Part shown: positions 1-64,000 of the stretch, in pieces | How the letters are laid out: the number at the start of each line of letters is the position of its first letter | How positions within the stretch are numbered: position 1 is the first letter of the stretch | Assembly (NCBI GenBank): GCA_018698675.1 | Contig: JABIPA010000059.1 | Coordinates: 15,784-79,783 of the forward strand | Direction: 5' to 3' | Source: a bacterium | GTDB lineage: Bacteria; Margulisbacteria; Marinamargulisbacteria; JABIPA01 | DNA length: 64,000 bases | Notes under the pieces: generated by a model | Told to the model about the DNA's origin: nothing | Seen by the model: the letters and a program-made list of their open reading frames with translations, nothing else | Databases searched by the model: none | Position numbers and translations under genes: made by a program

Positions 1-17519: not shown

Positions 17520-19796
17520 TTAAGCTCGGTTGGGTTCGTATTTTTTTGCAAGTTTTAGCATCTCATCATAGTGGGCTCCGTCGGCAACTTTAACATACTC
17601 CAAAATATTTCTTAAAACTTCAGGAGTTTCGCTAAGCAAAGTAGGGTCATGGGTCATGCTTTCTTGAACTTGGTCTTTGTGTGAAAAAATATGAGTGAAA
17701 ATCAATATTTTAGTTTTTTTGTTATCGTCAAATAAAATCTTATTAAATTGGTCGGTGAAGTTGTCAGCGAGACTGGGAAATCTAAAACCCAAAAAAGTTT
17801 CTAAAAATCGTCTAGAAACGTTAGGCATTTGATAAAAATACTCTAATGATTTTTCTGCTGTCTTGTATTTGGAATTTATATATATTAAATAAAATAGATA
17901 GTTGTATTCGGAATCAAATCGCTCTAAAAGATTATCAAGCGGGAGTAGCCTGGAGAGTCTTTTATCATCGTTTTGTTCAGCTTTGACCATATAAAAACTG
18001 CTCACTTTGTCGTTACCACTTTTTTTAAACCAGCTTTTTACTAATCTGAAAAATGTAAAATTATGGGTAAATACGAACAGCTGATAGGAAGTATTTAGGC
18101 TATTGAACAGCATTGAATATGCATGAAAAATTGCATTTTGATCGAGACTTGAGACTGGGTCGTCAATTACAACAATTCCATTATCAAGGTCAAAATCCTT
18201 ATCATAAAGGCTTTTTATAAAATATGTAAAAGCTATTGCTGTTTTTTCTCCTTCACTTAAGTGATTTGCGATATCTCCGTTTCTAAGAATTTTATAGCCA
18301 TTTTCTTCAACATCAAACTTCAGTTGAGAATGACCTAGGTACCCGTGAAGTAATTTATCCATTTCTTCAGCAGGTTTTCGATGTTCAATAATATTGGCTT
18401 CGAATTTTTGGATACGACGTTCTATATTTGCCAAAAGATTATCGAACTTTTCTATCCTTTTAGTCGAATCTTCTATGAACATAGTGTCTTTCTTAAATTT
18501 ATCAAGAATTTCAGTGTTGATAATATGATTTTCAATATTCGACCTTGTAGCATCAATTTCGGATTTAAAATTCATCGTTCTTTCATTGTGTTTTTTTATT
18601 AGTTTATTTGACCTTTCAAATATAGTTAGGATTTCGTCGTCAAAATTTGGAATTATTAGATCCTCATATTGTGTTCGTTCATAAGAAATAGCTATAAAAG
18701 GATTCTTCTTCTTGCCTTGAAGAAGCCTCTTTAGCTCCTTAAGGAAGTTCGTTCTACTTTTTTCAAGGATTTTGATGGCATCTATCGTGCTTTTATAATT
18801 TGCATAATAGTCTTCATAAAGGGCTTCTGGGCTTATTAGCTCAACCTCTTCATTTAGGGACTCATCAATAGATTTTTCGACCTCCCCGATTTCGTGCATA
18901 AAATTTTGGAATTCAGCATTAAAATGTTGATTCAGATTATCGAGAACATCTGGGTTTATCTGGTTTTCGCAAAACAGACATTGAGAGGTTGCTCTCTGCT
19001 GATACAGACTTAATCCTCCTTTTACCCAATCCTGAAGCTCGCTATCTTCTTTTAACCTAGGAATAGGCTTGGAGGTCAATGTGCGTGAAAGAAGGGCAAT
19101 TGTTTTAGTCTCAATGTCTAATAGGAGGCTGGCGAATGGTGTTAGTTCTTCTAGGATGTTTTTTTGTTTAGAGGACTTTTTTATTTGAAATTCGGCAATC
19201 TGCTCGTCAGTAAAGGAAAGGGATTCAGTAGTCTTTAGCTCTTCAAAACTACCGAGCTTTTTTTTTAAGTTCGCTTGGGTATAATCTGTATAAATTGTTT
19301 TCTCAGGAGATCTAAGATCTTCTTTTATTCTTTTTGCTTTTTCAGAAAGAAATTTTTCCTGTTCTTTAATGATTTTATTTTTATTCTGTGCACGTTCATT
19401 TTTTTTGTCAGTAAGAATAATTGACTTCTCTTTGTATTTTTCAATTAATCGCTGAAACCTGATATTGCCTTCGCCTAAGAAGAATATTGGGGTTATAGTA
19501 TTTGACGAAGTAAAAATGTTTTTTTCAGTGAATGACTGATTAAAGACTTTAATTTTATTGTGAGAATAGCTACCTCTAGAGGTTAGGTTGTATATTGTGC
19601 TATCTGTCATTTCTAATTCAAAATCAAATTCATCATCATTGTTAGTAATGAAAGAACCTAAAAAAGTTGACAGAGTAGTCTTCCCTGAGCCATTCCATCC
19701 ATAAATTAAATTTAGTTTTTGAAAGTCTGGCAGGTTACTTGACCAAGTGTAGTCGCGAAAGCTTCTAAATTTTAAGCGCCTAATTTTTTGGATCAT
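17520..19796 (-). CDS. RloC/PrrC-like AAA_13-type ABC ATPase with zinc-hook coiled coil and C-terminal candidate anticodon nuclease domain
   Basis: The Walker A is 'IYGWNGSGKTTLS'. A long charged coiled-coil insert contains the CxxC 'SQCLFCENQ'. The ABC signature is 'LSEGEKTAIAF', the Walker B/D-loop is 'GIVVIDDPVSSLD', and the H-loop is 'VFTHNF'. The C-terminal ~150 aa contain 'SRRFLETF...(~35 aa)...FTHIFSH', resembling the PrrC/RloC R-x3-E...H triad. Confidence 0.65.
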   Translation of the reverse strand: MIQKIRRLKFRSFRDYTWSSNLPDFQKLNLIYGWNGSGKTTLSTFLGSFITNNDDEFDFELEMTDSTIYNLTSRGSYSHNKIKVFNQSFTEKNIFTSSNTITPIFFLGEGNIRFQRLIEKYKEKSIILTDKKNERAQNKNKIIKEQEKFLSEKAKRIKEDLRSPEKTIYTDYTQANLKKKLGSFEELKTTESLSFTDEQIAEFQIKKSSKQKNILEELTPFASLLLDIETKTIALLSRTLTSKPIPRLKEDSELQDWVKGGLSLYQQRATSQCLFCENQINPDVLDNLNQHFNAEFQNFMHEIGEVEKSIDESLNEEVELISPEALYEDYYANYKSTIDAIKILEKSRTNFLKELKRLLQGKKKNPFIAISYERTQYEDLIIPNFDDEILTIFERSNKLIKKHNERTMNFKSEIDATRSNIENHIINTEILDKFKKDTMFIEDSTKRIEKFDNLLANIERRIQKFEANIIEHRKPAEEMDKLLHGYLGHSQLKFDVEENGYKILRNGDIANHLSEGEKTAIAFTYFIKSLYDKDFDLDNGIVVIDDPVSSLDQNAIFHAYSMLFNSLNTSYQLFVFTHNFTFFRLVKSWFKKSGNDKVSSFYMVKAEQNDDKRLSRLLPLDNLLERFDSEYNYLFYLIYINSKYKTAEKSLEYFYQMPNVSRRFLETFLGFRFPSLADNFTDQFNKILFDDNKKTKILIFTHIFSHKDQVQESMTHDPTLLSETPEVLRNILEYVKVADGAHYDEMLKLAKKYEPNRA

Positions 19797-19897
19797 GCGA
19801 CCCTCATTTCGAGATTTCGTTGAATGTGTACCAGATGTGTACCAATTTTATTTCCCCTTAAAAGCAAAAAAACACCATTTAAGGTGCTTTTGTGACT

Positions 19898-19950
19898 AAA
19901 ATATATGGCGGGAGCGATGGGACTCGAACCCACGACCTCCTGCGTGACAG
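19898..19950. repeat. att-like direct repeat overlapping 3' half of intact tRNA-Asp
   Basis: The partner copy is the degenerate repeat at 17425..17477. Confidence 0.8.
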
Positions 19951-19983
19951 GCAGGCGTTCTAAACCAACTGAACTACGCCCCC
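19906..19983 (-). tRNA. tRNA-Asp (anticodon GTC)
   Basis: The reverse complement reads GGGGGCGTAGTTCAGTTGGTTAGAACGCCTGCCTGTCACGCAGGAGGTCGTGGGTTCGAGTCCCATCGCTCCCGCCA. This is a cloverleaf with a 7-bp acceptor stem, a GTC anticodon in a CTGTCAC loop, a GGTTCGAGTCC T-arm, and an encoded CCA. Confidence 0.9.
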
Positions 19984-20097
19984 GAAAGACGTGCAAAACA
20001 TTATAGTCACCTTTTCGTCCCAAATCAAGCCTAATAAAATCTTATGCCATTCCTTTTTTCTTTATAAATTGAAAACTGTTTTGTATGATTACTAGTA

Positions 20098-21840
20098 ATG
20101 AAATATTTTCGATACCTTATATTACTCTTTTGCGTTCTCATTTCATCCCCAATTTTAGAGGCTGAAGACTATTTCAATGAACGCACAGGCATCCATTTTA
20201 AAATCCCAAATCGATGGACCTTGTCGCCGGTTACAAATGTTCGATTTGTTCCTATGTCACATCCAAAAAAAATTGCTACAGTTAACGTTTCTATCCATTA
20301 CTTTAAAGAACCTGTAACCGCAAACGGTCTACAACGCATTCGAATAGCATCAAAATATGATGGTTGGGTCCACTTATTTGAACGCCCCGGTACAGAATTT
20401 GAATCAGCAGTTGCTAATATGGATGATAGCTACGTAGCTGTTTATACAAAAAAAGTACTCGACGAGAATCTTCAAATCACATCTAAATTAGTAGGGGAAT
20501 ACTATTTTACTAAAGACAATATAGGTACCATCATCTCGATTGAAACCTACAAAACATCCTGGGGTAAAATTCAAAACGATGTAAAAGAAGTCCTTGAAAG
20601 TTTTTGGGTTGGAGAAGGAGATAGGCCCCATGTTTCATTACCTGAAAAAGCAGGTCTAGGCTGGGAAATGATAGGAAAATCAGCATCCAATCAATTTTTT
20701 GTTAAGAAGTTTGACCTCCCTTCTACCCCTAATACAACATGGTCACTAAGCCAAAAAAAAAACGGTTCATTCGATCCTGAAAATATAGTTATAACTGACG
20801 ATACCCTAATCGTTTATGATAACCTCTCAATTACTGCTCTCTCTCTTAATAAGGGCAAAAAACGATGGGTTTTTAACACCTCTCCAATCAAATCCCATAT
20901 GGTTGCAAAAGATAATCAGCTTTTTTTTATTAACGAAAGCAAAACAAGAACATTAGTAGGTCTAACCATCGATACTGGAAATATCTTATTCAAATTACCA
21001 CTTAATGAAACCGACTATTCAGAAATAATTTACTCGCAAGGTATGCTTTTCATTCACTCTCCAACTAAATTAACAGCTTACGATTCTAGAAATGGGCAAA
21101 CACTTTGGGAAAAACAAGGCACTTATGATGTCGACTTCTACCCTGTTGCTAACAAAGATATCGTTGTGACATTGGCCTCTCCAGAACTTCTTTTGGCTTT
21201 CGGAAAAGAATCAGGGACCCACCTTTGGGAACGTCGTCTAAACTCCCCAGTTCTTATTACACCAACTATCGATGATGCCCATTTATTCATTTCTCAAGGA
21301 AAATCTGAGGCTTACAAGTACCATGAAATGCCAACCGGGCAAATTCAATGTCTTTCTCTTGAGAATAAAGGAGAATCATTATGGACTCATTCTGGAAGTA
21401 CAATCGCAAAACCAATTGTTTCATCCATAGCACTGGGGAATAACCAACTCGTTAGCATTTTTAGAATTCAAGAAGGGTCTCTATTTGAAAGCAAATGGCA
21501 TATTCCTCTTCCAAACTTAGACCTTTTAATTTGTTTAGATAAAAATACTGGCGAACCGCTATGGCAGAAACAGTTATTTACGCCTTTTCTATCTCAACTC
21601 ATTCATCCCATAATTACAGCCACCGATGTTGTTCTAGAAAACCTACAGCAAAGTGAGCCTTATATTTCTAGTATTCGTCACCACTCAGGATCCATCATTA
21701 ATGAACTTAACGCATCACTTCTTTTACCGGATACAATGACCTATAAATTTTACCGTCCACTATCTCCAAAATCTTTAATGCTAGTTAGCGAGTCTGATGA
21801 TTCATTCACCATTCAGATGGTCGCTCAACAACAAAAATAG
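20098..21840 (+). CDS. PQQ-like beta-propeller repeat protein (secreted)
   Basis: A signal peptide is present. Repeated 'G+..W(E/Q)+' blades occur ('KRWVFNT', 'QTLWEKQG', 'THLWERRL', 'EPLWQKQL'). Confidence 0.55.
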   Translation: MKYFRYLILLFCVLISSPILEAEDYFNERTGIHFKIPNRWTLSPVTNVRFVPMSHPKKIATVNVSIHYFKEPVTANGLQRIRIASKYDGWVHLFERPGTEFESAVANMDDSYVAVYTKKVLDENLQITSKLVGEYYFTKDNIGTIISIETYKTSWGKIQNDVKEVLESFWVGEGDRPHVSLPEKAGLGWEMIGKSASNQFFVKKFDLPSTPNTTWSLSQKKNGSFDPENIVITDDTLIVYDNLSITALSLNKGKKRWVFNTSPIKSHMVAKDNQLFFINESKTRTLVGLTIDTGNILFKLPLNETDYSEIIYSQGMLFIHSPTKLTAYDSRNGQTLWEKQGTYDVDFYPVANKDIVVTLASPELLLAFGKESGTHLWERRLNSPVLITPTIDDAHLFISQGKSEAYKYHEMPTGQIQCLSLENKGESLWTHSGSTIAKPIVSSIALGNNQLVSIFRIQEGSLFESKWHIPLPNLDLLICLDKNTGEPLWQKQLFTPFLSQLIHPIITATDVVLENLQQSEPYISSIRHHSGSIINELNASLLLPDTMTYKFYRPLSPKSLMLVSESDDSFTIQMVAQQQK

Positions 21841-21997
21841 TTAAATAAACACACCTACGTCATATAATTTTATTTAATTTATTTTATTGACATAGGCTAA
21901 AAATCCAGATACTCTTTTATTATCAACTGTTGAACATTATCTAATTAATTTTGCATCCATGGACTATCGATTCAAACTAATAATTTAAGGAGGACGT

Positions 21998-22375
21998 ATG
22001 TCCTGTAACTATAATCAAGCGACCTTAGCTGGCCGCCTAACAAAGAACCCTGATCTTAAAAGAATCAGTGATTCAACGTCAAAGTTGTCATTTATTTTAG
22101 CCGTAAATCGTGGGTATAAAAATGAAACGGGTCAAACAGAAGCTGACTTCATTCCTATTTCTCTTTGGGGGAAAATGGCAGAAATTGGAAACGATTTACT
22201 AGAAAAAGGATCCCCCGTTTTGGTGTGGGGGAAAATAAAAGTACGAAGCTATGAAGTTGGTGAAGAAAGAAAATGGTCAACCGAGATTAGTGCTGACAAT
22301 TTTCAATTACTAAACCGGAAAAAAATAGAAATCTTAAATGCTTCCGAAATGGAACCCGCTCTCGAAACAGAATAA
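21998..22375 (+). CDS. ssb: single-stranded DNA-binding protein (short form, no canonical acidic DDDIPF tail)
   Basis: An OB-fold SSB signature is present: 'NQATLAGRLTKNPDLK...FIPISLWGKMAEI...VLVWGKIKVRSYE'. An AGGAGG RBS sits 6 nt upstream. The protein ends '...EPALETE'. Confidence 0.7.
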   Translation: MSCNYNQATLAGRLTKNPDLKRISDSTSKLSFILAVNRGYKNETGQTEADFIPISLWGKMAEIGNDLLEKGSPVLVWGKIKVRSYEVGEERKWSTEISADNFQLLNRKKIEILNASEMEPALETE

Positions 22376-22636
22376 GTTTCGTCCGAATTGAATGGCGCCA
22401 CCTAAGCCATTCTAACAATTACGTATCTGGCTCAATAATAATAAAAGGCCTGTCATATAATGGTTTGCTGTTGAATTGCACGTTCCCTTATGGCAGGTCT
22501 TTTACTCAACTCTTTCTTTAAATTTCATTCCGTACTTTTATCTCATTCTAAATAAAATGTTTCACGTGAAACACTTAAGTACCATCCCTTTCAACTTTTC
22601 CAAAATTAGTGGACAGGTCGATAAAAAAACAAGAAA

Positions 22637-23320
22637 ATGTCGCCTATGATTAACAAAAGTAAAGAAAATGGACTTCTTAACATCGTCCTAAATATTCTGC
22701 TCCCAACATTTATTTTAATTAAGTTAAGCAAAGACGTTTATCTAGGACCCACTTATGGGTTTTGCTTAGCCTTAAGTTTTCCTCTCATCTACTCGGCATA
22801 TAGTCTTATTAAACATAAAACGTTCAACCTAATGTCGGTACTTGGTTTTGTAAGTATTTTACTTACTGGTGGGATCGGATTGTTAAAAATAGACTCTCAA
22901 TGGATTGCCGTTAAAGAAGCAGCTGTTCCTGCAATCATTGGTCTAAGTCTTTTATTTACTTATAACTCAAACTTTTTACCTAAAATGCTTAGTAATCTTT
23001 TAGATATGAAGACAATAACCACAGCTCTAGAAGAGGCTAACTCTCTGACTCTTTTTGAAACCGCTCAAAAAAGAGCGCTATTGGGAGTCGTCGCATCATT
23101 TATGGTATCAGCTGTACTTAACTTCGCACTTGCTAAGGTCGTCATTAAAAGCCCAAGTGGTTCTGAAGCATTTGCTGCTGAATTGGGCAAGATGACCGCA
23201 TTGAGCTTTCCAGTTATAGCTCTTCCTGCAACCATAATATTAATGGGAACAATTTGGTTTTTAGTTCGCAAAATTCATAAATTAACAAATATCCCTATTG
23301 AAGATTTGTTCATCATATAA
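22637..23320 (+). CDS. polytopic inner membrane protein (function unknown)
   Basis: 227 aa with at least 5 predicted TM helices. Confidence 0.4.
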   Translation: MSPMINKSKENGLLNIVLNILLPTFILIKLSKDVYLGPTYGFCLALSFPLIYSAYSLIKHKTFNLMSVLGFVSILLTGGIGLLKIDSQWIAVKEAAVPAIIGLSLLFTYNSNFLPKMLSNLLDMKTITTALEEANSLTLFETAQKRALLGVVASFMVSAVLNFALAKVVIKSPSGSEAFAAELGKMTALSFPVIALPATIILMGTIWFLVRKIHKLTNIPIEDLFII

Positions 23321-23333
23321 TAATGATTAAGGA

Positions 23334-24413
23334 GTGTATAAATTCATATCCTGTTCGACATCGGAATCTGAAGTTGTTACATCACCAATAACAACACTCA
23401 CTACCACAGCCACGAAAACTAAGGAAAATTGCGCTACGGACGCTACATGTCCAATTAATTTTTCCCCCTATTTTTCTGAGCAGACACAGCCCTCTTTTCC
23501 CCATCTACCTCGAGCTCACTATTCGTCAGCCTCAACGACATTTTCTGTTTGTAACGCCCTGTTAACGTCCTACCAACCAGTATTCTGTGATTCATATTCC
23601 GTTCAGAGACCATTGCAACACAAAGTCTTCAGACTCGCTCTTTTAAACTGTTACCCTGAAAAAACAAAAGACATTTACGCTTCTAATCTGCATAGTTGGA
23701 TTAAGAATGGACTACTGGACCTAAACAGAAACCCTCACGATGTTGAAATCCATGAAGTCCATGTTCCTTCAGGACTGCCTAACATGGACTTCAACGGATA
23801 TATAGGAAGTGGTAGCCCCTCAAATATGACAGACACCCCTCGTCCACAATGGATTTCAAATTATATGAATTGGATACGAGAAATTAATAATGGGTCTATC
23901 ATCGTAAACAATAAGCGCCCCAAAGCAGTGCTCCTCTGCTTTAGCGATCAAGCGGCAGGCGAAACATTTGGGGGCGTCGTGGAAAAAAATCCGAATCAAG
24001 AATGGGAGATTGGACTAAAAAAAACATTCCTTCATCCGATACTTTCTCGATTTATGAACGAAAAACATTTATGGATCTATTCTTTTCATTCTCAACAAAT
24101 TACAAAACGACCAAGTAATTGTATTCGTGTAGGGTCCTCAACAAAATCAGAGAATGCTATTTTGTTGTACAAAAATATTTTAAGTTTCCAGGGACATCCC
24201 GAATTTACTCACCGACACCAAATCAAAAACAGCATCAATAGGTCTTTACGATTTTGCAGCAAAACTGACTTATCAAATTTTAATTATAAGGCGAATCAAG
24301 GAAATGGGTTTGTTCAGAAAAATCATGAAAGAGATCTTGCTCCGTCTCCACTAATGGGAGACGGATACAAAGCTGCAAAATTTTGTCTGCTGTATTTATT
24401 TCATTTTCAGTAG
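23334..24413 (+). CDS. hypothetical protein (weak class-I glutamine amidotransferase-like features)
   Basis: 'AVLLCFSDQ' (Cys) and 'FQGHPEF' (His) loosely resemble GATase1 catalytic motifs. The support is weak. Confidence 0.3.
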   Translation: MYKFISCSTSESEVVTSPITTLTTTATKTKENCATDATCPINFSPYFSEQTQPSFPHLPRAHYSSASTTFSVCNALLTSYQPVFCDSYSVQRPLQHKVFRLALLNCYPEKTKDIYASNLHSWIKNGLLDLNRNPHDVEIHEVHVPSGLPNMDFNGYIGSGSPSNMTDTPRPQWISNYMNWIREINNGSIIVNNKRPKAVLLCFSDQAAGETFGGVVEKNPNQEWEIGLKKTFLHPILSRFMNEKHLWIYSFHSQQITKRPSNCIRVGSSTKSENAILLYKNILSFQGHPEFTHRHQIKNSINRSLRFCSKTDLSNFNYKANQGNGFVQKNHERDLAPSPLMGDGYKAAKFCLLYLFHFQ

Positions 24414-24773
24414 AGCCGCATACGAATCTTTTGTTTTCCATGCCAAAAATAAGTGCATAGATAACAACATAATTGGCATACCTAATCCAGCTGGCGCTAA
24501 AAAAGCGTGAAACAAAATTATATTTACCATTATTGGCGTTAAAATAACCAACGATAGCGGAACAAACAAACCCAATACCAAGCCTAGACCACATAAAATT
24601 TCTACAATTTTCAAAAATGGAAAAAAGTATCCAGATCCTGCCAACCCTCCTAAAAAGGCTCCCGCTTCTGCTGGCATTGGTGGCATTGGCATAAAATTTA
24701 AAAATCCATTTAATCCAAATATCACAAATGCTAAACCTAATAAAAATCGCACACCTATCACAGTCTTTTTCAT
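24396..24773 (-). CDS. DoxX-family membrane protein
   Basis: 125 aa with 4 TM helices. 'FLLGLAFVIFGLNGFLNF' is a DoxX-like N-terminus. Confidence 0.5.
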   Translation of the reverse strand: MKKTVIGVRFLLGLAFVIFGLNGFLNFMPMPPMPAEAGAFLGGLAGSGYFFPFLKIVEILCGLGLVLGLFVPLSLVILTPIMVNIILFHAFLAPAGLGMPIMLLSMHLFLAWKTKDSYAALLKMK

Positions 24774-24862
24774 ATTTTTCCTCCTATTAATAACTGTCTA
24801 TGAAATCTGTTTCTAATTTTACCATACCTATTCTCTTACATTCCGAGTAACTTCCTTGCCCG

Positions 24863-27622
24863 CTAAAAAACAAAAGATAAATCAAATTCAACAAACATTC
24901 CCAAGCCCGCCTCATTTTTTAGTGAGGCAATACCAACATCTAAAGTAAGAGGTACGATTGTATAAATAGGAAGCTCTAGATTAGTAGCAAGCGCTATCCC
25001 GTACGAATAATCTACTATATCGTCTAAAAATGAAGATTTTGAATCCGTTAAAACATCAGAAAATAGCTTTAAATAAACATCACCTATCCCAGTAAAATAA
25101 TCATCACTACTTACGTTTAACCGGAGCACTTGTCTATAGAAAGAGAAGTTGTAGACAGTTCCTTCATCAACATAATAATATCCACCACGCCCCGTTATCC
25201 ACACGGGCTCAGTAAATTTATCAAAATTTTGTACGTCAATATTTAAAGAACTAAACTCTCCTATCCAAGTTGTATTCACCTCAGCAAAGTAGCCCTTAAT
25301 ACCAATAGAGTCTTTCGATAGACTGTATTTTAAACGTCCCGTTGAACGTATATCACTGTCACGATAAGTTCCGGACACTCCAACTCCAACCATTCCATCC
25401 AATTGCCCATAACTATCATATGAAGCAGAGGACCCACCTGCCACGACAATTTCCGACTGATAAAATAGTGAGGCAGCTAACCGCTGAATGCCTTTTGTTT
25501 GAGACCTATGCATTAAGTAACTCGTATCCAGTTCTACTATTGGGTTTTCTAATTCGGAGTTCGAATAAATAGAGGTAGATGTATTAAATGGGACAAACCC
25601 TTTGAAGCCGGCCGAAAATCTCATACCTGACGACGAGAATTGGGAGGAATAAGAAACACTATCAATATGGTCACTACCCATTGCAGTAAACGGTATAAAT
25701 CGTGCAAACGGCATCAATAAACTCAACAAATTTGAAGTAAATGCGTCTTCCTTTTTAATCATCACCTCTTTATTAAAAGATGCTTCATTTTCATGAATAT
25801 TACCCACTGCATTTAATAAATTGTTTTTATAACTAGTTACATCAACAGATTGATTAGCTTCATCATATACATTGTCAGCATCAGTCATTTTTCCTTGGAA
25901 GGAAGCAGAGCGCTCGTCTACCAGGCTGATCGTCTTATTATCTAAATACGGTGTTTTAACGATATGTGTTCCCACAGACCCAGGAGTTAAATAAACTAAC
26001 GCATCCCCAACTTTTCCTGAAAATGCCGCGTAATCACTATTTGTAAGCTTTGAAATTTTTTCTGTACTTAAATCAAGTTCAAAAATGTTCGTCTGTTTAT
26101 TTTTTAAGGCCGAATAAATAATTTTACCTTCTCCCGTACTTGATAAAAAGTATTCTGGGTTAGGCGTGTCCGTTCGTTTTGTGGCTCGAAATGATTGACT
26201 GTCTATCTCATAAAGATCCCATCCAGACGTTGTCGTTTTTCCAATAACAAACCATCTCCCAGTTTCATTTACTATTTCAGAAACTAAAATCGAGCATTCG
26301 CCAAGCTTAGAATGATTTCCGTCCCTAAATTCCCACACCTCTGATTTATCGTGACTGTGATTATCCTTAAAATAGACTATCGAGTCTCCTAAGGGTAAAA
26401 AAGAGCGTAACGATGACTTAAAGAGATCTGTCTCTTCACCAGTCCTCAGATCTTTCTTAATCACTTTTGTAATTCCTCCAAATCCCATAAGGGCCATGTT
26501 TTGATGACCATATTCGAGTTCCCTTAACGCAATATATAAATTCTCATTTAAAACCTGTGGCTTCGCGGCCATGGATGATTTATATTCTCCAAAAACTGTC
26601 TTCTCTCCATTTATTAGCCCAACTTTTACCAACTGATAAGAACGAACTATTTTTCCAGGACTTGGCGCCAACAACCTATTTTCAAACGTAAAAAACGAGT
26701 CATCCGTAATAGGAACAATCCACTGCTTTTCATAAGGAGAATTATCCAAAATCTGCCCATCTTCTATTAAAGGAATCACCAACTCGAACTCACGCCATTC
26801 ACTAAATAACTGGGTTGCACTTTTCCCAAAAACGGTTTCCATTTTATCTTGAAATGAATGTAACGGTGCCAGCGTGTAAAAAAGGTCGTCCAAATTCGCC
26901 AAGGGGTTCCCTGCGACATCATAAATAAACGCGTTCATTTTTTCCTTTCCATATGTGGTTGTTAAATATGAAACGAATCGACTTCCTAACAGATAAGGAA
27001 TACCTCCATACGGATATCTAGAAAAAGGGCTCGTCATATTAGAAATGCTTTTTATTTGATCGGATTCCAACAACTGCCTTGTAATAAGCCTTGTTTTAGG
27101 ATCGCGTAATCGCCCATTTGTTTTCGAGTATGAAGACTCTATACCAACTGACAAGCCTTCCGAAAACCACGAAGGAGTAACTATATTTAAAGAAAATAGT
27201 TCACCGAGAACGATTTGAAGCGGATTATTATTTTTTCTCGTAAGTTGAGCGATATGCCCTACTTCATGAATACCGACATAAGATAACCAATCGTCATATA
27301 AGGCAAACCCATAGGATTCGGGCGGAGATATCCACAATGAAATTTTATTGCTTAATGGATTTGCATAACCATTCGAAATTGAACCAGTATCCTCTAGAAC
27401 CAAGGTCGTCTTAACAATTGGTCCGGCAAATTCTTCGACGACGTTTAATCTTGATTCCAACTTCGTTAACAAATCCGATGCTTTAGCTTCAAACCCTTCG
27501 GTGTAATACAATAAAAAATGAGGAGAGGATATAGCCTCCCACCCCAGAAATGAAGAGGATTGAACAATCCCACACATCCCAACAAATAGACTTATTAAAC
27601 ATACCAGAAAGTATCGATGCAT
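24863..27622 (-). CDS. secreted HExxH zinc-metalloprotease-like outer membrane protein (protease domain + beta-propeller-like middle + C-terminal beta-barrel)
   Basis: A signal peptide is present and the zincin motif is 'VGIHEVGHIAQL'. The middle has TolB/PD40-like repeats ('WDLYEIDSQ', 'TNIFELDLSTEKISKLTNS'). The C-terminal ~300 aa show alternating beta-strand patterns ending in '...FDLSFVF' with a terminal Phe, as in OM beta-barrels and autotransporters. Confidence 0.55.
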   Translation of the reverse strand: MHRYFLVCLISLFVGMCGIVQSSSFLGWEAISSPHFLLYYTEGFEAKASDLLTKLESRLNVVEEFAGPIVKTTLVLEDTGSISNGYANPLSNKISLWISPPESYGFALYDDWLSYVGIHEVGHIAQLTRKNNNPLQIVLGELFSLNIVTPSWFSEGLSVGIESSYSKTNGRLRDPKTRLITRQLLESDQIKSISNMTSPFSRYPYGGIPYLLGSRFVSYLTTTYGKEKMNAFIYDVAGNPLANLDDLFYTLAPLHSFQDKMETVFGKSATQLFSEWREFELVIPLIEDGQILDNSPYEKQWIVPITDDSFFTFENRLLAPSPGKIVRSYQLVKVGLINGEKTVFGEYKSSMAAKPQVLNENLYIALRELEYGHQNMALMGFGGITKVIKKDLRTGEETDLFKSSLRSFLPLGDSIVYFKDNHSHDKSEVWEFRDGNHSKLGECSILVSEIVNETGRWFVIGKTTTSGWDLYEIDSQSFRATKRTDTPNPEYFLSSTGEGKIIYSALKNKQTNIFELDLSTEKISKLTNSDYAAFSGKVGDALVYLTPGSVGTHIVKTPYLDNKTISLVDERSASFQGKMTDADNVYDEANQSVDVTSYKNNLLNAVGNIHENEASFNKEVMIKKEDAFTSNLLSLLMPFARFIPFTAMGSDHIDSVSYSSQFSSSGMRFSAGFKGFVPFNTSTSIYSNSELENPIVELDTSYLMHRSQTKGIQRLAASLFYQSEIVVAGGSSASYDSYGQLDGMVGVGVSGTYRDSDIRSTGRLKYSLSKDSIGIKGYFAEVNTTWIGEFSSLNIDVQNFDKFTEPVWITGRGGYYYVDEGTVYNFSFYRQVLRLNVSSDDYFTGIGDVYLKLFSDVLTDSKSSFLDDIVDYSYGIALATNLELPIYTIVPLTLDVGIASLKNEAGLGMFVEFDLSFVF

Positions 27623-27823
27623 ATTATATCCTTCTTTTACTCGACTTATTTAAAAAGGGAAACACACATTTACCCTTTTTATATAACAAGCATTTTTTAG
27701 ACAAATATTTCTTGAAATTTGTATATAAATGTTAGTTATATTATCGTTACTTGTAAGCGAGTTATTATGATACATTCATCATATCTTGTTTTTCAATAAT
27801 TTTATAAGAAAGGAGTTAGCCCG

Positions 27824-28105
27824 ATGTCAGAACAAGGATTTTTAAATTTAAATTCTCTTAAAAGCTTAAATGTTGCAAAACATAATTTATCTAAAATAAG
27901 CAAAGACAAGTTACCTGAAGAAGATGACCAATTTGCTAAAATTCTCGCAAATGTTATTGATAAAGAACTAACAATCGCAGAACAAAGTGATTTACAAGTT
28001 CAACAACATAAACCGTTGGATGTTCAAAAACAATCCAAAAATTATGAAATCGATCCATTAAGTGGGATGGTAAAGTCTCTCAATGATTTTAAAGCTTTTT
28101 CTTAG
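27824..28105 (+). CDS. hypothetical protein
   Basis: 93 aa with an AGGAG RBS upstream. Hydrophilic. Confidence 0.35.
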   Translation: MSEQGFLNLNSLKSLNVAKHNLSKISKDKLPEEDDQFAKILANVIDKELTIAEQSDLQVQQHKPLDVQKQSKNYEIDPLSGMVKSLNDFKAFS

Positions 28106-28126
28106 CTCAATGACCAGTAGCAACTA

Positions 28127-28651
28127 ATGGAAGACGCCAATCAGGTTGAAGCCGCTAGTGAAGCACATCTCCGGTCCACGAAAAAAGCTTATGACTCTAC
28201 AACTGAACAAAAAAAATATGTTTTAGACATTTTAAAAAATACACTAGGGACCGCTTCTCAGGAAGTGAATCGTAGTGATGCTATAAAACAAATAGAAATG
28301 CTGCAGAACGCAACAAACGATTTGGGCTACAAACAAAATTTGTCTGAACTTGCAAATAAGTTGAGAGACGCTCATCCTTCGGATCTATCTAAACTTCATA
28401 AACTCGACCAGTTAGTCGAAAAAACAATGAACGCCTCCCAAGATTCATCTCAAAACCTGAATTCATACGTCCCGAACAGCTTACCTATTACAGCTGATGT
28501 CAAAAATCCATTTGCTGCAAAAGTTCCAGAAGTTTCTTCCTCTAAAAAATCTCACAATGAAGATAAAAAGGAGTCTAAAGGTAAGAACCCCTCAAATAAT
28601 AAAAATGCCAAAAATGGCTTTTTTTCATGGTTTGGATCTTTATTTAGTTAA
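28127..28651 (+). CDS. hypothetical protein
   Basis: 174 aa, charged, co-directional with the upstream 93-aa ORF. It has a basic tail and a C-terminal 'GFFSWFGSLFS'. Confidence 0.35.
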   Translation: MEDANQVEAASEAHLRSTKKAYDSTTEQKKYVLDILKNTLGTASQEVNRSDAIKQIEMLQNATNDLGYKQNLSELANKLRDAHPSDLSKLHKLDQLVEKTMNASQDSSQNLNSYVPNSLPITADVKNPFAAKVPEVSSSKKSHNEDKKESKGKNPSNNKNAKNGFFSWFGSLFS

Positions 28652-28662
28652 ATCTGACATCA

Positions 28663-29769
28663 TTAAAACATCATTACCTGACGAGCCATTTCTCTACCTA
28701 GAGGCGTCAAACTGAGCCGTGACTTATTACGAGTAATTAAGTTTTTCTGAACGGCTCTCTGAACTATTTTTTTTGCAAACCCTGCCGACCAAGCCATATG
28801 ATCAATCATGTTCTCTACGGTATTCTCCTGATCCTCATTGTCCAACCCTTCATGTCCTAAAATTTGAACCAATAGCATTTGAACAGAAAAATTAAGCTTC
28901 TTTTTAAAATGGCTCAACACTTTTGAAACGAGACCTCGTTCTCTTGCAAAAAATAAAGCCATCAAAAATAACACGCCATTCATTGTCGCCATCGAGCCAG
29001 CAATAGAAGCATCTAAAACGTAAGCCATACCATACCCCAACACGGCAGATGCGACGCCTACCGCCATACTTATGCCAATCATTCTGGATAACTTAGTCGT
29101 CAATAAAAAAGCGGTTGCAGGAGGAGCAATGATTAACGCCACAACCAAAACAGACCCAGCAACTTCGAATGCCCCAACGGTCGTAACACTTGTCACCGTC
29201 ATTAACCCGTAGTGAATTAAAACAGGAGAAAAACCCAATGACGTAGCCAATCCTTTATCAAAGGTTGCCAACTTTAACTCTTTATAAAATAGCAGTAAAC
29301 CAACAACATTAATCAACGATATTGTTCCCATCATCCATAACCCAACGGGACCAAGATCGAGCCCTCCAATATCCATCCTGTGGAAAGGAGCTAGTGCAAG
29401 CTCTCCTAATAAAACTGCATCTAAATCAATATGAACATTTCCCGCATATTTGCTAATTAATATGACTCCTATGGAAAAAAATAATGGAAACACTAAACCA
29501 ATGGCAGCATCTTTTTTTAACCTATTCGTGTTAATCAAAACCTCCGTTAAGGTAACAGTCAAAACACCAGTCAAAGCGGCTCCAATAATTAAAAGAGGCG
29601 AATCCAAGGTCTTTACCATAAAAAACATCACAACAATCCCAAGTAAAATAGCGTGACTGATTGCATCACTCATTAGCGCAACTCCACGCAAAACCAAGAA
29701 TACCCCCGGAATTGCACAAGAAAAAGCGGTTAACGCCGCAATTAAAATAATTTCAGTTTGAAAACTCAT
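28663..29769 (-). CDS. metal ABC transporter permease (YtgD/ZnuB/MntB family) with C-terminal winged-helix (DtxR-like) extension
   Basis: An 8-TM permease core (~275 aa) is followed by ~90 aa reading 'LVQILGHEGL...VENMIDHMAWSAGFAKKIVQRAVQKNLITR..SRLSLTPLGREMARQV', an HTH plus wing. Confidence 0.8.
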   Translation of the reverse strand: MSFQTEIILIAALTAFSCAIPGVFLVLRGVALMSDAISHAILLGIVVMFFMVKTLDSPLLIIGAALTGVLTVTLTEVLINTNRLKKDAAIGLVFPLFFSIGVILISKYAGNVHIDLDAVLLGELALAPFHRMDIGGLDLGPVGLWMMGTISLINVVGLLLFYKELKLATFDKGLATSLGFSPVLIHYGLMTVTSVTTVGAFEVAGSVLVVALIIAPPATAFLLTTKLSRMIGISMAVGVASAVLGYGMAYVLDASIAGSMATMNGVLFLMALFFARERGLVSKVLSHFKKKLNFSVQMLLVQILGHEGLDNEDQENTVENMIDHMAWSAGFAKKIVQRAVQKNLITRNKSRLSLTPLGREMARQVMMF

Positions 29770-30881
29770 GCCTGCATCCCCACTAATAAAGATCTTACGT
29801 ATTTGTGGCCCTTAATTGTTAGCCCCCAATGTTTATATGCCGTCGAATGAATATAACCACTCTCTTCCAATTTCCTAATAACCGAATCCAAACTAGCACC
29901 TCCAACGGATCTCAACGCCTGAATATCATGAGCATGAGTGACATCGTCGTGACCTTCTGAAAGATAAAACAGATTAGTTAAAAACGTATCTTCCTTGACT
30001 TGCTTTTGATTCGATTTATTCCTCTTCCATGCCCAAAAAAGGCCACGATTTGGAGCAAACCCTAATGAAGCAAAAACAATAGTACTAATAGCAACAACTA
30101 TAACGGGGCCAGTAGGTAAGTTATTAATCTGACTACTAAACATAACTCCGACTAATCCTGCTAATGCTCCAAAAATAGCAGCTAAAACAACCATCATTCC
30201 TAACCTATCCGTCCATTGTCGAGCGGCGGCAGCTGGAGCAATTATCATCGCACTCATCAAAACAACCCCAACCGTTTGCAACCCAATAACGATGCTACAA
30301 ACAATCAAACTCGTTAAAAATATATCTAATCGTTTTTGAGGAAACCCCAATGTTGCTGCAAACTCAGGATTAAACGACACTAACTTAAATTCCTTCCAAA
30401 AAAGAGTAAGTACCGCCAAAATGACAACGCCAAAAATTGTCATCACAATGACATCCTCTTCTAATAAAGTTGCTGCATTTCCGAATAGAAACCTGTTAAG
30501 CCCAGCCTTATTAGCGGTTGGAAGTCGTTGAATAATTGTAAGAAGAACCATTCCGAATCCGAAAAATACAGACAACACGATCCCGAGTGCGGCATCTTTT
30601 TTAAGAGAGGTATACTCCGTAATTAAAAACATGCCTAGAGATGCCAATATTCCAGAAATAATTGCGCCTATTAATAATACTAATAGACTTTTACTGTACG
30701 TTAACATGAAGGCTACCGCAATTCCTGGCAAAGCGGCATGAGATATAGCATCTCCCAACAAGCTTTGCTTCCTTAGAACGGCAAAACTACCCAAGGCACC
30801 CGAAACAATCCCTAATACCAACGTGCCTAATACAACTGTGCGGACCGTGTAATCAAAAAACAAATCATGAATAAGAGTCAT
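29766..30881 (-). CDS. metal ABC transporter permease (YtgC-like) with C-terminal winged-helix extension
   Basis: The permease core is followed by 'LTNLFYLSEG...IQALRSVGGASLDSVIRKLEESGYIHS...WGLTIKGHKYV', a wHTH. It overlaps the downstream permease gene by 4 nt. Confidence 0.8.
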   Translation of the reverse strand: MTLIHDLFFDYTVRTVVLGTLVLGIVSGALGSFAVLRKQSLLGDAISHAALPGIAVAFMLTYSKSLLVLLIGAIISGILASLGMFLITEYTSLKKDAALGIVLSVFFGFGMVLLTIIQRLPTANKAGLNRFLFGNAATLLEEDVIVMTIFGVVILAVLTLFWKEFKLVSFNPEFAATLGFPQKRLDIFLTSLIVCSIVIGLQTVGVVLMSAMIIAPAAAARQWTDRLGMMVVLAAIFGALAGLVGVMFSSQINNLPTGPVIVVAISTIVFASLGFAPNRGLFWAWKRNKSNQKQVKEDTFLTNLFYLSEGHDDVTHAHDIQALRSVGGASLDSVIRKLEESGYIHSTAYKHWGLTIKGHKYVRSLLVGMQA

Positions 30882-30883
30882 TA

Positions 30884-31648
30884 CTAGAGGGCGTCCAAAT
30901 TAATAGTAGTATCTTTTCCAACAAAAGGTGTTTTTCCGCTGTACGCCTGACTCAAGTTTTCTTGAGTTATTATATCTTTGACCGGTCCCATCGCTATTTT
31001 TCTAACGTTTAACAATAGTGCCCAATCAAAATAATCTTTTAGGGTTTGCAAATCGTGATGAACAACTATAACCGTTTTTTCTTTTCCTCTTAATTCTTTT
31101 AAAAGTGCCACAATTGCTTTTTCGGTCTTAGCATCAACCCCCACAAACGGTTCATCCATAAAATAAATTTGAGAATCTTGAGCCAGTGCTCGTGCTAAAA
31201 ACACGCGTTGTTGTTGACCTCCAGATAATTGATTTATCTGACGATATGCAAAATCCGCCATCCCTACTTTTTCAAGACATTCCATAGCTATTTCCACATC
31301 TCGTTTACCTGGCCGTTTAAACCAACCTAAATGACCATAACGCCCCATCAATACAACATCTAACGCATTCGTAGGAAAGTCCCAGTCGACGCTTCCGCGT
31401 TGAGGAACATATCCGACTGAACGAAAAGACTTTTGATAGACATTCCCGTTAATAAAAACACTACCTGCAGCGGGCTTTATTAAGCCTAATATGGCTTTTA
31501 TCAGTGTCGTCTTCCCTGCCCCATTTGGTCCTACAATAGCCATCAATACCCCGTGAGGAACCTTGATATCGATATCCCATAGAACGGGCTTCTCTTTATA
31601 AGCGACTGTTAAGTCACGAACCTCTACTGCAGGAATGATTGAATTCAT
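30884..31648 (-). CDS. metal ABC transporter ATP-binding protein (ZnuC/YtgB-like)
   Basis: The Walker A is 'GPNGAGKTTL', the ABC signature is 'LSGGQQQRV', and the Walker B is 'IYFMDEP'. Confidence 0.9.
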   Translation of the reverse strand: MNSIIPAVEVRDLTVAYKEKPVLWDIDIKVPHGVLMAIVGPNGAGKTTLIKAILGLIKPAAGSVFINGNVYQKSFRSVGYVPQRGSVDWDFPTNALDVVLMGRYGHLGWFKRPGKRDVEIAMECLEKVGMADFAYRQINQLSGGQQQRVFLARALAQDSQIYFMDEPFVGVDAKTEKAIVALLKELRGKEKTVIVVHHDLQTLKDYFDWALLLNVRKIAMGPVKDIITQENLSQAYSGKTPFVGKDTTINLDAL

Positions 31649-31649
31649 T

Positions 31650-32810
31650 TTAAAACCTTACATTTGCGATTAGGAGAAGTCCACTAACGTCAGTTTCTTG
31701 GCCAGCGGTTTCCTTTTCATAGTTATCCAACACCCATTCTGCTTTAAGCAAAACATTTTCTTTATGAAAGTACCCAATTCCTAGCTCGTATCGAGTTATC
31801 GTTTGGTCCGGAGAAACAGTTGCTCCAAAATTAAACGCTGGGTTTGGTAGAGTGGAGGACATTCCTGCTCCTGAACCATCGTTATCTTCTGGTATCCAAG
31901 TTGATACTCTCCCTGAAACAAACATATCTCCTACATTATGTCTTGCTTCTGCAATAATAGACGTAACCTTGTCTTCTGTTCCATCATGCTCATCCCCATA
32001 AGTTAATTGAGAATAAGATCCAATCAATTCAGTTGATGTTCCAATTATCGAGATACCGTCAACCATCCACCCTTGGAAATCTGACGAAAAGCCAGATGTG
32101 GCGTTTTTAATATCATTGCTTCTCATATATGTTCCACTTAATTCAGTTTTAATTTCTTCGATAAATAAGGACTGCCCGATTACCAATTCAAATTGACCGT
32201 CTGGATTCGTCGCTGATTCATCCGTACCATTCGAAATTGCCAACGTAGACGTCCCTACGGATGAATCCCAATTAATCATTGCTCCCAATGTATTCAATGT
32301 TCCCATTGGTCCTGCAAAGGCACTGTATAACAAAGGATTAATTATTAAGTTATTGTTAAATGTATCCGCATTATTTGATAACATTCCTGTTTGTTGTCCA
32401 AAGGGAGTATCATAAGACCCTACAACCACAGTTACTGTTCTCGCTCTATTTGTATATTCAATACCTATATCTGTTAACTCAGCCCCGGGACCAGGGAACC
32501 CGTATGTTCCATTTCCTGGGCTTGTTTGTAATTGAAGATAGGCCTTAATTCCTGGCGCTAATTTCGTCTCAAAATCAATGTTTGCAGCATAATCAAATTG
32601 ATATCGATTAGTAGCTGAGTTTGTACTTTGGGTAAGAAGATTTAATCCTCCTAAAATCGACCCACCAACGCTTACATTATTCATAAAATCACTAATTTTT
32701 ACGCGCTCTTCTAGTGGAAATAATCCAGATACTTCTAAATTTGCCATTGTAGGGCTTACCAAAATAGCTAGTGACGCCGCCAATATTCCTATATTTTTTA
32801 AATTTTTCAT
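31650..32810 (-). CDS. outer-membrane beta-barrel (porin-like) protein embedded in metal-uptake operon
   Basis: A signal peptide ('AILVSPTMA') is present. Amphipathic beta-strand periodicity runs throughout. The aromatic C-terminus '...LLLIANVRF' has a terminal Phe. The gene is tightly packed between the SBP and ATPase genes. Confidence 0.5.
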   Translation of the reverse strand: MKNLKNIGILAASLAILVSPTMANLEVSGLFPLEERVKISDFMNNVSVGGSILGGLNLLTQSTNSATNRYQFDYAANIDFETKLAPGIKAYLQLQTSPGNGTYGFPGPGAELTDIGIEYTNRARTVTVVVGSYDTPFGQQTGMLSNNADTFNNNLIINPLLYSAFAGPMGTLNTLGAMINWDSSVGTSTLAISNGTDESATNPDGQFELVIGQSLFIEEIKTELSGTYMRSNDIKNATSGFSSDFQGWMVDGISIIGTSTELIGSYSQLTYGDEHDGTEDKVTSIIAEARHNVGDMFVSGRVSTWIPEDNDGSGAGMSSTLPNPAFNFGATVSPDQTITRYELGIGYFHKENVLLKAEWVLDNYEKETAGQETDVSGLLLIANVRF

Positions 32811-32898
32811 TTTTCTTCCTTTTTAAGTCGTATTTTGCAAGCAAATATTCGCTTTATAACTTCAACACGCCTGTCTCTTACATAGATAGTTCTATCAT

Positions 32899-33945
32899 CT
32901 AGTGAGTATGATTATCTCCGCCATGATGATGATGGCCTTGTTCAATACTTTTTTTACGTGGAGCCAATCCATTTAATATCGTAGTCGTATTATGCTCAAC
33001 CATTCCAATATAAGTCCCTTCAGCTGTTCCTGGATTTCCCATTGCGTCTGAAAATAACTCGCCACCAATTTTAACATCCCACCCACGTGACTGAGTTGCT
33101 CTTTGAACGGCTTCAATATTTCTTTTTGAAATCGATGATTCAATGAAAATGGCTGGGATTTTGTTATCTACTATATAAGTCGCTAAATTTTGAATATCTC
33201 TCGTACCCGCTTCAGATTCCGTACTTATCCCCATCAATCCTTTTACAACGAAACCATAAGCTAGTCCGTAATAATTAAAAGCATCATGAGCTGTAACTAA
33301 AACACGTTGCTCTTTAGGAATCATATCCGTTTTTTCCTCAATCCACGTGTTCAACTTATTTAATTTTGTTAAATAGGCCGCCTTGTTCCTTAAAAACGCT
33401 TCTTTATTTTCAGGATCTAGTGTTATCAACGTATCTCCAACGGCATCTACAGCATACGCCCATAACTCAACGTCAAACCACACATGAGGATCAAATTGCC
33501 CTTCGAATTCAGGTGGTTTTTTTAGTTTATCTTTAGGAATACGTTCGGCAACAGCGACTGTTGGTTTCTGTTTATTTAGCTTTTTAAAAATGTCCCCCAT
33601 TTTGGCTTCTAAGTGTAATCCATTATAAAAAATAATATTTGCGTCTGATAATTTCCGTACATCTCCTTCGCTTGCCCGATAAAGATGAGGGTCCACTCCA
33701 GGCCCCATTAATCCAACAACGTCAACATATTCTCCACCAACATTGGTTACTATGTCAGCTATCATTCCGGTTGTTGCAACCGCGTGTACTAAATTCTCAT
33801 TCTTTGTTCCTGATTTGTCATCGTTACATCCAAACAATCCTAAACTAACAATTCCAATCATTCCTGCTCCGATCAAAAATGACGTCGCTTTTAAAAACGT
33901 ATTCAACGTAAAAAATTGTTCTCTTTTTTGATTTATATTTTTCAT
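32899..33945 (-). CDS. metal ABC transporter substrate-binding protein (ZnuA/TroA/YtgA cluster A-I) with His-rich C-terminus
   Basis: A lipoprotein signal 'LGLFGCN' is present. The fold is TroA-like. The C-terminal tail is 'GHHHHGGDNHTH'. Confidence 0.85.
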   Translation of the reverse strand: MKNINQKREQFFTLNTFLKATSFLIGAGMIGIVSLGLFGCNDDKSGTKNENLVHAVATTGMIADIVTNVGGEYVDVVGLMGPGVDPHLYRASEGDVRKLSDANIIFYNGLHLEAKMGDIFKKLNKQKPTVAVAERIPKDKLKKPPEFEGQFDPHVWFDVELWAYAVDAVGDTLITLDPENKEAFLRNKAAYLTKLNKLNTWIEEKTDMIPKEQRVLVTAHDAFNYYGLAYGFVVKGLMGISTESEAGTRDIQNLATYIVDNKIPAIFIESSISKRNIEAVQRATQSRGWDVKIGGELFSDAMGNPGTAEGTYIGMVEHNTTTILNGLAPRKKSIEQGHHHHGGDNHTH

Positions 33946-33963
33946 TTTTAATTAATTCCTTTT

Positions 33964-34659
33964 CTAATTTATTGGGTCTACCCAAATATTTTGACAAATT
34001 TTAGTACTCAAACTCGATGTTTTTTCACCAATTCTAACCTGTACTGTTCCATCAAATTCCAATATTCCGGAAACAGTAATCAACACCCCTATTGTTATTC
34101 CTTCGTTCTCAAGATGTTCTAATAATTCCGAGTCAAAATTACTAACTCTTACAATTTTACAAACATCCCCTTTTTTACTCTCTGACAAAGGTATTGCAGT
34201 CTTATGTGTTGGAATGATTCCGTTTTTGTCAGGAATAGGCGCTCCATGAGGGTCGAATTGTGGGAACCCTAATTTCTTATCCATTTTATTTATAAGATAG
34301 TCTGAAGCAAAATGTTCCAAAACTTCTGCTTCTTCATGCACCATATTTCGAGGAATATCTAAGTATTCATGAAGATAAAGCTCAATTAATCGATGACGCC
34401 GGATAACCAATTTCCCCTTTTTGATTCCTTCGGGTAATAAACGAACACCCTTGTATGGAATGTAGTCTAATAATTCTTTGGTCGCTAATTTCTTAACCAT
34501 TTCACTTACGGCGGCAGACGTTACTCCAAGTTTATTTGCAATATCTTGAGTTTTTACGGAACCGGAAGACACATTCATCAATTTATAAATTGCCTTTAAA
34601 TAATCCTCGGTACTTATGGACTCTTTCTTTGTTTCATCGGTAATTTTTATAATGCTCAT
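33964..34659 (-). CDS. DtxR/MntR-family metal-dependent transcriptional regulator (with C-terminal FeoA/SH3-like domain)
   Basis: The N-terminal HTH is 'TEDYLKAIYKL...VKTQDIANKLGVTSAAVSEMVKKLATKELLDYIPYKGVRLLPEGIKKG'. The protein is 231 aa. Confidence 0.8.
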   Translation of the reverse strand: MSIIKITDETKKESISTEDYLKAIYKLMNVSSGSVKTQDIANKLGVTSAAVSEMVKKLATKELLDYIPYKGVRLLPEGIKKGKLVIRRHRLIELYLHEYLDIPRNMVHEEAEVLEHFASDYLINKMDKKLGFPQFDPHGAPIPDKNGIIPTHKTAIPLSESKKGDVCKIVRVSNFDSELLEHLENEGITIGVLITVSGILEFDGTVQVRIGEKTSSLSTKICQNIWVDPIN

Positions 34660-34697
34660 ACTTTATTTCCTTCTACCCAACTATAATTAGATTTTAG

Positions 34698-34719
34698 AAG
34701 TTTAAGCATGCTTAAACTT
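34698..34719. promoter_or_regulatory. 22-bp perfect palindrome (candidate DtxR-family operator) upstream of the regulator/ytg-like operon
   Basis: 'aagtttaagcatgcttaaactt' is its own reverse complement. It lies ~40 bp upstream of the DtxR-family gene start at 34659. Confidence 0.45.
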
Positions 34720-35081
34720 TTTGTCAAGCACCCTTTATTTAATAGTTGGGAATAACCAATAAATAAATTTTTGCCTTAAGTACAGATTAATTATCCAATT
34801 TTTTACAGAGGTTTTTAAAGCGAAGATATAAAAGCAATACCAACGTCGAGGCTTATTTTCTTGGCATCTCAGTGAATACATTTATATATAGCTATAGAGG
34901 TGTTTTTTATAATACAGATCCTGAAAAAATGCAGAAAAGAGCTCTTACGTTATAGATGCCTATTCACTAATTCGATAGTATTCTTAGTTTTTAATAAAAA
35001 AATCGTGTTCGAAACGAAGTTCGTGAAGAAAAAAACGTTCATGTTGAAAGGAACCTAATTGAGTGTCCTCAACCTACTGTT

Positions 35082-35852
35082 CTATTTACAGCACCCTTCA
35101 TTAGCGCATCCTGAGTCACTTTTTTTACCAGGCTTATTAAAGCTAAATAATATCGTTTGAAAAAACGACTTTATTGCAACTTTCAATAATTTAAATTTCT
35201 TAATAGAAACTTCTCCAGTTTCACGTTGCCGATGAGGAACATCTATCTGAACAATCCGAAGCCCTAAATAATTCACCATTCCAGAAATAATTACATTGGG
35301 TGCAAACGTATCTTTAGGAATACCCTCATATGTAGCTCGAAGTTTTTCTACTCTCATCAATCGATATGGCGAATTAACGTCATAGACACCCGTTCCATAA
35401 AATAGCCGGACACATAGTCGAGAAATCAATGAAATCAATCGTCGCGGTAATGGGTTTTCCCGGTTTTCACGAATACCTATTAAAAAATCAGCATCGTTTC
35501 GTTGCTCCCATAATAGTTTAAAATGAGCTGCTGGAAGCTCATTATCAGAATCTATCTGAAAAAGCCATGTATGGCTTAAATTATCACAATAGCCCTTTAA
35601 AATAGTAGGACCATGTCCAGAATTTGCTTTATCATGCACAGTTAGCTCGGGGACTTTTTTCTCAATTTCCTTACAAACGCTTAACGTATTATCTTTTGAC
35701 CCATCATTGTACAAGTGAATCGAAAAATCGATAGCTAATGGCCGTAAATTATCTACCCAATCTTGAATTACAGTATCAATAATCTCCGTTTCATTATAAA
35801 CAGGGATAACAATCGCTAATGATTCTTTTTCGATTTTTTTAGAGTCTGTCAT
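35082..35852 (-). CDS. family 2 glycosyltransferase (GtrB/DPM1-like polyprenol-phosphate sugar transferase)
   Basis: GT2 motifs are present: 'LAIVIPVYNETEII', 'YNDGSKDNT' and 'FQIDSDNE'. Confidence 0.75.
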   Translation of the reverse strand: MTDSKKIEKESLAIVIPVYNETEIIDTVIQDWVDNLRPLAIDFSIHLYNDGSKDNTLSVCKEIEKKVPELTVHDKANSGHGPTILKGYCDNLSHTWLFQIDSDNELPAAHFKLLWEQRNDADFLIGIRENRENPLPRRLISLISRLCVRLFYGTGVYDVNSPYRLMRVEKLRATYEGIPKDTFAPNVIISGMVNYLGLRIVQIDVPHRQRETGEVSIKKFKLLKVAIKSFFQTILFSFNKPGKKSDSGCANEGCCK

Positions 35853-35854
35853 GA

Positions 35855-37030
35855 TTATTCCTTTTCAACGGCCTTTATTTTTGTTTCATATGTCGCCAAT
35901 GCCTTTGCAATGCTCTGATGCATATCAAAATACTTATATTCACCTAAGCGTCCACCAAATATAACATTTTTCTCAGATTTCGTTTCGTCGAGATATTTCT
36001 GATAAACGGTCTGGTTATCTGGTGTGTTAATTGGATAATAGGGTTCTTCGGGGTTTACTTCAGAAAATTCCTTAATTATTAAAGACGTTCCCTCTTTGTG
36101 GTCTTTTTCAGGATGAAGATGTTTAGGCTCGTGGATTCTTGTAAACTCAACCTCAAGTTCTGCATAATTCATTACGGATGAGCCTTGATAATCATCATAA
36201 GGAACAGCCTCTTTTTCAAAACGAATACTGCGCCATTCTAACGTTCCATGTTTGTAATCAAAATATCGATCAACAGGACCTGTGTACACTATTTTTTTAG
36301 AATCAGGAATATGGGCCTTGATGTCAAAAAAGTCCACATTTAACAAAACGTCGATATTATCATTTTTCAACATTTTTTCAAAAATAGCACCATATCCATC
36401 GGTTGGAATGCCTTGCCATCTACTAAAATAATAGTTCTCGTTATAGCTCTTTCTAAAAGGCAACCTGTTTAAAATAGACGCAGGCAGGTCCTTTGGGTCC
36501 TTTTGCCACTGTTTCATCGTATATCCCTTTATAAAGGCTTCATACAATGGACGACCAATCATGGTTATCGCTTTTTCTTCAAAGTTTTTGGGTTCTTTAA
36601 TGTTTTCCTTCTCGATTTCCTTCTTCAAAAAAGCATCGACTTCATATGGCCTAAGTTGAACATCATAAAACATGTTTATCGTCTCCAAATTAATTGGCAT
36701 TTGATAAACCTTCCCTTTGTACGTTGTTAGTACTTGATGAAAATAGCCATTAAATTCGGTGAATCGGTTAACATAATCCCACACTTTCTCGTTCGAAGTA
36801 TGAAAAATATGAGTCCCATATGTATGAAAATGCACACCAGTTTCTGGATCGTCTTCTGAATAACTATTCCCACCTATATGAGATCTTCGGTCCAGAACTA
36901 GAACCTTTTTACCTAATTCTGTTGCGATTCGTTCGGCAATTGTAGCCCCAAAAAAACCAGCCCCACATATTATGTAATCTGCTCTCTCAATACGATCTTT
37001 ATACTCATTTAATTCCATATTATTTCTCAC
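35855..37030 (-). CDS. glf: UDP-galactopyranose mutase
   Basis: The FAD-binding N-terminus is 'YIICGAGFFGATIAERI...VLVLDRRSHIGGNSYS' and a 'GTHIFHT' motif follows. The protein shows full-length similarity to Glf. Confidence 0.9.
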   Translation of the reverse strand: MRNNMELNEYKDRIERADYIICGAGFFGATIAERIATELGKKVLVLDRRSHIGGNSYSEDDPETGVHFHTYGTHIFHTSNEKVWDYVNRFTEFNGYFHQVLTTYKGKVYQMPINLETINMFYDVQLRPYEVDAFLKKEIEKENIKEPKNFEEKAITMIGRPLYEAFIKGYTMKQWQKDPKDLPASILNRLPFRKSYNENYYFSRWQGIPTDGYGAIFEKMLKNDNIDVLLNVDFFDIKAHIPDSKKIVYTGPVDRYFDYKHGTLEWRSIRFEKEAVPYDDYQGSSVMNYAELEVEFTRIHEPKHLHPEKDHKEGTSLIIKEFSEVNPEEPYYPINTPDNQTVYQKYLDETKSEKNVIFGGRLGEYKYFDMHQSIAKALATYETKIKAVEKE

Positions 37031-37451
37031 TATTCTCTTTTATATTTTGTGGTTTAAACGTAATCCATTTATTCAATCCAAATTGAACAAAAACGACGAC
37101 TCCAATTGTCAGTACTTTTCCAATAATCGGTTCTATGCCTAATTTTTCGACTTGAATCCATAATAATATTGAACTCAACCCTAATCCCACAGTACCAACC
37201 ATCAAGAAGGATCCATATCTCCATAAAAATCTATCTTTAGTCTTAAAATTCACCAACGCATTCCATAAAAAGTTGTGGGTAATTGCACTATACACGCTAA
37301 TTCCATTAGCAAGTAAATAATGCCACTTTAATACAGAGGACATGAAATAAAACCCTATTAAATCAATTGAAAGCCCCATAACACCGATTAAACTATAGGC
37401 AACAAATTGTCGTTGGATTTCCGTTAATCGTTCATTCCACATTTTTTTCAC
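37020..37451 (-). CDS. GtrA-family membrane protein (polyprenol-linked sugar flippase component)
   Basis: 143 aa with 4 TM helices. The N-terminal 'FVAYSLIGVMGLSIDLIGFYF' is GtrA-like. Confidence 0.7.
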   Translation of the reverse strand: MKKMWNERLTEIQRQFVAYSLIGVMGLSIDLIGFYFMSSVLKWHYLLANGISVYSAITHNFLWNALVNFKTKDRFLWRYGSFLMVGTVGLGLSSILLWIQVEKLGIEPIIGKVLTIGVVVFVQFGLNKWITFKPQNIKENSEK

Positions 37452-37457
37452 AGGGTA

Positions 37458-38627
37458 TTAACTTGCGAGCAGACGCTTGTCCTGCTTACTACTCGTGGCT
37501 TTAGGTTTAAACGTTACGCCACTTGATACGAAAATCAAAATAGAAATCAACATAATTTGAGTGAACAAATGGTAATACGGCCATAAAGTAATACTTAATA
37601 AAACTAATACGACATATCGTCCTACATTTTTTAATCGGTCTAAAACAAAGAGAGCTGGCATTATTTGTAAAACGAATGAGTAGTCTTTCATTCGAGGAAC
37701 CATAATCCCGTAAGCTAGTGCAAAAAAGGCAACTTTATATCGATCCTCTTCTTTTCTCATCACAAACAAATAGCTAAACCCAAATATCGCTGCAAATATA
37801 AATAGCAAGGTTTTATAAACATTTTGTGGATTTAAGGAACCTCCCGCGACGGCTTTAAAAAATGGGACAAAATCATAAATAATCCATACCAATAACGATG
37901 GATTCGTATATCCAGTGCTATCCAAAACATTTGGATTTTGTAAAAAATTCAAACTTATTTCAGGAAAACAAAAAAACGTAGCTAAGTTAATTACAAGAAA
38001 TGAGGCGACACCTTCAGACATCGCGTGTAAATTTTTGGCATCTGGTTTAAATAAAAATATCCCCAAAAATACGATCAAAGGCCCCTTACAAAGACCTGCT
38101 AAAAGAATGCCAATCATGGCGAGTTTCAACTTACCTCTCAAGAAAAACGCAATTCCGGACCATAAGAATAGTTGTTCAAAAATTGAAATATTTCCAGCTA
38201 TAATATCCAAACGAATCGTACAATGAAAAGCACCTATCGCTAGAACCGCCAGCACAAATGGATCCGTTCGTCTCTTTAAATCAAACCCTTTCATCCATAC
38301 ACAAAAAAGAGCCATAGCGGCTAATAACTTTGCAGCTAAAAAAACTAACCTAGCCGACTCATAAGGCAACTTAGTTAACGGCCAAAATATTGGCAACATA
38401 TATGGAGCATATGCAAAGTGGATATAAGTAGGAACATTCTCGCCCTTAATATGGGCTACTGAAGATGCCCGATAAGGGTTTAATCCCTCAACAGCTGCTG
38501 TTGTTCCATAATAATACGATTGAAAGTCACTCATATAGTGGGACTTCATGGTTATCGACCCCATATATAAGACCCAAGCGAAAAAAATTAGTATCATTAT
38601 ATTTTTTAAGGAACTTTTTGATATCAT
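37458..38627 (-). CDS. polytopic membrane glycosyltransferase-like protein (GT-C/DUF2029-like, GtrC analogue)
   Basis: 389 aa with >=10 TM helices. It lies immediately upstream of the gtrA-like, glf and GT2 genes on the same strand. Confidence 0.4.
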   Translation of the reverse strand: MISKSSLKNIMILIFFAWVLYMGSITMKSHYMSDFQSYYYGTTAAVEGLNPYRASSVAHIKGENVPTYIHFAYAPYMLPIFWPLTKLPYESARLVFLAAKLLAAMALFCVWMKGFDLKRRTDPFVLAVLAIGAFHCTIRLDIIAGNISIFEQLFLWSGIAFFLRGKLKLAMIGILLAGLCKGPLIVFLGIFLFKPDAKNLHAMSEGVASFLVINLATFFCFPEISLNFLQNPNVLDSTGYTNPSLLVWIIYDFVPFFKAVAGGSLNPQNVYKTLLFIFAAIFGFSYLFVMRKEEDRYKVAFFALAYGIMVPRMKDYSFVLQIMPALFVLDRLKNVGRYVVLVLLSITLWPYYHLFTQIMLISILIFVSSGVTFKPKATSSKQDKRLLAS

Positions 38628-38630
38628 TAT

Positions 38631-39029
38631 TTGAATTATAATCTATTTTCTCACCATGAAGAAGAATCCGTTTTAAAACTATTGTATACTTCAGTACAAA
38701 TGCCGATGAAAATCATACGTAAAGGGTCCTGTAAAAAACGAGGGATTTGTTGTAAAAGCATTCATGTCGAACTAAAAACGAGATGGATCAAAAACGTTAA
38801 GTTCTGGCTATTTATTCTTAAATTTTCTCCCCTAAAACATCTAACGTTTACAGAGATTGATAATGAAGGTGATATGCGATTTAAATGCCGCCATTTAACA
38901 AAGCAAGGTCAATGCGGCATTCACAAAACCCGACCCATGTTTTGTAGACTTTATCCATTTCAATCCACTTATACGAATAACAAAATGTTACCTGGATGTG
39001 GATATTGGTTTGAAAAACAGTTGGAATAA
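38631..39029 (+). CDS. YkgJ-family cysteine-cluster protein (CxxCxxCC Fe/Zn-chelating domain)
   Basis: The Cys clusters are 'CKKRGICCK' and 'CRHL...GQCGIHKTRPMFCRLYPF'. Confidence 0.5.
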   Translation: MNYNLFSHHEEESVLKLLYTSVQMPMKIIRKGSCKKRGICCKSIHVELKTRWIKNVKFWLFILKFSPLKHLTFTEIDNEGDMRFKCRHLTKQGQCGIHKTRPMFCRLYPFQSTYTNNKMLPGCGYWFEKQLE

Positions 39030-39061
39030 CCTCTTTACTTAGCGAATACTAAGCAAAGAGG
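39030..39061. terminator. bidirectional hairpin between convergent ykgJ-like and gatB genes
   Basis: 'cctctttacttagcgaatactaagcaaagagg' forms a 13/14-bp stem with a 5-nt loop. An A/T-rich tract follows. Confidence 0.45.
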
Positions 39062-39083
39062 CCTCTACAATATATTTTTAGCT

Positions 39084-40541
39084 TTAACCCAAAATAGACT
39101 TAAGAATCATATCCTTAACAACGTCCGGCTTAGCACGTCCTTTGGATTCTTTCATGACTTGTCCCATCAAAAACCCGGCAGCAGCTGTTTTACCATTTTT
39201 AATTTTCTCTACAACTGCTTGGTTTGCAGCTAATACGTCATCTACAATTGATTGAAGAGCCCCTTCATCTGAAATTTGAGTCGATCCAGATGCGTCTACA
39301 ATAGACTTGGCAGTTTTACCTGTTTCAATCATTTGTTTCAATACATCTTTTGCTATTTTCCCAGATATTTTTCCCTGCTCTTTCAAGCTTAGTAAAGATA
39401 ACAATTCCTCTGGACTTACCTTTGTATTTCCAAAATCATCAGATGTTTCCTTCAAAAAGGAGTTAAAATCTCCGACGATCCACTTCGCCGTTTCTTTTGC
39501 CGTGACCGATAACTTAGCCGTCACTAATAATTCATTTGCTTTCTCAAAATAAGTATTCATATCCATGTCGCCGATTATAACCTTGACCTCGAAGTCTGAA
39601 AGTCCCAATTCAGAAGAATATCTTTTTCGCTTAGCCAAAGGAAGTTCAGGCATAGCTTGCCGTTCTTCATCAATTTGAGCGTCAGATAATACCAACGGAA
39701 TCAAATCAGGTTCGGGAAAATAACGATAATCATGAGCATCTGCTTTTCCTCTTAATGAATGTGTCGTTTGCGTTGCATCATCAAAATGACGTGTTTCTTG
39801 AACAACTGTTCCACCGTCTAAAAGTATTAATTTTTGACGCTTGATTTCATGCTGAATCGCTCGTTCAACAGAACGAAATGAATTTAAGTTTTTTACCTCT
39901 GCCCTGGTACCAAACTCTTTTTGCCCAACTGGTCGTAACGATACATTTGCATCGCATCGTAAACTTCCTTCTTCCAAGTTCCCATCACACACACCAATAT
40001 ACATCACAATTTCATGCAGCATTTCAAAATACTCTCTTGCTTCTGCGGCAGTCCTAAAGTCAGGTTCAGATACTATTTCTATCAAAGGAACAGATGCCCT
40101 ATTTAAATCCACTAAACTACCCGTAGATCCAGAAACACCCTCAGCGCCTTGGTGAACTAATTTCCCCGCGTCTTCTTCAATATGAATTCGGGTAATTCCT
40201 ATTCTTTTTTTGTTTTGAATAAGATCCATATGTCCGCCCAAGCAAACAGGAAACTCGAATTGGGTAATTTGATAGTTTTTAGGCATATCCGGATAAAAAT
40301 AGTTTTTTCTGGAAAAAACAGATCTGTTCTGAATATCACAATTAATTGCTAATCCAGCACGAACCGCCATTTTAGCAACCATTTCATTTAAAACAGGTAA
40401 TGCACCGGGCATTCCCAAGCACGTCGGGCACACATTTGTATTTGGCTGCCGTCCAAATTCATTCGGACACGAACAAAAAGCCTTCGATTTCGTTTTTAAC
40501 TGAACATGAACTTCTAATCCAATAACGCTTTCAAATTCCAT
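39084..40541 (-). CDS. gatB: Asp/Glu-tRNA(Asn/Gln) amidotransferase subunit B
   Basis: The N-terminus 'MEFESVIGLEVHVQLKTKSKAFCSC' is present. The full length is 485 aa. Confidence 0.95.
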   Translation of the reverse strand: MEFESVIGLEVHVQLKTKSKAFCSCPNEFGRQPNTNVCPTCLGMPGALPVLNEMVAKMAVRAGLAINCDIQNRSVFSRKNYFYPDMPKNYQITQFEFPVCLGGHMDLIQNKKRIGITRIHIEEDAGKLVHQGAEGVSGSTGSLVDLNRASVPLIEIVSEPDFRTAAEAREYFEMLHEIVMYIGVCDGNLEEGSLRCDANVSLRPVGQKEFGTRAEVKNLNSFRSVERAIQHEIKRQKLILLDGGTVVQETRHFDDATQTTHSLRGKADAHDYRYFPEPDLIPLVLSDAQIDEERQAMPELPLAKRKRYSSELGLSDFEVKVIIGDMDMNTYFEKANELLVTAKLSVTAKETAKWIVGDFNSFLKETSDDFGNTKVSPEELLSLLSLKEQGKISGKIAKDVLKQMIETGKTAKSIVDASGSTQISDEGALQSIVDDVLAANQAVVEKIKNGKTAAAGFLMGQVMKESKGRAKPDVVKDMILKSILG

Positions 40542-40554
40542 TTAAATCCCTCTG

Positions 40555-42063
40555 TTACCGTACAGGCGTTTCTTTATGAAACCCCGTTGATTGTTGATAT
40601 ATATGCGCAATATTTAATAATTTTGATTCCGAAAAATTTGGTCCAATAAACTGAGCCCCCACCGGTAATCCATCGGAAAACCCGCATGGAATAGATAATG
40701 CAGGGCATCCCGCAAGATTTGCTGATGCCGTTGCAATATCAGATAGGTACATAGCTAATGGATCATCCACGTTTTCTCCCAATTTAAAGGGAGGAGTCGG
40801 ACTCGTTGGGGTTAAAACGATATCGTATTTTGCGAAGGTTTGTTCAAATTCTTGCTTAATAACCGTTCTTACTTTTTGAGCCTTAATATAATAAGCATCG
40901 TAATACCCTGAGCTTAATACATAGGTACCTAAGACAATTCGTCGTTTAACTTCTGCCCCAAAGCCATTTCCACGTGCGTTTTTGTACATGTCTCGCAACG
41001 AAGACTCATTACCTTCTCGATGCCCATATCTTACGCCATCATACCTAGCCAAATTTGACGAAGCTTCTGCTGGAGCAAGAATATAATAGGCAGGAATTGC
41101 ATAGTTAAACGAGTCGATGCTAATTTCTTCCCATGTCGCGCCTTGTTTTTCAAACCAGCTCAACATATCTTGAATCTTTTCTTTAACGCCACTATCAATC
41201 GCGTCACCCAGTAGTTCCTTCGGGACACCAATTTTTAAGCCATTTATGTCATTATTTAAGTTTGACGTAAAATCTTCAACAGCCTGAGAAGATAAGTTTT
41301 TTTGTTTTGTTGAACCCAATGCAACGTGATCCTGCAACGACGTTGCATCCATTGGATCGTGTCCAGAAATTACGTTCATTAAGTGAGCAGCGTCTTCCGC
41401 AGTTCTAGTGAATGGACCAATTTGATCCAGAGATGAGGCAAATGCAACCAACCCATATCTAGACACACGTCCATATGTCGGTTTCAGCCCACATATCCCG
41501 CAAAATGACGCGGGTTGCCTAATCGACCCACCCGTATCTGAACCTAACGACAATGGAAGTTGCCCAGCTCCAACAACTGCAGCAGATCCTCCAGACGACC
41601 CTCCAGGTGCCCGTGTTAAATCCCACGGGTTTTTAGTTGAGAAAAATGCAGAGTTTTCAGTCGAAGACCCCATGGCAAATTCATCCATGTTCGTTTTTCC
41701 AACCATTACTAGCTTGTTTTGTTTTAGTTTTGTAATAACAGTCGCGTCATAAGGCGATTCAAAGTTTTTTAGATAATTCGACCCACATGTTGTTTTTGTT
41801 CCTAAAACATTCATATTGTCTTTAACCGCAATTGGAACACCGGCTAATGTTGGTAGAGTTTCTCCGTTTTTAACCTTGTCATCTACTTCTTGCGCAGTTT
41901 CCAACGCTTGTTCTTTCATTAAAGATAGAAAACCCTTAATTGATTTATCCGACGAATCAATCGTTTTGAACGTCTCTTCCGCCAAACTTACAGCCGTAAT
42001 ATCGCCATTTTGAATGGCTTTATGACTCTCAATTGCAGTTTTAAATGTTGTATCGTTACTCAT
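40555..42063 (-). CDS. gatA: Asp/Glu-tRNA(Asn/Gln) amidotransferase subunit A
   Basis: The amidase signature is 'GGSSGGSAAVV'. The length is 502 aa. Confidence 0.95.
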   Translation of the reverse strand: MSNDTTFKTAIESHKAIQNGDITAVSLAEETFKTIDSSDKSIKGFLSLMKEQALETAQEVDDKVKNGETLPTLAGVPIAVKDNMNVLGTKTTCGSNYLKNFESPYDATVITKLKQNKLVMVGKTNMDEFAMGSSTENSAFFSTKNPWDLTRAPGGSSGGSAAVVGAGQLPLSLGSDTGGSIRQPASFCGICGLKPTYGRVSRYGLVAFASSLDQIGPFTRTAEDAAHLMNVISGHDPMDATSLQDHVALGSTKQKNLSSQAVEDFTSNLNNDINGLKIGVPKELLGDAIDSGVKEKIQDMLSWFEKQGATWEEISIDSFNYAIPAYYILAPAEASSNLARYDGVRYGHREGNESSLRDMYKNARGNGFGAEVKRRIVLGTYVLSSGYYDAYYIKAQKVRTVIKQEFEQTFAKYDIVLTPTSPTPPFKLGENVDDPLAMYLSDIATASANLAGCPALSIPCGFSDGLPVGAQFIGPNFSESKLLNIAHIYQQSTGFHKETPVR

Positions 42064-42066
42064 AAG

Positions 42067-42351
42067 TTATCCCCCTAAAATGCTTGGCACGCCAAAAGCA
42101 TTATTTTCCCAATGAGGGGCATTATTTTGAAGACTAATTGAAGTTCGCGTTTCCTCATCTTTTCTCAAGAAAGTAGGTACTGTATTTGAATAAGAAGTAG
42201 GCTCAATATCTTTTAAATCAAGCTCATTAATTTTTTCCATATATCCTAATATGCGAGACATTTGGCCATGAAGTTCCTTTTTTTCTTCATCGCTTACATT
42301 TAATTCGGATAATTTTAAAACTTTTTCTACGTCTTTTTGTTCGATTGACAT
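42067..42351 (-). CDS. gatC: Asp/Glu-tRNA(Asn/Gln) amidotransferase subunit C
   Basis: 94 aa, immediately upstream of gatA in a gatCAB arrangement. Confidence 0.8.
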   Translation of the reverse strand: MSIEQKDVEKVLKLSELNVSDEEKKELHGQMSRILGYMEKINELDLKDIEPTSYSNTVPTFLRKDEETRTSISLQNNAPHWENNAFGVPSILGG

Positions 42352-42496
42352 GGGTGAAAGTATATCAAAGGGGGTGTTTTCTATCCATATTTTTGTAATG
42401 CATTCAAAGATTTCTCAAACGCTCATAGAATCTGTGGCATATCATTGTTCCACGAGGAGCTGTCACAACGTATAAAACAAGAACACCTCTGTTAGA

Positions 42497-43801
42497 TTAA
42501 TATAAGTCAAACGCTATAATGGTAACGTCGTCTGCAAGCGGGTTCCCATCTAAAAATTTATTTAAAGACCGGGATAACTGCTCTTCCAGATCCCAATTCT
42601 TTCTATTCGAATTATACGCTACTACTTCTTTTCGAAAACGTTCATACCCGTATCTCTCGCCAGATCTATTCTTAGCGTCAAAAATACCGTCGGTCGAAGC
42701 AATAAGTAAATCTCCCGGCTGATACTGAAAGCTTCCCTGAATAAAATCATTAGTTTCTGAAAAGCCTATAGGGGGTGATATCTCATCCAAATCAATAAAA
42801 ATCCCTTTTCGAAAAATCGATAGAAAATCCAACCCTGCTCTACAATATTTAATGGTTTTTTCTTTAGTGTTAAAAGAGATATAAACAGCAACACACATTC
42901 TTTTAAGCGTTTTAATTTCTTCAACTTCACTATTCATAATTTGCATAATTTCTCGAGGAGATATATTGCCCTTAATTTGTTTTCTTAAAATCTGATGTAG
43001 CTGAATTGCAACATAACTGGCTTCGATTCCTTTTCCTGCCACATCGGCCAAAAAATACCCTATATCCTTTATACTTGAGACTCTTATATCATAAAAATCA
43101 CCACTCACCATATAGTGCGATGGAGAATGAAAAACCATCGGCATAATCCCGCTAAATTTGTGCAATTTAGGCAAATACCGTTCCTGGAATTTTCGTGCAA
43201 GCTTATATTCTTCGTCACGTTTAGATCTATCTCCTAGTTCTTGGTTCGCCTTTTTTAACTCCGTTTCATTCTGATAAAAAAAATAAACAAATAAAAATGT
43301 GAATAGAAACGCAGTAGCTACAGCAAACTCATAAATTATAAGTTGAGAGAATGGACCAATATACTCACGATACCCAGCTAAAACATCAGGATAAAAAATG
43401 TCAAAAAAATCAAACAGAAACCGCCCAATCACCGGAAAAGAAGCAGAAATAAATATTTCAGCTTTTTCATGAGACTCAAAAAAAACTAAGGGAAGTGAAA
43501 TAATCGGTATAAAAATTAATGGAGCGCCTGTATCCTTTCCAAGCATTACCGAATAACAAAATAAAGTAAAAGAAAGCCCTGCTATCAAAACAATTTTAGA
43601 GTATTTGGCTTGATTAAATTTTTCCAATAATAATGTCGTCAATGCCGTCACATACAAACTAGACATTGTTAATGCAGACCTAGGTAAATCAAAAAAAACG
43701 AATAGAAATATATAAGGGATCCCCATTATTATCAAAAACTTTGCAATCAATGAGACTAATTCAAATTCCCCCCCTTTTATTTTCGTAATGAATTTTGTCA
43801 A
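42497..43801 (-). CDS. membrane-anchored PP2C-type (SpoIIE/RsbU-like) serine phosphatase
   Basis: The N-terminal ~190 aa are polytopic membrane domain. The C-terminal PPM motifs are 'SGDFYD', 'LADVAGKGIEASY', 'IASTDGIFDA' and 'DDVTIIAFD'. Confidence 0.75.
   Translation of the reverse strand: MTKFITKIKGGEFELVSLIAKFLIIMGIPYIFLFVFFDLPRSALTMSSLYVTALTTLLLEKFNQAKYSKIVLIAGLSFTLFCYSVMLGKDTGAPLIFIPIISLPLVFFESHEKAEIFISASFPVIGRFLFDFFDIFYPDVLAGYREYIGPFSQLIIYEFAVATAFLFTFLFVYFFYQNETELKKANQELGDRSKRDEEYKLARKFQERYLPKLHKFSGIMPMVFHSPSHYMVSGDFYDIRVSSIKDIGYFLADVAGKGIEASYVAIQLHQILRKQIKGNISPREIMQIMNSEVEEIKTLKRMCVAVYISFNTKEKTIKYCRAGLDFLSIFRKGIFIDLDEISPPIGFSETNDFIQGSFQYQPGDLLIASTDGIFDAKNRSGERYGYERFRKEVVAYNSNRKNWDLEEQLSRSLNKFLDGNPLADDVTIIAFDLY

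Positions 43802-64000: not shown

Follow-up and report, generated by a model that had tools for sequence, protein, structure and literature searches.

A divergent RloC-family ABC ATPase with a predicted HEPN nuclease domain, inserted at a tRNA-Asp gene, carries isoleucine in place of a PrrC-essential arginine

The minus strand of the 64,000-nucleotide stretch of marine bacterial DNA analyzed here (the window) encodes a 758-aa protein that we assign, with a probability of roughly three in four, to the RloC family as a divergent member, that is, a single polypeptide in which an ABC ATPase is fused to a HEPN ribonuclease of predicted activity. The RloC-like identity had been proposed in an earlier note on this DNA and is supported by profile searches, by alignment to an RloC orthologue listed in the literature, by fold prediction and fold search, and by motif conservation. 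The features of the gene and its surroundings are collected in Table 1; all conservation figures refer to a family alignment of 115 sequences. The RloC family is already known and widespread, with at least 1325 clusters. The present protein adds one divergent sequence to it and is not a discovery, because the exact sequence is already named 'wobble nucleotide-excising tRNase' in IMG, a label also carried by many homologues; knowledge of RloC is left unchanged by it.

Table 1 Features of the RloC-family gene and its locus (positions in the window)
Feature	Position	Strand	Remarks
RloC-family gene	17520..19796	-	ATG ORF, 758 aa: ABC/SMC-like ATPase head, CxxC-bearing helical insert, C-terminal HEPN nuclease domain
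Walker A / P-loop GWNGSGKTT (K39)	19674..19700	-	residues 33–41
Helical insert splitting the ATPase head	18327..19472	-	residues ~109–490, ~380 aa; AF2 secondary structure
CxxC (C273-L-F-C276), putative zinc-hook motif	18969..18980	-	loop between helices 252–268 and 282–291
ABC signature LSEGEKTAIAF	18228..18260	-	residues 513–523; S514, E515, G516 invariant (115 sequences)
Walker B / D-loop VIDDPVSSLD	18141..18170	-	residues 543–552; D545, D546, P547, S550, D552 invariant (115 sequences)
Switch / H-loop FTHNF	18057..18071	-	residues 576–580; T577-H578 invariant (115 sequences)
C-terminal all-helical HEPN-fold domain	17523..17933	-	residues ~622–758; folded segment, residues 596–758
R662-x3-E666 of the anticodon-nuclease triad	17799..17813	-	R662 115/115 (100%), E666 111/115 (96%)
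Ile699 (codon ATT)	17700..17702	-	occupies the HEPN Rx6H arginine position (Arg349 in EcoPrrC)
S705-H706, Ser-preceded triad His	17679..17684	-	114/115 each (99%)
tRNA-Asp (GTC)	19906..19983	-	ARAGORN; 3' end faces the RloC gene start
Terminator-like hairpin after tRNA-Asp	19868..19891	-	inside the inserted segment
Direct repeat copy 1	19898..19950	.	3' part of tRNA-Asp, anticodon loop to CCA, plus 8 nt; repeat search and blastn-short
Direct repeat copy 2	17425..17477	.	53 nt of the tRNA-Asp 3' half (partial); 87% identity with copy 1 (E=4e-9 in the window)

The exact 758-aa protein is on record as MBT5954467.1, from a marine MAG, and its closest relative in the databases is at most 38% identical. 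The suggestion that the host is a Chlamydiae-like, obligate intracellular bacterium found no support: besides the marine source of the protein, the GatB encoded in the window has its nearest named relatives in Margulisiibacteriota (56% identity) and Geobacter (54%), and no Chlamydiae occur among its top 120 matches. The point that would have made the finding surprising, a Chlamydia-like obligate intracellular host for an RloC, is unsupported. Pfam AAA_13 (PF13166) matches residues 13–733 over profile positions 2–713 of 713 (E=4e-134; 449.3 bits against a cut-off of 36 bits), and the PrrC HMM of PADLOC matches residues 512–733 (E=7.7e-6), so that the profile searches proposed in the earlier note bear out its assignment. 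A search of NCBIfam profiles returned no specific model, the RecF and ABC matches being sub-threshold only. The best-scoring model is PADLOC PDC-S06 (E=2.5e-202 over residues 1–750), which is a computational defence candidate and, like the protein studied here, a single gene; in the available text of the literature mentioning PDC-S06, no published phenotype or experimental test was found, and the name carries no mechanism beyond the analogy with RloC.

Membership in the family can be judged against the published inclusion rule, which calls for the ABC ATPase motifs, a CXXC motif and the anticodon-nuclease (ACNase) triad (PMC2610378). All three motif groups are present and at least 96% conserved, and the length of 758 aa falls within the 658–897 aa range of the listed RloC proteins (PMC2610378). 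BLASTP aligns residues 2–749 with residues 22–791 of a 792-aa ORF on the megaplasmid of C. metallidurans CH34 (E=3e-121, 32% identity, 51% positives). In PMC2610378, this ORF corresponds to entry 37 of Table S1 (R. metallidurans CH34, 792 aa) and, in the alignment of Fig. S1, to the row labelled Q3RRA9_RALME; Q3RRA9_RALME / YP_587691 of Cupriavidus (Ralstonia) metallidurans CH34 is listed there as an RloC orthologue by Davidov & Kaufmann 2008. The two proteins are collinear over their whole length and have all motifs in common, the CH34 orthologue having about 20 extra N-terminal residues and longer arm loops. They differ at three positions where CH34 has a His before the CxxC, a His in YESEYHYLF and an Arg in RVVRFLHTHSH, whereas the present protein has Y265, N632 and I699, respectively.

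The same domain order is found in GkaRloC (Geobacillus kaustophilus HTA426, 804 aa) and AbaRloC (Acinetobacter baylyi ADP1), which are experimentally studied wobble-nucleotide-excising anticodon nucleases (PMC2610378, PMC3458546). Both share with our protein the Walker A motif, a CxFC-bearing insert, LSxGE, DDP..SSLD, the TH switch and R-x3-E-x39/40-(S)H, with K39, C273, D545, R662, E666 and H706 matching K44, C291, D572, R692, E696 and H737 of GkaRloC. The hook context W..G..(H)..CxFC..HF is also common to GkaRloC and the present protein, the GkaRloC sequence having been compared over the hook region only, from an OCR'd supplement. Relative to GkaRloC and AbaRloC, the present protein has Tyr for His before the CxxC and Ile for Arg seven residues before the catalytic His.

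The ATPase head has the PrrC-like motif set of RloC: a Walker A, a signature of the LSxGE type, a DD Walker B with an SSLD D-loop, and a TH switch. The Walker A columns G33, N35, G38, K39 and T40 are 100% conserved. The Walker A, the CxxC, the ABC signature, the Walker B/D-loop and the H-loop named in the earlier note were all recovered in the ORF, and their conservation in the 115 relatives argues against chance matches. EcoPrrC (E. coli, 396 aa) likewise combines ABC ATPase motifs with a HEPN nuclease domain bearing an Arg-Glu-His triad, and the 758-aa protein has those residues of the DD Walker B and the TH switch that are essential to PrrC. D545/D546 correspond to EcoPrrC D215/D216 and to GkaRloC D572; in the EcoPrrC switch, T250 and H251 are essential (PMC3025547). 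In contrast, PrrC has no helical or CxxC insert, and the present protein lacks several features of PrrC: the Arg that follows KT in its Walker A, the PrrC box, the LARP motif and the Glu-x31-His spacing of the triad. The Walker A Arg is typical of PrrC and absent from RloC (PMC3458546), and the 758-aa protein has no Arg after KT. PrrC is moreover always linked to a type Ic restriction-modification (R-M) locus that silences it (PMC2610378, PMC3458546, PMC3025547), whereas no hsd genes were found among the neighbours in the window. An identity with PrrC itself was considered and rejected on these grounds: 758 aa with an insert against about 400 aa, a GKTT Walker A without Arg, and the lack of hsd genes nearby.

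The insert that splits the head was described in the earlier note as a charged coiled coil of about 450 aa containing a CxxC. Its charge and the CxxC stand (K/R/E/D content of 35%, against 25% in the rest of the protein), its length is closer to 380 aa, and its coiled-coil character applies in part. In the AF2 full-length model (pLDDT 87.9), the base of the insert is formed by long helices 109–161 and 410–470, and strong heptad regularity is confined to residues ~130–165 and ~440–480, the two long helices that leave the head; the middle consists of shorter helices according to both the model and the heptad score. The CxxC lies near the midpoint of the insert, as in RloC, where a mainly α-helical insert in the ATPase domain presents a conserved CXXC in a central loop, and the region is homologous to the GkaRloC hook ECAFCGN (Fig. 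S1, PMC2610378). The stretch SQCLFCENQ spans residues 271–279, nucleotides 18960–18986 (~18964–18986 in the earlier note). C273 and C276 are the sole cysteines of the protein, and both are invariant in all 115 relatives. Because His residues flank the CxxC in most relatives (column 265, 100/115; H291, 94/115), an intramolecular Zn site is a possible arrangement suggested by the alignment, in place of the RloC arrangement, in which the CXXC at the tip of an antiparallel coiled coil would form a Zn-bridged hook joining two protomers; at column 265 the present protein has Tyr.

This architecture brings the protein close to ATPases of another kind. Rad50/SbcC, SMC, Lamassu LmuB and retron/Septu PtuA-like ATPases also have an ABC head divided by a helical arm, which would be antiparallel in the present protein too, and are the best structural matches to the N-terminal 600 residues; Foldseek matched cohesin SMC1, Rad50, LmuB of Lamassu and retron ATPases with E values of 1e-6 to 1e-4. 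Rad50 likewise has a CxxC hook. A PDB sequence search with the single sequence and with a 115-sequence profile gave no PrrC or RloC structure, and weak SMC, Rad50 and ABC-head matches together with coiled-coil noise. On the strength of this resemblance of head and coiled coil to SMC1 and Rad50, which is structural and, by sequence, weak, the protein might be read as a Rad50/SbcC- or SMC-type ATPase of DNA repair or chromosome maintenance with no nuclease role. We regard this reading as highly improbable. Rad50/SMC-family ATPases work with separate nuclease partners, and the C-terminal HEPN domain with its conserved RNase triad has no counterpart in Rad50 or SbcC; no Mre11/SbcD or kleisin partner is encoded nearby, the downstream 173-aa ORF (p173) not being conserved beside homologues; the arm is far shorter than those of Rad50 (more than 200 aa per arm) and SMC; and the full-length profile match is AAA_13, SMC_N scoring 22 bits against a cut-off of 40.

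The C-terminal domain has the all-α HEPN fold; a fold search of this domain against viral structures gave no significant match (best E=0.19). The RloC rule specifies R-X3-E-X36–52-H, often with a Ser before the His (PMC2610378), and the present protein has R662-x3-E666-x39-S705/H706, in which the triad His is H706. In GkaRloC, R692 and E696 are essential, as are R320 and E324 in EcoPrrC (PMC2610378, PMC3025547). The earlier note had pointed to RRFLETF (residues 662–668) and to a His about 36 residues on, in FTHIFSH (residues 700–706). R662, E666 and a His are indeed there and hold up across the relatives, although FTHIFSH contains two His, of which H702, 35 residues past E666, varies (H in 56 and N in 40 of the 115) and the conserved one is H706, 39 after E666.

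RloC cuts out the tRNA wobble nucleotide, and its ACNase is switched on by ATP hydrolysis and DNA ends (PMC2610378, PMC3458546). If the protein works as Geobacillus RloC and E. coli PrrC do, the ATPase heads of two protomers would pair and the CxxC-bearing arm would hold the nuclease silent until it is freed by ATP hydrolysis combined with DNA ends or phage-induced damage; tRNA anticodon loops would then be cut at the HEPN site, and the resulting stop of translation would act as an abortive-infection defence. Alternatively, the protein could be an active HEPN RNase built in this way but with another natural substrate, such as mRNA, rRNA or some other position in tRNA, and the name 'wobble nucleotide-excising' would then be wrong for this clade. 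RloC assays cover Geobacillus and Acinetobacter only, no database protein exceeds 38% identity to the present one, mRNases such as RnlA and LsoA are among the HEPN domains, and the changes at active-site residues 699, 702 and 632 could alter specificity. We nevertheless consider a different substrate unlikely: the catalytic triad consists of the same residues as in RloC and is spaced in the same way, the nuclease half is matched by the PrrC HMM, and no positive evidence points to another target.

The protein lacks the second active-site arginine. Where the family has R-F-L-H-T-H-S-H, an R-x6-H form of the HEPN Rx4–6H motif, it reads I-F-T-H-I-F-S-H, with the His kept and the Arg replaced by Ile. 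Column 699 is R in 87 relatives, K in 17, S in 5, D in 2 and N in 1, and the Ile is unique to the present protein among the 115. In EcoPrrC, R349A, R349K and R349Q are all inactive and toxicity is abolished (PMC3025547). Other accessory residues of PrrC/RloC have changed along with Arg349: Asn352 corresponds to His702, and His295 probably to Asn632, which replaces a His found in 85 of the 115 relatives. These three PrrC residues are accessory ones outside the inclusion rule of PMC2610378. Of 168 conserved columns, 29 are altered in the protein, where the family mean is 13 (sd 12), and it ranks 84th of 96. Judged from the sequence, its nuclease competence is uncertain; with Ile in place of the second arginine that the PrrC/HEPN site requires, the nuclease may be weakened, re-tuned or dead.

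Taken further, this would make the protein a detoxified or decaying RloC, acquired horizontally, with its HEPN site disabled or strongly attenuated by the loss of the Rx6H arginine, and tolerated or reused as a DNA-damage-sensing ATPase. We hold this to be possible, though not probable. The uniqueness of I699 in a column that is R or K in 104 relatives, the inactivity of all three EcoPrrC substitutions, an ATT codon at least two changes away from any Arg codon and the further deviations N632, Y265 and D480 within the 29 speak for it, and natural orthologues with 'poor' or 'suboptimal' triads are listed in the RloC paper (PMC2610378). However, the ORF is intact, the identical protein sequence occurs in at least four independent assemblies, and nothing has been lost from the ATPase motifs, the Cys pair or the R-E-SH triad. 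The divergence lies inside the family range, and the family tolerates variation at column 699, since 17 relatives have Lys and nine have other residues there. K696, about three helical turns (10 residues) before H706, might also substitute for the lost arginine.

We turn from the protein to its locus. The RloC gene is the sole gene in a 2.4-kb segment between tRNA-Asp and a diverged copy of its 3' half, and this segment is a tRNA-targeted horizontal insertion without an integrase of its own. The second repeat copy lies 43 nt (17478–17519) past the RloC stop codon, on the low-coordinate side; relative to the first copy, its T-stem pair 52–62 has changed from G-C to A-T, a compensatory change, and its acceptor strand has four differences. 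The plus-strand GC skew of the RloC gene is +0.05; almost all of the other genes on the minus strand have values from −0.12 to −0.30. No empty-site variant was found among contigs with the neighbouring SSB or 173-aa genes, which stop in the tRNA or carry the RloC gene; breaks inside the tRNA are uninformative because tRNA k-mers are common to several species. A 28-mer of the half-tRNA copy, searched for a donor in viral and JGI metagenome collections, was seen at this same locus only.

The neighbours of the gene are tRNA-Asp, p173 downstream, a SirB-like protein and an SF1 helicase. Neither p173 nor the other neighbours occur beside any of 82 homologous loci, so the RloC gene is a solo gene; GkaRloC and AbaRloC are likewise encoded by stand-alone genes with no linked silencer. 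Association with tRNA genes is occasional and not general, since just 4 of the 82 loci have a tRNA within 1.5 kb. One locus in another genome (L035) provides a second example of the arrangement, with an RloC homologue and an Mrr-type nuclease between tRNA-Cys and a 43-nt half-tRNA copy. The genomic context of the relatives is RloC-like: they occur within a type I R-M locus, downstream of a type III R-M system with a Fic gene following, and next to an AddAB-like/TerB/YhcG cluster. An enterobacterial homologue is present in 4 of 5426 complete E. coli genomes, annotated just as 'AAA family ATPase'. Relatives also occur on 235 plasmids, 152 of them conjugative, and the Pfam description of AAA_13 mentions conjugative transfer proteins, which together might suggest a role in conjugative transfer or plasmid maintenance. 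We find such a role scarcely plausible, as no transfer, relaxase or replication genes surround the RloC gene in the window, many relatives are chromosomal and adjacent to R-M systems, and the HEPN nuclease triad is conserved. This explanation and that of a repair ATPase are already disfavoured.

Returning to an RloC-family defence gene as the preferred reading, the two cases of half-tRNA bracketing, at tRNA-Asp here and at tRNA-Cys in L035, lead us to a speculative and rather doubtful proposal: stand-alone RloC-type defence genes may travel as minimal integrase-less cassettes that insert at tRNA 3' ends, leave a half-tRNA direct repeat and are moved in trans by integrases located elsewhere. 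The present copy might in addition be naturally 'detuned' by the HEPN Arg-to-Ile change, and so be less toxic to its own small-genome marine host. As a natural variant without the arginine indispensable in PrrC, the protein offers a ready-made test of the need for that residue in the RloC branch, and the integrase-less half-tRNA bracketing of a defence gene, with its two cases, gives a modest, concrete illustration of the spread of single-gene defence systems from one phylum to another.

The minus-strand ORF at 17520..19796 runs for 758 codons without interruption, and all motif strings that the earlier note had read in it were found, in place or a few bases off. In an alignment of the encoded protein with 114 relatives (115 sequences), the Walker A residues, both cysteines, the S-E-G of the signature, DDP..S..D, T577-H578 and R662 are invariant, while E666 is conserved at 96% and S705-H706 at 99%; because of this conservation, the motifs are not chance occurrences. 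C273 and C276 are the only cysteines in the whole protein. The R-x3-E motif and a following histidine are present, but conservation falls on H706, which follows E666 by 39 residues and has a Ser before it, rather than on H702.

Coordinates of the motifs and of the features surrounding the RloC gene and one homologue
Feature	Position	Strand	Remark
Walker A GWNGSGKTT	residues 33-41
CxxC string SQCLFCENQ	residues 271-279
ABC signature LSEGEKTAIAF	residues 513-523
Walker B/D-loop VIDDPVSSLD	residues 543-552
H-loop FTHNF	residues 576-580
RRFLETF	residues 662-668
FTHIFSH	residues 700-706
tRNA-Asp(GTC)	19906..19983	- (RloC strand)	3' end toward RloC start
Terminator-like hairpin	19891..19868		after tRNA-Asp
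Direct repeat, copy 1	19898-19950		53 nt; anticodon loop to CCA end + 8 nt
Direct repeat, copy 2	17425-17477		about 43 nt (17478-17519) past RloC stop codon
L035, tRNA-Cys and its copy	9355-9426 and 14903-14944
L035, RloC homologue	10001-12241
L035, Mrr_cat nuclease	12244-13518

Both kinds of profile that the earlier note suggested searching gave matches. Pfam AAA_13 matches it end to end (residues 13-733, profile 2-713 of 713, E=4e-134), and the PADLOC PrrC model matches residues 512-733, comprising the C-terminal ATPase lobe and the nuclease domain (E=7.7e-6). The top PADLOC model is PDC-S06, a single-gene defence candidate (E=2.5e-202); a scan of NCBIfam yielded no specific model. RloC proteins combine an insert of coiled-coil/CXXC type with an Arg-X3-Glu-X36-52-His motif whose His often follows a Ser, and every candidate in Table S1 of the founding paper was screened for three features, the ABC ATPase, CXXC and the anticodon nuclease triad motifs (PMC2610378). 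The protein analyzed here has all three. Entry 37 of that table, 792 aa long, comes from Ralstonia (now Cupriavidus) metallidurans CH34 (PMC2610378). When plasmids were searched by tblastn, a match appeared on the CH34 megaplasmid, where the ORF is exactly 792 aa long and agrees in sequence with the Q3RRA9_RALME rows of Fig. S1 of the same paper, e.g., HGQDATNCLFCEQPLPFLRLETLAAHFND. BLASTP aligned our protein collinearly with this ORF (2-749 versus 22-791; E=3e-121, 32% identity, 51% positives). The key residues of the experimentally characterised Geobacillus kaustophilus RloC (GkaRloC), K44, C291, D572, R692, E696 and H737, map in unchanged order and with almost equal spacing onto K39, C273, D545, R662, E666 and H706. 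The end-to-end AAA_13 match, the CH34 orthologue and the three RloC features bear out the RloC-like identity, and we consider membership in the RloC family highly probable (about 0.9).

An identical protein is already public (MBT5954467.1): NCBI lists it as 'AAA family ATPase [bacterium]', IMG as 'wobble nucleotide-excising tRNase'. The latter name, common to many relatives, is that of COG4694/RloC. The nearest relative in the searched databases is only 38% identical. Among 1.84 billion representatives, the family comprises 1325 clusters (50% identity) at E<=1e-30 and 4017 at E<=1e-3. At least 559 loci occur in GTDB species representatives, across many phyla and one archaeal group; the small-genome or uncultured lineages include, among many, Rickettsiales, Saccharibacteria, Paceibacterota and Absconditabacterales. 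Relatives were also found on 235 plasmids, 152 of them conjugative. One RloC/PDC-S06-type gene (28.1% identity to our protein, equal scores) resides on large plasmids of Klebsiella, Enterobacter, Citrobacter, Salmonella, E. coli and Pseudomonas aeruginosa; a chromosomal enterobacterial type (L057) is present in 4 of 5426 complete E. coli genomes. The relatives lie within a type I R-M locus with OLD-like ATPases, directly 3' of a type III R-M pair and ahead of a Fic gene, next to AddAB-like, TerB and YhcG genes, or amid housekeeping genes. Such contexts are those documented for RloC and RloC-like ABC-HEPN proteins (PMC2610378, PMC3710099).

The AlphaFold2 model, predicted with the 115-sequence alignment, has a mean pLDDT of 87.9 and no segment below 50. 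In this model, residues 2-85 and 492-619 supply the β-strands of the ATPase head, the helix that exits the head spans 53 residues (109-161), and the one that comes back spans 61 (410-470). Heptad regularity reaches at least the 95th percentile of shuffled sequences in these two helices only; shorter helices fill the insert between them, and the CxxC, around mid-insert, occupies the short loop that joins helices 252-268 and 282-291. A helical insert with CxxC had been predicted and is present, but it spans about 380 residues (109-490) instead of ~450. Foldseek searches of the PDB with the model returned cohesin SMC1, Rad50, archaeal Smc, Lamassu LmuB and retron-associated ATPases (E 1e-6 to 1e-4); the proposed description as a Rad50-like head plus arm therefore holds. 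On such an arm the CxxC would sit at the distal end. The predicted C-terminal domain resembles the HEPN domains of Las1, Csx1, Cas13b and sacsin, in agreement with the placement of PrrC's and RloC's nuclease domains in the HEPN superfamily (PMC3710099). A sequence search of the PDB found no PrrC or RloC structure.

The CxxC is flanked by histidines (H-x4-7-C-x-F-C-x13-14-H-F) in most relatives, the CH34 protein and GkaRloC. Position 265 (nt 19002-19004), eight residues ahead of the CxxC, is His in 100 of 115 sequences and Tyr in ours; position 291 (nt 18924-18926) is His in 94 of 115. Relatives without a flanking His carry hydrophobic residues there instead. From these patterns, the CxxC may belong either to a Rad50-style intermolecular hook, to which two protomers contribute four Cys, or to an intra-protomer Cys2-His(2) site. 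Published support for the GkaRloC hook is mutational and by analogy.

The nuclease active site departs from that of E. coli PrrC, which requires, among other residues, Arg320, Glu324, His356, Arg349, Asn352 and His295; replacement of Arg349 by Ala, Lys or Gln inactivated the enzyme in each case, and Arg349, Asn352 and His295 are, according to the authors, conserved in RloC (PMC3025547). The PrrC/RloC histidine is the H of the HEPN Rx4-6H motif (PMC3710099). Counted back from H706, the Arg349 equivalent is residue 699, a column with R in 87 sequences, K in 17, S in 5, D in 2, N in 1 and Ile in ours alone. No gaps or ambiguities affect the local alignment (KKTRILRYTDANSH in the relative P0002, KARVVRFLHTHSH in the CH34 protein, KKTKILIFTHIFSH here). 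The ATT codon is at least two substitutions away from every Arg codon. The identical protein recurs in several independent assemblies, so Ile699 is not a sequencing error. Residue 632, His in 85 of 115 sequences (the Y-E-S-E-Y-H-Y-L-F block), is Asn. Overall, the protein is off-consensus at 29 of 168 well-conserved columns (family mean 13, sd 12; rank 84 of 96), which marks it, by sequence, as a divergent member and not an outlier. The anticodon-nuclease triad claimed earlier is intact (R662/E666/H706), but with Ile at the Arg349 equivalent, catalytic competence is not to be assumed. We slightly favor a functional tRNA-directed nuclease. That the loss of the arginine has attenuated or killed the nuclease, as the PrrC substitutions would suggest, is less likely, the triad being retained; an active RNase of this HEPN-like type with another target is improbable.

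The RloC gene is enclosed, alone, by two 53-nt direct repeats in the same orientation (87% identity, E=4e-9 within the window; interval 17478-19897, 2.42 kb). The proximal copy is part of a tRNA-Asp gene with a sigma-70-like promoter upstream. In the distal copy, T-stem pair 52-62 shows a compensatory G-C to A-T change and the acceptor strand CGCGGTC would be unable to pair with the resident tRNA's 5' strand; rather than a mere decayed duplicate, this copy thus resembles a piece broken from a foreign tRNA-Asp. On the plus strand, the RloC gene has a GC skew of +0.05 and the SF1 helicase gene 13324..16146 one of 0.00, compared with -0.12 to -0.30 for almost all other minus-strand genes of the window, which fits a foreign origin. 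We found no third repeat copy in the window, no integrase-like gene within 12 kb of RloC, no strain lacking the insertion among the metagenome contigs compared, and, outside this locus, no match to a 28-mer of the distal half-tRNA copy in viral and JGI metagenome collections. Association with tRNA genes is occasional, since only 4 of 82 loci have a tRNA within 1.5 kb of the RloC homologue. In one of these four loci (L035, a Solirubrobacterales MAG) the layout recurs, with the order tRNA-Cys, RloC homologue, Mrr-type nuclease, a copy of the tRNA 3' part (43 nt, 93% identity) and glucose-6-phosphate dehydrogenase; this islet contains no integrase.

A GAGGG ribosome-binding site lies 5 nt ahead of the RloC ATG. 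About 30-50 nt upstream of the start (19824-19844, minus strand), TGGTACACAT is tandemly doubled, the copies one base apart, and could be an operator or promoter element. Downstream, a 173-aa ORF (p173; 16883-17404, minus strand) with an N-terminal hydrophobic segment accompanies this RloC gene in all metagenome occurrences. It matched nothing in Pfam, PADLOC, NCBIfam or PHROGs and was never found beside RloC homologues elsewhere, as expected of a stand-alone RloC gene. In three independent assemblies (L002, L095, L100) the contigs stop within 13 nt of the p173 stop codon (~16872-16885) and two others continue, which suggests that the junction just past the RloC-p173 pair varies among strains. 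The 940-aa SF1 (Upf1-like, AAA_11/AAA_12) helicase (13324-16146, minus strand) matches PADLOC Mokosh MkoC (E=2e-268) up to profile position 965 of 1136 and has no PLD nuclease domain by Pfam; it may be Mokosh-like without the nuclease end. Directly downstream of it, a 409-aa protein (12004-13233, minus strand) combines N-terminal ankyrin repeats with an unassigned C-terminal region of ~300 aa, and may be what prompted the earlier suggestion of an intracellular lifestyle.

That suggestion, a Chlamydiae-like obligate intracellular host, finds no support in GatB, whose 120 best matches include no Chlamydiae. Leaving aside a sister-strain sequence at 95% identity, GatB shares 62% identity with metagenomic proteins, and the closest named sequences come from Margulisiibacteriota (56%) and Geobacter (54%). 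Marine metagenomes have yielded the source MAG repeatedly.

Our analysis shows the protein's architecture, its conserved motifs, both folds, the homology to a listed orthologue and the tRNA-bracketed insertion. By extension from work on GkaRloC, Acinetobacter baylyi RloC and PrrC, two heads would pair head-to-tail in an ATP-dependent manner, with the nuclease silenced via the CxxC-bearing arm; ATP hydrolysis in combination with DNA ends or double-strand breaks would activate it, and tRNAs such as tRNA-Glu, tRNA-Gln or tRNA-Lys would lose their wobble nucleotide through two successive cuts, which would shut down translation under phage attack. The earlier identification was correct: the protein is a divergent new sequence in an already named, widespread family, and an unusual host no longer lends it special interest. 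Of modest interest are the natural loss of an arginine essential in PrrC and the tidy, integrase-less insertion flanked by a half-tRNA.

Follow-up and report, generated by a model that had tools for sequence, protein, structure and literature searches.

Winged-helix tails on both permeases of a predicted divalent-metal ABC importer encoded beside a separate DtxR/MntR-family regulator

In Chlamydia trachomatis, the ytgABCD operon encodes YtgC-YtgR (YtgCR), a permease-repressor fusion (PMC5599777, PMC7755916). Its DtxR-like repressor domain, YtgR, has conserved metal-coordinating residues, is cleaved as a product of ~28 to 30 kDa, and represses as a metal-loaded dimer (PMC5599777, PMC7755916). 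The locus described here, from a window of 64,000 nucleotides (the whole stretch of DNA analyzed), raises a related question, as both permeases of its metal-uptake operon end in a winged-helix tail and a complete regulator is encoded alongside. A sequence-only reading placed the operon in a chlamydial setting and saw in it a triple regulatory redundancy. We asked whether the tails are additional repressors or serve some other role.

RESULTS

Operon content and origin

The minus strand carries a six-gene operon encoding a regulator, a binding protein, a 386-aa protein, an ATPase, and two ABC-3 permeases. The genes adjoin, with gaps of 1 to 2 nt or overlap, and permeases C (29766..30881, minus, 371 aa) and D (28663..29769, minus, 368 aa) share 4 nt. 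Every open reading frame of the sequence-only reading was recovered at the same coordinates. The features are as follows.

34699..34727, minus: predicted sigma-70-type promoter, TTGACA / 17-nt spacer / TAAACT, 5' of the regulator gene (10/12 matches, the best of the region)
34699..34718, either strand: perfect 20-bp palindrome AGTTTAAGCATGCTTAAACT over the spacer and -10 hexamer (one exact copy)
33964..34659, minus: DtxR/MntR-family metalloregulator, 231 aa (PF01325, 7.7e-18; PF02742, 7e-25; PF04023, 8.1e-13)
32899..33945, minus: cluster A-I metal-binding protein (ZnuA/TroA/PsaA family), 348 aa (PF01297, 1.1e-78)
31650..32810, minus: 386-aa conserved protein with a signal-peptide-like N terminus and a C-terminal ...NVRF (homologs in L001 and L006)
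30884..31648, minus: ABC ATPase, Mn/Fe/Zn importer type, 254 aa (PF00005, 3.3e-29)
30057..30881, minus: permease C, ABC-3 transmembrane core, residues 1-275 (PF00950, 7.6e-73, residues 12-273)
29766..30056, minus: permease C tail, residues 276-371, linker helix then winged helix (pLDDT 86.6)
28945..29769, minus: permease D, ABC-3 transmembrane core, residues 1-275 (PF00950, 8.3e-44, residues 6-274)
28663..28944, minus: permease D tail, residues 276-368, linker helix then winged helix (pLDDT 93.7)

The binding protein and ATPase are the operon partners expected of ABC-3 permeases. Judged by its gene content, the operon is a high-affinity divalent-metal ABC importer of the TroABCD/MntABCD type from a Marinamargulisbacteria-like bacterium, and the imported metal is most likely Mn(II), with Fe or Zn possible. 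The top NCBIfam match of the ATPase was a manganese/iron ABC ATP-binding protein (4.8e-70). That of the regulator was MntR (4.1e-47), but under that model's cutoff, and the binding protein gave partial matches to the AztC, EfaA, and MntC models, every one of them under cutoff. The chlamydial setting did not hold up, since no chlamydial protein was named among the best 240 matches. The best named matches belong to "Candidatus Marinamargulisbacteria," where gene order is identical; an unclassified MAG (L006) and a Marinamargulisbacteria operon (L001) are most closely related.

Extent and fold of the permease tails

PF00950 matched permeases C and D with 245.6 and 150.5 bits, respectively (cutoff, 20.1), and both align with the chains of solved PsaC and ZnuB structures, permease C with residues 15-270 of PsaC. 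Those chains comprise 260 to 290 aa. In both permeases here the ABC-3 domain stops at about residue 273-279, and tails of 96 aa (C) and 93 aa (D) extend past the ~275-aa core. A basic amphipathic helix, Trp/Arg-rich in the case of C, joins each tail to the last transmembrane helix; by the positive-inside rule, these basic linkers imply a cytoplasmic location for the tails.

It is important to point out that the tails are not products of a frameshift or of misassembly, because the same extensions are found in the independent L006 (92% identity) and in hundreds of homologs, which cover 96 to 100% of the tailed permease queries, and because synonymous differences prevail. Relative to L006, the tails show 30 to 31 synonymous and 11 to 13 nonsynonymous codon differences, a ratio indicating that they are under purifying selection. 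Total permease length is also steady, at ~365 to 380 aa in hundreds of sequences.

AlphaFold (AF2) modeled both tails as winged helices (H1-H2-H3-beta hairpin-H4), with pLDDT values of 86.6 (C) and 93.7 (D), which agrees with the helix-turn-helix fold first proposed for them. In Foldseek searches, the top 11 matches of the D tail were all MntR, IdeR, or DtxR N-domains (TM, 0.58 to 0.65; rmsd, 2.3 to 3.0 Å). Matches of the C tail included AF1382, MntR, and DR2539, and MntR/IdeR/DtxR N-domains, at TM 0.51 to 0.57, were among its top structural matches. At the sequence level, the relationship is remote. The C tail profile matches ScaR/SloR/IdeR/DtxR N-domains weakly (E, 0.037), and in a weak profile alignment (E, 0.0025) its register fits that of residues 13-86 in the DtxR encoded by the operon itself, while the D tail has scarcely any sequence-level match to the DtxR N-domain. 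PF01325 reached 15.9 bits on the tails versus a gathering threshold of 26, and no Pfam model matched them above threshold; individual tails match the nonregulator winged-helix families HVO_A0261_N, WH_AprA, and BLACT_WH. The tails share topology and register with the DtxR/MntR/IdeR N-domain (PF01325; H1-H2-H3-wing-start of H4), as well as an "LT..G+" motif at the wing/H4 junction, and models and profiles together suggest descent from a common ancestral stock.

The tails stop where DtxR helix 4 starts, 12 to 15 residues past the wing, and PF02742 found no match on either permease or tail; as had been noted, they are too short to include the DtxR metal-binding/dimerization domain. They had also been described as differing in sequence. 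BLASTP indeed detected no similarity between them, but their profiles are homologous to one another (hhalign, 96%; E, 4.8e-9).

Distribution of tailed permeases

The doubly tailed arrangement, taken at first as peculiar to this operon, is widespread. Tailed C and D permeases share contigs in DPANN archaea as well as in many bacterial phyla; pairs were found in Chloroflexota, Calditrichia, Zixibacteria, Thermodesulfobacteriota, Gemmatimonadota, Omnitrophica, Woesearchaeota, and Nanoarchaeota. The D tail occurs in 381 clusters at 50% identity, every time at a permease C terminus, and within this subfamily C and D tails co-occur strictly. Some operons (L001 and L004/L005) likewise begin with a complete DtxR/MntR regulator gene with an FeoA domain, while another (L002) has a tailed pair with no adjoining regulator. 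Such sequences appear to form a widespread, as yet unnamed subfamily of ABC-3 transmembrane subunits with winged-helix tails.

Conservation and charge of the tails

The best-conserved polar residues of the tails are His, Glu, and Asp, located in helices 1 and 2 and the loop that joins them (H1-H2) rather than in the recognition helix or wing. In permease D, these are Q302 (mostly His in homologs), H306, E307, E315, N320 (often His), and H324, along with W327; in permease C, they are H311, D313, H316, and H318, all in the H1-H2 loop. Over 150 diverse representatives of the D tail (tail numbering), conservation reached 90% for H27, 98% for H31, 82% for E32, 98% for E40, 77% for H49, and 100% for W52, versus only 44 to 61% for recognition-helix and wing positions. 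The pairs His27/His31 and His45/His49, on neighboring helices, each have i, i+4 spacing. In the C tail (tail numbering), the loop residues H36, H41, and H43 are conserved at 93%, 88%, and 100%, respectively. The invariant residues are maintained across phyla and domains of life, and the clusters look like metal ligands. Metal binding cannot be a universal function of such tails, however, as the His/Glu motif is missing in whole or in part from more distant tailed permeases; the Deinococcus deserti D tail is without it, and that of Paracoccus aestuarii is partly so.

The winged-helix cores have net charges of -1 (C) and +1 (D), versus +8 for the head of the operon's own DtxR. DtxR Ser42 contacts phosphate, and at the equivalent site 69% of C tails have an acidic residue. 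Helix 3 of the D tail has 39 to 55% Lys/Arg at three positions, and its helix 4 begins with a conserved G-R, as in DtxR.

Regulator and candidate operator

The first gene of the operon encodes a complete DtxR/MntR regulator, as proposed earlier, with a winged-helix N-domain (PF01325, 64.9 bits), a dimerization/metal domain (PF02742, 87.3 bits), and an FeoA (SH3-like) domain (PF04023, 48.7 bits), each above its cutoff. The palindrome, previously placed at 34698..34719, is exact at 34699..34718, and 0.01 such sequences would be expected by chance per window. A similar dyad, TTTAAG-N4-CTTAAA, lies downstream of TTGACA in L001. The palindrome is thus a candidate operator of a DtxR/MntR-family repressor, as a single, perfect, promoter-overlapping dyad kept in L001 fits a homodimeric protein of this family.

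DISCUSSION

Association of metal permeases with DtxR-related domains is already known, and the present operon shares with YtgC-YtgR an ABC-3 metal permease that carries a C-terminal domain related to the DtxR repressor, within a metal-uptake operon. Several features set the two apart. Unlike YtgR, the tails are ~10 kDa and consist of a winged helix only, without PF02742, and their conserved His/Glu/Asp clusters suggest a different ligand site. Also, both permeases are tailed, a separate full-length regulator is encoded in the operon, and the organism is not a chlamydia.

The earlier suggestion that the tails are a distinct class of DNA-binding modules is borne out as far as a distinct, conserved class is concerned; near-neutral charge and conservation away from the DNA-reading surface speak against the DNA-binding part. 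In that account, the tails would bind operon DNA, either while membrane-tethered or after YtgR-like proteolytic release, possibly as a C/D heterodimer, and so repress the operon on a second level. In keeping with it are the fold of the tails and their remote relationship to DtxR/MntR DNA-binding domains, the moderately basic helix 3 and the G-R of the D tail, and the precedent of permease-repressor fusions, reported from 11 phyla (PMC5599777). We nevertheless consider it quite unlikely. The tails have neither a dimerization nor a metal-binding domain, the cores are near neutral or acidic, most C tails have an acidic residue in place of the phosphate contact, and the surface of helix 3 and wing is poorly conserved. 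The sole strong dyad is perfect, as expected for a homodimer rather than a C/D heterodimer, and a complete regulator of homodimeric type is encoded alongside; moreover, tail form is unchanged whether or not an operon has a linked regulator. Nothing that we found speaks in favor of actual DNA binding or proteolytic release, and the triple redundancy originally envisaged finds no backing in near-neutral cores with a variable recognition helix and wing.

Alternatively, the tails might be ligand-free structural or assembly domains that pair C with D, attach to the ATPase dimer, or bring in a partner such as the soluble DtxR-family regulator, in which case the conserved His/Glu residues would form a protein-protein interface. 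Winged helices frequently act as protein-protein modules, as the nonregulator Pfam matches of individual tails recall; the strict co-occurrence of C and D tails, and their persistence in distant members without the His/Glu motif, would fit as well. This explanation deserves weight, although we judge it unlikely, as i, i+4 His pairs on adjacent helices with an invariant Glu are, in a metal transporter, more typical of a metal site, and most characterized ABC-3 heterodimers or homodimers (PsaBC, ZnuBC, and Sit) assemble without tails. In Treponema, judged by length alone, and in Deinococcus, judged by sequence, just one subunit has a long tail, so that C/D tail pairing cannot be essential. Decay of an ancestral YtgC-like permease-repressor fusion into functionless remnants might account for remote DtxR N-domain similarity and loss of the dimerization domain. 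It is strongly disfavored and seems extremely improbable given residues invariant across phyla and domains of life, compact high-confidence models, a clear excess of synonymous change, and constant permease length.

The explanation that we prefer, and to which we give slightly less than an even chance as a whole, is that the tails are cytoplasmic metal sensor or gating domains of an Mn/Fe/Zn importer whose transcription is controlled separately. The DtxR/MntR repressor encoded by the first gene would, as a metal-loaded homodimer, occupy the palindrome overlapping the -10 hexamer and so control the operon. The tails would then be not extra repressors but regulatory modules at the protein level. 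Cytoplasmic metal would be bound by the His/Glu/Asp clusters of helices 1 and 2 and the loop between them, and the metal-bound tails would in turn inhibit their own transporter (autoinhibition, or trans-inhibition), as the ZnuC zinc-sensing domain does with ZnuBC. The analysis shows the gene content, the fold, homology, distribution, and conservation pattern of the tails, and the position of the candidate operator; we infer metal binding by the tails, the effect of the tails on transport, and any pairing of C with D tails. More tentatively still, and with some doubt on our part, a DtxR-type winged helix may have moved onto both membrane subunits and been retooled as a metal-sensing gate (HxxxH/HxxxH/Glu in one tail type, an HxDxxHxH loop in the other). 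In contrast to DtxR-family N-domains, the tails have a longer H1-H2 loop, near-neutral surface charge, and no dimerization domain following, and their conserved His/Glu/Asp residues are absent from DtxR/MntR/IdeR regulators.

The trans-inhibition domains of ModC and of MetN (C2) are substrate-sensing appendages that lock ABC importers. To our knowledge, however, the trans-inhibition domains known so far are on the ATPase subunit and not on a membrane subunit, which counts against the sensor explanation; so do the DNA-binding type of the tail fold itself, the basic residues that helix 3 of the D tail retains in part, and YtgC-YtgR, in which a permease-borne DtxR-like domain is released and represses (PMC5599777). 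In the Escherichia coli zinc importer ZnuBC, also an ABC-3/cluster A-I system, the C-terminal zinc-sensing domain of ZnuC locks the transporter once Zn is bound (PMC12236471). The tails resemble it as small cytoplasmic domains on an ABC importer subunit, with substrate sensing here proposed on the strength of the conserved clusters. The domains of ZnuC, MetN, and ModC differ in being C-terminal to the ATPase and in having other folds, whereas the present operon has winged helices on both membrane subunits. The ATPase here shows an ABC_tran Pfam match that stops at residue 168, and no second domain family was found in it.

If the sensor explanation is true, one ancestral domain controls metal uptake at two levels, on DNA as the free repressor and on transporter activity as the tails. 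There would then be a large unrecognized class of self-regulating Mn/Fe/Zn importers in bacteria and DPANN archaea, and YtgC-YtgR would be a special case of a far broader association of permeases with winged helices.

Treponema TroABCD-TroR and Deinococcus-type Mn operons belong to the same transporter family as this one and likewise combine a linked repressor of DtxR/MntR type with a promoter that contains a dyad operator. In Treponema, TroD has 366 to 367 aa and TroC 298 to 304 aa (PMC2628430, Table 1), and TroD is likened to a D-tailed permease by length only; D. deserti plasmid 3 encodes 320-aa and 360-aa permeases followed by an MntR-like gene. These lengths indicate that a long second-permease tail is already present in studied operons, although we came across no discussion of it. 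In contrast to the present operon, the long tail is confined there to the second permease, that of D. deserti lacking the His/Glu motif, and the regulator gene comes last rather than first. An outer-membrane-like gene is also inserted here.

That gene encodes the 386-aa protein, for which Pfam, NCBIfam, and PDB searches gave no match. It is 42% identical to the gene at the corresponding operon position of L001 and is present in L006 too, and 1 nt separates its stop codon from the start of the ATPase gene. We regard it as a candidate outer-membrane beta-barrel or porin that is part of the operon. The binding protein, in turn, has a His-rich C terminus (HHHHGGDNHTH).

The operon and its promoter

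Six genes make up a tightly packed operon on the minus strand (28663..34727); its reading frames, like the palindrome in its promoter, were found where a sequence-only reading had placed them.

Genes of the operon (window coordinates)
34659..33964, minus strand, DtxR/MntR-family regulator (231 aa; PF01325, PF02742, and FeoA, all above threshold)
33945..32899, minus strand, cluster A-I metal-binding protein (348 aa; PF01297, 1.1e-78; C terminus His-rich)
32810..31650, minus strand, unassigned protein (386 aa; no family match)
31648..30884, minus strand, ABC ATPase (254 aa; PF00005)
30881..29766, minus strand, ABC-3 permease C (371 aa; PF00950)
29769..28663, minus strand, ABC-3 permease D (368 aa; PF00950)

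The last four genes are spaced by 1, 2, and -4 nt, and both permeases pass the membership test for the ABC-3 family (PF00950). This is an ordinary importer of the Tro/Mnt/Psa/Znu class accompanied by a DtxR-family repressor, and the full-length regulator with a FeoA domain that had been proposed as a separate gene at the operon's head is indeed there. Partial NCBIfam matches of the binding protein were divided between zinc (AztC) and manganese (EfaA/MntC) models, none of them reaching its cutoff, and point to no single metal. This protein (32899..33945, minus strand) carries a His-rich C-terminal stretch, EQGHHHHGGDNHTH.

The 386-aa protein, encoded between the binding-protein and ATPase genes, found no match in Pfam, NCBIfam, or the PDB. 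It has a signal-peptide-like N terminus and ends in ...ANVRF; a counterpart (42% identity) occupies the same position in a Marinamargulisbacteria operon (L001), and another is found in L006, an independent MAG with 92% identity. It may be a dedicated outer-membrane metal channel. Just downstream of the operon region is a 919-aa open reading frame (24863..27622, minus strand) with a signal-peptide-like start, for which the source contig's precomputed annotation gives no Pfam family.

The region's best promoter match, TTGACA-17-TAAACT, precedes the regulator gene. Its spacer and -10 hexamer are spanned by a perfect palindrome of 20 bp, AGTTTAAGCATGCTTAAACT (34699..34718); the palindrome occurs once in the window (chance expectation, 0.01) and has a counterpart in the L001 operon, TTGACA-N8-TTTAAGTGGACTTAAA. 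Judged by its sequence, it is what a DtxR/MntR repressor acting as a homodimer would be expected to recognise, such as the one encoded adjacently, and is a candidate operator.

Both permeases carry conserved winged-helix tails

In both permeases the ABC-3 domain ends near residues 273 to 279, beyond which C continues for 96 residues and D for 93; solved relatives end where the domain ends (PsaC, 282 to 290 aa; ZnuB, 260 aa). Both extensions are present in L006, with gene order unchanged, and in all of the best 120 matches of each permease, which are usually 365 to 380 aa long and cover 96 to 100% of the query. Compared with L006, the tails differ at 30 to 31 synonymous and 11 to 13 nonsynonymous codons, and the permease cores at 112 to 114 and 17 to 19, respectively. 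These counts indicate purifying selection on the tails, somewhat looser than that on the membrane core. Tails on both permeases, as first read from the sequence, are thus borne out by length and by their retention in homologues, and the artefact then named as a danger, frameshift or misassembly, is excluded by L006 and the pattern of codon differences.

Sequence libraries give only subthreshold winged-helix matches to the tails (Pfam and NCBIfam), including PF01325 at 15.9 bits, where the cutoff is 26. The fold nevertheless anticipated for them emerged from structure prediction: AlphaFold2 models (pLDDT, 86.6 for C and 93.7 for D) both show a long helix 1 running on from the membrane, a short helix 2, helix 3, a beta hairpin, and a last helix, so that each tail is a predicted winged helix. 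In a Foldseek search of the PDB, the top 11 matches of the D tail were N-terminal domains of MntR, IdeR, and DtxR (TM score, 0.58 to 0.65; rmsd, 2.3 to 3.0 Å; 73 to 77 columns), and the best matches of the C tail were the small winged helix AF1382, MntR, and the Deinococcus manganese repressor DR2539.

We also aligned 41 diverse C and 44 diverse D tail sequences. The C-tail profile matched ScaR, SloR, IdeR, and DtxR weakly (E, 0.04 to 0.9) over their residues ~5 to 80, and aligned in consistent register to residues 13 to 86 of the operon's own regulator. Against the PDB, the D-tail profile gave only weak MntR matches; a match to the repeat protein Crov588 was dropped as spurious. The alignment with the DtxR N-terminal domain that had been suggested as a check is consistent in fold and in C-tail register and weak in sequence score; the tails are probably remote kin of the DtxR DNA-binding head. 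The two tails differ in sequence, as had been noted: BLASTP found no similarity between them, and their homology (hhalign probability, 96%; E, 4.8e-9) is visible only with profiles. Both stop just past the wing, where DtxR helix 4 would start, and are, as claimed, too short for the dimerisation/metal-binding domain, which is missing from both.

Distribution of tailed permeases

The sequence-only reading had assumed a chlamydial setting, which does not hold, and the double tails are not peculiar to this operon. The closest named matches of the permeases are from Candidatus Marinamargulisbacteria (64 to 69% identity), and on the best matches of the two permeases a chlamydial origin was rejected. 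The L001 operon has the same six-gene layout, the unassigned gene included, and a protein scan for related loci returned one close MAG only. Adjacent, doubly tailed C/D pairs occur on a Thermomicrobiales contig (L002), where no regulator gene lies beside the pair, and on Woesearchaeota contigs (L004 and L005), where a short MntR-like regulator is present. By source name, such pairs are also found in Chloroflexota, Calditrichia, Zixibacteria, Thermodesulfobacteriota, Gemmatimonadaceae, Omnitrophica, and Nanoarchaeota. Searching exhaustively with an HMM of the D tail gave 381 clusters at 50% identity (195 with E of 1e-10 or less); the full-length proteins among the matches listed carry the tail at the permease C terminus, and the short ones are mostly fragments. 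A word-indexed search with the C-tail profile gave gene fragments only. Among cultured organisms, tailed permeases are encoded on plasmids of Deinococcus deserti, D. peraridilitoris, and Paracoccus aestuarii; for common Sit-type and other plasmid-borne permeases, the alignment was confined to the core.

Some loci were irregular. Of two 71-aa "D-tail" proteins looked up, one (L008) starts at a contig end, its first residue being a conserved internal Met, and the other (L007, 709..924) is a separate free-standing copy of the D-type winged helix. On these two, the 71-aa proteins are at least partly gene-calling artefacts, and a widespread free-standing paralogue or internal start was rejected. 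Upstream of the L007 copy, basic-linker remnants stand behind stop codons, and it is preceded by a membrane-protein gene whose C terminus lacks the motif ending ABC-3 cores; the copy is possibly a tail that has become a pseudogene or been moved. A 646-aa homologue of high GC content (P0298) holds, in one reading frame, a tailed C-type permease end, a Pro/Thr/Ala-rich linker, and a complete tailed D-type permease, C and D being either truly fused or joined by the gene call. On P. aestuarii plasmid p296221 (L010, 5156..5983), the first permease is annotated at 276 aa and its translation end holds a C-tail-like "W.LTPAGR", which suggests a misannotated or disrupted tailed C-type permease.

A possible role for the tails

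The first ~22 residues of the tails hold their basic charge and form an amphipathic linker rich in Arg and Trp (consensus, RGLvWnWlRxrRNRRrL), as is usual for membrane-proximal cytoplasmic segments. Among 150 diverse representatives of the D tail, conservation away from the DNA-reading surface was highest for polar residues, the values being W52 (100%), H31 (98%), E40 (98%), H27 (90%; Q, 9%), E32 (82%), H49 (77%; E, 15%), and H45 (56%); H27/H31 and H45/H49 form i, i+4 pairs on neighbouring helices 1 and 2. For comparison, F56 in helix 3 stood at 61% and R72 in the wing at 44%. In the C tail, helices 1 and 2 are joined by an HxDxxHxH loop, with H36 at 93%, D38 at 64% (N, 26%), H41 at 88%, and H43 at 100%. 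Given that the transporter is a metal importer, these His, Glu, and Asp residues are obvious candidate metal ligands.

The tails had been taken for extra DNA-binding modules, and the evidence points elsewhere. Median net charge of the winged-helix core is -1 in C and +1 in D, compared with +8 in the regulator's own N-terminal domain. By the contact numbering of DtxR-DNA complexes, the counterpart of Ser42, a phosphate contact, is acidic (Asp or Glu) in 69% of C tails, and that of Arg50 in 58%. Exposed positions of helix 3 and the wing are variable in the two tails, and the strongest polar conservation lies away from the DNA-reading surface. The perfect promoter palindrome suits a homodimeric repressor, which is encoded next door, and the tails are unchanged with or without a linked regulator gene (L001, L002, and L004/L005). 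DNA binding, whether tethered or after cleavage of the YtgR kind, for which there is a precedent (PMC5599777), is thus improbable, the D tail being the likelier candidate. Purely structural or docking domains are a somewhat less unlikely reading. A decaying remnant is disfavoured by residue conservation and purifying selection.

On core charge, contact positions, conserved polar residues, the pairing of palindrome and regulator, and independence from the regulator, we favour a role for the tails at the protein level, as control modules rather than DNA-binding ones. Cytoplasmic metal would bind the tails, and the metal-loaded tails would feed back on the transporter, gating uptake. An analogy is offered by Escherichia coli ZnuC, whose C-terminal domain senses zinc and in the zinc-bound state locks ZnuBC (PMC12236471). 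ZnuBC belongs to the same transporter family as the tailed permeases, with the sensing domain on ZnuC; classical trans-inhibition domains are not on membrane subunits, whereas the tails are. The His/Glu motif is absent from distant tails (D. deserti), so function may differ among tail subtypes.

Quick posttranslational shutoff of metal importers is little understood, the ZnuC domain being a first reported case for the ABC-3 family (a 2025 preprint; PMC12236471). Conserved, domain-sized, and present in hundreds of Mn/Fe/Zn importers, the tails are a concrete candidate for such control. They escape current domain libraries, their sole annotation being "metal ABC transporter permease," and a literature search, which was not exhaustive, found no account of short winged-helix tails on metal ABC permeases. 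Tailed permeases are best described as a widespread, undescribed variant in which an ABC-3 permease ends in a winged helix like that of DtxR; in this operon both subunits do. The tails are genuine and conserved, are common and by no means unique to this operon, and hint at a possible mechanism of control. Should the tails be ordinary structural appendages, the gain would be limited to better annotation of a standard metal-uptake system.

Their probable remote kinship with the DtxR head bears on the origin of the chlamydial YtgC-YtgR fusion, which differs in having the dimerisation/metal domain as a defining feature and in being defined without a separate regulator, such as this operon encodes. 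In Treponema, TroC is 298 to 304 aa and TroD 366 to 367 aa (PMC2628430), which by length alone fits the pattern of D. deserti, where only the second permease has a long tail. The linker of permease C (residues 279 to 295, within the tail at 29766..30056, minus strand) contains a conserved Trp-x-Trp (RGLxWxW), reminiscent of the WWW motif reported in the chlamydial YtgC permease domain, by which synthesis of YtgR is tied to the supply of tryptophan (PMC7755916).

What the first reader, a model, noticed from the sequence alone, without database searches (positions are those of the whole stretch)
31650..32810. Outer-membrane beta-barrel gene inserted between substrate-binding and ATPase genes of the metal ABC operon
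A 386-aa signal-peptide protein with beta-strand periodicity and a C-terminal '...ANVRF' is an OMP signature. It sits inside the ytg-like operon and is likely co-transcribed. This suggests a dedicated outer-membrane channel for the same metal (Mn/Zn/Fe), analogous to metal-specific porins such as MnoP. Such a channel is not part of the canonical chlamydial ytg operon.
Basis: inference. Interest (0 to 1): 0.55.

Follow-up and report, generated by a model that had tools for sequence, protein, structure and literature searches.

The report
Metal-regulated porin inside a metal-uptake operon
The gene encodes an outer-membrane pore protein of a small, undescribed family that sits inside a metal-import operon under a metal-sensing repressor in many uncultured bacteria, so it is probably the outer-membrane entry step for that metal.

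Summary

It lies in a tight operon: mntR, troA-like binding protein, porin, ATPase and two permeases. The porin stop and the ATPase start are 1 nt apart. A 22-bp perfect palindrome overlaps the only strong promoter.

The link is conserved. At least 20 loci from several uncultured phyla carry a homologue beside the same transporter, in two gene orders. The operator core TTARG-N4-CYTAA sits at the operon start in 12 loci and directly before the porin gene in three.

The family is small (192 representatives among 1.84 billion proteins), matches no Pfam or NCBIfam model here, and is named only "hypothetical" or "porin". It is strongly acidic and lacks OprP's basic ladder, which fits cation passage.

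The operon is Tro-like, and no Chlamydia-labelled relative turned up. The binding-protein/porin/ATPase order is one clade's variant of an older association. Transport and metal identity (probably Mn2+, perhaps Fe2+ or Zn2+) remain inferred.

The parts
31650..32810 (-). Porin gene (386 aa): Sec signal peptide, 16-strand OprP-fold beta-barrel, highly conserved internal L3-like loop (residues ~135-172), C-terminal ...ANVRF
34698..34719 (.). 22-bp perfect palindrome AAGTTTAAGCATGCTTAAACTT, candidate MntR/DtxR-family operator. It overlaps the spacer and -10 of the promoter-like site TTGACA-17-TAAACT (34727..34699, - strand)
   Evidence: Unique in the window, 0 expected by chance; promoter scan; the core TTARG-N4-CYTAA recurs at the operon start in 11 other loci
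33964..34659 (-). MntR/DtxR-family metalloregulator with a C-terminal FeoA/SH3-like domain
   Evidence: Pfam PF01325, PF02742, PF04023; NCBIfam MntR-type models score best but below cut-off
32899..33945 (-). TroA-like cluster A-I metal-binding protein with a possible lipobox (LFGC), His/His/His/Asp ligand motifs and a His-rich C-terminal tail
   Evidence: PF01297 1.1e-78; T. pallidum TroA 1toa E 1.5e-93, with DPHLY, DPHVW, TAHDAF and FSDAMG aligned
30884..31648 (-). ABC ATPase (Mn/Fe-type). Its start codon is 1 nt after the porin stop
   Evidence: PF00005; the best NCBIfam model is the Mn/Fe ABC ATPase, below cut-off; junction read
29766..30881 (-). ABC-3 permease 1 with a ~100-aa C-terminal extension
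   Evidence: PF00950 7.6e-73; the extension weakly resembles the DtxR N-terminal winged helix (E 0.019, sub-threshold)
28663..29769 (-). ABC-3 permease 2 with a ~100-aa C-terminal extension; 4-nt overlap with permease 1
   Evidence: PF00950 8.3e-44; only weak winged-helix hits in the extension

Best explanation
The gene encodes a 16-stranded, OprP-fold outer-membrane porin of a small, previously undescribed family. It is the outer-membrane component of a Tro-type (TroA/ABC-3) divalent-metal importer.

The porin is transcribed with the binding protein, ATPase and permeases from one promoter. A DtxR/MntR-family repressor, encoded by the first gene, is predicted to block that promoter when its metal is bound. 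When the metal runs low the operon is derepressed. The strongly acidic porin, with its invariant Asn/Asp/Thr-rich constriction loop, then lets hydrated divalent cations cross the outer membrane. These are most likely Mn2+, and possibly Fe2+ or Zn2+. In the periplasm the TroA-like binding protein captures the ion and hands it to the ABC permease.

Shown here: the barrel fold, the operon structure, the conserved gene linkage, and the conserved operator position. Inferred: repression by MntR, cation selectivity, the identity of the metal, and a trimeric state.

For: Operon: the Pfam and NCBIfam assignments of the five neighbours are. The OMP-ATPase gap is 1 nt, with no internal promoter or terminator hit.

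Conserved linkage: 14 of 32 genome loci and 9 of 10 informative contig look-ups place a homologue directly next to mntR, the ZnuA-type SBP, the ATPase and two ABC-3 permeases. Two gene orders occur, across MAGs labelled Marinamargulisbacteria, Zixibacteria, Ignavibacteria, Calditrichaceae and Cytophagia.

Regulation: the 22-bp palindrome overlaps the best promoter-like site. The core TTARG-N4-CYTAA has 11 exact hits in 418 kb, and 9 of them are at the operon start. Three more operon-start hits occur in L101-L103. In L024, L025 and L103 the box directly precedes the porin gene. L031 and L032, which lack mntR, carry a Fur-like palindrome at -39 of the porin gene.

Chemistry: net charge is -10 to -41 in all 37 members. 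There are 16 family-conserved acidic positions against 4 basic ones, and no conserved His or Cys. The L3-like loop is the most conserved segment (72% against 51% overall).

Precedent: MnoP of Bradyrhizobium is a Mn-repressed outer-membrane channel needed for high-affinity Mn2+ uptake (PMC9334652; PMC9653421). Fur-box-preceded porins weakly similar to PF07396 were predicted to serve Fe2+ uptake in Geobacter (PMC545781).
Against: There is no experimental datum for any family member, and all are from uncultured organisms.

18 of 32 genome loci have the homologue alone, next to unrelated genes such as chemotaxis, TruB/RibF or a beta-lactamase-family gene. The family is therefore not obligately tied to the transporter.

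None of 65 other TroA-like operons sampled from metagenomes has this porin, so the transporter does not need it.

Many general porins are also acidic and have a conserved L3, so charge alone does not prove selectivity.

The lumen-facing assignments come from strand periodicity, not from coordinates.

The binding site is the TroA type (His/His/His/Asp), which leaves Mn, Zn and Fe all open.
Confidence: 0.7

Rival explanations
1. It is a non-selective general diffusion porin. Its gene happens to travel with the metal operon and raises outer-membrane permeability in general, with no metal preference.
Against: General porins diverge fast in their loops. Here the internal loop and the next loop are the best-conserved parts across phyla, with 22 invariant columns. 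The family is tiny and sharply bounded, with 192 representatives in 1.84 billion proteins, which is unlike the major-porin families. The repeated position directly behind a metalloregulator operator points to need-based expression.
Confidence: 0.17
2. It is an anion or phosphate channel like OprP/OprO, its closest structural relatives.
Against: The window protein itself has no PF07396 hit at E <= 0.1. Sequence identity to OprP is 17% or less. Only 4 basic positions are conserved against 16 acidic ones, and net charge is -25. There are no pst/pho genes nearby, and the gene is embedded in an MntR-controlled metal operon.
Confidence: 0.03
3. It passes a metal chelate or metallophore, or works with a TonB system, instead of passing free ions.
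For: One homologous operon (L106) carries exbB-exbD-tonB between mntR and the binding-protein gene.
Against: This is a 16-strand porin fold with no plug domain. TroA-type cluster A-I binding proteins bind bare metal ions (structures listed). The TonB genes were seen in one locus only.
Confidence: 0.05
4. It is not an outer-membrane protein at all but a mis-modelled soluble or periplasmic protein.
For: There is no hit to any Pfam or NCBIfam model and no PDB hit by sequence.
Confidence: 0.02

Closest known systems
MnoP, the Mn2+ outer-membrane channel of Bradyrhizobium japonicum (Hohle et al. 2011, as summarised in PMC9334652 and PMC9653421)
   Same: Both are outer-membrane channels whose genes are controlled by a metal-responsive repressor together with the inner-membrane importer of the same metal. 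Both are proposed to provide high-affinity divalent-metal entry under scarcity.
   Different: MnoP is regulated by Mur (Fur family), is co-regulated with mntH (NRAMP), and is not described as part of an ABC operon. Here the regulator is DtxR/MntR type, the partner is a Tro-type ABC importer, and the gene is inside the operon.
OprP/OprO phosphate- and pyrophosphate-specific porins of Pseudomonas (PF07396; PDB 2o4v, 4rjw)
   Different: Identity is 13-17%, and the window protein has no Pfam hit. The charge character differs: this family has conserved Asp/Glu/Asn in place of OprP's Arg ladder and Lys cluster, per the title of PDB entry 2o4v. The genomic context is metal, not phosphate.
Fur-regulated hypothetical porin 'psp' of Geobacter/Desulfuromonas (Rodionov et al. 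2004, PMC545781)
   Same: It is a predicted porin weakly similar to PF07396, preceded by metalloregulator boxes and proposed to serve Fe2+ uptake.
   Different: It is a stand-alone gene under Fur, and it is a prediction only. No Geobacter, Desulfuromonas or Aquifex member appeared among the relatives found here, so it is probably a different family. This was not tested directly.
Treponema pallidum troABCDR and chlamydial ytgABCD metal ABC operons
   Same: The transporter is of the same type: a TroA-like binding protein with the same ligand motifs (E 1.5e-93), an ABC ATPase, two ABC-3 permeases and a DtxR-family regulator.
   Different: From general knowledge, those operons carry no porin gene. 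65 other TroA-like loci examined here also lack this family.

Membership tests
Classical 16-strand bacterial porin fold (OprP/general-porin superfamily) | Closed 16-stranded antiparallel beta-barrel with a long loop between strands 5 and 6 folded inward | tested here: met
Classical 16-strand bacterial porin fold (OprP/general-porin superfamily) | Sec signal peptide and a C-terminal aromatic residue (beta-signal) | tested here: met
   MKNLKNIGILAASLAILVSPTMA|N... and ...ANVRF; a terminal Phe is present in 90% or more of the family
Classical 16-strand bacterial porin fold (OprP/general-porin superfamily) | Homotrimeric assembly | not testable with these tools
   Only a monomer model was made
Porin_O_P (PF07396, OprO/OprP phosphate-selective porins) | Significant match to the family profile | tested here: not met
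   The window protein has no Pfam hit at E <= 0.1. Only 9 of 37 relatives hit, best E 6.5e-06. A family profile finds no OprP or OprO chain in the PDB sequences.
Porin_O_P (PF07396, OprO/OprP phosphate-selective porins) | Basic (Arg ladder / Lys cluster) lumen giving anion specificity | tested here: not met
   16 conserved acidic positions against 4 conserved basic ones; net charge -25 (family range -10 to -41). Lumen orientation was inferred from strand periodicity only.
Metal-regulated outer-membrane metal channels (MnoP-like, functional class) | The gene is under a metal-responsive repressor together with the cognate inner-membrane importer | tested here: met
   Same operon as the MntR gene and the Tro-type importer. 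A palindromic operator overlaps the promoter, and its position is conserved in 12 loci. Binding itself was not shown.
Metal-regulated outer-membrane metal channels (MnoP-like, functional class) | Demonstrated divalent-metal translocation and a requirement for uptake at low metal | not testable with these tools
   Needs proteoliposome or bilayer assays and genetics
Metal-regulated outer-membrane metal channels (MnoP-like, functional class) | Sequence or structural homology to MnoP (blr0095, KEGG K16080) | not tested
   The MnoP sequence and paper are not held, and the AFDB library was unavailable
TonB-dependent transporters | 22-strand barrel with an N-terminal plug and a TonB box | tested here: not met

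The most novel reading that the evidence does not exclude
The family is a selective divalent-cation channel that mirrors OprP. On the same 16-strand scaffold, OprP's arginine ladder is replaced by an invariant Asn/Asp/Thr/Glu pathway: D73, N77, D114, D134, N146, N147, N158, N173, T174, N194, T196 and N202. This pathway would bind and pass Mn2+ (or Fe2+) at nanomolar levels and feed a Tro-type ABC importer. It would be an ancient, operon-encoded three-compartment metal uptake module shared by several uncultured diderm phyla.
Probability: 0.3. Interest if true: 0.72.

Novelty: new variant of a known kind. Interest (0 to 1): 0.55.

Why it matters
How small divalent metals cross the outer membrane at very low concentrations is poorly understood. 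The review read here (PMC9334652) cites few outer-membrane components in Mn import (MnoP, OmpU and the TonB-dependent MnoT) and calls the role of outer-membrane proteins in Mn import underappreciated.

This locus defines a compact, sharply bounded porin family with unusually strong genomic evidence for that role. The evidence is conserved operon membership in two gene orders, a conserved metalloregulator operator, and an invariant polar and acidic constriction loop on an OprP scaffold. That makes the question directly testable: express the protein, reconstitute it, and measure selectivity.

It would also improve annotation of metal acquisition in abundant uncultured marine and sediment lineages such as Marinamargulisbacteria and Zixibacteria. 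Other Tro-like operons carry an unrelated PF13557 barrel in the same place, which hints that recruiting an outer-membrane channel to metal ABC operons is a recurring solution.

Tried and rejected
- Pfam and NCBIfam scans of the protein gave no hit.
- PDB sequence searches with the protein and with the family profile gave only chance hits.
- The AFDB fold library was unavailable.
- The MnoP paper could not be read by PubMed id or PMC id, so MnoP homology is untested.
- Literature searches for a porin inside Mn/Zn ABC operons or in Margulisbacteria found no description of this family. Rodionov 2006 was not relevant.
- An internal promoter, terminator or RNA structure in the 88-nt SBP-OMP spacer was looked for and none was found.
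- Rfam over the whole window found only one tRNA.
- A position-weight matrix of the operator was scanned to ask whether stand-alone homologues are co-regulated. Only L026 scored well (15.6). L004 and L018 have similar TTAGG palindromes at about -50, with deviations or different spacing. This is suggestive and not used as evidence.
- Other operator-core matches in the window (52187, 60181, 13335, 13586) are intragenic or have N6 spacing and were judged to be chance.
- Phosphate-porin, TonB-dependent and non-OMP readings were considered and rejected; see the rival explanations.
- A recent horizontal insertion was considered. GC content matches the neighbours, and the association is old and widespread.

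Full report
**1. What is in the sequence**

An ORF of 386 aa occupies exactly 31650..32810 on the - strand. It starts at an ATG that follows AAGGAAG-N5. The N-terminus is MKNLKNIGILAASLAILVSPTMA|NLE, and the protein ends ...LLLIANVRF.

The gene is the third of six same-strand genes with very short junctions:
- an MntR/DtxR-family regulator with a FeoA-like C-terminal domain (33964-34659);
- a ZnuA/TroA-type binding protein (32899-33945);
- the ORF in question (31650-32810);
- an ABC ATPase (30884-31648);
- two ABC-3 permeases (29766-30881 and 28663-29769) (Pfam, NCBIfam).

The junctions are 18 nt, 88 nt, 1 nt, 2 nt and a 4-nt overlap. The only strong sigma-70-like site on this strand is TTGACA-17-TAAACT at 34727..34699, upstream of mntR. 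No promoter-like or terminator-like site falls in the 88-nt spacer, and that spacer is not unusually structured (z = -0.68). GC content of the ORF matches its neighbours.

**2. The protein is a porin**

The protein has no Pfam, NCBIfam or PDB sequence match of its own. It does have 36 clear homologues.

With their alignment (A1), AlphaFold2 gives a confident model with mean pLDDT 85.5 and pTM 0.82. The model has 16 beta-strands and a 38-residue loop between strands 5 and 6 that contains two short helices. This is the L3 arrangement of classical porins.

**3. The family is small, discrete and uncharacterised**

A profile search of 1.84 billion representative proteins finds only 192 with E <= 0.001, and 117 with E <= 1e-30. 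The family therefore does not merge into the large OprP or general-porin families at the sequence level.

Only 9 of 37 members give weak PF07396 hits, and 3 hit BBP2. A family profile finds no PDB chain. Every source name is "hypothetical protein", "porin" or, once, "OprO/OprP family", and all members come from MAGs or metagenomes.

The window's own protein is in NCBI as HOG98_07140 from an unclassified "bacterium". Labelled relatives belong to Marinamargulisbacteria, Margulisiibacteriota, Zixibacteria, Ignavibacteria, Calditrichaceae, Cytophagia, Nitrospirota and Gemmatimonadota. None is labelled Chlamydia.

**4. The link with the metal transporter is conserved**

tblastn with the six window proteins against 32 loci from species-representative genomes shows a homologue directly adjacent to the same transporter in 14 of them. 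Contig look-ups add nine more linked cases out of ten informative ones.

Two gene orders occur:
- Order A is R-SBP-OMP-ATPase-P-P. It is found in the window, L001, L013, L021, L029, L101 and L106.
- Order B is R-OMP-SBP-ATPase-P-P. It is found in L005, L006, L012, L020, L024, L025, L027, L030-L032, L034, L102, L103, L108 and L109. In L104 and L105 mntR is divergent.

In a neighbour-joining tree, order A is a single clade, while order B is interleaved with stand-alone members.

The other 18 genome loci have the homologue alone, among unrelated genes.

The reverse test gives a different picture. None of 65 other TroA-like loci pulled from metagenomes contains this family. Two of them (L043, L063) do carry an unrelated PF13557 barrel next to the binding-protein gene, and Fur-family regulator genes lie upstream in L043 and L049.

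**5. Regulation**

A perfect 22-bp palindrome, AAGTTTAAGCATGCTTAAACTT (34698-34719), overlaps the spacer and -10 of the promoter. It is unique in the window, with 0 matches expected by chance.

Its core, TTARG-N4-CYTAA, occurs 11 times in 418 kb of window plus loci. Nine of those hits lie immediately upstream of the operon. Three more operon-start hits occur in L101-L103. In L024, L025 and L103 the box lies directly in front of the porin gene.

L031 and L032 have no mntR and instead carry a Fur-like palindrome at -39 of the porin gene.

Some stand-alone homologues (L004, L018, L026) have similar TTAGG palindromes upstream. I treat that as suggestive only.

**6. Which substrate?**

The binding protein is closest to T. 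pallidum TroA (E 1.5e-93). The motifs DPHLY, DPHVW, TAHDAF and FSDAMG are all aligned. From my knowledge of the TroA structure, these hold its His, His, His and Asp ligands. TroA-type sites have been reported with Zn, Mn and Fe, so the site does not settle the metal. The regulator and the ATPase score best against MntR and Mn/Fe models, although below the curated cut-offs. Mn2+ is therefore my first choice, at about even odds.

The porin family is uniformly acidic, with net charge -10 to -41 and -25 for the window protein. It has 16 conserved acidic positions against 4 conserved basic ones, no conserved His or Cys, and an L3-like loop that is its best-conserved segment (72% against 51%). That loop carries the invariant residues D134, N146, N147, N158, N173 and T174. 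This chemistry contrasts with OprP's arginine ladder, named in the title of PDB entry 2o4v, and fits passage of hard divalent cations. Two limits apply: orientation was inferred from periodicity, and many general porins are acidic too.

**7. Mechanism proposed**

Under metal sufficiency, MntR with its metal bound occupies the palindrome and shuts the promoter. Under scarcity the whole unit is transcribed. The porin provides a cation-favouring path through the outer membrane, the TroA-like protein (possibly a lipoprotein) captures the ion in the periplasm, and the ABC-3/ATPase complex imports it.

Shown here: the fold, the operon, the conserved linkage and the operator position. Inferred: repressor binding, selectivity, the metal, and the oligomeric state.

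**8. Comparison with known systems**

Functionally the closest system is MnoP of Bradyrhizobium. It is a Mn-repressed outer-membrane channel, co-regulated with mntH, that moves Mn2+ in proteoliposomes. That system uses Mur and NRAMP, and homology to MnoP could not be tested here.

Structurally the closest is OprP/OprO, but the profile and charge criteria for that family are not met.

Fur-box porins weakly similar to PF07396 were predicted in Geobacter in 2004 and may be analogous. The Treponema tro and chlamydial ytg operons share the transporter, and from general knowledge they carry no porin gene.

**9. Verdict**

It is a new family-level variant of a known kind of system, a metal-regulated outer-membrane channel on the OprP-type porin fold. 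Its genomic support is good and there is no experimental characterisation. Interest is moderate to fairly high (0.55).

Noticed in passing
window 28663-28965 and 29766-30080 (- strand): Both ABC-3 permeases carry ~100-aa C-terminal cytoplasmic extensions. The one on permease 1 weakly resembles the DtxR N-terminal winged helix (PF01325 E 0.019; NF003025 E 0.022). This recalls the chlamydial YtgC-YtgR fusion. tblastn coverage shows the extensions are kept in most related operons.
   Followed up: partly
L106 1128-2930: In one homologous operon (P0012), exbB-exbD-tonB genes sit between mntR and the binding-protein gene, upstream of the porin. This is unexpected next to a plug-less 16-strand porin.
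   Followed up: no
L043 4028-4888; L063 3948-4736 (-): Other TroA-like operons lack this porin but have an unrelated outer-membrane barrel of family PF13557 (Phenol_MetA_deg) right next to the binding-protein gene. In L043 a Fur-family regulator gene lies just upstream. This may be convergent recruitment of outer-membrane channels to Tro-type operons.
   Followed up: partly
L031 about -39 of the gene at 5923; L032 about -39 of the gene at 5926: Porin-first operons without mntR carry a different palindrome (TATTGAGAATAATTCTCAATA / TGTTGAGAACCAATCTCAACA). It looks like a Fur-family 7-1-7 box, which suggests regulator swapping with the same target operon.
   Followed up: no
window 32899-32940 (- strand; C-terminus of the binding protein): The TroA-like binding protein ends in a His-rich tail (EQGHHHHGGDNHTH) and has a possible lipobox (LFGC) at residues ~37-40. 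The tail lies beyond the region aligned to TroA.
   Followed up: no
window 24863-27622 (- strand): A 919-aa secreted protein lies just downstream of the operon. It has a weak Peptidase_MA_2 match (E 2.5e-4, below cut-off) and a C-terminus ending ...FDLSFVF, which might be an outer-membrane-anchored or barrel-containing protease.
   Followed up: no
window 31650-32810, protein residues ~24-45: The window protein and its 88%-identical relative have an extra N-terminal segment after the signal peptide (NLEVSGLFPLEERVKISDFMNN). It is absent from the rest of the family and modelled with low confidence.
   Followed up: no
window 27824-28651 (+ strand): Two small, low-complexity ORFs rich in Lys, Ser and Gln (93 and 174 aa) converge on the end of the operon. 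Neither has a family match.
   Followed up: no

Follow-up and report, generated by a model that had tools for sequence, protein, structure and literature searches.

What function might a perfect inverted repeat serve in front of a gene for a DtxR-family metalloregulator? This question is raised by a locus in the 64-kb stretch of DNA analysed here (64,000 nucleotides in total; hereafter, the window). The preliminary description had noticed a perfect 22-bp palindrome approximately 40 bp upstream of the regulator start, within an intergenic region of approximately 420 bp, and proposed that it might be an autoregulatory operator of the DtxR family. Rereading of the sequence returned exactly such a palindrome, AAGTTTAAGCATGCTTAAACTT, composed of two 11-nt halves with no spacer between them (34698–34719, assigned to neither strand). 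The ATG of the regulator, encoded on the minus strand, lies 39 bp from the near edge of the palindrome, with the palindrome upstream, and the intergenic region spans positions 34660–35081, i.e., 422 bp. The proposed function is supported as well, judging from the three-domain regulator gene adjacent to the palindrome, the overlap with a predicted promoter, the palindromes found in front of orthologous regulators and the covariation of these palindromes with the recognition helix. Such evidence makes it very probable, in our opinion, that the palindrome is an autoregulatory operator of an MntR/ScaR-like repressor, which would control its own operon for ABC-type metal uptake by occluding the promoter. 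We infer that the binding is metal-dependent, and the sensed metal and the transcription start discussed below should be read in the same way.

The palindrome and the metal-uptake operon behind it

As a predicted operator, the palindrome was identified from the sequence as read directly, from a matrix built with the window's own site left out and from its retention in a relative, the regulator of which is 90% identical. It may also be described as two 8-nt arms, AAGTTTAA and TTAAACTT, having TTTAAG as their core and flanking a 6-nt centre. Being an A/T-rich inverted repeat within the range of approximately 18–22 bp, with arms spaced for a dimer, AAGTTTAAGCATGCTTAAACTT has the form that operators of the DtxR/MntR family take. 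No longer perfect palindrome exists in the window, the runner-up being 16 bp in length. Analytically, 0.033 perfect 22-mer palindromes are expected per 64 kb at the composition of the window (36% G+C), and 0.0002 in the 422-bp intergenic region; first-order shuffling of the whole window produced a palindrome with a half-length of at least 11 in 10 cases out of 200. Overall, the symmetry by itself is only mildly to moderately unusual window-wide and very unlikely at this particular place. The intergenic region contains no convincing small ORFs.

On the minus strand, the palindrome is followed by an operon of six genes, coding for the regulator, a ZnuA-type binding protein, a 386-aa protein, an ATPase and two ABC-3 permeases. 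These genes are separated by gaps of 18, 88, 1 and 2 nt and, at the last junction, overlap by 4 nt, while the genes beyond the second permease lie on the opposite strand. Such an arrangement on one strand is compatible with a single transcription unit, and we infer that the six genes are co-transcribed.

The first gene of the operon (33964–34659, minus strand) encodes a DtxR-family metalloregulator of 231 aa, the predicted binder of the palindrome. It belongs to the long three-domain DtxR type, carrying DNA-binding, metal-binding/dimerisation and FeoA/SH3-like domains (Pfam PF01325, PF02742 and PF04023). An operator of the DtxR/MntR family is expected to have a cognate regulator, and this adjacent three-domain gene provides one. 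The best solved relatives of the regulator are 5zr4 (E 2e-38), ScaR (1e-31), DR2539 of Deinococcus (3e-31), SloR and 6o5c. Of these, 5zr4 is deposited only as 'Metal-dependent transcriptional regulator' and is probably a mycobacterial MntR, while 6o5c is deposited as a putative metal-dependent transcriptional regulator. The top NCBIfam model was the Thermus-type MntR, with a score well under its equivalog cutoff. Judging from the alignment coordinates, Asp19 of the regulator presumably occupies the position of DtxR Met10, and Glu112 that of DtxR Cys102. In the literature on DtxR/MntR selectivity, Asp and Glu instead of Met10 and Cys102 are the pattern of manganese-type members, and Asp19 and Glu112 lead us to suggest that the regulator is of the manganese type.

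The second gene begins 18 nt past the regulator stop codon and encodes a ZnuA/TroA-type periplasmic metal-binding protein of 348 aa with a His-rich C-terminal end (32899–33945, minus strand; PF01297, E 1e-78). Its His-rich tail reads GHHHHGGDNHTH (32899–32940, minus strand), and the zinc-type AztC model was its best NCBIfam match, at a score below the cutoff. These features of the binding protein stand in contrast to the regulator, which looks manganese-type. Between the genes for the binding protein and the ATPase lies the gene for the 386-aa protein (31650–32810, minus strand), which had no match in Pfam or NCBIfam; among the fetched loci, it was found solely in close relatives, at 85–88% identity. 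A hydrophobic N-terminal stretch and the end ...ANVRF fit an outer-membrane beta-barrel, and the protein is possibly located in the outer membrane. The operon continues with the genes for an ABC transporter ATPase of 254 aa (30884–31648, minus strand; PF00005) and for ABC-3 permease 1 of 371 aa, which bears a C-terminal tail of approximately 95 aa (29766–30881, minus strand; PF00950). The last gene codes for ABC-3 permease 2 of 368 aa, likewise with a C-terminal tail (28663–29769, minus strand), which matched the AztB/SloB-type permease models of NCBIfam below their cutoffs.

The overlapping predicted promoter and its conservation in a close relative

A consensus scan of the intergenic region gave a sole strong sigma-70-like match, TTGACA-17-TAAACT on the minus strand, which agrees with the consensus at 10 of 12 positions and is to be read as a consensus match only. 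Its -35 hexamer TTGACA occupies positions 34722–34727 and is separated by a 17-nt spacer from the -10 hexamer TAAACT, located at 34699–34704, wholly within the palindrome. Altogether, 15 of the 17 spacer bases, the entire -10 hexamer and one base past it fall within the palindrome. Thus, a repressor bound here would occlude RNA polymerase. An operator of this kind is expected to overlap the promoter of a metal-uptake operon, and the palindrome lies in the predicted promoter of a ZnuA/ABC-3 operon. Further downstream, 8 nt before the regulator ATG, a ribosome-binding site GAAGGA may be read from the sequence (34668–34673, minus strand), and it is kept in the close relative.

As a side observation, the -35 region GTGCTTGACA (34720–34731, minus strand) is a direct repeat of the operator right arm ATGCTTAAAC, and according to a predicted fold, of RNA or DNA, it is able to base-pair with the left arm. 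This region could be a third, degenerate half-site, or the resemblance could be a mere coincidence.

A search for the regulator among 5.8 billion proteins returned one 100% identical entry, one relative at 90% identity and then nothing above approximately 50%. With no proteins between 90% and approximately 50% identity, a single relative is all that footprinting within the lineage can draw on. This relative is represented by four metagenome contigs and the MAG SI072_bin15 (loci L001–L004 and L008), all with an identical gene order. The lineage is poorly sampled, its sole close relative among public genomes being SI072_bin15, a marine MAG.

When the two intergenic regions are aligned, the flanks are just about half identical, and the promoter–operator block is the best conserved part. 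The longest conserved run, TGCTTGACA.AAA.TTTAAGCAT.C.TAAACTT, corresponds to the -35 hexamer, the spacer and the -10 hexamer. The site of the relative, AACTTTAAGCATACCTAAACTT, keeps 19 of the 22 bases and 8 of the 11 symmetric pairs, and 13 of the 17 spacer bases are common to both organisms. Since the conserved block includes the promoter hexamers, its conservation is partly owed to the promoter. Likewise, the imperfect palindrome of the relative indicates that perfect symmetry is not itself selected. We also noticed a perfect 9-bp inverted repeat, CCCAACTAT / ATAGTTGGG, at 34676–34684 and 34742–34750, which brackets the promoter and the operator with 57 bp between its copies; it is not conserved in the relative, and we take it as probably a chance occurrence for this reason.

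Keeping the overlap in mind, one might suppose that the element is nothing more than a promoter, with no repressor involved, and that its -10 hexamer and spacer, being A/T-rich, form a palindrome by coincidence. Indeed, the -35 and -10 hexamers, which lie within or next to the site, show no change in the relative, three of the eleven symmetric pairs are lost there and approximately 5% of whole-window shuffles hold an equally long perfect palindrome. Spacers, however, are not normally conserved, while most of the spacer bases are common to the window and the relative in this case. Further evidence bearing on this explanation comes from distant phyla and is given in the next section.

The repeat might also act at the RNA level, as a hairpin; its role would be to stabilise the transcript or, through termination or attenuation, to limit transcription running in from the glycosyltransferase gene upstream. 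The corresponding minus-strand RNA folds at -11.8 kcal/mol (z -2.8), being stabler than any of its shuffles. However, the site is not terminator-like: instead of a G+C-rich stem followed by a U-run, there is an A/T-rich stem with only two G-C pairs per arm, followed on the minus strand by CTAAAATC. Moreover, half of the palindrome would be left untranscribed if the start lies past the predicted -10 hexamer, and the three substitutions of the relative break pairing with no compensation. The sole match in an Rfam scan of the intergenic region was to a microRNA model, at chance level (E 0.55) and away from the palindrome. Overall, the likelihood of such an RNA-level function appears to us close to negligible.

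Sites in front of orthologous regulators

If the palindrome is an operator, further copies might be expected before other members of the regulon, and the preliminary description had suggested looking for them upstream of other metal-homeostasis genes. None turned up in the window, in the flanks of the relative or in one metagenome scan. No other copy of the full site was found in the window with up to three mismatches, while the half-site with up to one mismatch occurred there five times against 3.5 expected, i.e., at chance level. A matrix scan of the window gave only one match above 15 bits besides the palindrome, namely TAATTTAGACTTGCTTCAAAAT at 46906–46927 (16.9 bits); it lies inside the gene for DNA polymerase III alpha (dnaE, 46185–49742, minus strand), and we take it as a chance match. 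The same kind of scan revealed no second site in the flanks of the relative. The metagenome scan, conducted with AASTTTAAGCATRCYTAAACTT, returned three loci, none of them beside a metal gene. In two of these (L088, 6048–6069; L090, 6752–6773), the 22-mer runs across the start codon (ATG CTT AAA CTT, i.e., MLKL) of an unrelated, secreted-looking protein of 364 aa; with no metal genes nearby, all three loci were dismissed as chance. The preliminary description had also reasoned that a lack of similar sites elsewhere, together with a lack of protein binding, would point to a coincidental palindrome or a terminator remnant. A lack of similar sites is indeed what this genome fragment displays, and the argument is nevertheless overturned by orthologous sites in other genomes. 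Thus, support for the operator comes from these orthologous sites and not from a regulon in the organism itself.

An alignment comprising the regulator and homologous proteins was used to scan species-representative genomes, which yielded 80 loci at 38–45% identity from Ignavibacteria, Bacteroidota, Poribacteria, Thermoleophilia, Gemmatimonadota and other taxa. When the 300 bp preceding each regulator were searched for near-palindromes in an unbiased manner, 20–22-bp sites of one kind came up repeatedly, mostly 5–40 bp before the start; examples are AAATTTAAGCATACTTAAATTT from Ignavibacteria, ATTTTTAGATTTACCTAAAAAT from Pedobacter, ATTTTTAGGTAAGCCTAAAAAT from Saprospiraceae and ATTTCTTGGCTTGCCAAGAAAT from Thermoleophilaceae. 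An iterated palindromic matrix was then applied to 80 upstream regions, i.e., the non-redundant loci and the window, and 59 of them contained a 22-bp site scoring 8 bits or more. Thereby, a 22-bp palindrome of the TTTAR-N6-YTAAA type is present just upstream of the regulator start in approximately 55 of 79 orthologues belonging to several phyla. Of the 79 regulators, 28 have the bare pattern TTTAR-N6-YTAAA within the 150 bp upstream; over the 160 bp preceding the regulators, its density reaches 2.2 per kb, approximately 94-fold higher than the 0.024 per kb of the other 845 kb of these loci.

The window's site was among the initial seeds of the motif search, a circularity that the final matrix and the count of the bare pattern avoid. 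The final matrix was composed of 53 unique orthologous sites, with the window and its close relative left out, and it ranks the palindrome of the window first in the 64 kb, at 19.5 bits. This score was reached by 3 of 500 whole-window shuffles and by 3 of 20,000 shuffles of the intergenic region. For an operator of the DtxR/MntR family, one expects the motif to be kept at orthologous places and to occur together with the regulator, and this is the picture observed here.

The motif was almost absent from the 6-kb flanks of the 79 orthologous loci outside the regulators' own upstream regions, only three sites there attaining at least 17 bits. Two of these, at 17–19 bits and both from Bacteroidota (L051, 6345–6366; L055, 6357–6378), are situated 393 nt inside the regulator genes; the codons for the conserved peptide LGFPKF (TTT TTA GGT TTT CCA AAA TTT) mimic the motif in these two loci, which is why we regard the matches as probably a coding coincidence. 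In 13 other non-redundant loci (from Flavobacteriaceae, Saprospiraceae, Poribacteria and others), the genes for the regulator, the binding protein, the ATPase and the two permeases follow in the same order as in the window, with the motif in front. In one further locus, the regulator is located ahead of feoAB-type genes.

This sequence-based comparative evidence is the decisive support for reading the palindrome as a putative operator, and it also bears on the explanation by a promoter without a repressor. Bacteroidota reportedly have main promoter elements that deviate from the sigma-70 consensus, whereas the same palindromic architecture recurs before orthologous regulators in distant phyla, Bacteroidota included. 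Furthermore, the motif co-varies with the recognition helix, and a matrix free of the lineage singles out the site in the window. With all this taken together, we consider it quite unlikely that the element is a promoter only.

The covariation itself emerged when the orthologous loci were sorted by the base at motif position 8. Loci with TTTAAG arms (n = 13) encode regulators whose recognition helix starts with I/V-S-x-A-A-V-T/S-D-M, with minor exceptions, while in loci with TTTAG(A/G) arms (approximately 38), the recognition helix mostly starts with T-K-x-x-S-V-T-D-M. In the window, the helix of the regulator starts with V-T-S-A-A-V-S-E-M, and the site has TTTAAG. Such a pairing of helix variants with half-site variants is predicted by direct recognition and thus argues against an unrelated factor, e.g., Fur, Zur or a global regulator encoded elsewhere in the genome, as the protein binding to the palindrome. 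One may well imagine such a factor, given that our view is limited to 64 kb of the genome, in which case further regulators are possible, and that the best NCBIfam match of the binding protein is of the zinc type, albeit below the cutoff. Nevertheless, in different phyla the motif is found together with this particular regulator family, and it varies in step with the recognition helix of these proteins.

Known operators, the permease tails and the proposed circuit

Among the operators described so far, those of PsaR, SloR and ScaR, which belong to streptococcal Mn(II) uptake systems, are 22 bp long and A/T-rich, with 8-nt arms and a 6-nt centre, as is the site in the window. In particular, the PsaR/SloR operator AAAATTAACTTGACTTAATTTT consists of inverted repeats of 8 nt with 6 nt between them (PMC3688865). 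In register, it is identical to the site in the window at 13 of 22 positions, including equally spaced TTAA cores and one TTAAG arm. The binders are also alike, being three-domain members of the DtxR family, with ScaR and SloR among the closest solved relatives of the regulator discussed here; the target in both cases is a metal importer of the ZnuA/ABC-3 type. This common 22-bp architecture, together with the TTAAG core, speaks further against Fur, Zur or another factor from elsewhere in the genome, and we consider such a binder extremely improbable. At the same time, AAAATTAACTTGACTTAATTTT scores just 7.8 bits on the matrix of this clade, and its arms are AAAATTAA as opposed to AAGTTTAA or ATTTTTAG here, so the motif in the window is a related but distinct sub-motif. 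Another difference is that the regulator gene in the window is the first of the transporter operon, hence autoregulated. ScaR was reported to require a second inverted repeat within a 46-nt operator (PMC3688865), whereas no such second repeat is evident at the site in the window.

The tro operons of Treponema provide another parallel, an ABC-3 transporter being encoded there together with its own DtxR-family repressor, TroR, in one operon that has a dyad at its promoter. In T. pallidum, the TroR operator overlaps the promoter, as at the site in the window (PMC2628430), and TroR of T. denticola has an SH3-like C-terminal domain, which is also present in the window's regulator. However, the TroR dyads, deduced from oligonucleotides as ATTTTGATATATCAAAAT for T. 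denticola and ACTTTGATGCATCAAAAT for T. pallidum (PMC2628430), are 18 bp long with TTTGAT arms; they are identical to the site in the window at 6–9 of 22 positions in register and score 8.6 and -0.1 bits on our matrix. The Treponema pattern AYTTTGAT-NN-ATCAAAAT is accordingly not what the palindrome in the window displays. The gene order differs in addition: the regulatory gene troR stands last in troABCDR, while in the window, the regulator gene comes first.

In Actinobacteria, the DtxR/IdeR iron box is the 19-bp TTAGGTTAGSCTAACCTAA. It is likewise a palindromic operator of the same superfamily through which metal-uptake genes are repressed by promoter occlusion, but this consensus differs from the site in the window in its odd length, central base pair, G/C-containing TTAGG arms and spacing. 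The proteins differ too, DtxR having Met10 and Cys102 where the window's regulator appears to have Asp and Glu.

In Chlamydia, YtgR is reported to be a full DtxR-like domain, representing the C-terminal part cleaved from the permease YtgC. The permeases in the window also carry C-terminal extensions, and the preliminary description had considered them as possible binders of the palindrome. They extend approximately 95 aa past the ABC-3 domain in each permease (29769–30059 and 28666–28953, minus strand). Tail 1 is weakly similar to a winged helix-turn-helix: it matched PF01325 with E 0.016, below the cutoff, and the regulator itself in BLASTP with E 0.015, colinear with its DNA-binding domain. 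Tail 2 had no significant family match, PF02742 was matched by neither tail and both are too short for a metal-binding or dimerisation domain. Homologous permeases of Flavobacteriaceae align nearly full length, to residues 360–368, and in Poribacteria, this holds for the second permease only; hence, such tails seem to be widespread.

It is tempting to suppose that these tails bind the palindrome in a YtgR-like manner, either alone or together with the regulator. There is a precedent, since YtgR of C. trachomatis is a repressor of the ytgABCD promoter, which drives its own operon (PMC6504234), and its operator is likewise an A/T-rich palindrome before a ytg/tro-type ABC-3 operon, bound by a DtxR-like repressor (PMC6504234). 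The presence of tails on both permeases and the colinearity of tail 1 with the DNA-binding domain of the regulator would favour this. On the other hand, the similarities of tail 1 stay below the family thresholds, tail 2 has none and neither tail amounts to the full DtxR-like domain fused to the permease C-terminus that defines the YtgC–YtgR arrangement. The window also differs from Chlamydia in encoding a separate, complete regulator right beside the site, and it is with the helix of this regulator that the half-site co-varies. Moreover, the motif tracks the regulator at approximately 55 other loci, only 13 of which had matching transporter genes within the fetched flanks. Thus, the tails turn out to be poor candidates, and we regard binding by them as highly improbable. 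A separate, bolder supposition is that the operator is read by two proteins, i.e., the stand-alone repressor and winged-helix tails released from, or tethered to, both permeases, which we find very unlikely. If true, it would mean that the state of the transporter and the cytoplasmic metal level both feed one promoter, and the locus would represent a free-living counterpart of the Chlamydia YtgC–YtgR system.

Returning to the palindrome as an operator of the adjacent regulator, we might depict the following scenario. Under a plentiful supply of the cognate divalent metal, for which Mn(II) is the most likely candidate and Fe(II) a possible further one, a metal-loaded dimer of the regulator would sit on the two TTTAAG arms, with one recognition helix per arm. 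Positioned on the spacer and the -10 hexamer of TTGACA-17-TAAACT, the repressor would block RNA polymerase. Once the metal is low, the apo-repressor would leave the DNA, and the six-gene operon would be transcribed. As the regulator is encoded by the first gene of this operon, the circuit would be negatively autoregulated.

Overall, this is an ordinary, well-known kind of bacterial regulation, and the view of how such regulators work stays unchanged. What our analysis provides, for an uncultured lineage, is a specific prediction of where a metal-uptake operon has its operator and its promoter. Beyond this locus, it offers a reusable motif, TTTAR-N6-YTAAA, with a helix-dependent variant, for a clade of three-domain, Mn-type DtxR regulators found in Bacteroidota, Ignavibacteria, Poribacteria and other taxa. 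As the autoregulatory motif of this cross-phylum clade, TTTAR-N6-YTAAA may not have been described as such previously, and it might be used for annotating the regulons of these regulators.

Follow-up and report, generated by a model that had tools for sequence, protein, structure and literature searches.

A cluster of four co-directional genes in a 64-kb stretch of bacterial DNA (hereafter the window, meaning the whole stretch analyzed) probably forms a Gtr-like, multicomponent system for extracytoplasmic glycosylation with galactofuranose (Galf) as its sugar. Its central member is a GT2 glycosyltransferase without transmembrane (TM) segments, predicted to be a candidate UDP-Galf:polyprenyl-phosphate galactofuranosyltransferase, that is, a polyprenyl-P-Galf synthase. 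We also put forward, more hesitantly, the suggestion that this protein represents a phylum-spanning DSDxE family of such enzymes which, together with interchangeable inverting GT-C transferases, might be the missing route to alpha-D-Galf.

If so, a lipid-linked Galf donor would extend extracytoplasmic glycosylation to a hexofuranose, a GT2 family conserved in hundreds of species would gain a function, and alpha-Galf formation would have a testable mechanism; several cultured organisms carry the family. Because Galf is, to our knowledge, absent from mammals, the interest of such enzymes lies in their use as antigens, drug targets, and tools for glyco-engineering. In the open-access literature, we found no description of polyprenyl-, undecaprenyl-, or dolichyl-phosphate galactofuranose or of a Glf-coupled Gtr system, and all routes of Galf incorporation found there take Galf straight from UDP-Galf, on either the cytoplasmic or the Golgi side. 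The matches listed for "P-Galf" were papers on UDP-Galf. The biosynthesis of alpha-D-Galf residues has been reported as still unknown (2025 review PMC12290620; PMC3520571).

Organization and Products of the Gene Cluster

The cluster extends over positions 38627..35082 of the window (table 1). These open reading frames coincide with those of an initial annotation made from the sequence alone, and homology searches with each gene bore out its listing of a GT-C protein, a GtrA-like protein, Glf, and a GT2 protein.

Table 1. Genes of the Cluster (Window Coordinates)
Product	Position	Strand	Length (aa)	Family
GT87-type GT-C membrane glycosyltransferase	38627..37458	minus	389	GT87 (PF09594)
GtrA-family small membrane protein	37451..37020	minus	143	GtrA_DPMS_TM (PF04138)
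UDP-galactopyranose mutase Glf	37030..35855	minus	391	GLF (PF03275), TIGR00031
TM-less GT2/GT-A glycosyltransferase	35852..35082	minus	256	Glycos_transf_2 (PF00535)

Spacing across the four genes is 1–15 nt, and all of them are joined by operon-like junctions. The TAA stop codon of the GT-C gene at 37458 is followed by a GtrA start at GTG 37451 or ATG 37442, that of the GtrA gene at 37020 by the Glf ATG at 37018 (with GAGAAA on its 5' side), and that of Glf at 35855 by the GT2 ATG at 35852 (with AAGGA on its 5' side). ATG 37018 is the probable start of Glf, giving 387 aa; starting at the alternative GTG 37030 would create an 11-nt overlap with GtrA. A promoter and terminator scan of 34500..39200 was uninformative, its counts equaling the shuffled expectation. 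The GC content of the operon (0.34–0.35) is similar to that of the remainder of the window and gave no signal of horizontal transfer. Named DnaE relatives at 51–58% identity are from Candidatus Margulisiibacteriota/Marinamargulisbacteria; the host therefore looks like a member of Margulisiibacteriota and not of Chlamydiae, which leaves an earlier comparison with Chlamydiae-type envelopes baseless.

By sequence, Glf is a UDP-galactopyranose mutase (UGM). It passes the cut-off of the equivalog TIGR00031 (342.2 vs. 303.75 bits) and matches Pfam families GLF (E = 4e-75) and NAD_binding_8. Among PDB sequences, Mycobacterium tuberculosis UGM (1v0j/4rpg) aligns with residues 15–383 (E = 1e-126) and the Escherichia coli enzyme (1i8t) with nearly the full length (E = 8e-99). 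The gene is full length and has no frameshift; the full-length UGM match and the TIGR00031 score rule out the pseudogene that the initial annotation had considered. A UDP-glucose 4-epimerase gene (galE), which the same annotation had suggested looking for, was not found in the 64-kb window by tblastn with a Bdellovibrio GalE-like neighbor as query.

The small membrane protein belongs to the GtrA family (E = 1.5e-20, 73.9 bits) and has 3–4 TM helices, three segments being detected by hydropathy; no PDB sequence matched it even at E ≤ 10. We propose that it is a flippase for a lipid-linked sugar and/or a membrane anchor for the TM-less GT2. The family assignment made initially stands, and the flippase role that came with it is one proposal: the protein could equally be an anchor or activator of the GT2.

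The GT-C protein, a putative extracytoplasmic transferase predicted to use a lipid-linked sugar, matches GT87 with E = 8e-11 (42.6 bits, cut-off 25). Gene callers elsewhere choose M11 as the start, which gives 379 aa. When a profile of its subfamily was compared with PDB sequences, the only match was a PimE-like mannosyltransferase (9dm5, E = 2.7e-4), the alignment spanning residues 69–287 only. Foldseek analysis of an AF2 model (pLDDT 84.8) returned top matches that were all GT-C enzymes, with PimE first (E = 7e-6, TMq 0.63, structural alignment identity 16–17%), followed by PIGU, GPI-MT-I, ALG3, ALG9, PglB, and ArnT. The subfamily has an invariant D34 in a DF..YYY motif after TM1, a possible counterpart of PimE's catalytic Asp in the first extracytoplasmic loop, which precedes the start of the PimE alignment at residue 69; other conserved features include invariant residues in D..AGNISIFEQ and a near-invariant PRMKDYS. 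The subfamily profile found 759 representatives at E ≤ 1e-30. Relatives at 25–30% identity on three contigs (P0003, P0005, and P0010) have no glf, GtrA, or GT2 neighbors; therefore, the GT-C protein alone is not diagnostic of the system.

Recurrence across Genomes

At least 461 species genomes, spread over about 15 phylum-level lineages, encode relatives of the GT2 protein, which together form a tight family; the neighborhood counts that follow refer to the best 80 of these loci. Carriers include gut Alistipes and Akkermansia, marine Flavobacteriaceae, Bdellovibrio, and many candidate phyla. The automatic annotation at JGI names family members "dolichol-phosphate mannosyltransferase".

Glf lies within 6 kb of the GT2 gene in 52 of the 80 loci and is directly adjacent (≤300 nt) in 39, where stop and start codons usually overlap or abut. 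A same-strand polytopic membrane protein adjoins GT2 in 54 loci and is fused to it in 7 more; GT2 and GT87 form one polypeptide in two of these fusions, that of Alistipes onderdonkii (L085) and that of a Kiritimatiellae MAG (L059). GtrA adjoins GT2 on the same strand in only 19/80 loci, often overlapping its start, and a GalE-like gene is nearby in only 3/80. Unbiased clustering of all neighbors within 4 kb revealed that only Glf, GtrA, and polytopic proteins recur across phyla; no second cytoplasmic glycosyltransferase or priming transferase recurred near GT2 in the same analysis.

Pfam assigned PMT_2 to 17 and GT87 to 3 of the 54 adjacent membrane proteins, and a 25-member phmmer cluster of partner proteins includes PMT_2-positive members. 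In an iterated HMM search of 61 partner proteins, the profile of the window GT-C matched only itself and the partner at locus L014; the partners are therefore different GT-C families and not orthologs. The conserved GT2 family pairs with Glf and interchangeable GT-C partners in many phyla, mirroring the logic of conserved GtrA/GtrB and variable Gtr*.

The four-gene arrangement is not a chance juxtaposition, because the identical order recurs in two identical metagenome contigs (L010 and L011) and in L014 (whose GT2 is 88% identical to that of the window), is partly visible in the L009 contig (GT-C 58% identical), and the association of glf, GT2, and a membrane protein crosses phyla. On the other side, 28 of the 80 loci have no glf within the flank, several of these flanks being incomplete. 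In the complete genome of SCSIO 12741, GT2 has neither glf nor a recognizable membrane partner among the called neighbors within 7 kb. By sequence comparison, loci without adjacent glf are interleaved with glf-linked loci and do not form a separate clade; for example, L059, which lacks glf, and L054, which has it, share 93% identity in GT2.

These data bear on the idea that GT2 makes another lipid-linked hexose (polyprenyl-P-mannose, -glucose, or -Galp) suited to a PimE-type GT87, with Glf merely co-located and serving an unrelated pathway. Characterized GT87 enzymes use polyprenyl-P-mannose as donor, and PimE leads the structural matches of the window GT-C. The JGI label and the 28 loci without adjacent glf point in the same direction. 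We nevertheless consider this explanation improbable: Glf is the sole recurring soluble enzyme, it abuts or overlaps GT2 or lies close to it across about 15 phylum-level lineages, and the chance that an arbitrary gene has glf within 6 kb would, by our estimate, be well under 1%. Moreover, the loci without glf form no clade of their own, and the JGI names are automatic.

Relationships of the GT2 Protein

The GT2 protein matches Glycos_transf_2 with E = 1e-9. Its best NCBIfam matches are ArnC (1.2e-13) and PgfS (3.5e-8), and it falls under every equivalog cut-off (ArnC, 50.8 vs. 529 bits; PgfS, 33 vs. 500; PpgS, 17 vs. 370); therefore, by these profiles, it lies outside all named curated equivalogs (GtrB, ArnC, DPMS, PgfS, and PpgS). 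A profile of the family compared with PDB sequences matched ArnC (6.6e-20), GtrB (1.5e-17), and DPMS (1.2e-10), with alignments extending through an R-x-x-G-E-(V)S-x-K region. With an AF2 model (pLDDT 90.2), the top 25 Foldseek matches were all ArnC, GtrB, or DPMS (TMq 0.59–0.76), including Pyrococcus furiosus DPMS (5mlz, E = 4.6e-13, TMq 0.70). No TM segment was found by hydropathy (maximum 19-residue Kyte-Doolittle mean 1.39), and the model has a C-terminal helix at 219–238. In both sequence and predicted fold, the protein is closest to polyprenyl-phosphate glycosyltransferases, which it resembles more than it does glycan-elongating GT2s.

A DxDxQ metal/diphosphate-binding motif has been proposed as a hallmark of polyprenyl-P GT2s (PMC10821137). 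The window protein has D101-S-D-N-E105, that is, DSDxE, whose E aligns with the Q of the ArnC motif; regex counts gave DxDxE in 81/81 family members and DxDxQ in none of the 81. The initial annotation had called this protein GtrB/DPM1-like. GtrB and DPMS are indeed among its closest relatives, but the missing TM helix, the DSDxE motif, and scores far below the equivalog cut-offs show that it is not an ordinary GtrB or DPM1; it belongs to a distinct, uncharacterized, and widespread DSDxE family.

GT2 enzymes also include known bacterial galactofuranosyltransferases, GlfT1 and GlfT2 for example. The protein might be a conventional cytoplasmic Galf transferase (of the GlfT1, GlfT2, or WbbI type) acting on a lipid-PP-linked or other glycan, the GT-C and GtrA proteins serving a different lipid-linked substrate. 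Adjacency of Glf proves only the involvement of UDP-Galf and says nothing of the acceptor, and the DxDxQ hallmark is missing. This explanation, which deserves a little more weight than that of another hexose, is still unlikely. The nearest relatives by sequence and structure, including the R..GE.S.K region and the interface helix, are exclusively polyprenyl-P glycosyltransferases; GlfT2 appears in neither the 21 PDB sequence matches (E ≤ 0.01) nor the top 50 Foldseek matches; and it is GT-C partners and GT2–GT-C fusions that recur near the family, not priming transferases or second glycosyltransferases.

Proposed Pathway and Comparison with Known Systems

A Gtr-like module in which Glf supports the making and use of polyprenol-P-Galf, as read initially from the genes, is the best-supported explanation and has the backing of comparative genomics, and we infer the following four steps. 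First, Glf, identified by homology, would produce UDP-alpha-D-Galf from UDP-alpha-D-Galp. Second, the TM-less GT2, held at the inner membrane face by its C-terminal helix and probably by the GtrA-like protein, would move Galf onto polyprenyl (undecaprenyl) phosphate; because GT2 enzymes invert, the beta anomer of polyprenyl-P-Galf is expected. Third, the lipid-linked sugar may be flipped by GtrA or by a GT2–GtrA complex, analogous to type-III DPMS. Fourth, the GT87-like GT-C would put Galf on an outer-face acceptor, possibly a glycolipid, LPS core, glycan, or protein. PimE, ArnT, and PMTs are inverting GT-C enzymes; if the GT-C inverts like them, the product would be alpha-D-Galf.

There is precedent for several of these steps: polyprenyl-P synthases in which a TM-less GT2 depends on a small membrane protein (GacI/GacJ, WpsA/WpsB; PMC10821137), a GtrA-like TM domain in PfDPMS that may flip its product (PMC12992685), and Und-P-linked pentofuranose donors from which GT-C enzymes make alpha-furanosides (PMC11127046). 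Counting against the pathway are the failure of GT2 at the equivalog cut-offs, the absent DxDxQ, the 28/80 loci without glf, the presence of GtrA in just 19/80, the occurrence of distant GT-C relatives apart from glf and GT2, the polyprenyl-P-mannose donor of characterized GT87 enzymes, and the lack of galE in the window.

Polyprenyl-P-Galf could also act as a primer, extended on the cytoplasmic side before the GT-C transfers the whole chain en bloc, or itself be an end-product glycolipid. The lactococcal PSP system offers a parallel, since GlcNAc-P-C55 made by WpsA/WpsB undergoes elongation first and only then flipping and transfer by a GT-C (PMC10821137). Extra glycosyltransferase genes are absent from the operon and do not recur around members of the family. 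We consider this the least probable of the alternatives.

The closest comparison set comprises the Gtr systems for O-antigen glucosylation (GtrA/GtrB/Gtr*) of Shigella and Salmonella phages and the LTA/WTA systems (GtcA, CsbB/GtlA, and YfhO/GtlB). The operon contains the same kinds of genes, namely a polyprenyl-P-type GT2 homolog predicted to charge polyprenyl-P with one sugar, a GtrA-family protein, and a polytopic transferase of GT-C fold; likewise, the synthase is conserved and the GT-C is variable (PMC11127046). It differs in its predicted sugar, in-operon UGM, and GT87-like GT-C. GtrB has a pair of C-terminal TM helices that the window GT2 lacks and DxDxQ in place of its DSDxE, and GtrA is dispensable in most related loci.

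A second likeness is to mycobacterial DPA-dependent arabinosylation and to the pentofuranose systems with three components (Citrobacter youngae O1/O2; GT136). In both, a GT-C delivers a furanose extracytoplasmically from a polyprenyl monophosphate, and they account for alpha-linked furanosides (PMC11127046). The report on pentofuranose systems makes no mention of Galf or galactofuranose, and hexofuranoses are absent from it (PMC11127046). Donors in those systems come from PRPP via a phosphoribosyltransferase, together with a phosphatase and epimerases, and have a MATE or SMR-like protein as their flippase, whereas the window operon is predicted to rely on the nucleotide sugar UDP-Galf and a GT2.

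The GT2 itself recalls GacI of Streptococcus pyogenes and WpsA of Lactococcus, GlcNAc-P-Und synthases that are TM-less, have amphipathic C-terminal helices, and act on Und-P; a small membrane protein encoded alongside (GacJ or WpsB) activates and anchors each of them (PMC10821137). The window GT2 is also TM-less with a C-terminal helix; judged from the genes alone, it differs in having a small partner of the GtrA family by Pfam, UDP-Galf and not UDP-GlcNAc as predicted donor, and DSDxE instead of DxDxQ. Type-III DPMS of P. furiosus (5mlz) similarly combines a GT-A catalytic domain with a GtrA-like four-helix TM domain (PMC12992685). Both parts are fused there and the donor is GDP-Man, whereas in the window two genes on either side of glf encode them and the predicted donor is UDP-Galf. 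Finally, the window GT-C is matched best, in sequence and in fold, by PimE and the other CAZy GT87 polyprenyl-P-mannose alpha-1,2-mannosyltransferases, which are of similar size (about 390–415 aa), the difference being that the predicted donor of the window GT-C is polyprenyl-P-Galf.

Gene content and origin of the operon

The initial annotation had placed four co-directional genes between 35082 and 38627, and open reading frames were found exactly there, all on the minus strand (see table). Because neighboring genes overlap or lie 1–15 nt apart, and Shine-Dalgarno-like purine runs precede the ATG codons of Glf (37018) and GT2 (35852), the four genes are predicted to form a single compact operon, whose GC content is like that of the remainder of the window. 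The confident assignment of Glf was borne out: the protein passes the TIGR00031 cut-off and matches Mycobacterium tuberculosis UDP-galactopyranose mutase over nearly its full length (E = 1e-126). A pseudogene could be ruled out by the same match, which indicates an intact, bona fide mutase.

Features of the window discussed in the text (positions within the window)
Feature	Position	Strand	Description
SelO	9193-10665	+
Ankyrin-repeat protein	12004-13233	-
GT9 protein	4613..6052	-	479 aa; GT9 (heptosyltransferase) domain
Possible island	13324-19983		758-aa AAA_13 protein (PF13166, 449 bits); 940-aa AAA_11/AAA_12/UvrD-type helicase
tRNA gene	19909..19983	-	beside the AAA_13 protein
Metal-related operon	28663-34659	-	MntR/DtxR-type repressor, then ZnuA-like binding protein, ABC ATPase, two permeases
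386-aa protein	31650..32810		within the metal-related operon
GT2	35852..35082	-	256 aa; Pfam Glycos_transf_2
Glf	37030..35855	-	391 aa; Pfam GLF, E = 4e-75; NCBIfam TIGR00031, 342 bits (cut-off 303.75)
GtrA	37451..37020	-	143 aa; Pfam GtrA_DPMS_TM, 73.9 bits
GT-C	38627..37458	-	389 aa; Pfam GT87, 42.6 bits (cut-off 25)
CxxCxxCC protein	38631-39029	+	YkgJ-type, zinc/iron-chelating
SpoIIE/PP2C phosphatase	42497-43801	-	hydrophobic N-terminal region
DnaE	46185..49742	-
457-aa protein	59056-60429	+	two CDP-alcohol phosphatidyltransferase stretches

The same four-gene cluster was identical on two independent metagenome contigs (L010 and L011) and was also detected in a Saanich Inlet MAG (L014), whose GT2 is 88% identical. 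A related contig, L009 (GT-C 58% identical), retains gatB, the CxxCxxCC gene, GT87, and GtrA up to its end. An extra 67-aa open reading frame (L009:2718-2921), which has no Pfam match and is missing from the window, lies between GT87 and GtrA on this contig. The CxxCxxCC gene is divergent from the operon in the window and adjoins GT-C in L009 too.

The named relatives of the window DnaE (51–58% identity) belong to Candidatus Margulisiibacteriota/Marinamargulisbacteria. Since all of them are of Margulisiibacteriota type, the window probably derives from a marine Margulisbacteria-type MAG and not from Chlamydiae, and an earlier remark on Chlamydiae found no support. The closest genome locus is in the Saanich Inlet MAG SI072_bin15. 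Elsewhere in the window, the 386-aa protein has an N-terminal hydrophobic segment, no Pfam match, and a C-terminus ending in ANVRF; it is possibly an outer-membrane porin devoted to metal uptake. The region containing the tRNA, AAA_13, and helicase genes may represent a defence or integration island.

A GT2 family and its genomic neighborhoods

The best NCBIfam matches of GT2 were ArnC (E = 1.2e-13) and PgfS, both far under the equivalog cut-offs. A profile built from 28 family members retrieved ArnC (6.6e-20), GtrB (1.5e-17), and PfDPMS (1.2e-10) from PDB sequences, in alignments spanning the C-terminal R-x-x-G-E-(V)S-x-K region. The AF2 model was confident (pLDDT 90.2), and the top 25 Foldseek matches were ArnC, GtrB, and DPMS without exception. 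Sequence and modeled fold thus point to a relative of polyprenyl-phosphate glycosyltransferases that falls into none of their characterized groups, including the GtrB, ArnC, and DPMS equivalogs. GlfT2-type galactofuranosyltransferases were absent from both the PDB-sequence matches and the Foldseek list; direct transfer of galactofuranose (Galf) in the cytoplasm is less well supported than synthesis of a lipid-linked sugar. Invariant blocks of the family include YNDGSKD, NSGHGPTIL, DVNxPYRLM, and TFAPN.

When one genome per species was scanned, at least 461 genomes proved to contain a GT2 relative, among them members of Bacteroidota, Bdellovibrionota, Desulfobacterota, Myxococcota, Verrucomicrobiota, Lentisphaerae, Kiritimatiellae, Planctomycetota, Marinimicrobia, Cloacimonadota, Omnitrophota, Melainabacteria, WOR-1, CPR, and Bacillota. 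Carriers available in culture include Bdellovibrio sp. HCB274 and HCB290 (L020, L023), Polaribacter sp. Hel1_85 (L042), Alistipes onderdonkii (L085), and Victivallis vadensis (L060). For the 80 best-scoring relatives, which are not a random sample, open reading frames were called and searched with the window proteins. Glf was located within 6 kb of GT2 in 52 of these 80 loci; in 39 of them the distance was at most 300 nt, mostly with overlap or abutment at the GT2 start. A GtrA homolog was present within the module in 19 loci. The remaining 28 loci had no glf within the fetched flank, as might be expected if GT2 made another lipid-linked hexose and glf were a bystander. These loci are intermixed with glf-linked ones and form no separate clade (e.g., the GT2 proteins of L059 and L054 are 93% identical), and this possibility is less well supported than synthesis of polyprenyl-P-Galf by GT2.

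Unbiased clustering of all neighbors within 4 kb revealed cross-phylum recurrence only for Glf (51 loci), GtrA (18), and membrane proteins. No second cytoplasmic glycosyltransferase recurred in this analysis of the 80 loci; use of polyprenyl-P-Galf as a primer is less well supported than its use as a donor.

Membrane partners

In 54 of the 80 loci, GT2 adjoins a polytopic membrane protein (at least six predicted transmembrane helices and 300 aa) encoded on the same strand. By Pfam, 17 of these 54 partners are PMT_2 and three are GT87, and the largest phmmer cluster (25 members) includes some PMT_2-positive proteins; the partners are heterogeneous GT-C enzymes. Seven more loci encode a fusion of GT2 with a region of 7–10 transmembrane helices. 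Two of these, in Alistipes onderdonkii (L085:27-2153) and a Kiritimatiellae MAG (L059:9995-11878), are natural GT2-GT87 single polypeptides and provide a Rosetta-stone link to the GT-C type present in the window; in the other five (L027, L045, L062, L075, and L076), the DSDxE GT2 is joined to a 7–10-TM domain without family assignment.

The proposed GT-C nature of the window membrane protein agrees with its GT87 score and with its AF2 model (pLDDT 84.8), for which Foldseek ranked PimE first (E = 7e-6, TMq 0.63), followed by PIGU, GPI-MT-I, ALG3, ALG9, PglB, and ArnT, all GT-C enzymes. PimE was also the sole PDB-sequence match of the subfamily profile. D34, located after TM1, is invariant in this subfamily. 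The catalytic Asp residues of GT-C enzymes usually sit after TM1. Where a word-indexed search had given only 11 relatives, exhaustive HMM search retrieved 6009 representatives at E ≤ 1e-3, and 759 at the stricter limit of E ≤ 1e-30; this GT87-like subfamily of approximately 400 aa is thus far larger than it first seemed and mostly uncharacterized. No glf link was found in the distant members examined.

The small membrane protein had been annotated as a GtrA-like flippase. Its GtrA family membership was confirmed, but the flippase role of such proteins is itself a proposal. In type-III DPMS, the membrane domain is GtrA-like and may flip Dol-P-Man (PMC12992685), and GacI and WpsA are TM-less GT2 synthases that depend on a small membrane partner (PMC10821137). 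On the basis of both precedents, the window GtrA may be a flippase, an anchor, or both.

Proposed pathway and relationship to Gtr-type systems

We infer that the best-supported mechanism for the operon is a chain in which Glf, identified by homology, would convert UDP-Galp into UDP-Galf; the DSDxE GT2, judging from its fold, motifs, synteny, and fusions, would then make polyprenyl-P-Galf, expected as the beta anomer, at the membrane; the lipid-linked sugar would be flipped; and GT-C would move Galf onto an extracytoplasmic acceptor. GT2 enzymes are inverting, as are the GT87/PimE and ArnT/PMT-type GT-C families (CAZy). With two inverting steps, an alpha-D-Galf product would be expected. Biosynthesis of alpha-Galf has been called unknown in reviews (PMC12290620; PMC3520571), and analogous logic was demonstrated in 2024 for alpha-pentofuranoses (PMC11127046). 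The GT9 gene suggests an LPS-type core and hence a possible acceptor pathway for the module. No galE was found within the 64-kb window.

By analogy, the locus would work like a Gtr-type three-component system. GT2 had been described as GtrB/DPM1-like, and this relatedness holds at the level of PDB sequences and Foldseek but not of equivalog membership. Unlike GtrB and ArnC, the window GT2 lacks a transmembrane helix and shows just a C-terminal helix (residues 219–238), and its family is unusually tight (53–61% identity across phyla). The suggested hallmark of polyprenyl-P GT2s is DxDxQ (PMC10821137), whereas the window family carries DSDxE at this position (DxDxE in 81 of 81 members, DxDxQ in none); in the window GT2 the acidic residues of the motif are D101, D103, and E105. 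Neither a polyprenyl-P-Galf donor nor a Glf-coupled Gtr system was found described in the open-access full-text literature. Because the predicted sugar, the synthase family, and the TM-less, split architecture of the synthase are all new, this operon may represent a new variant of the Gtr-type system.
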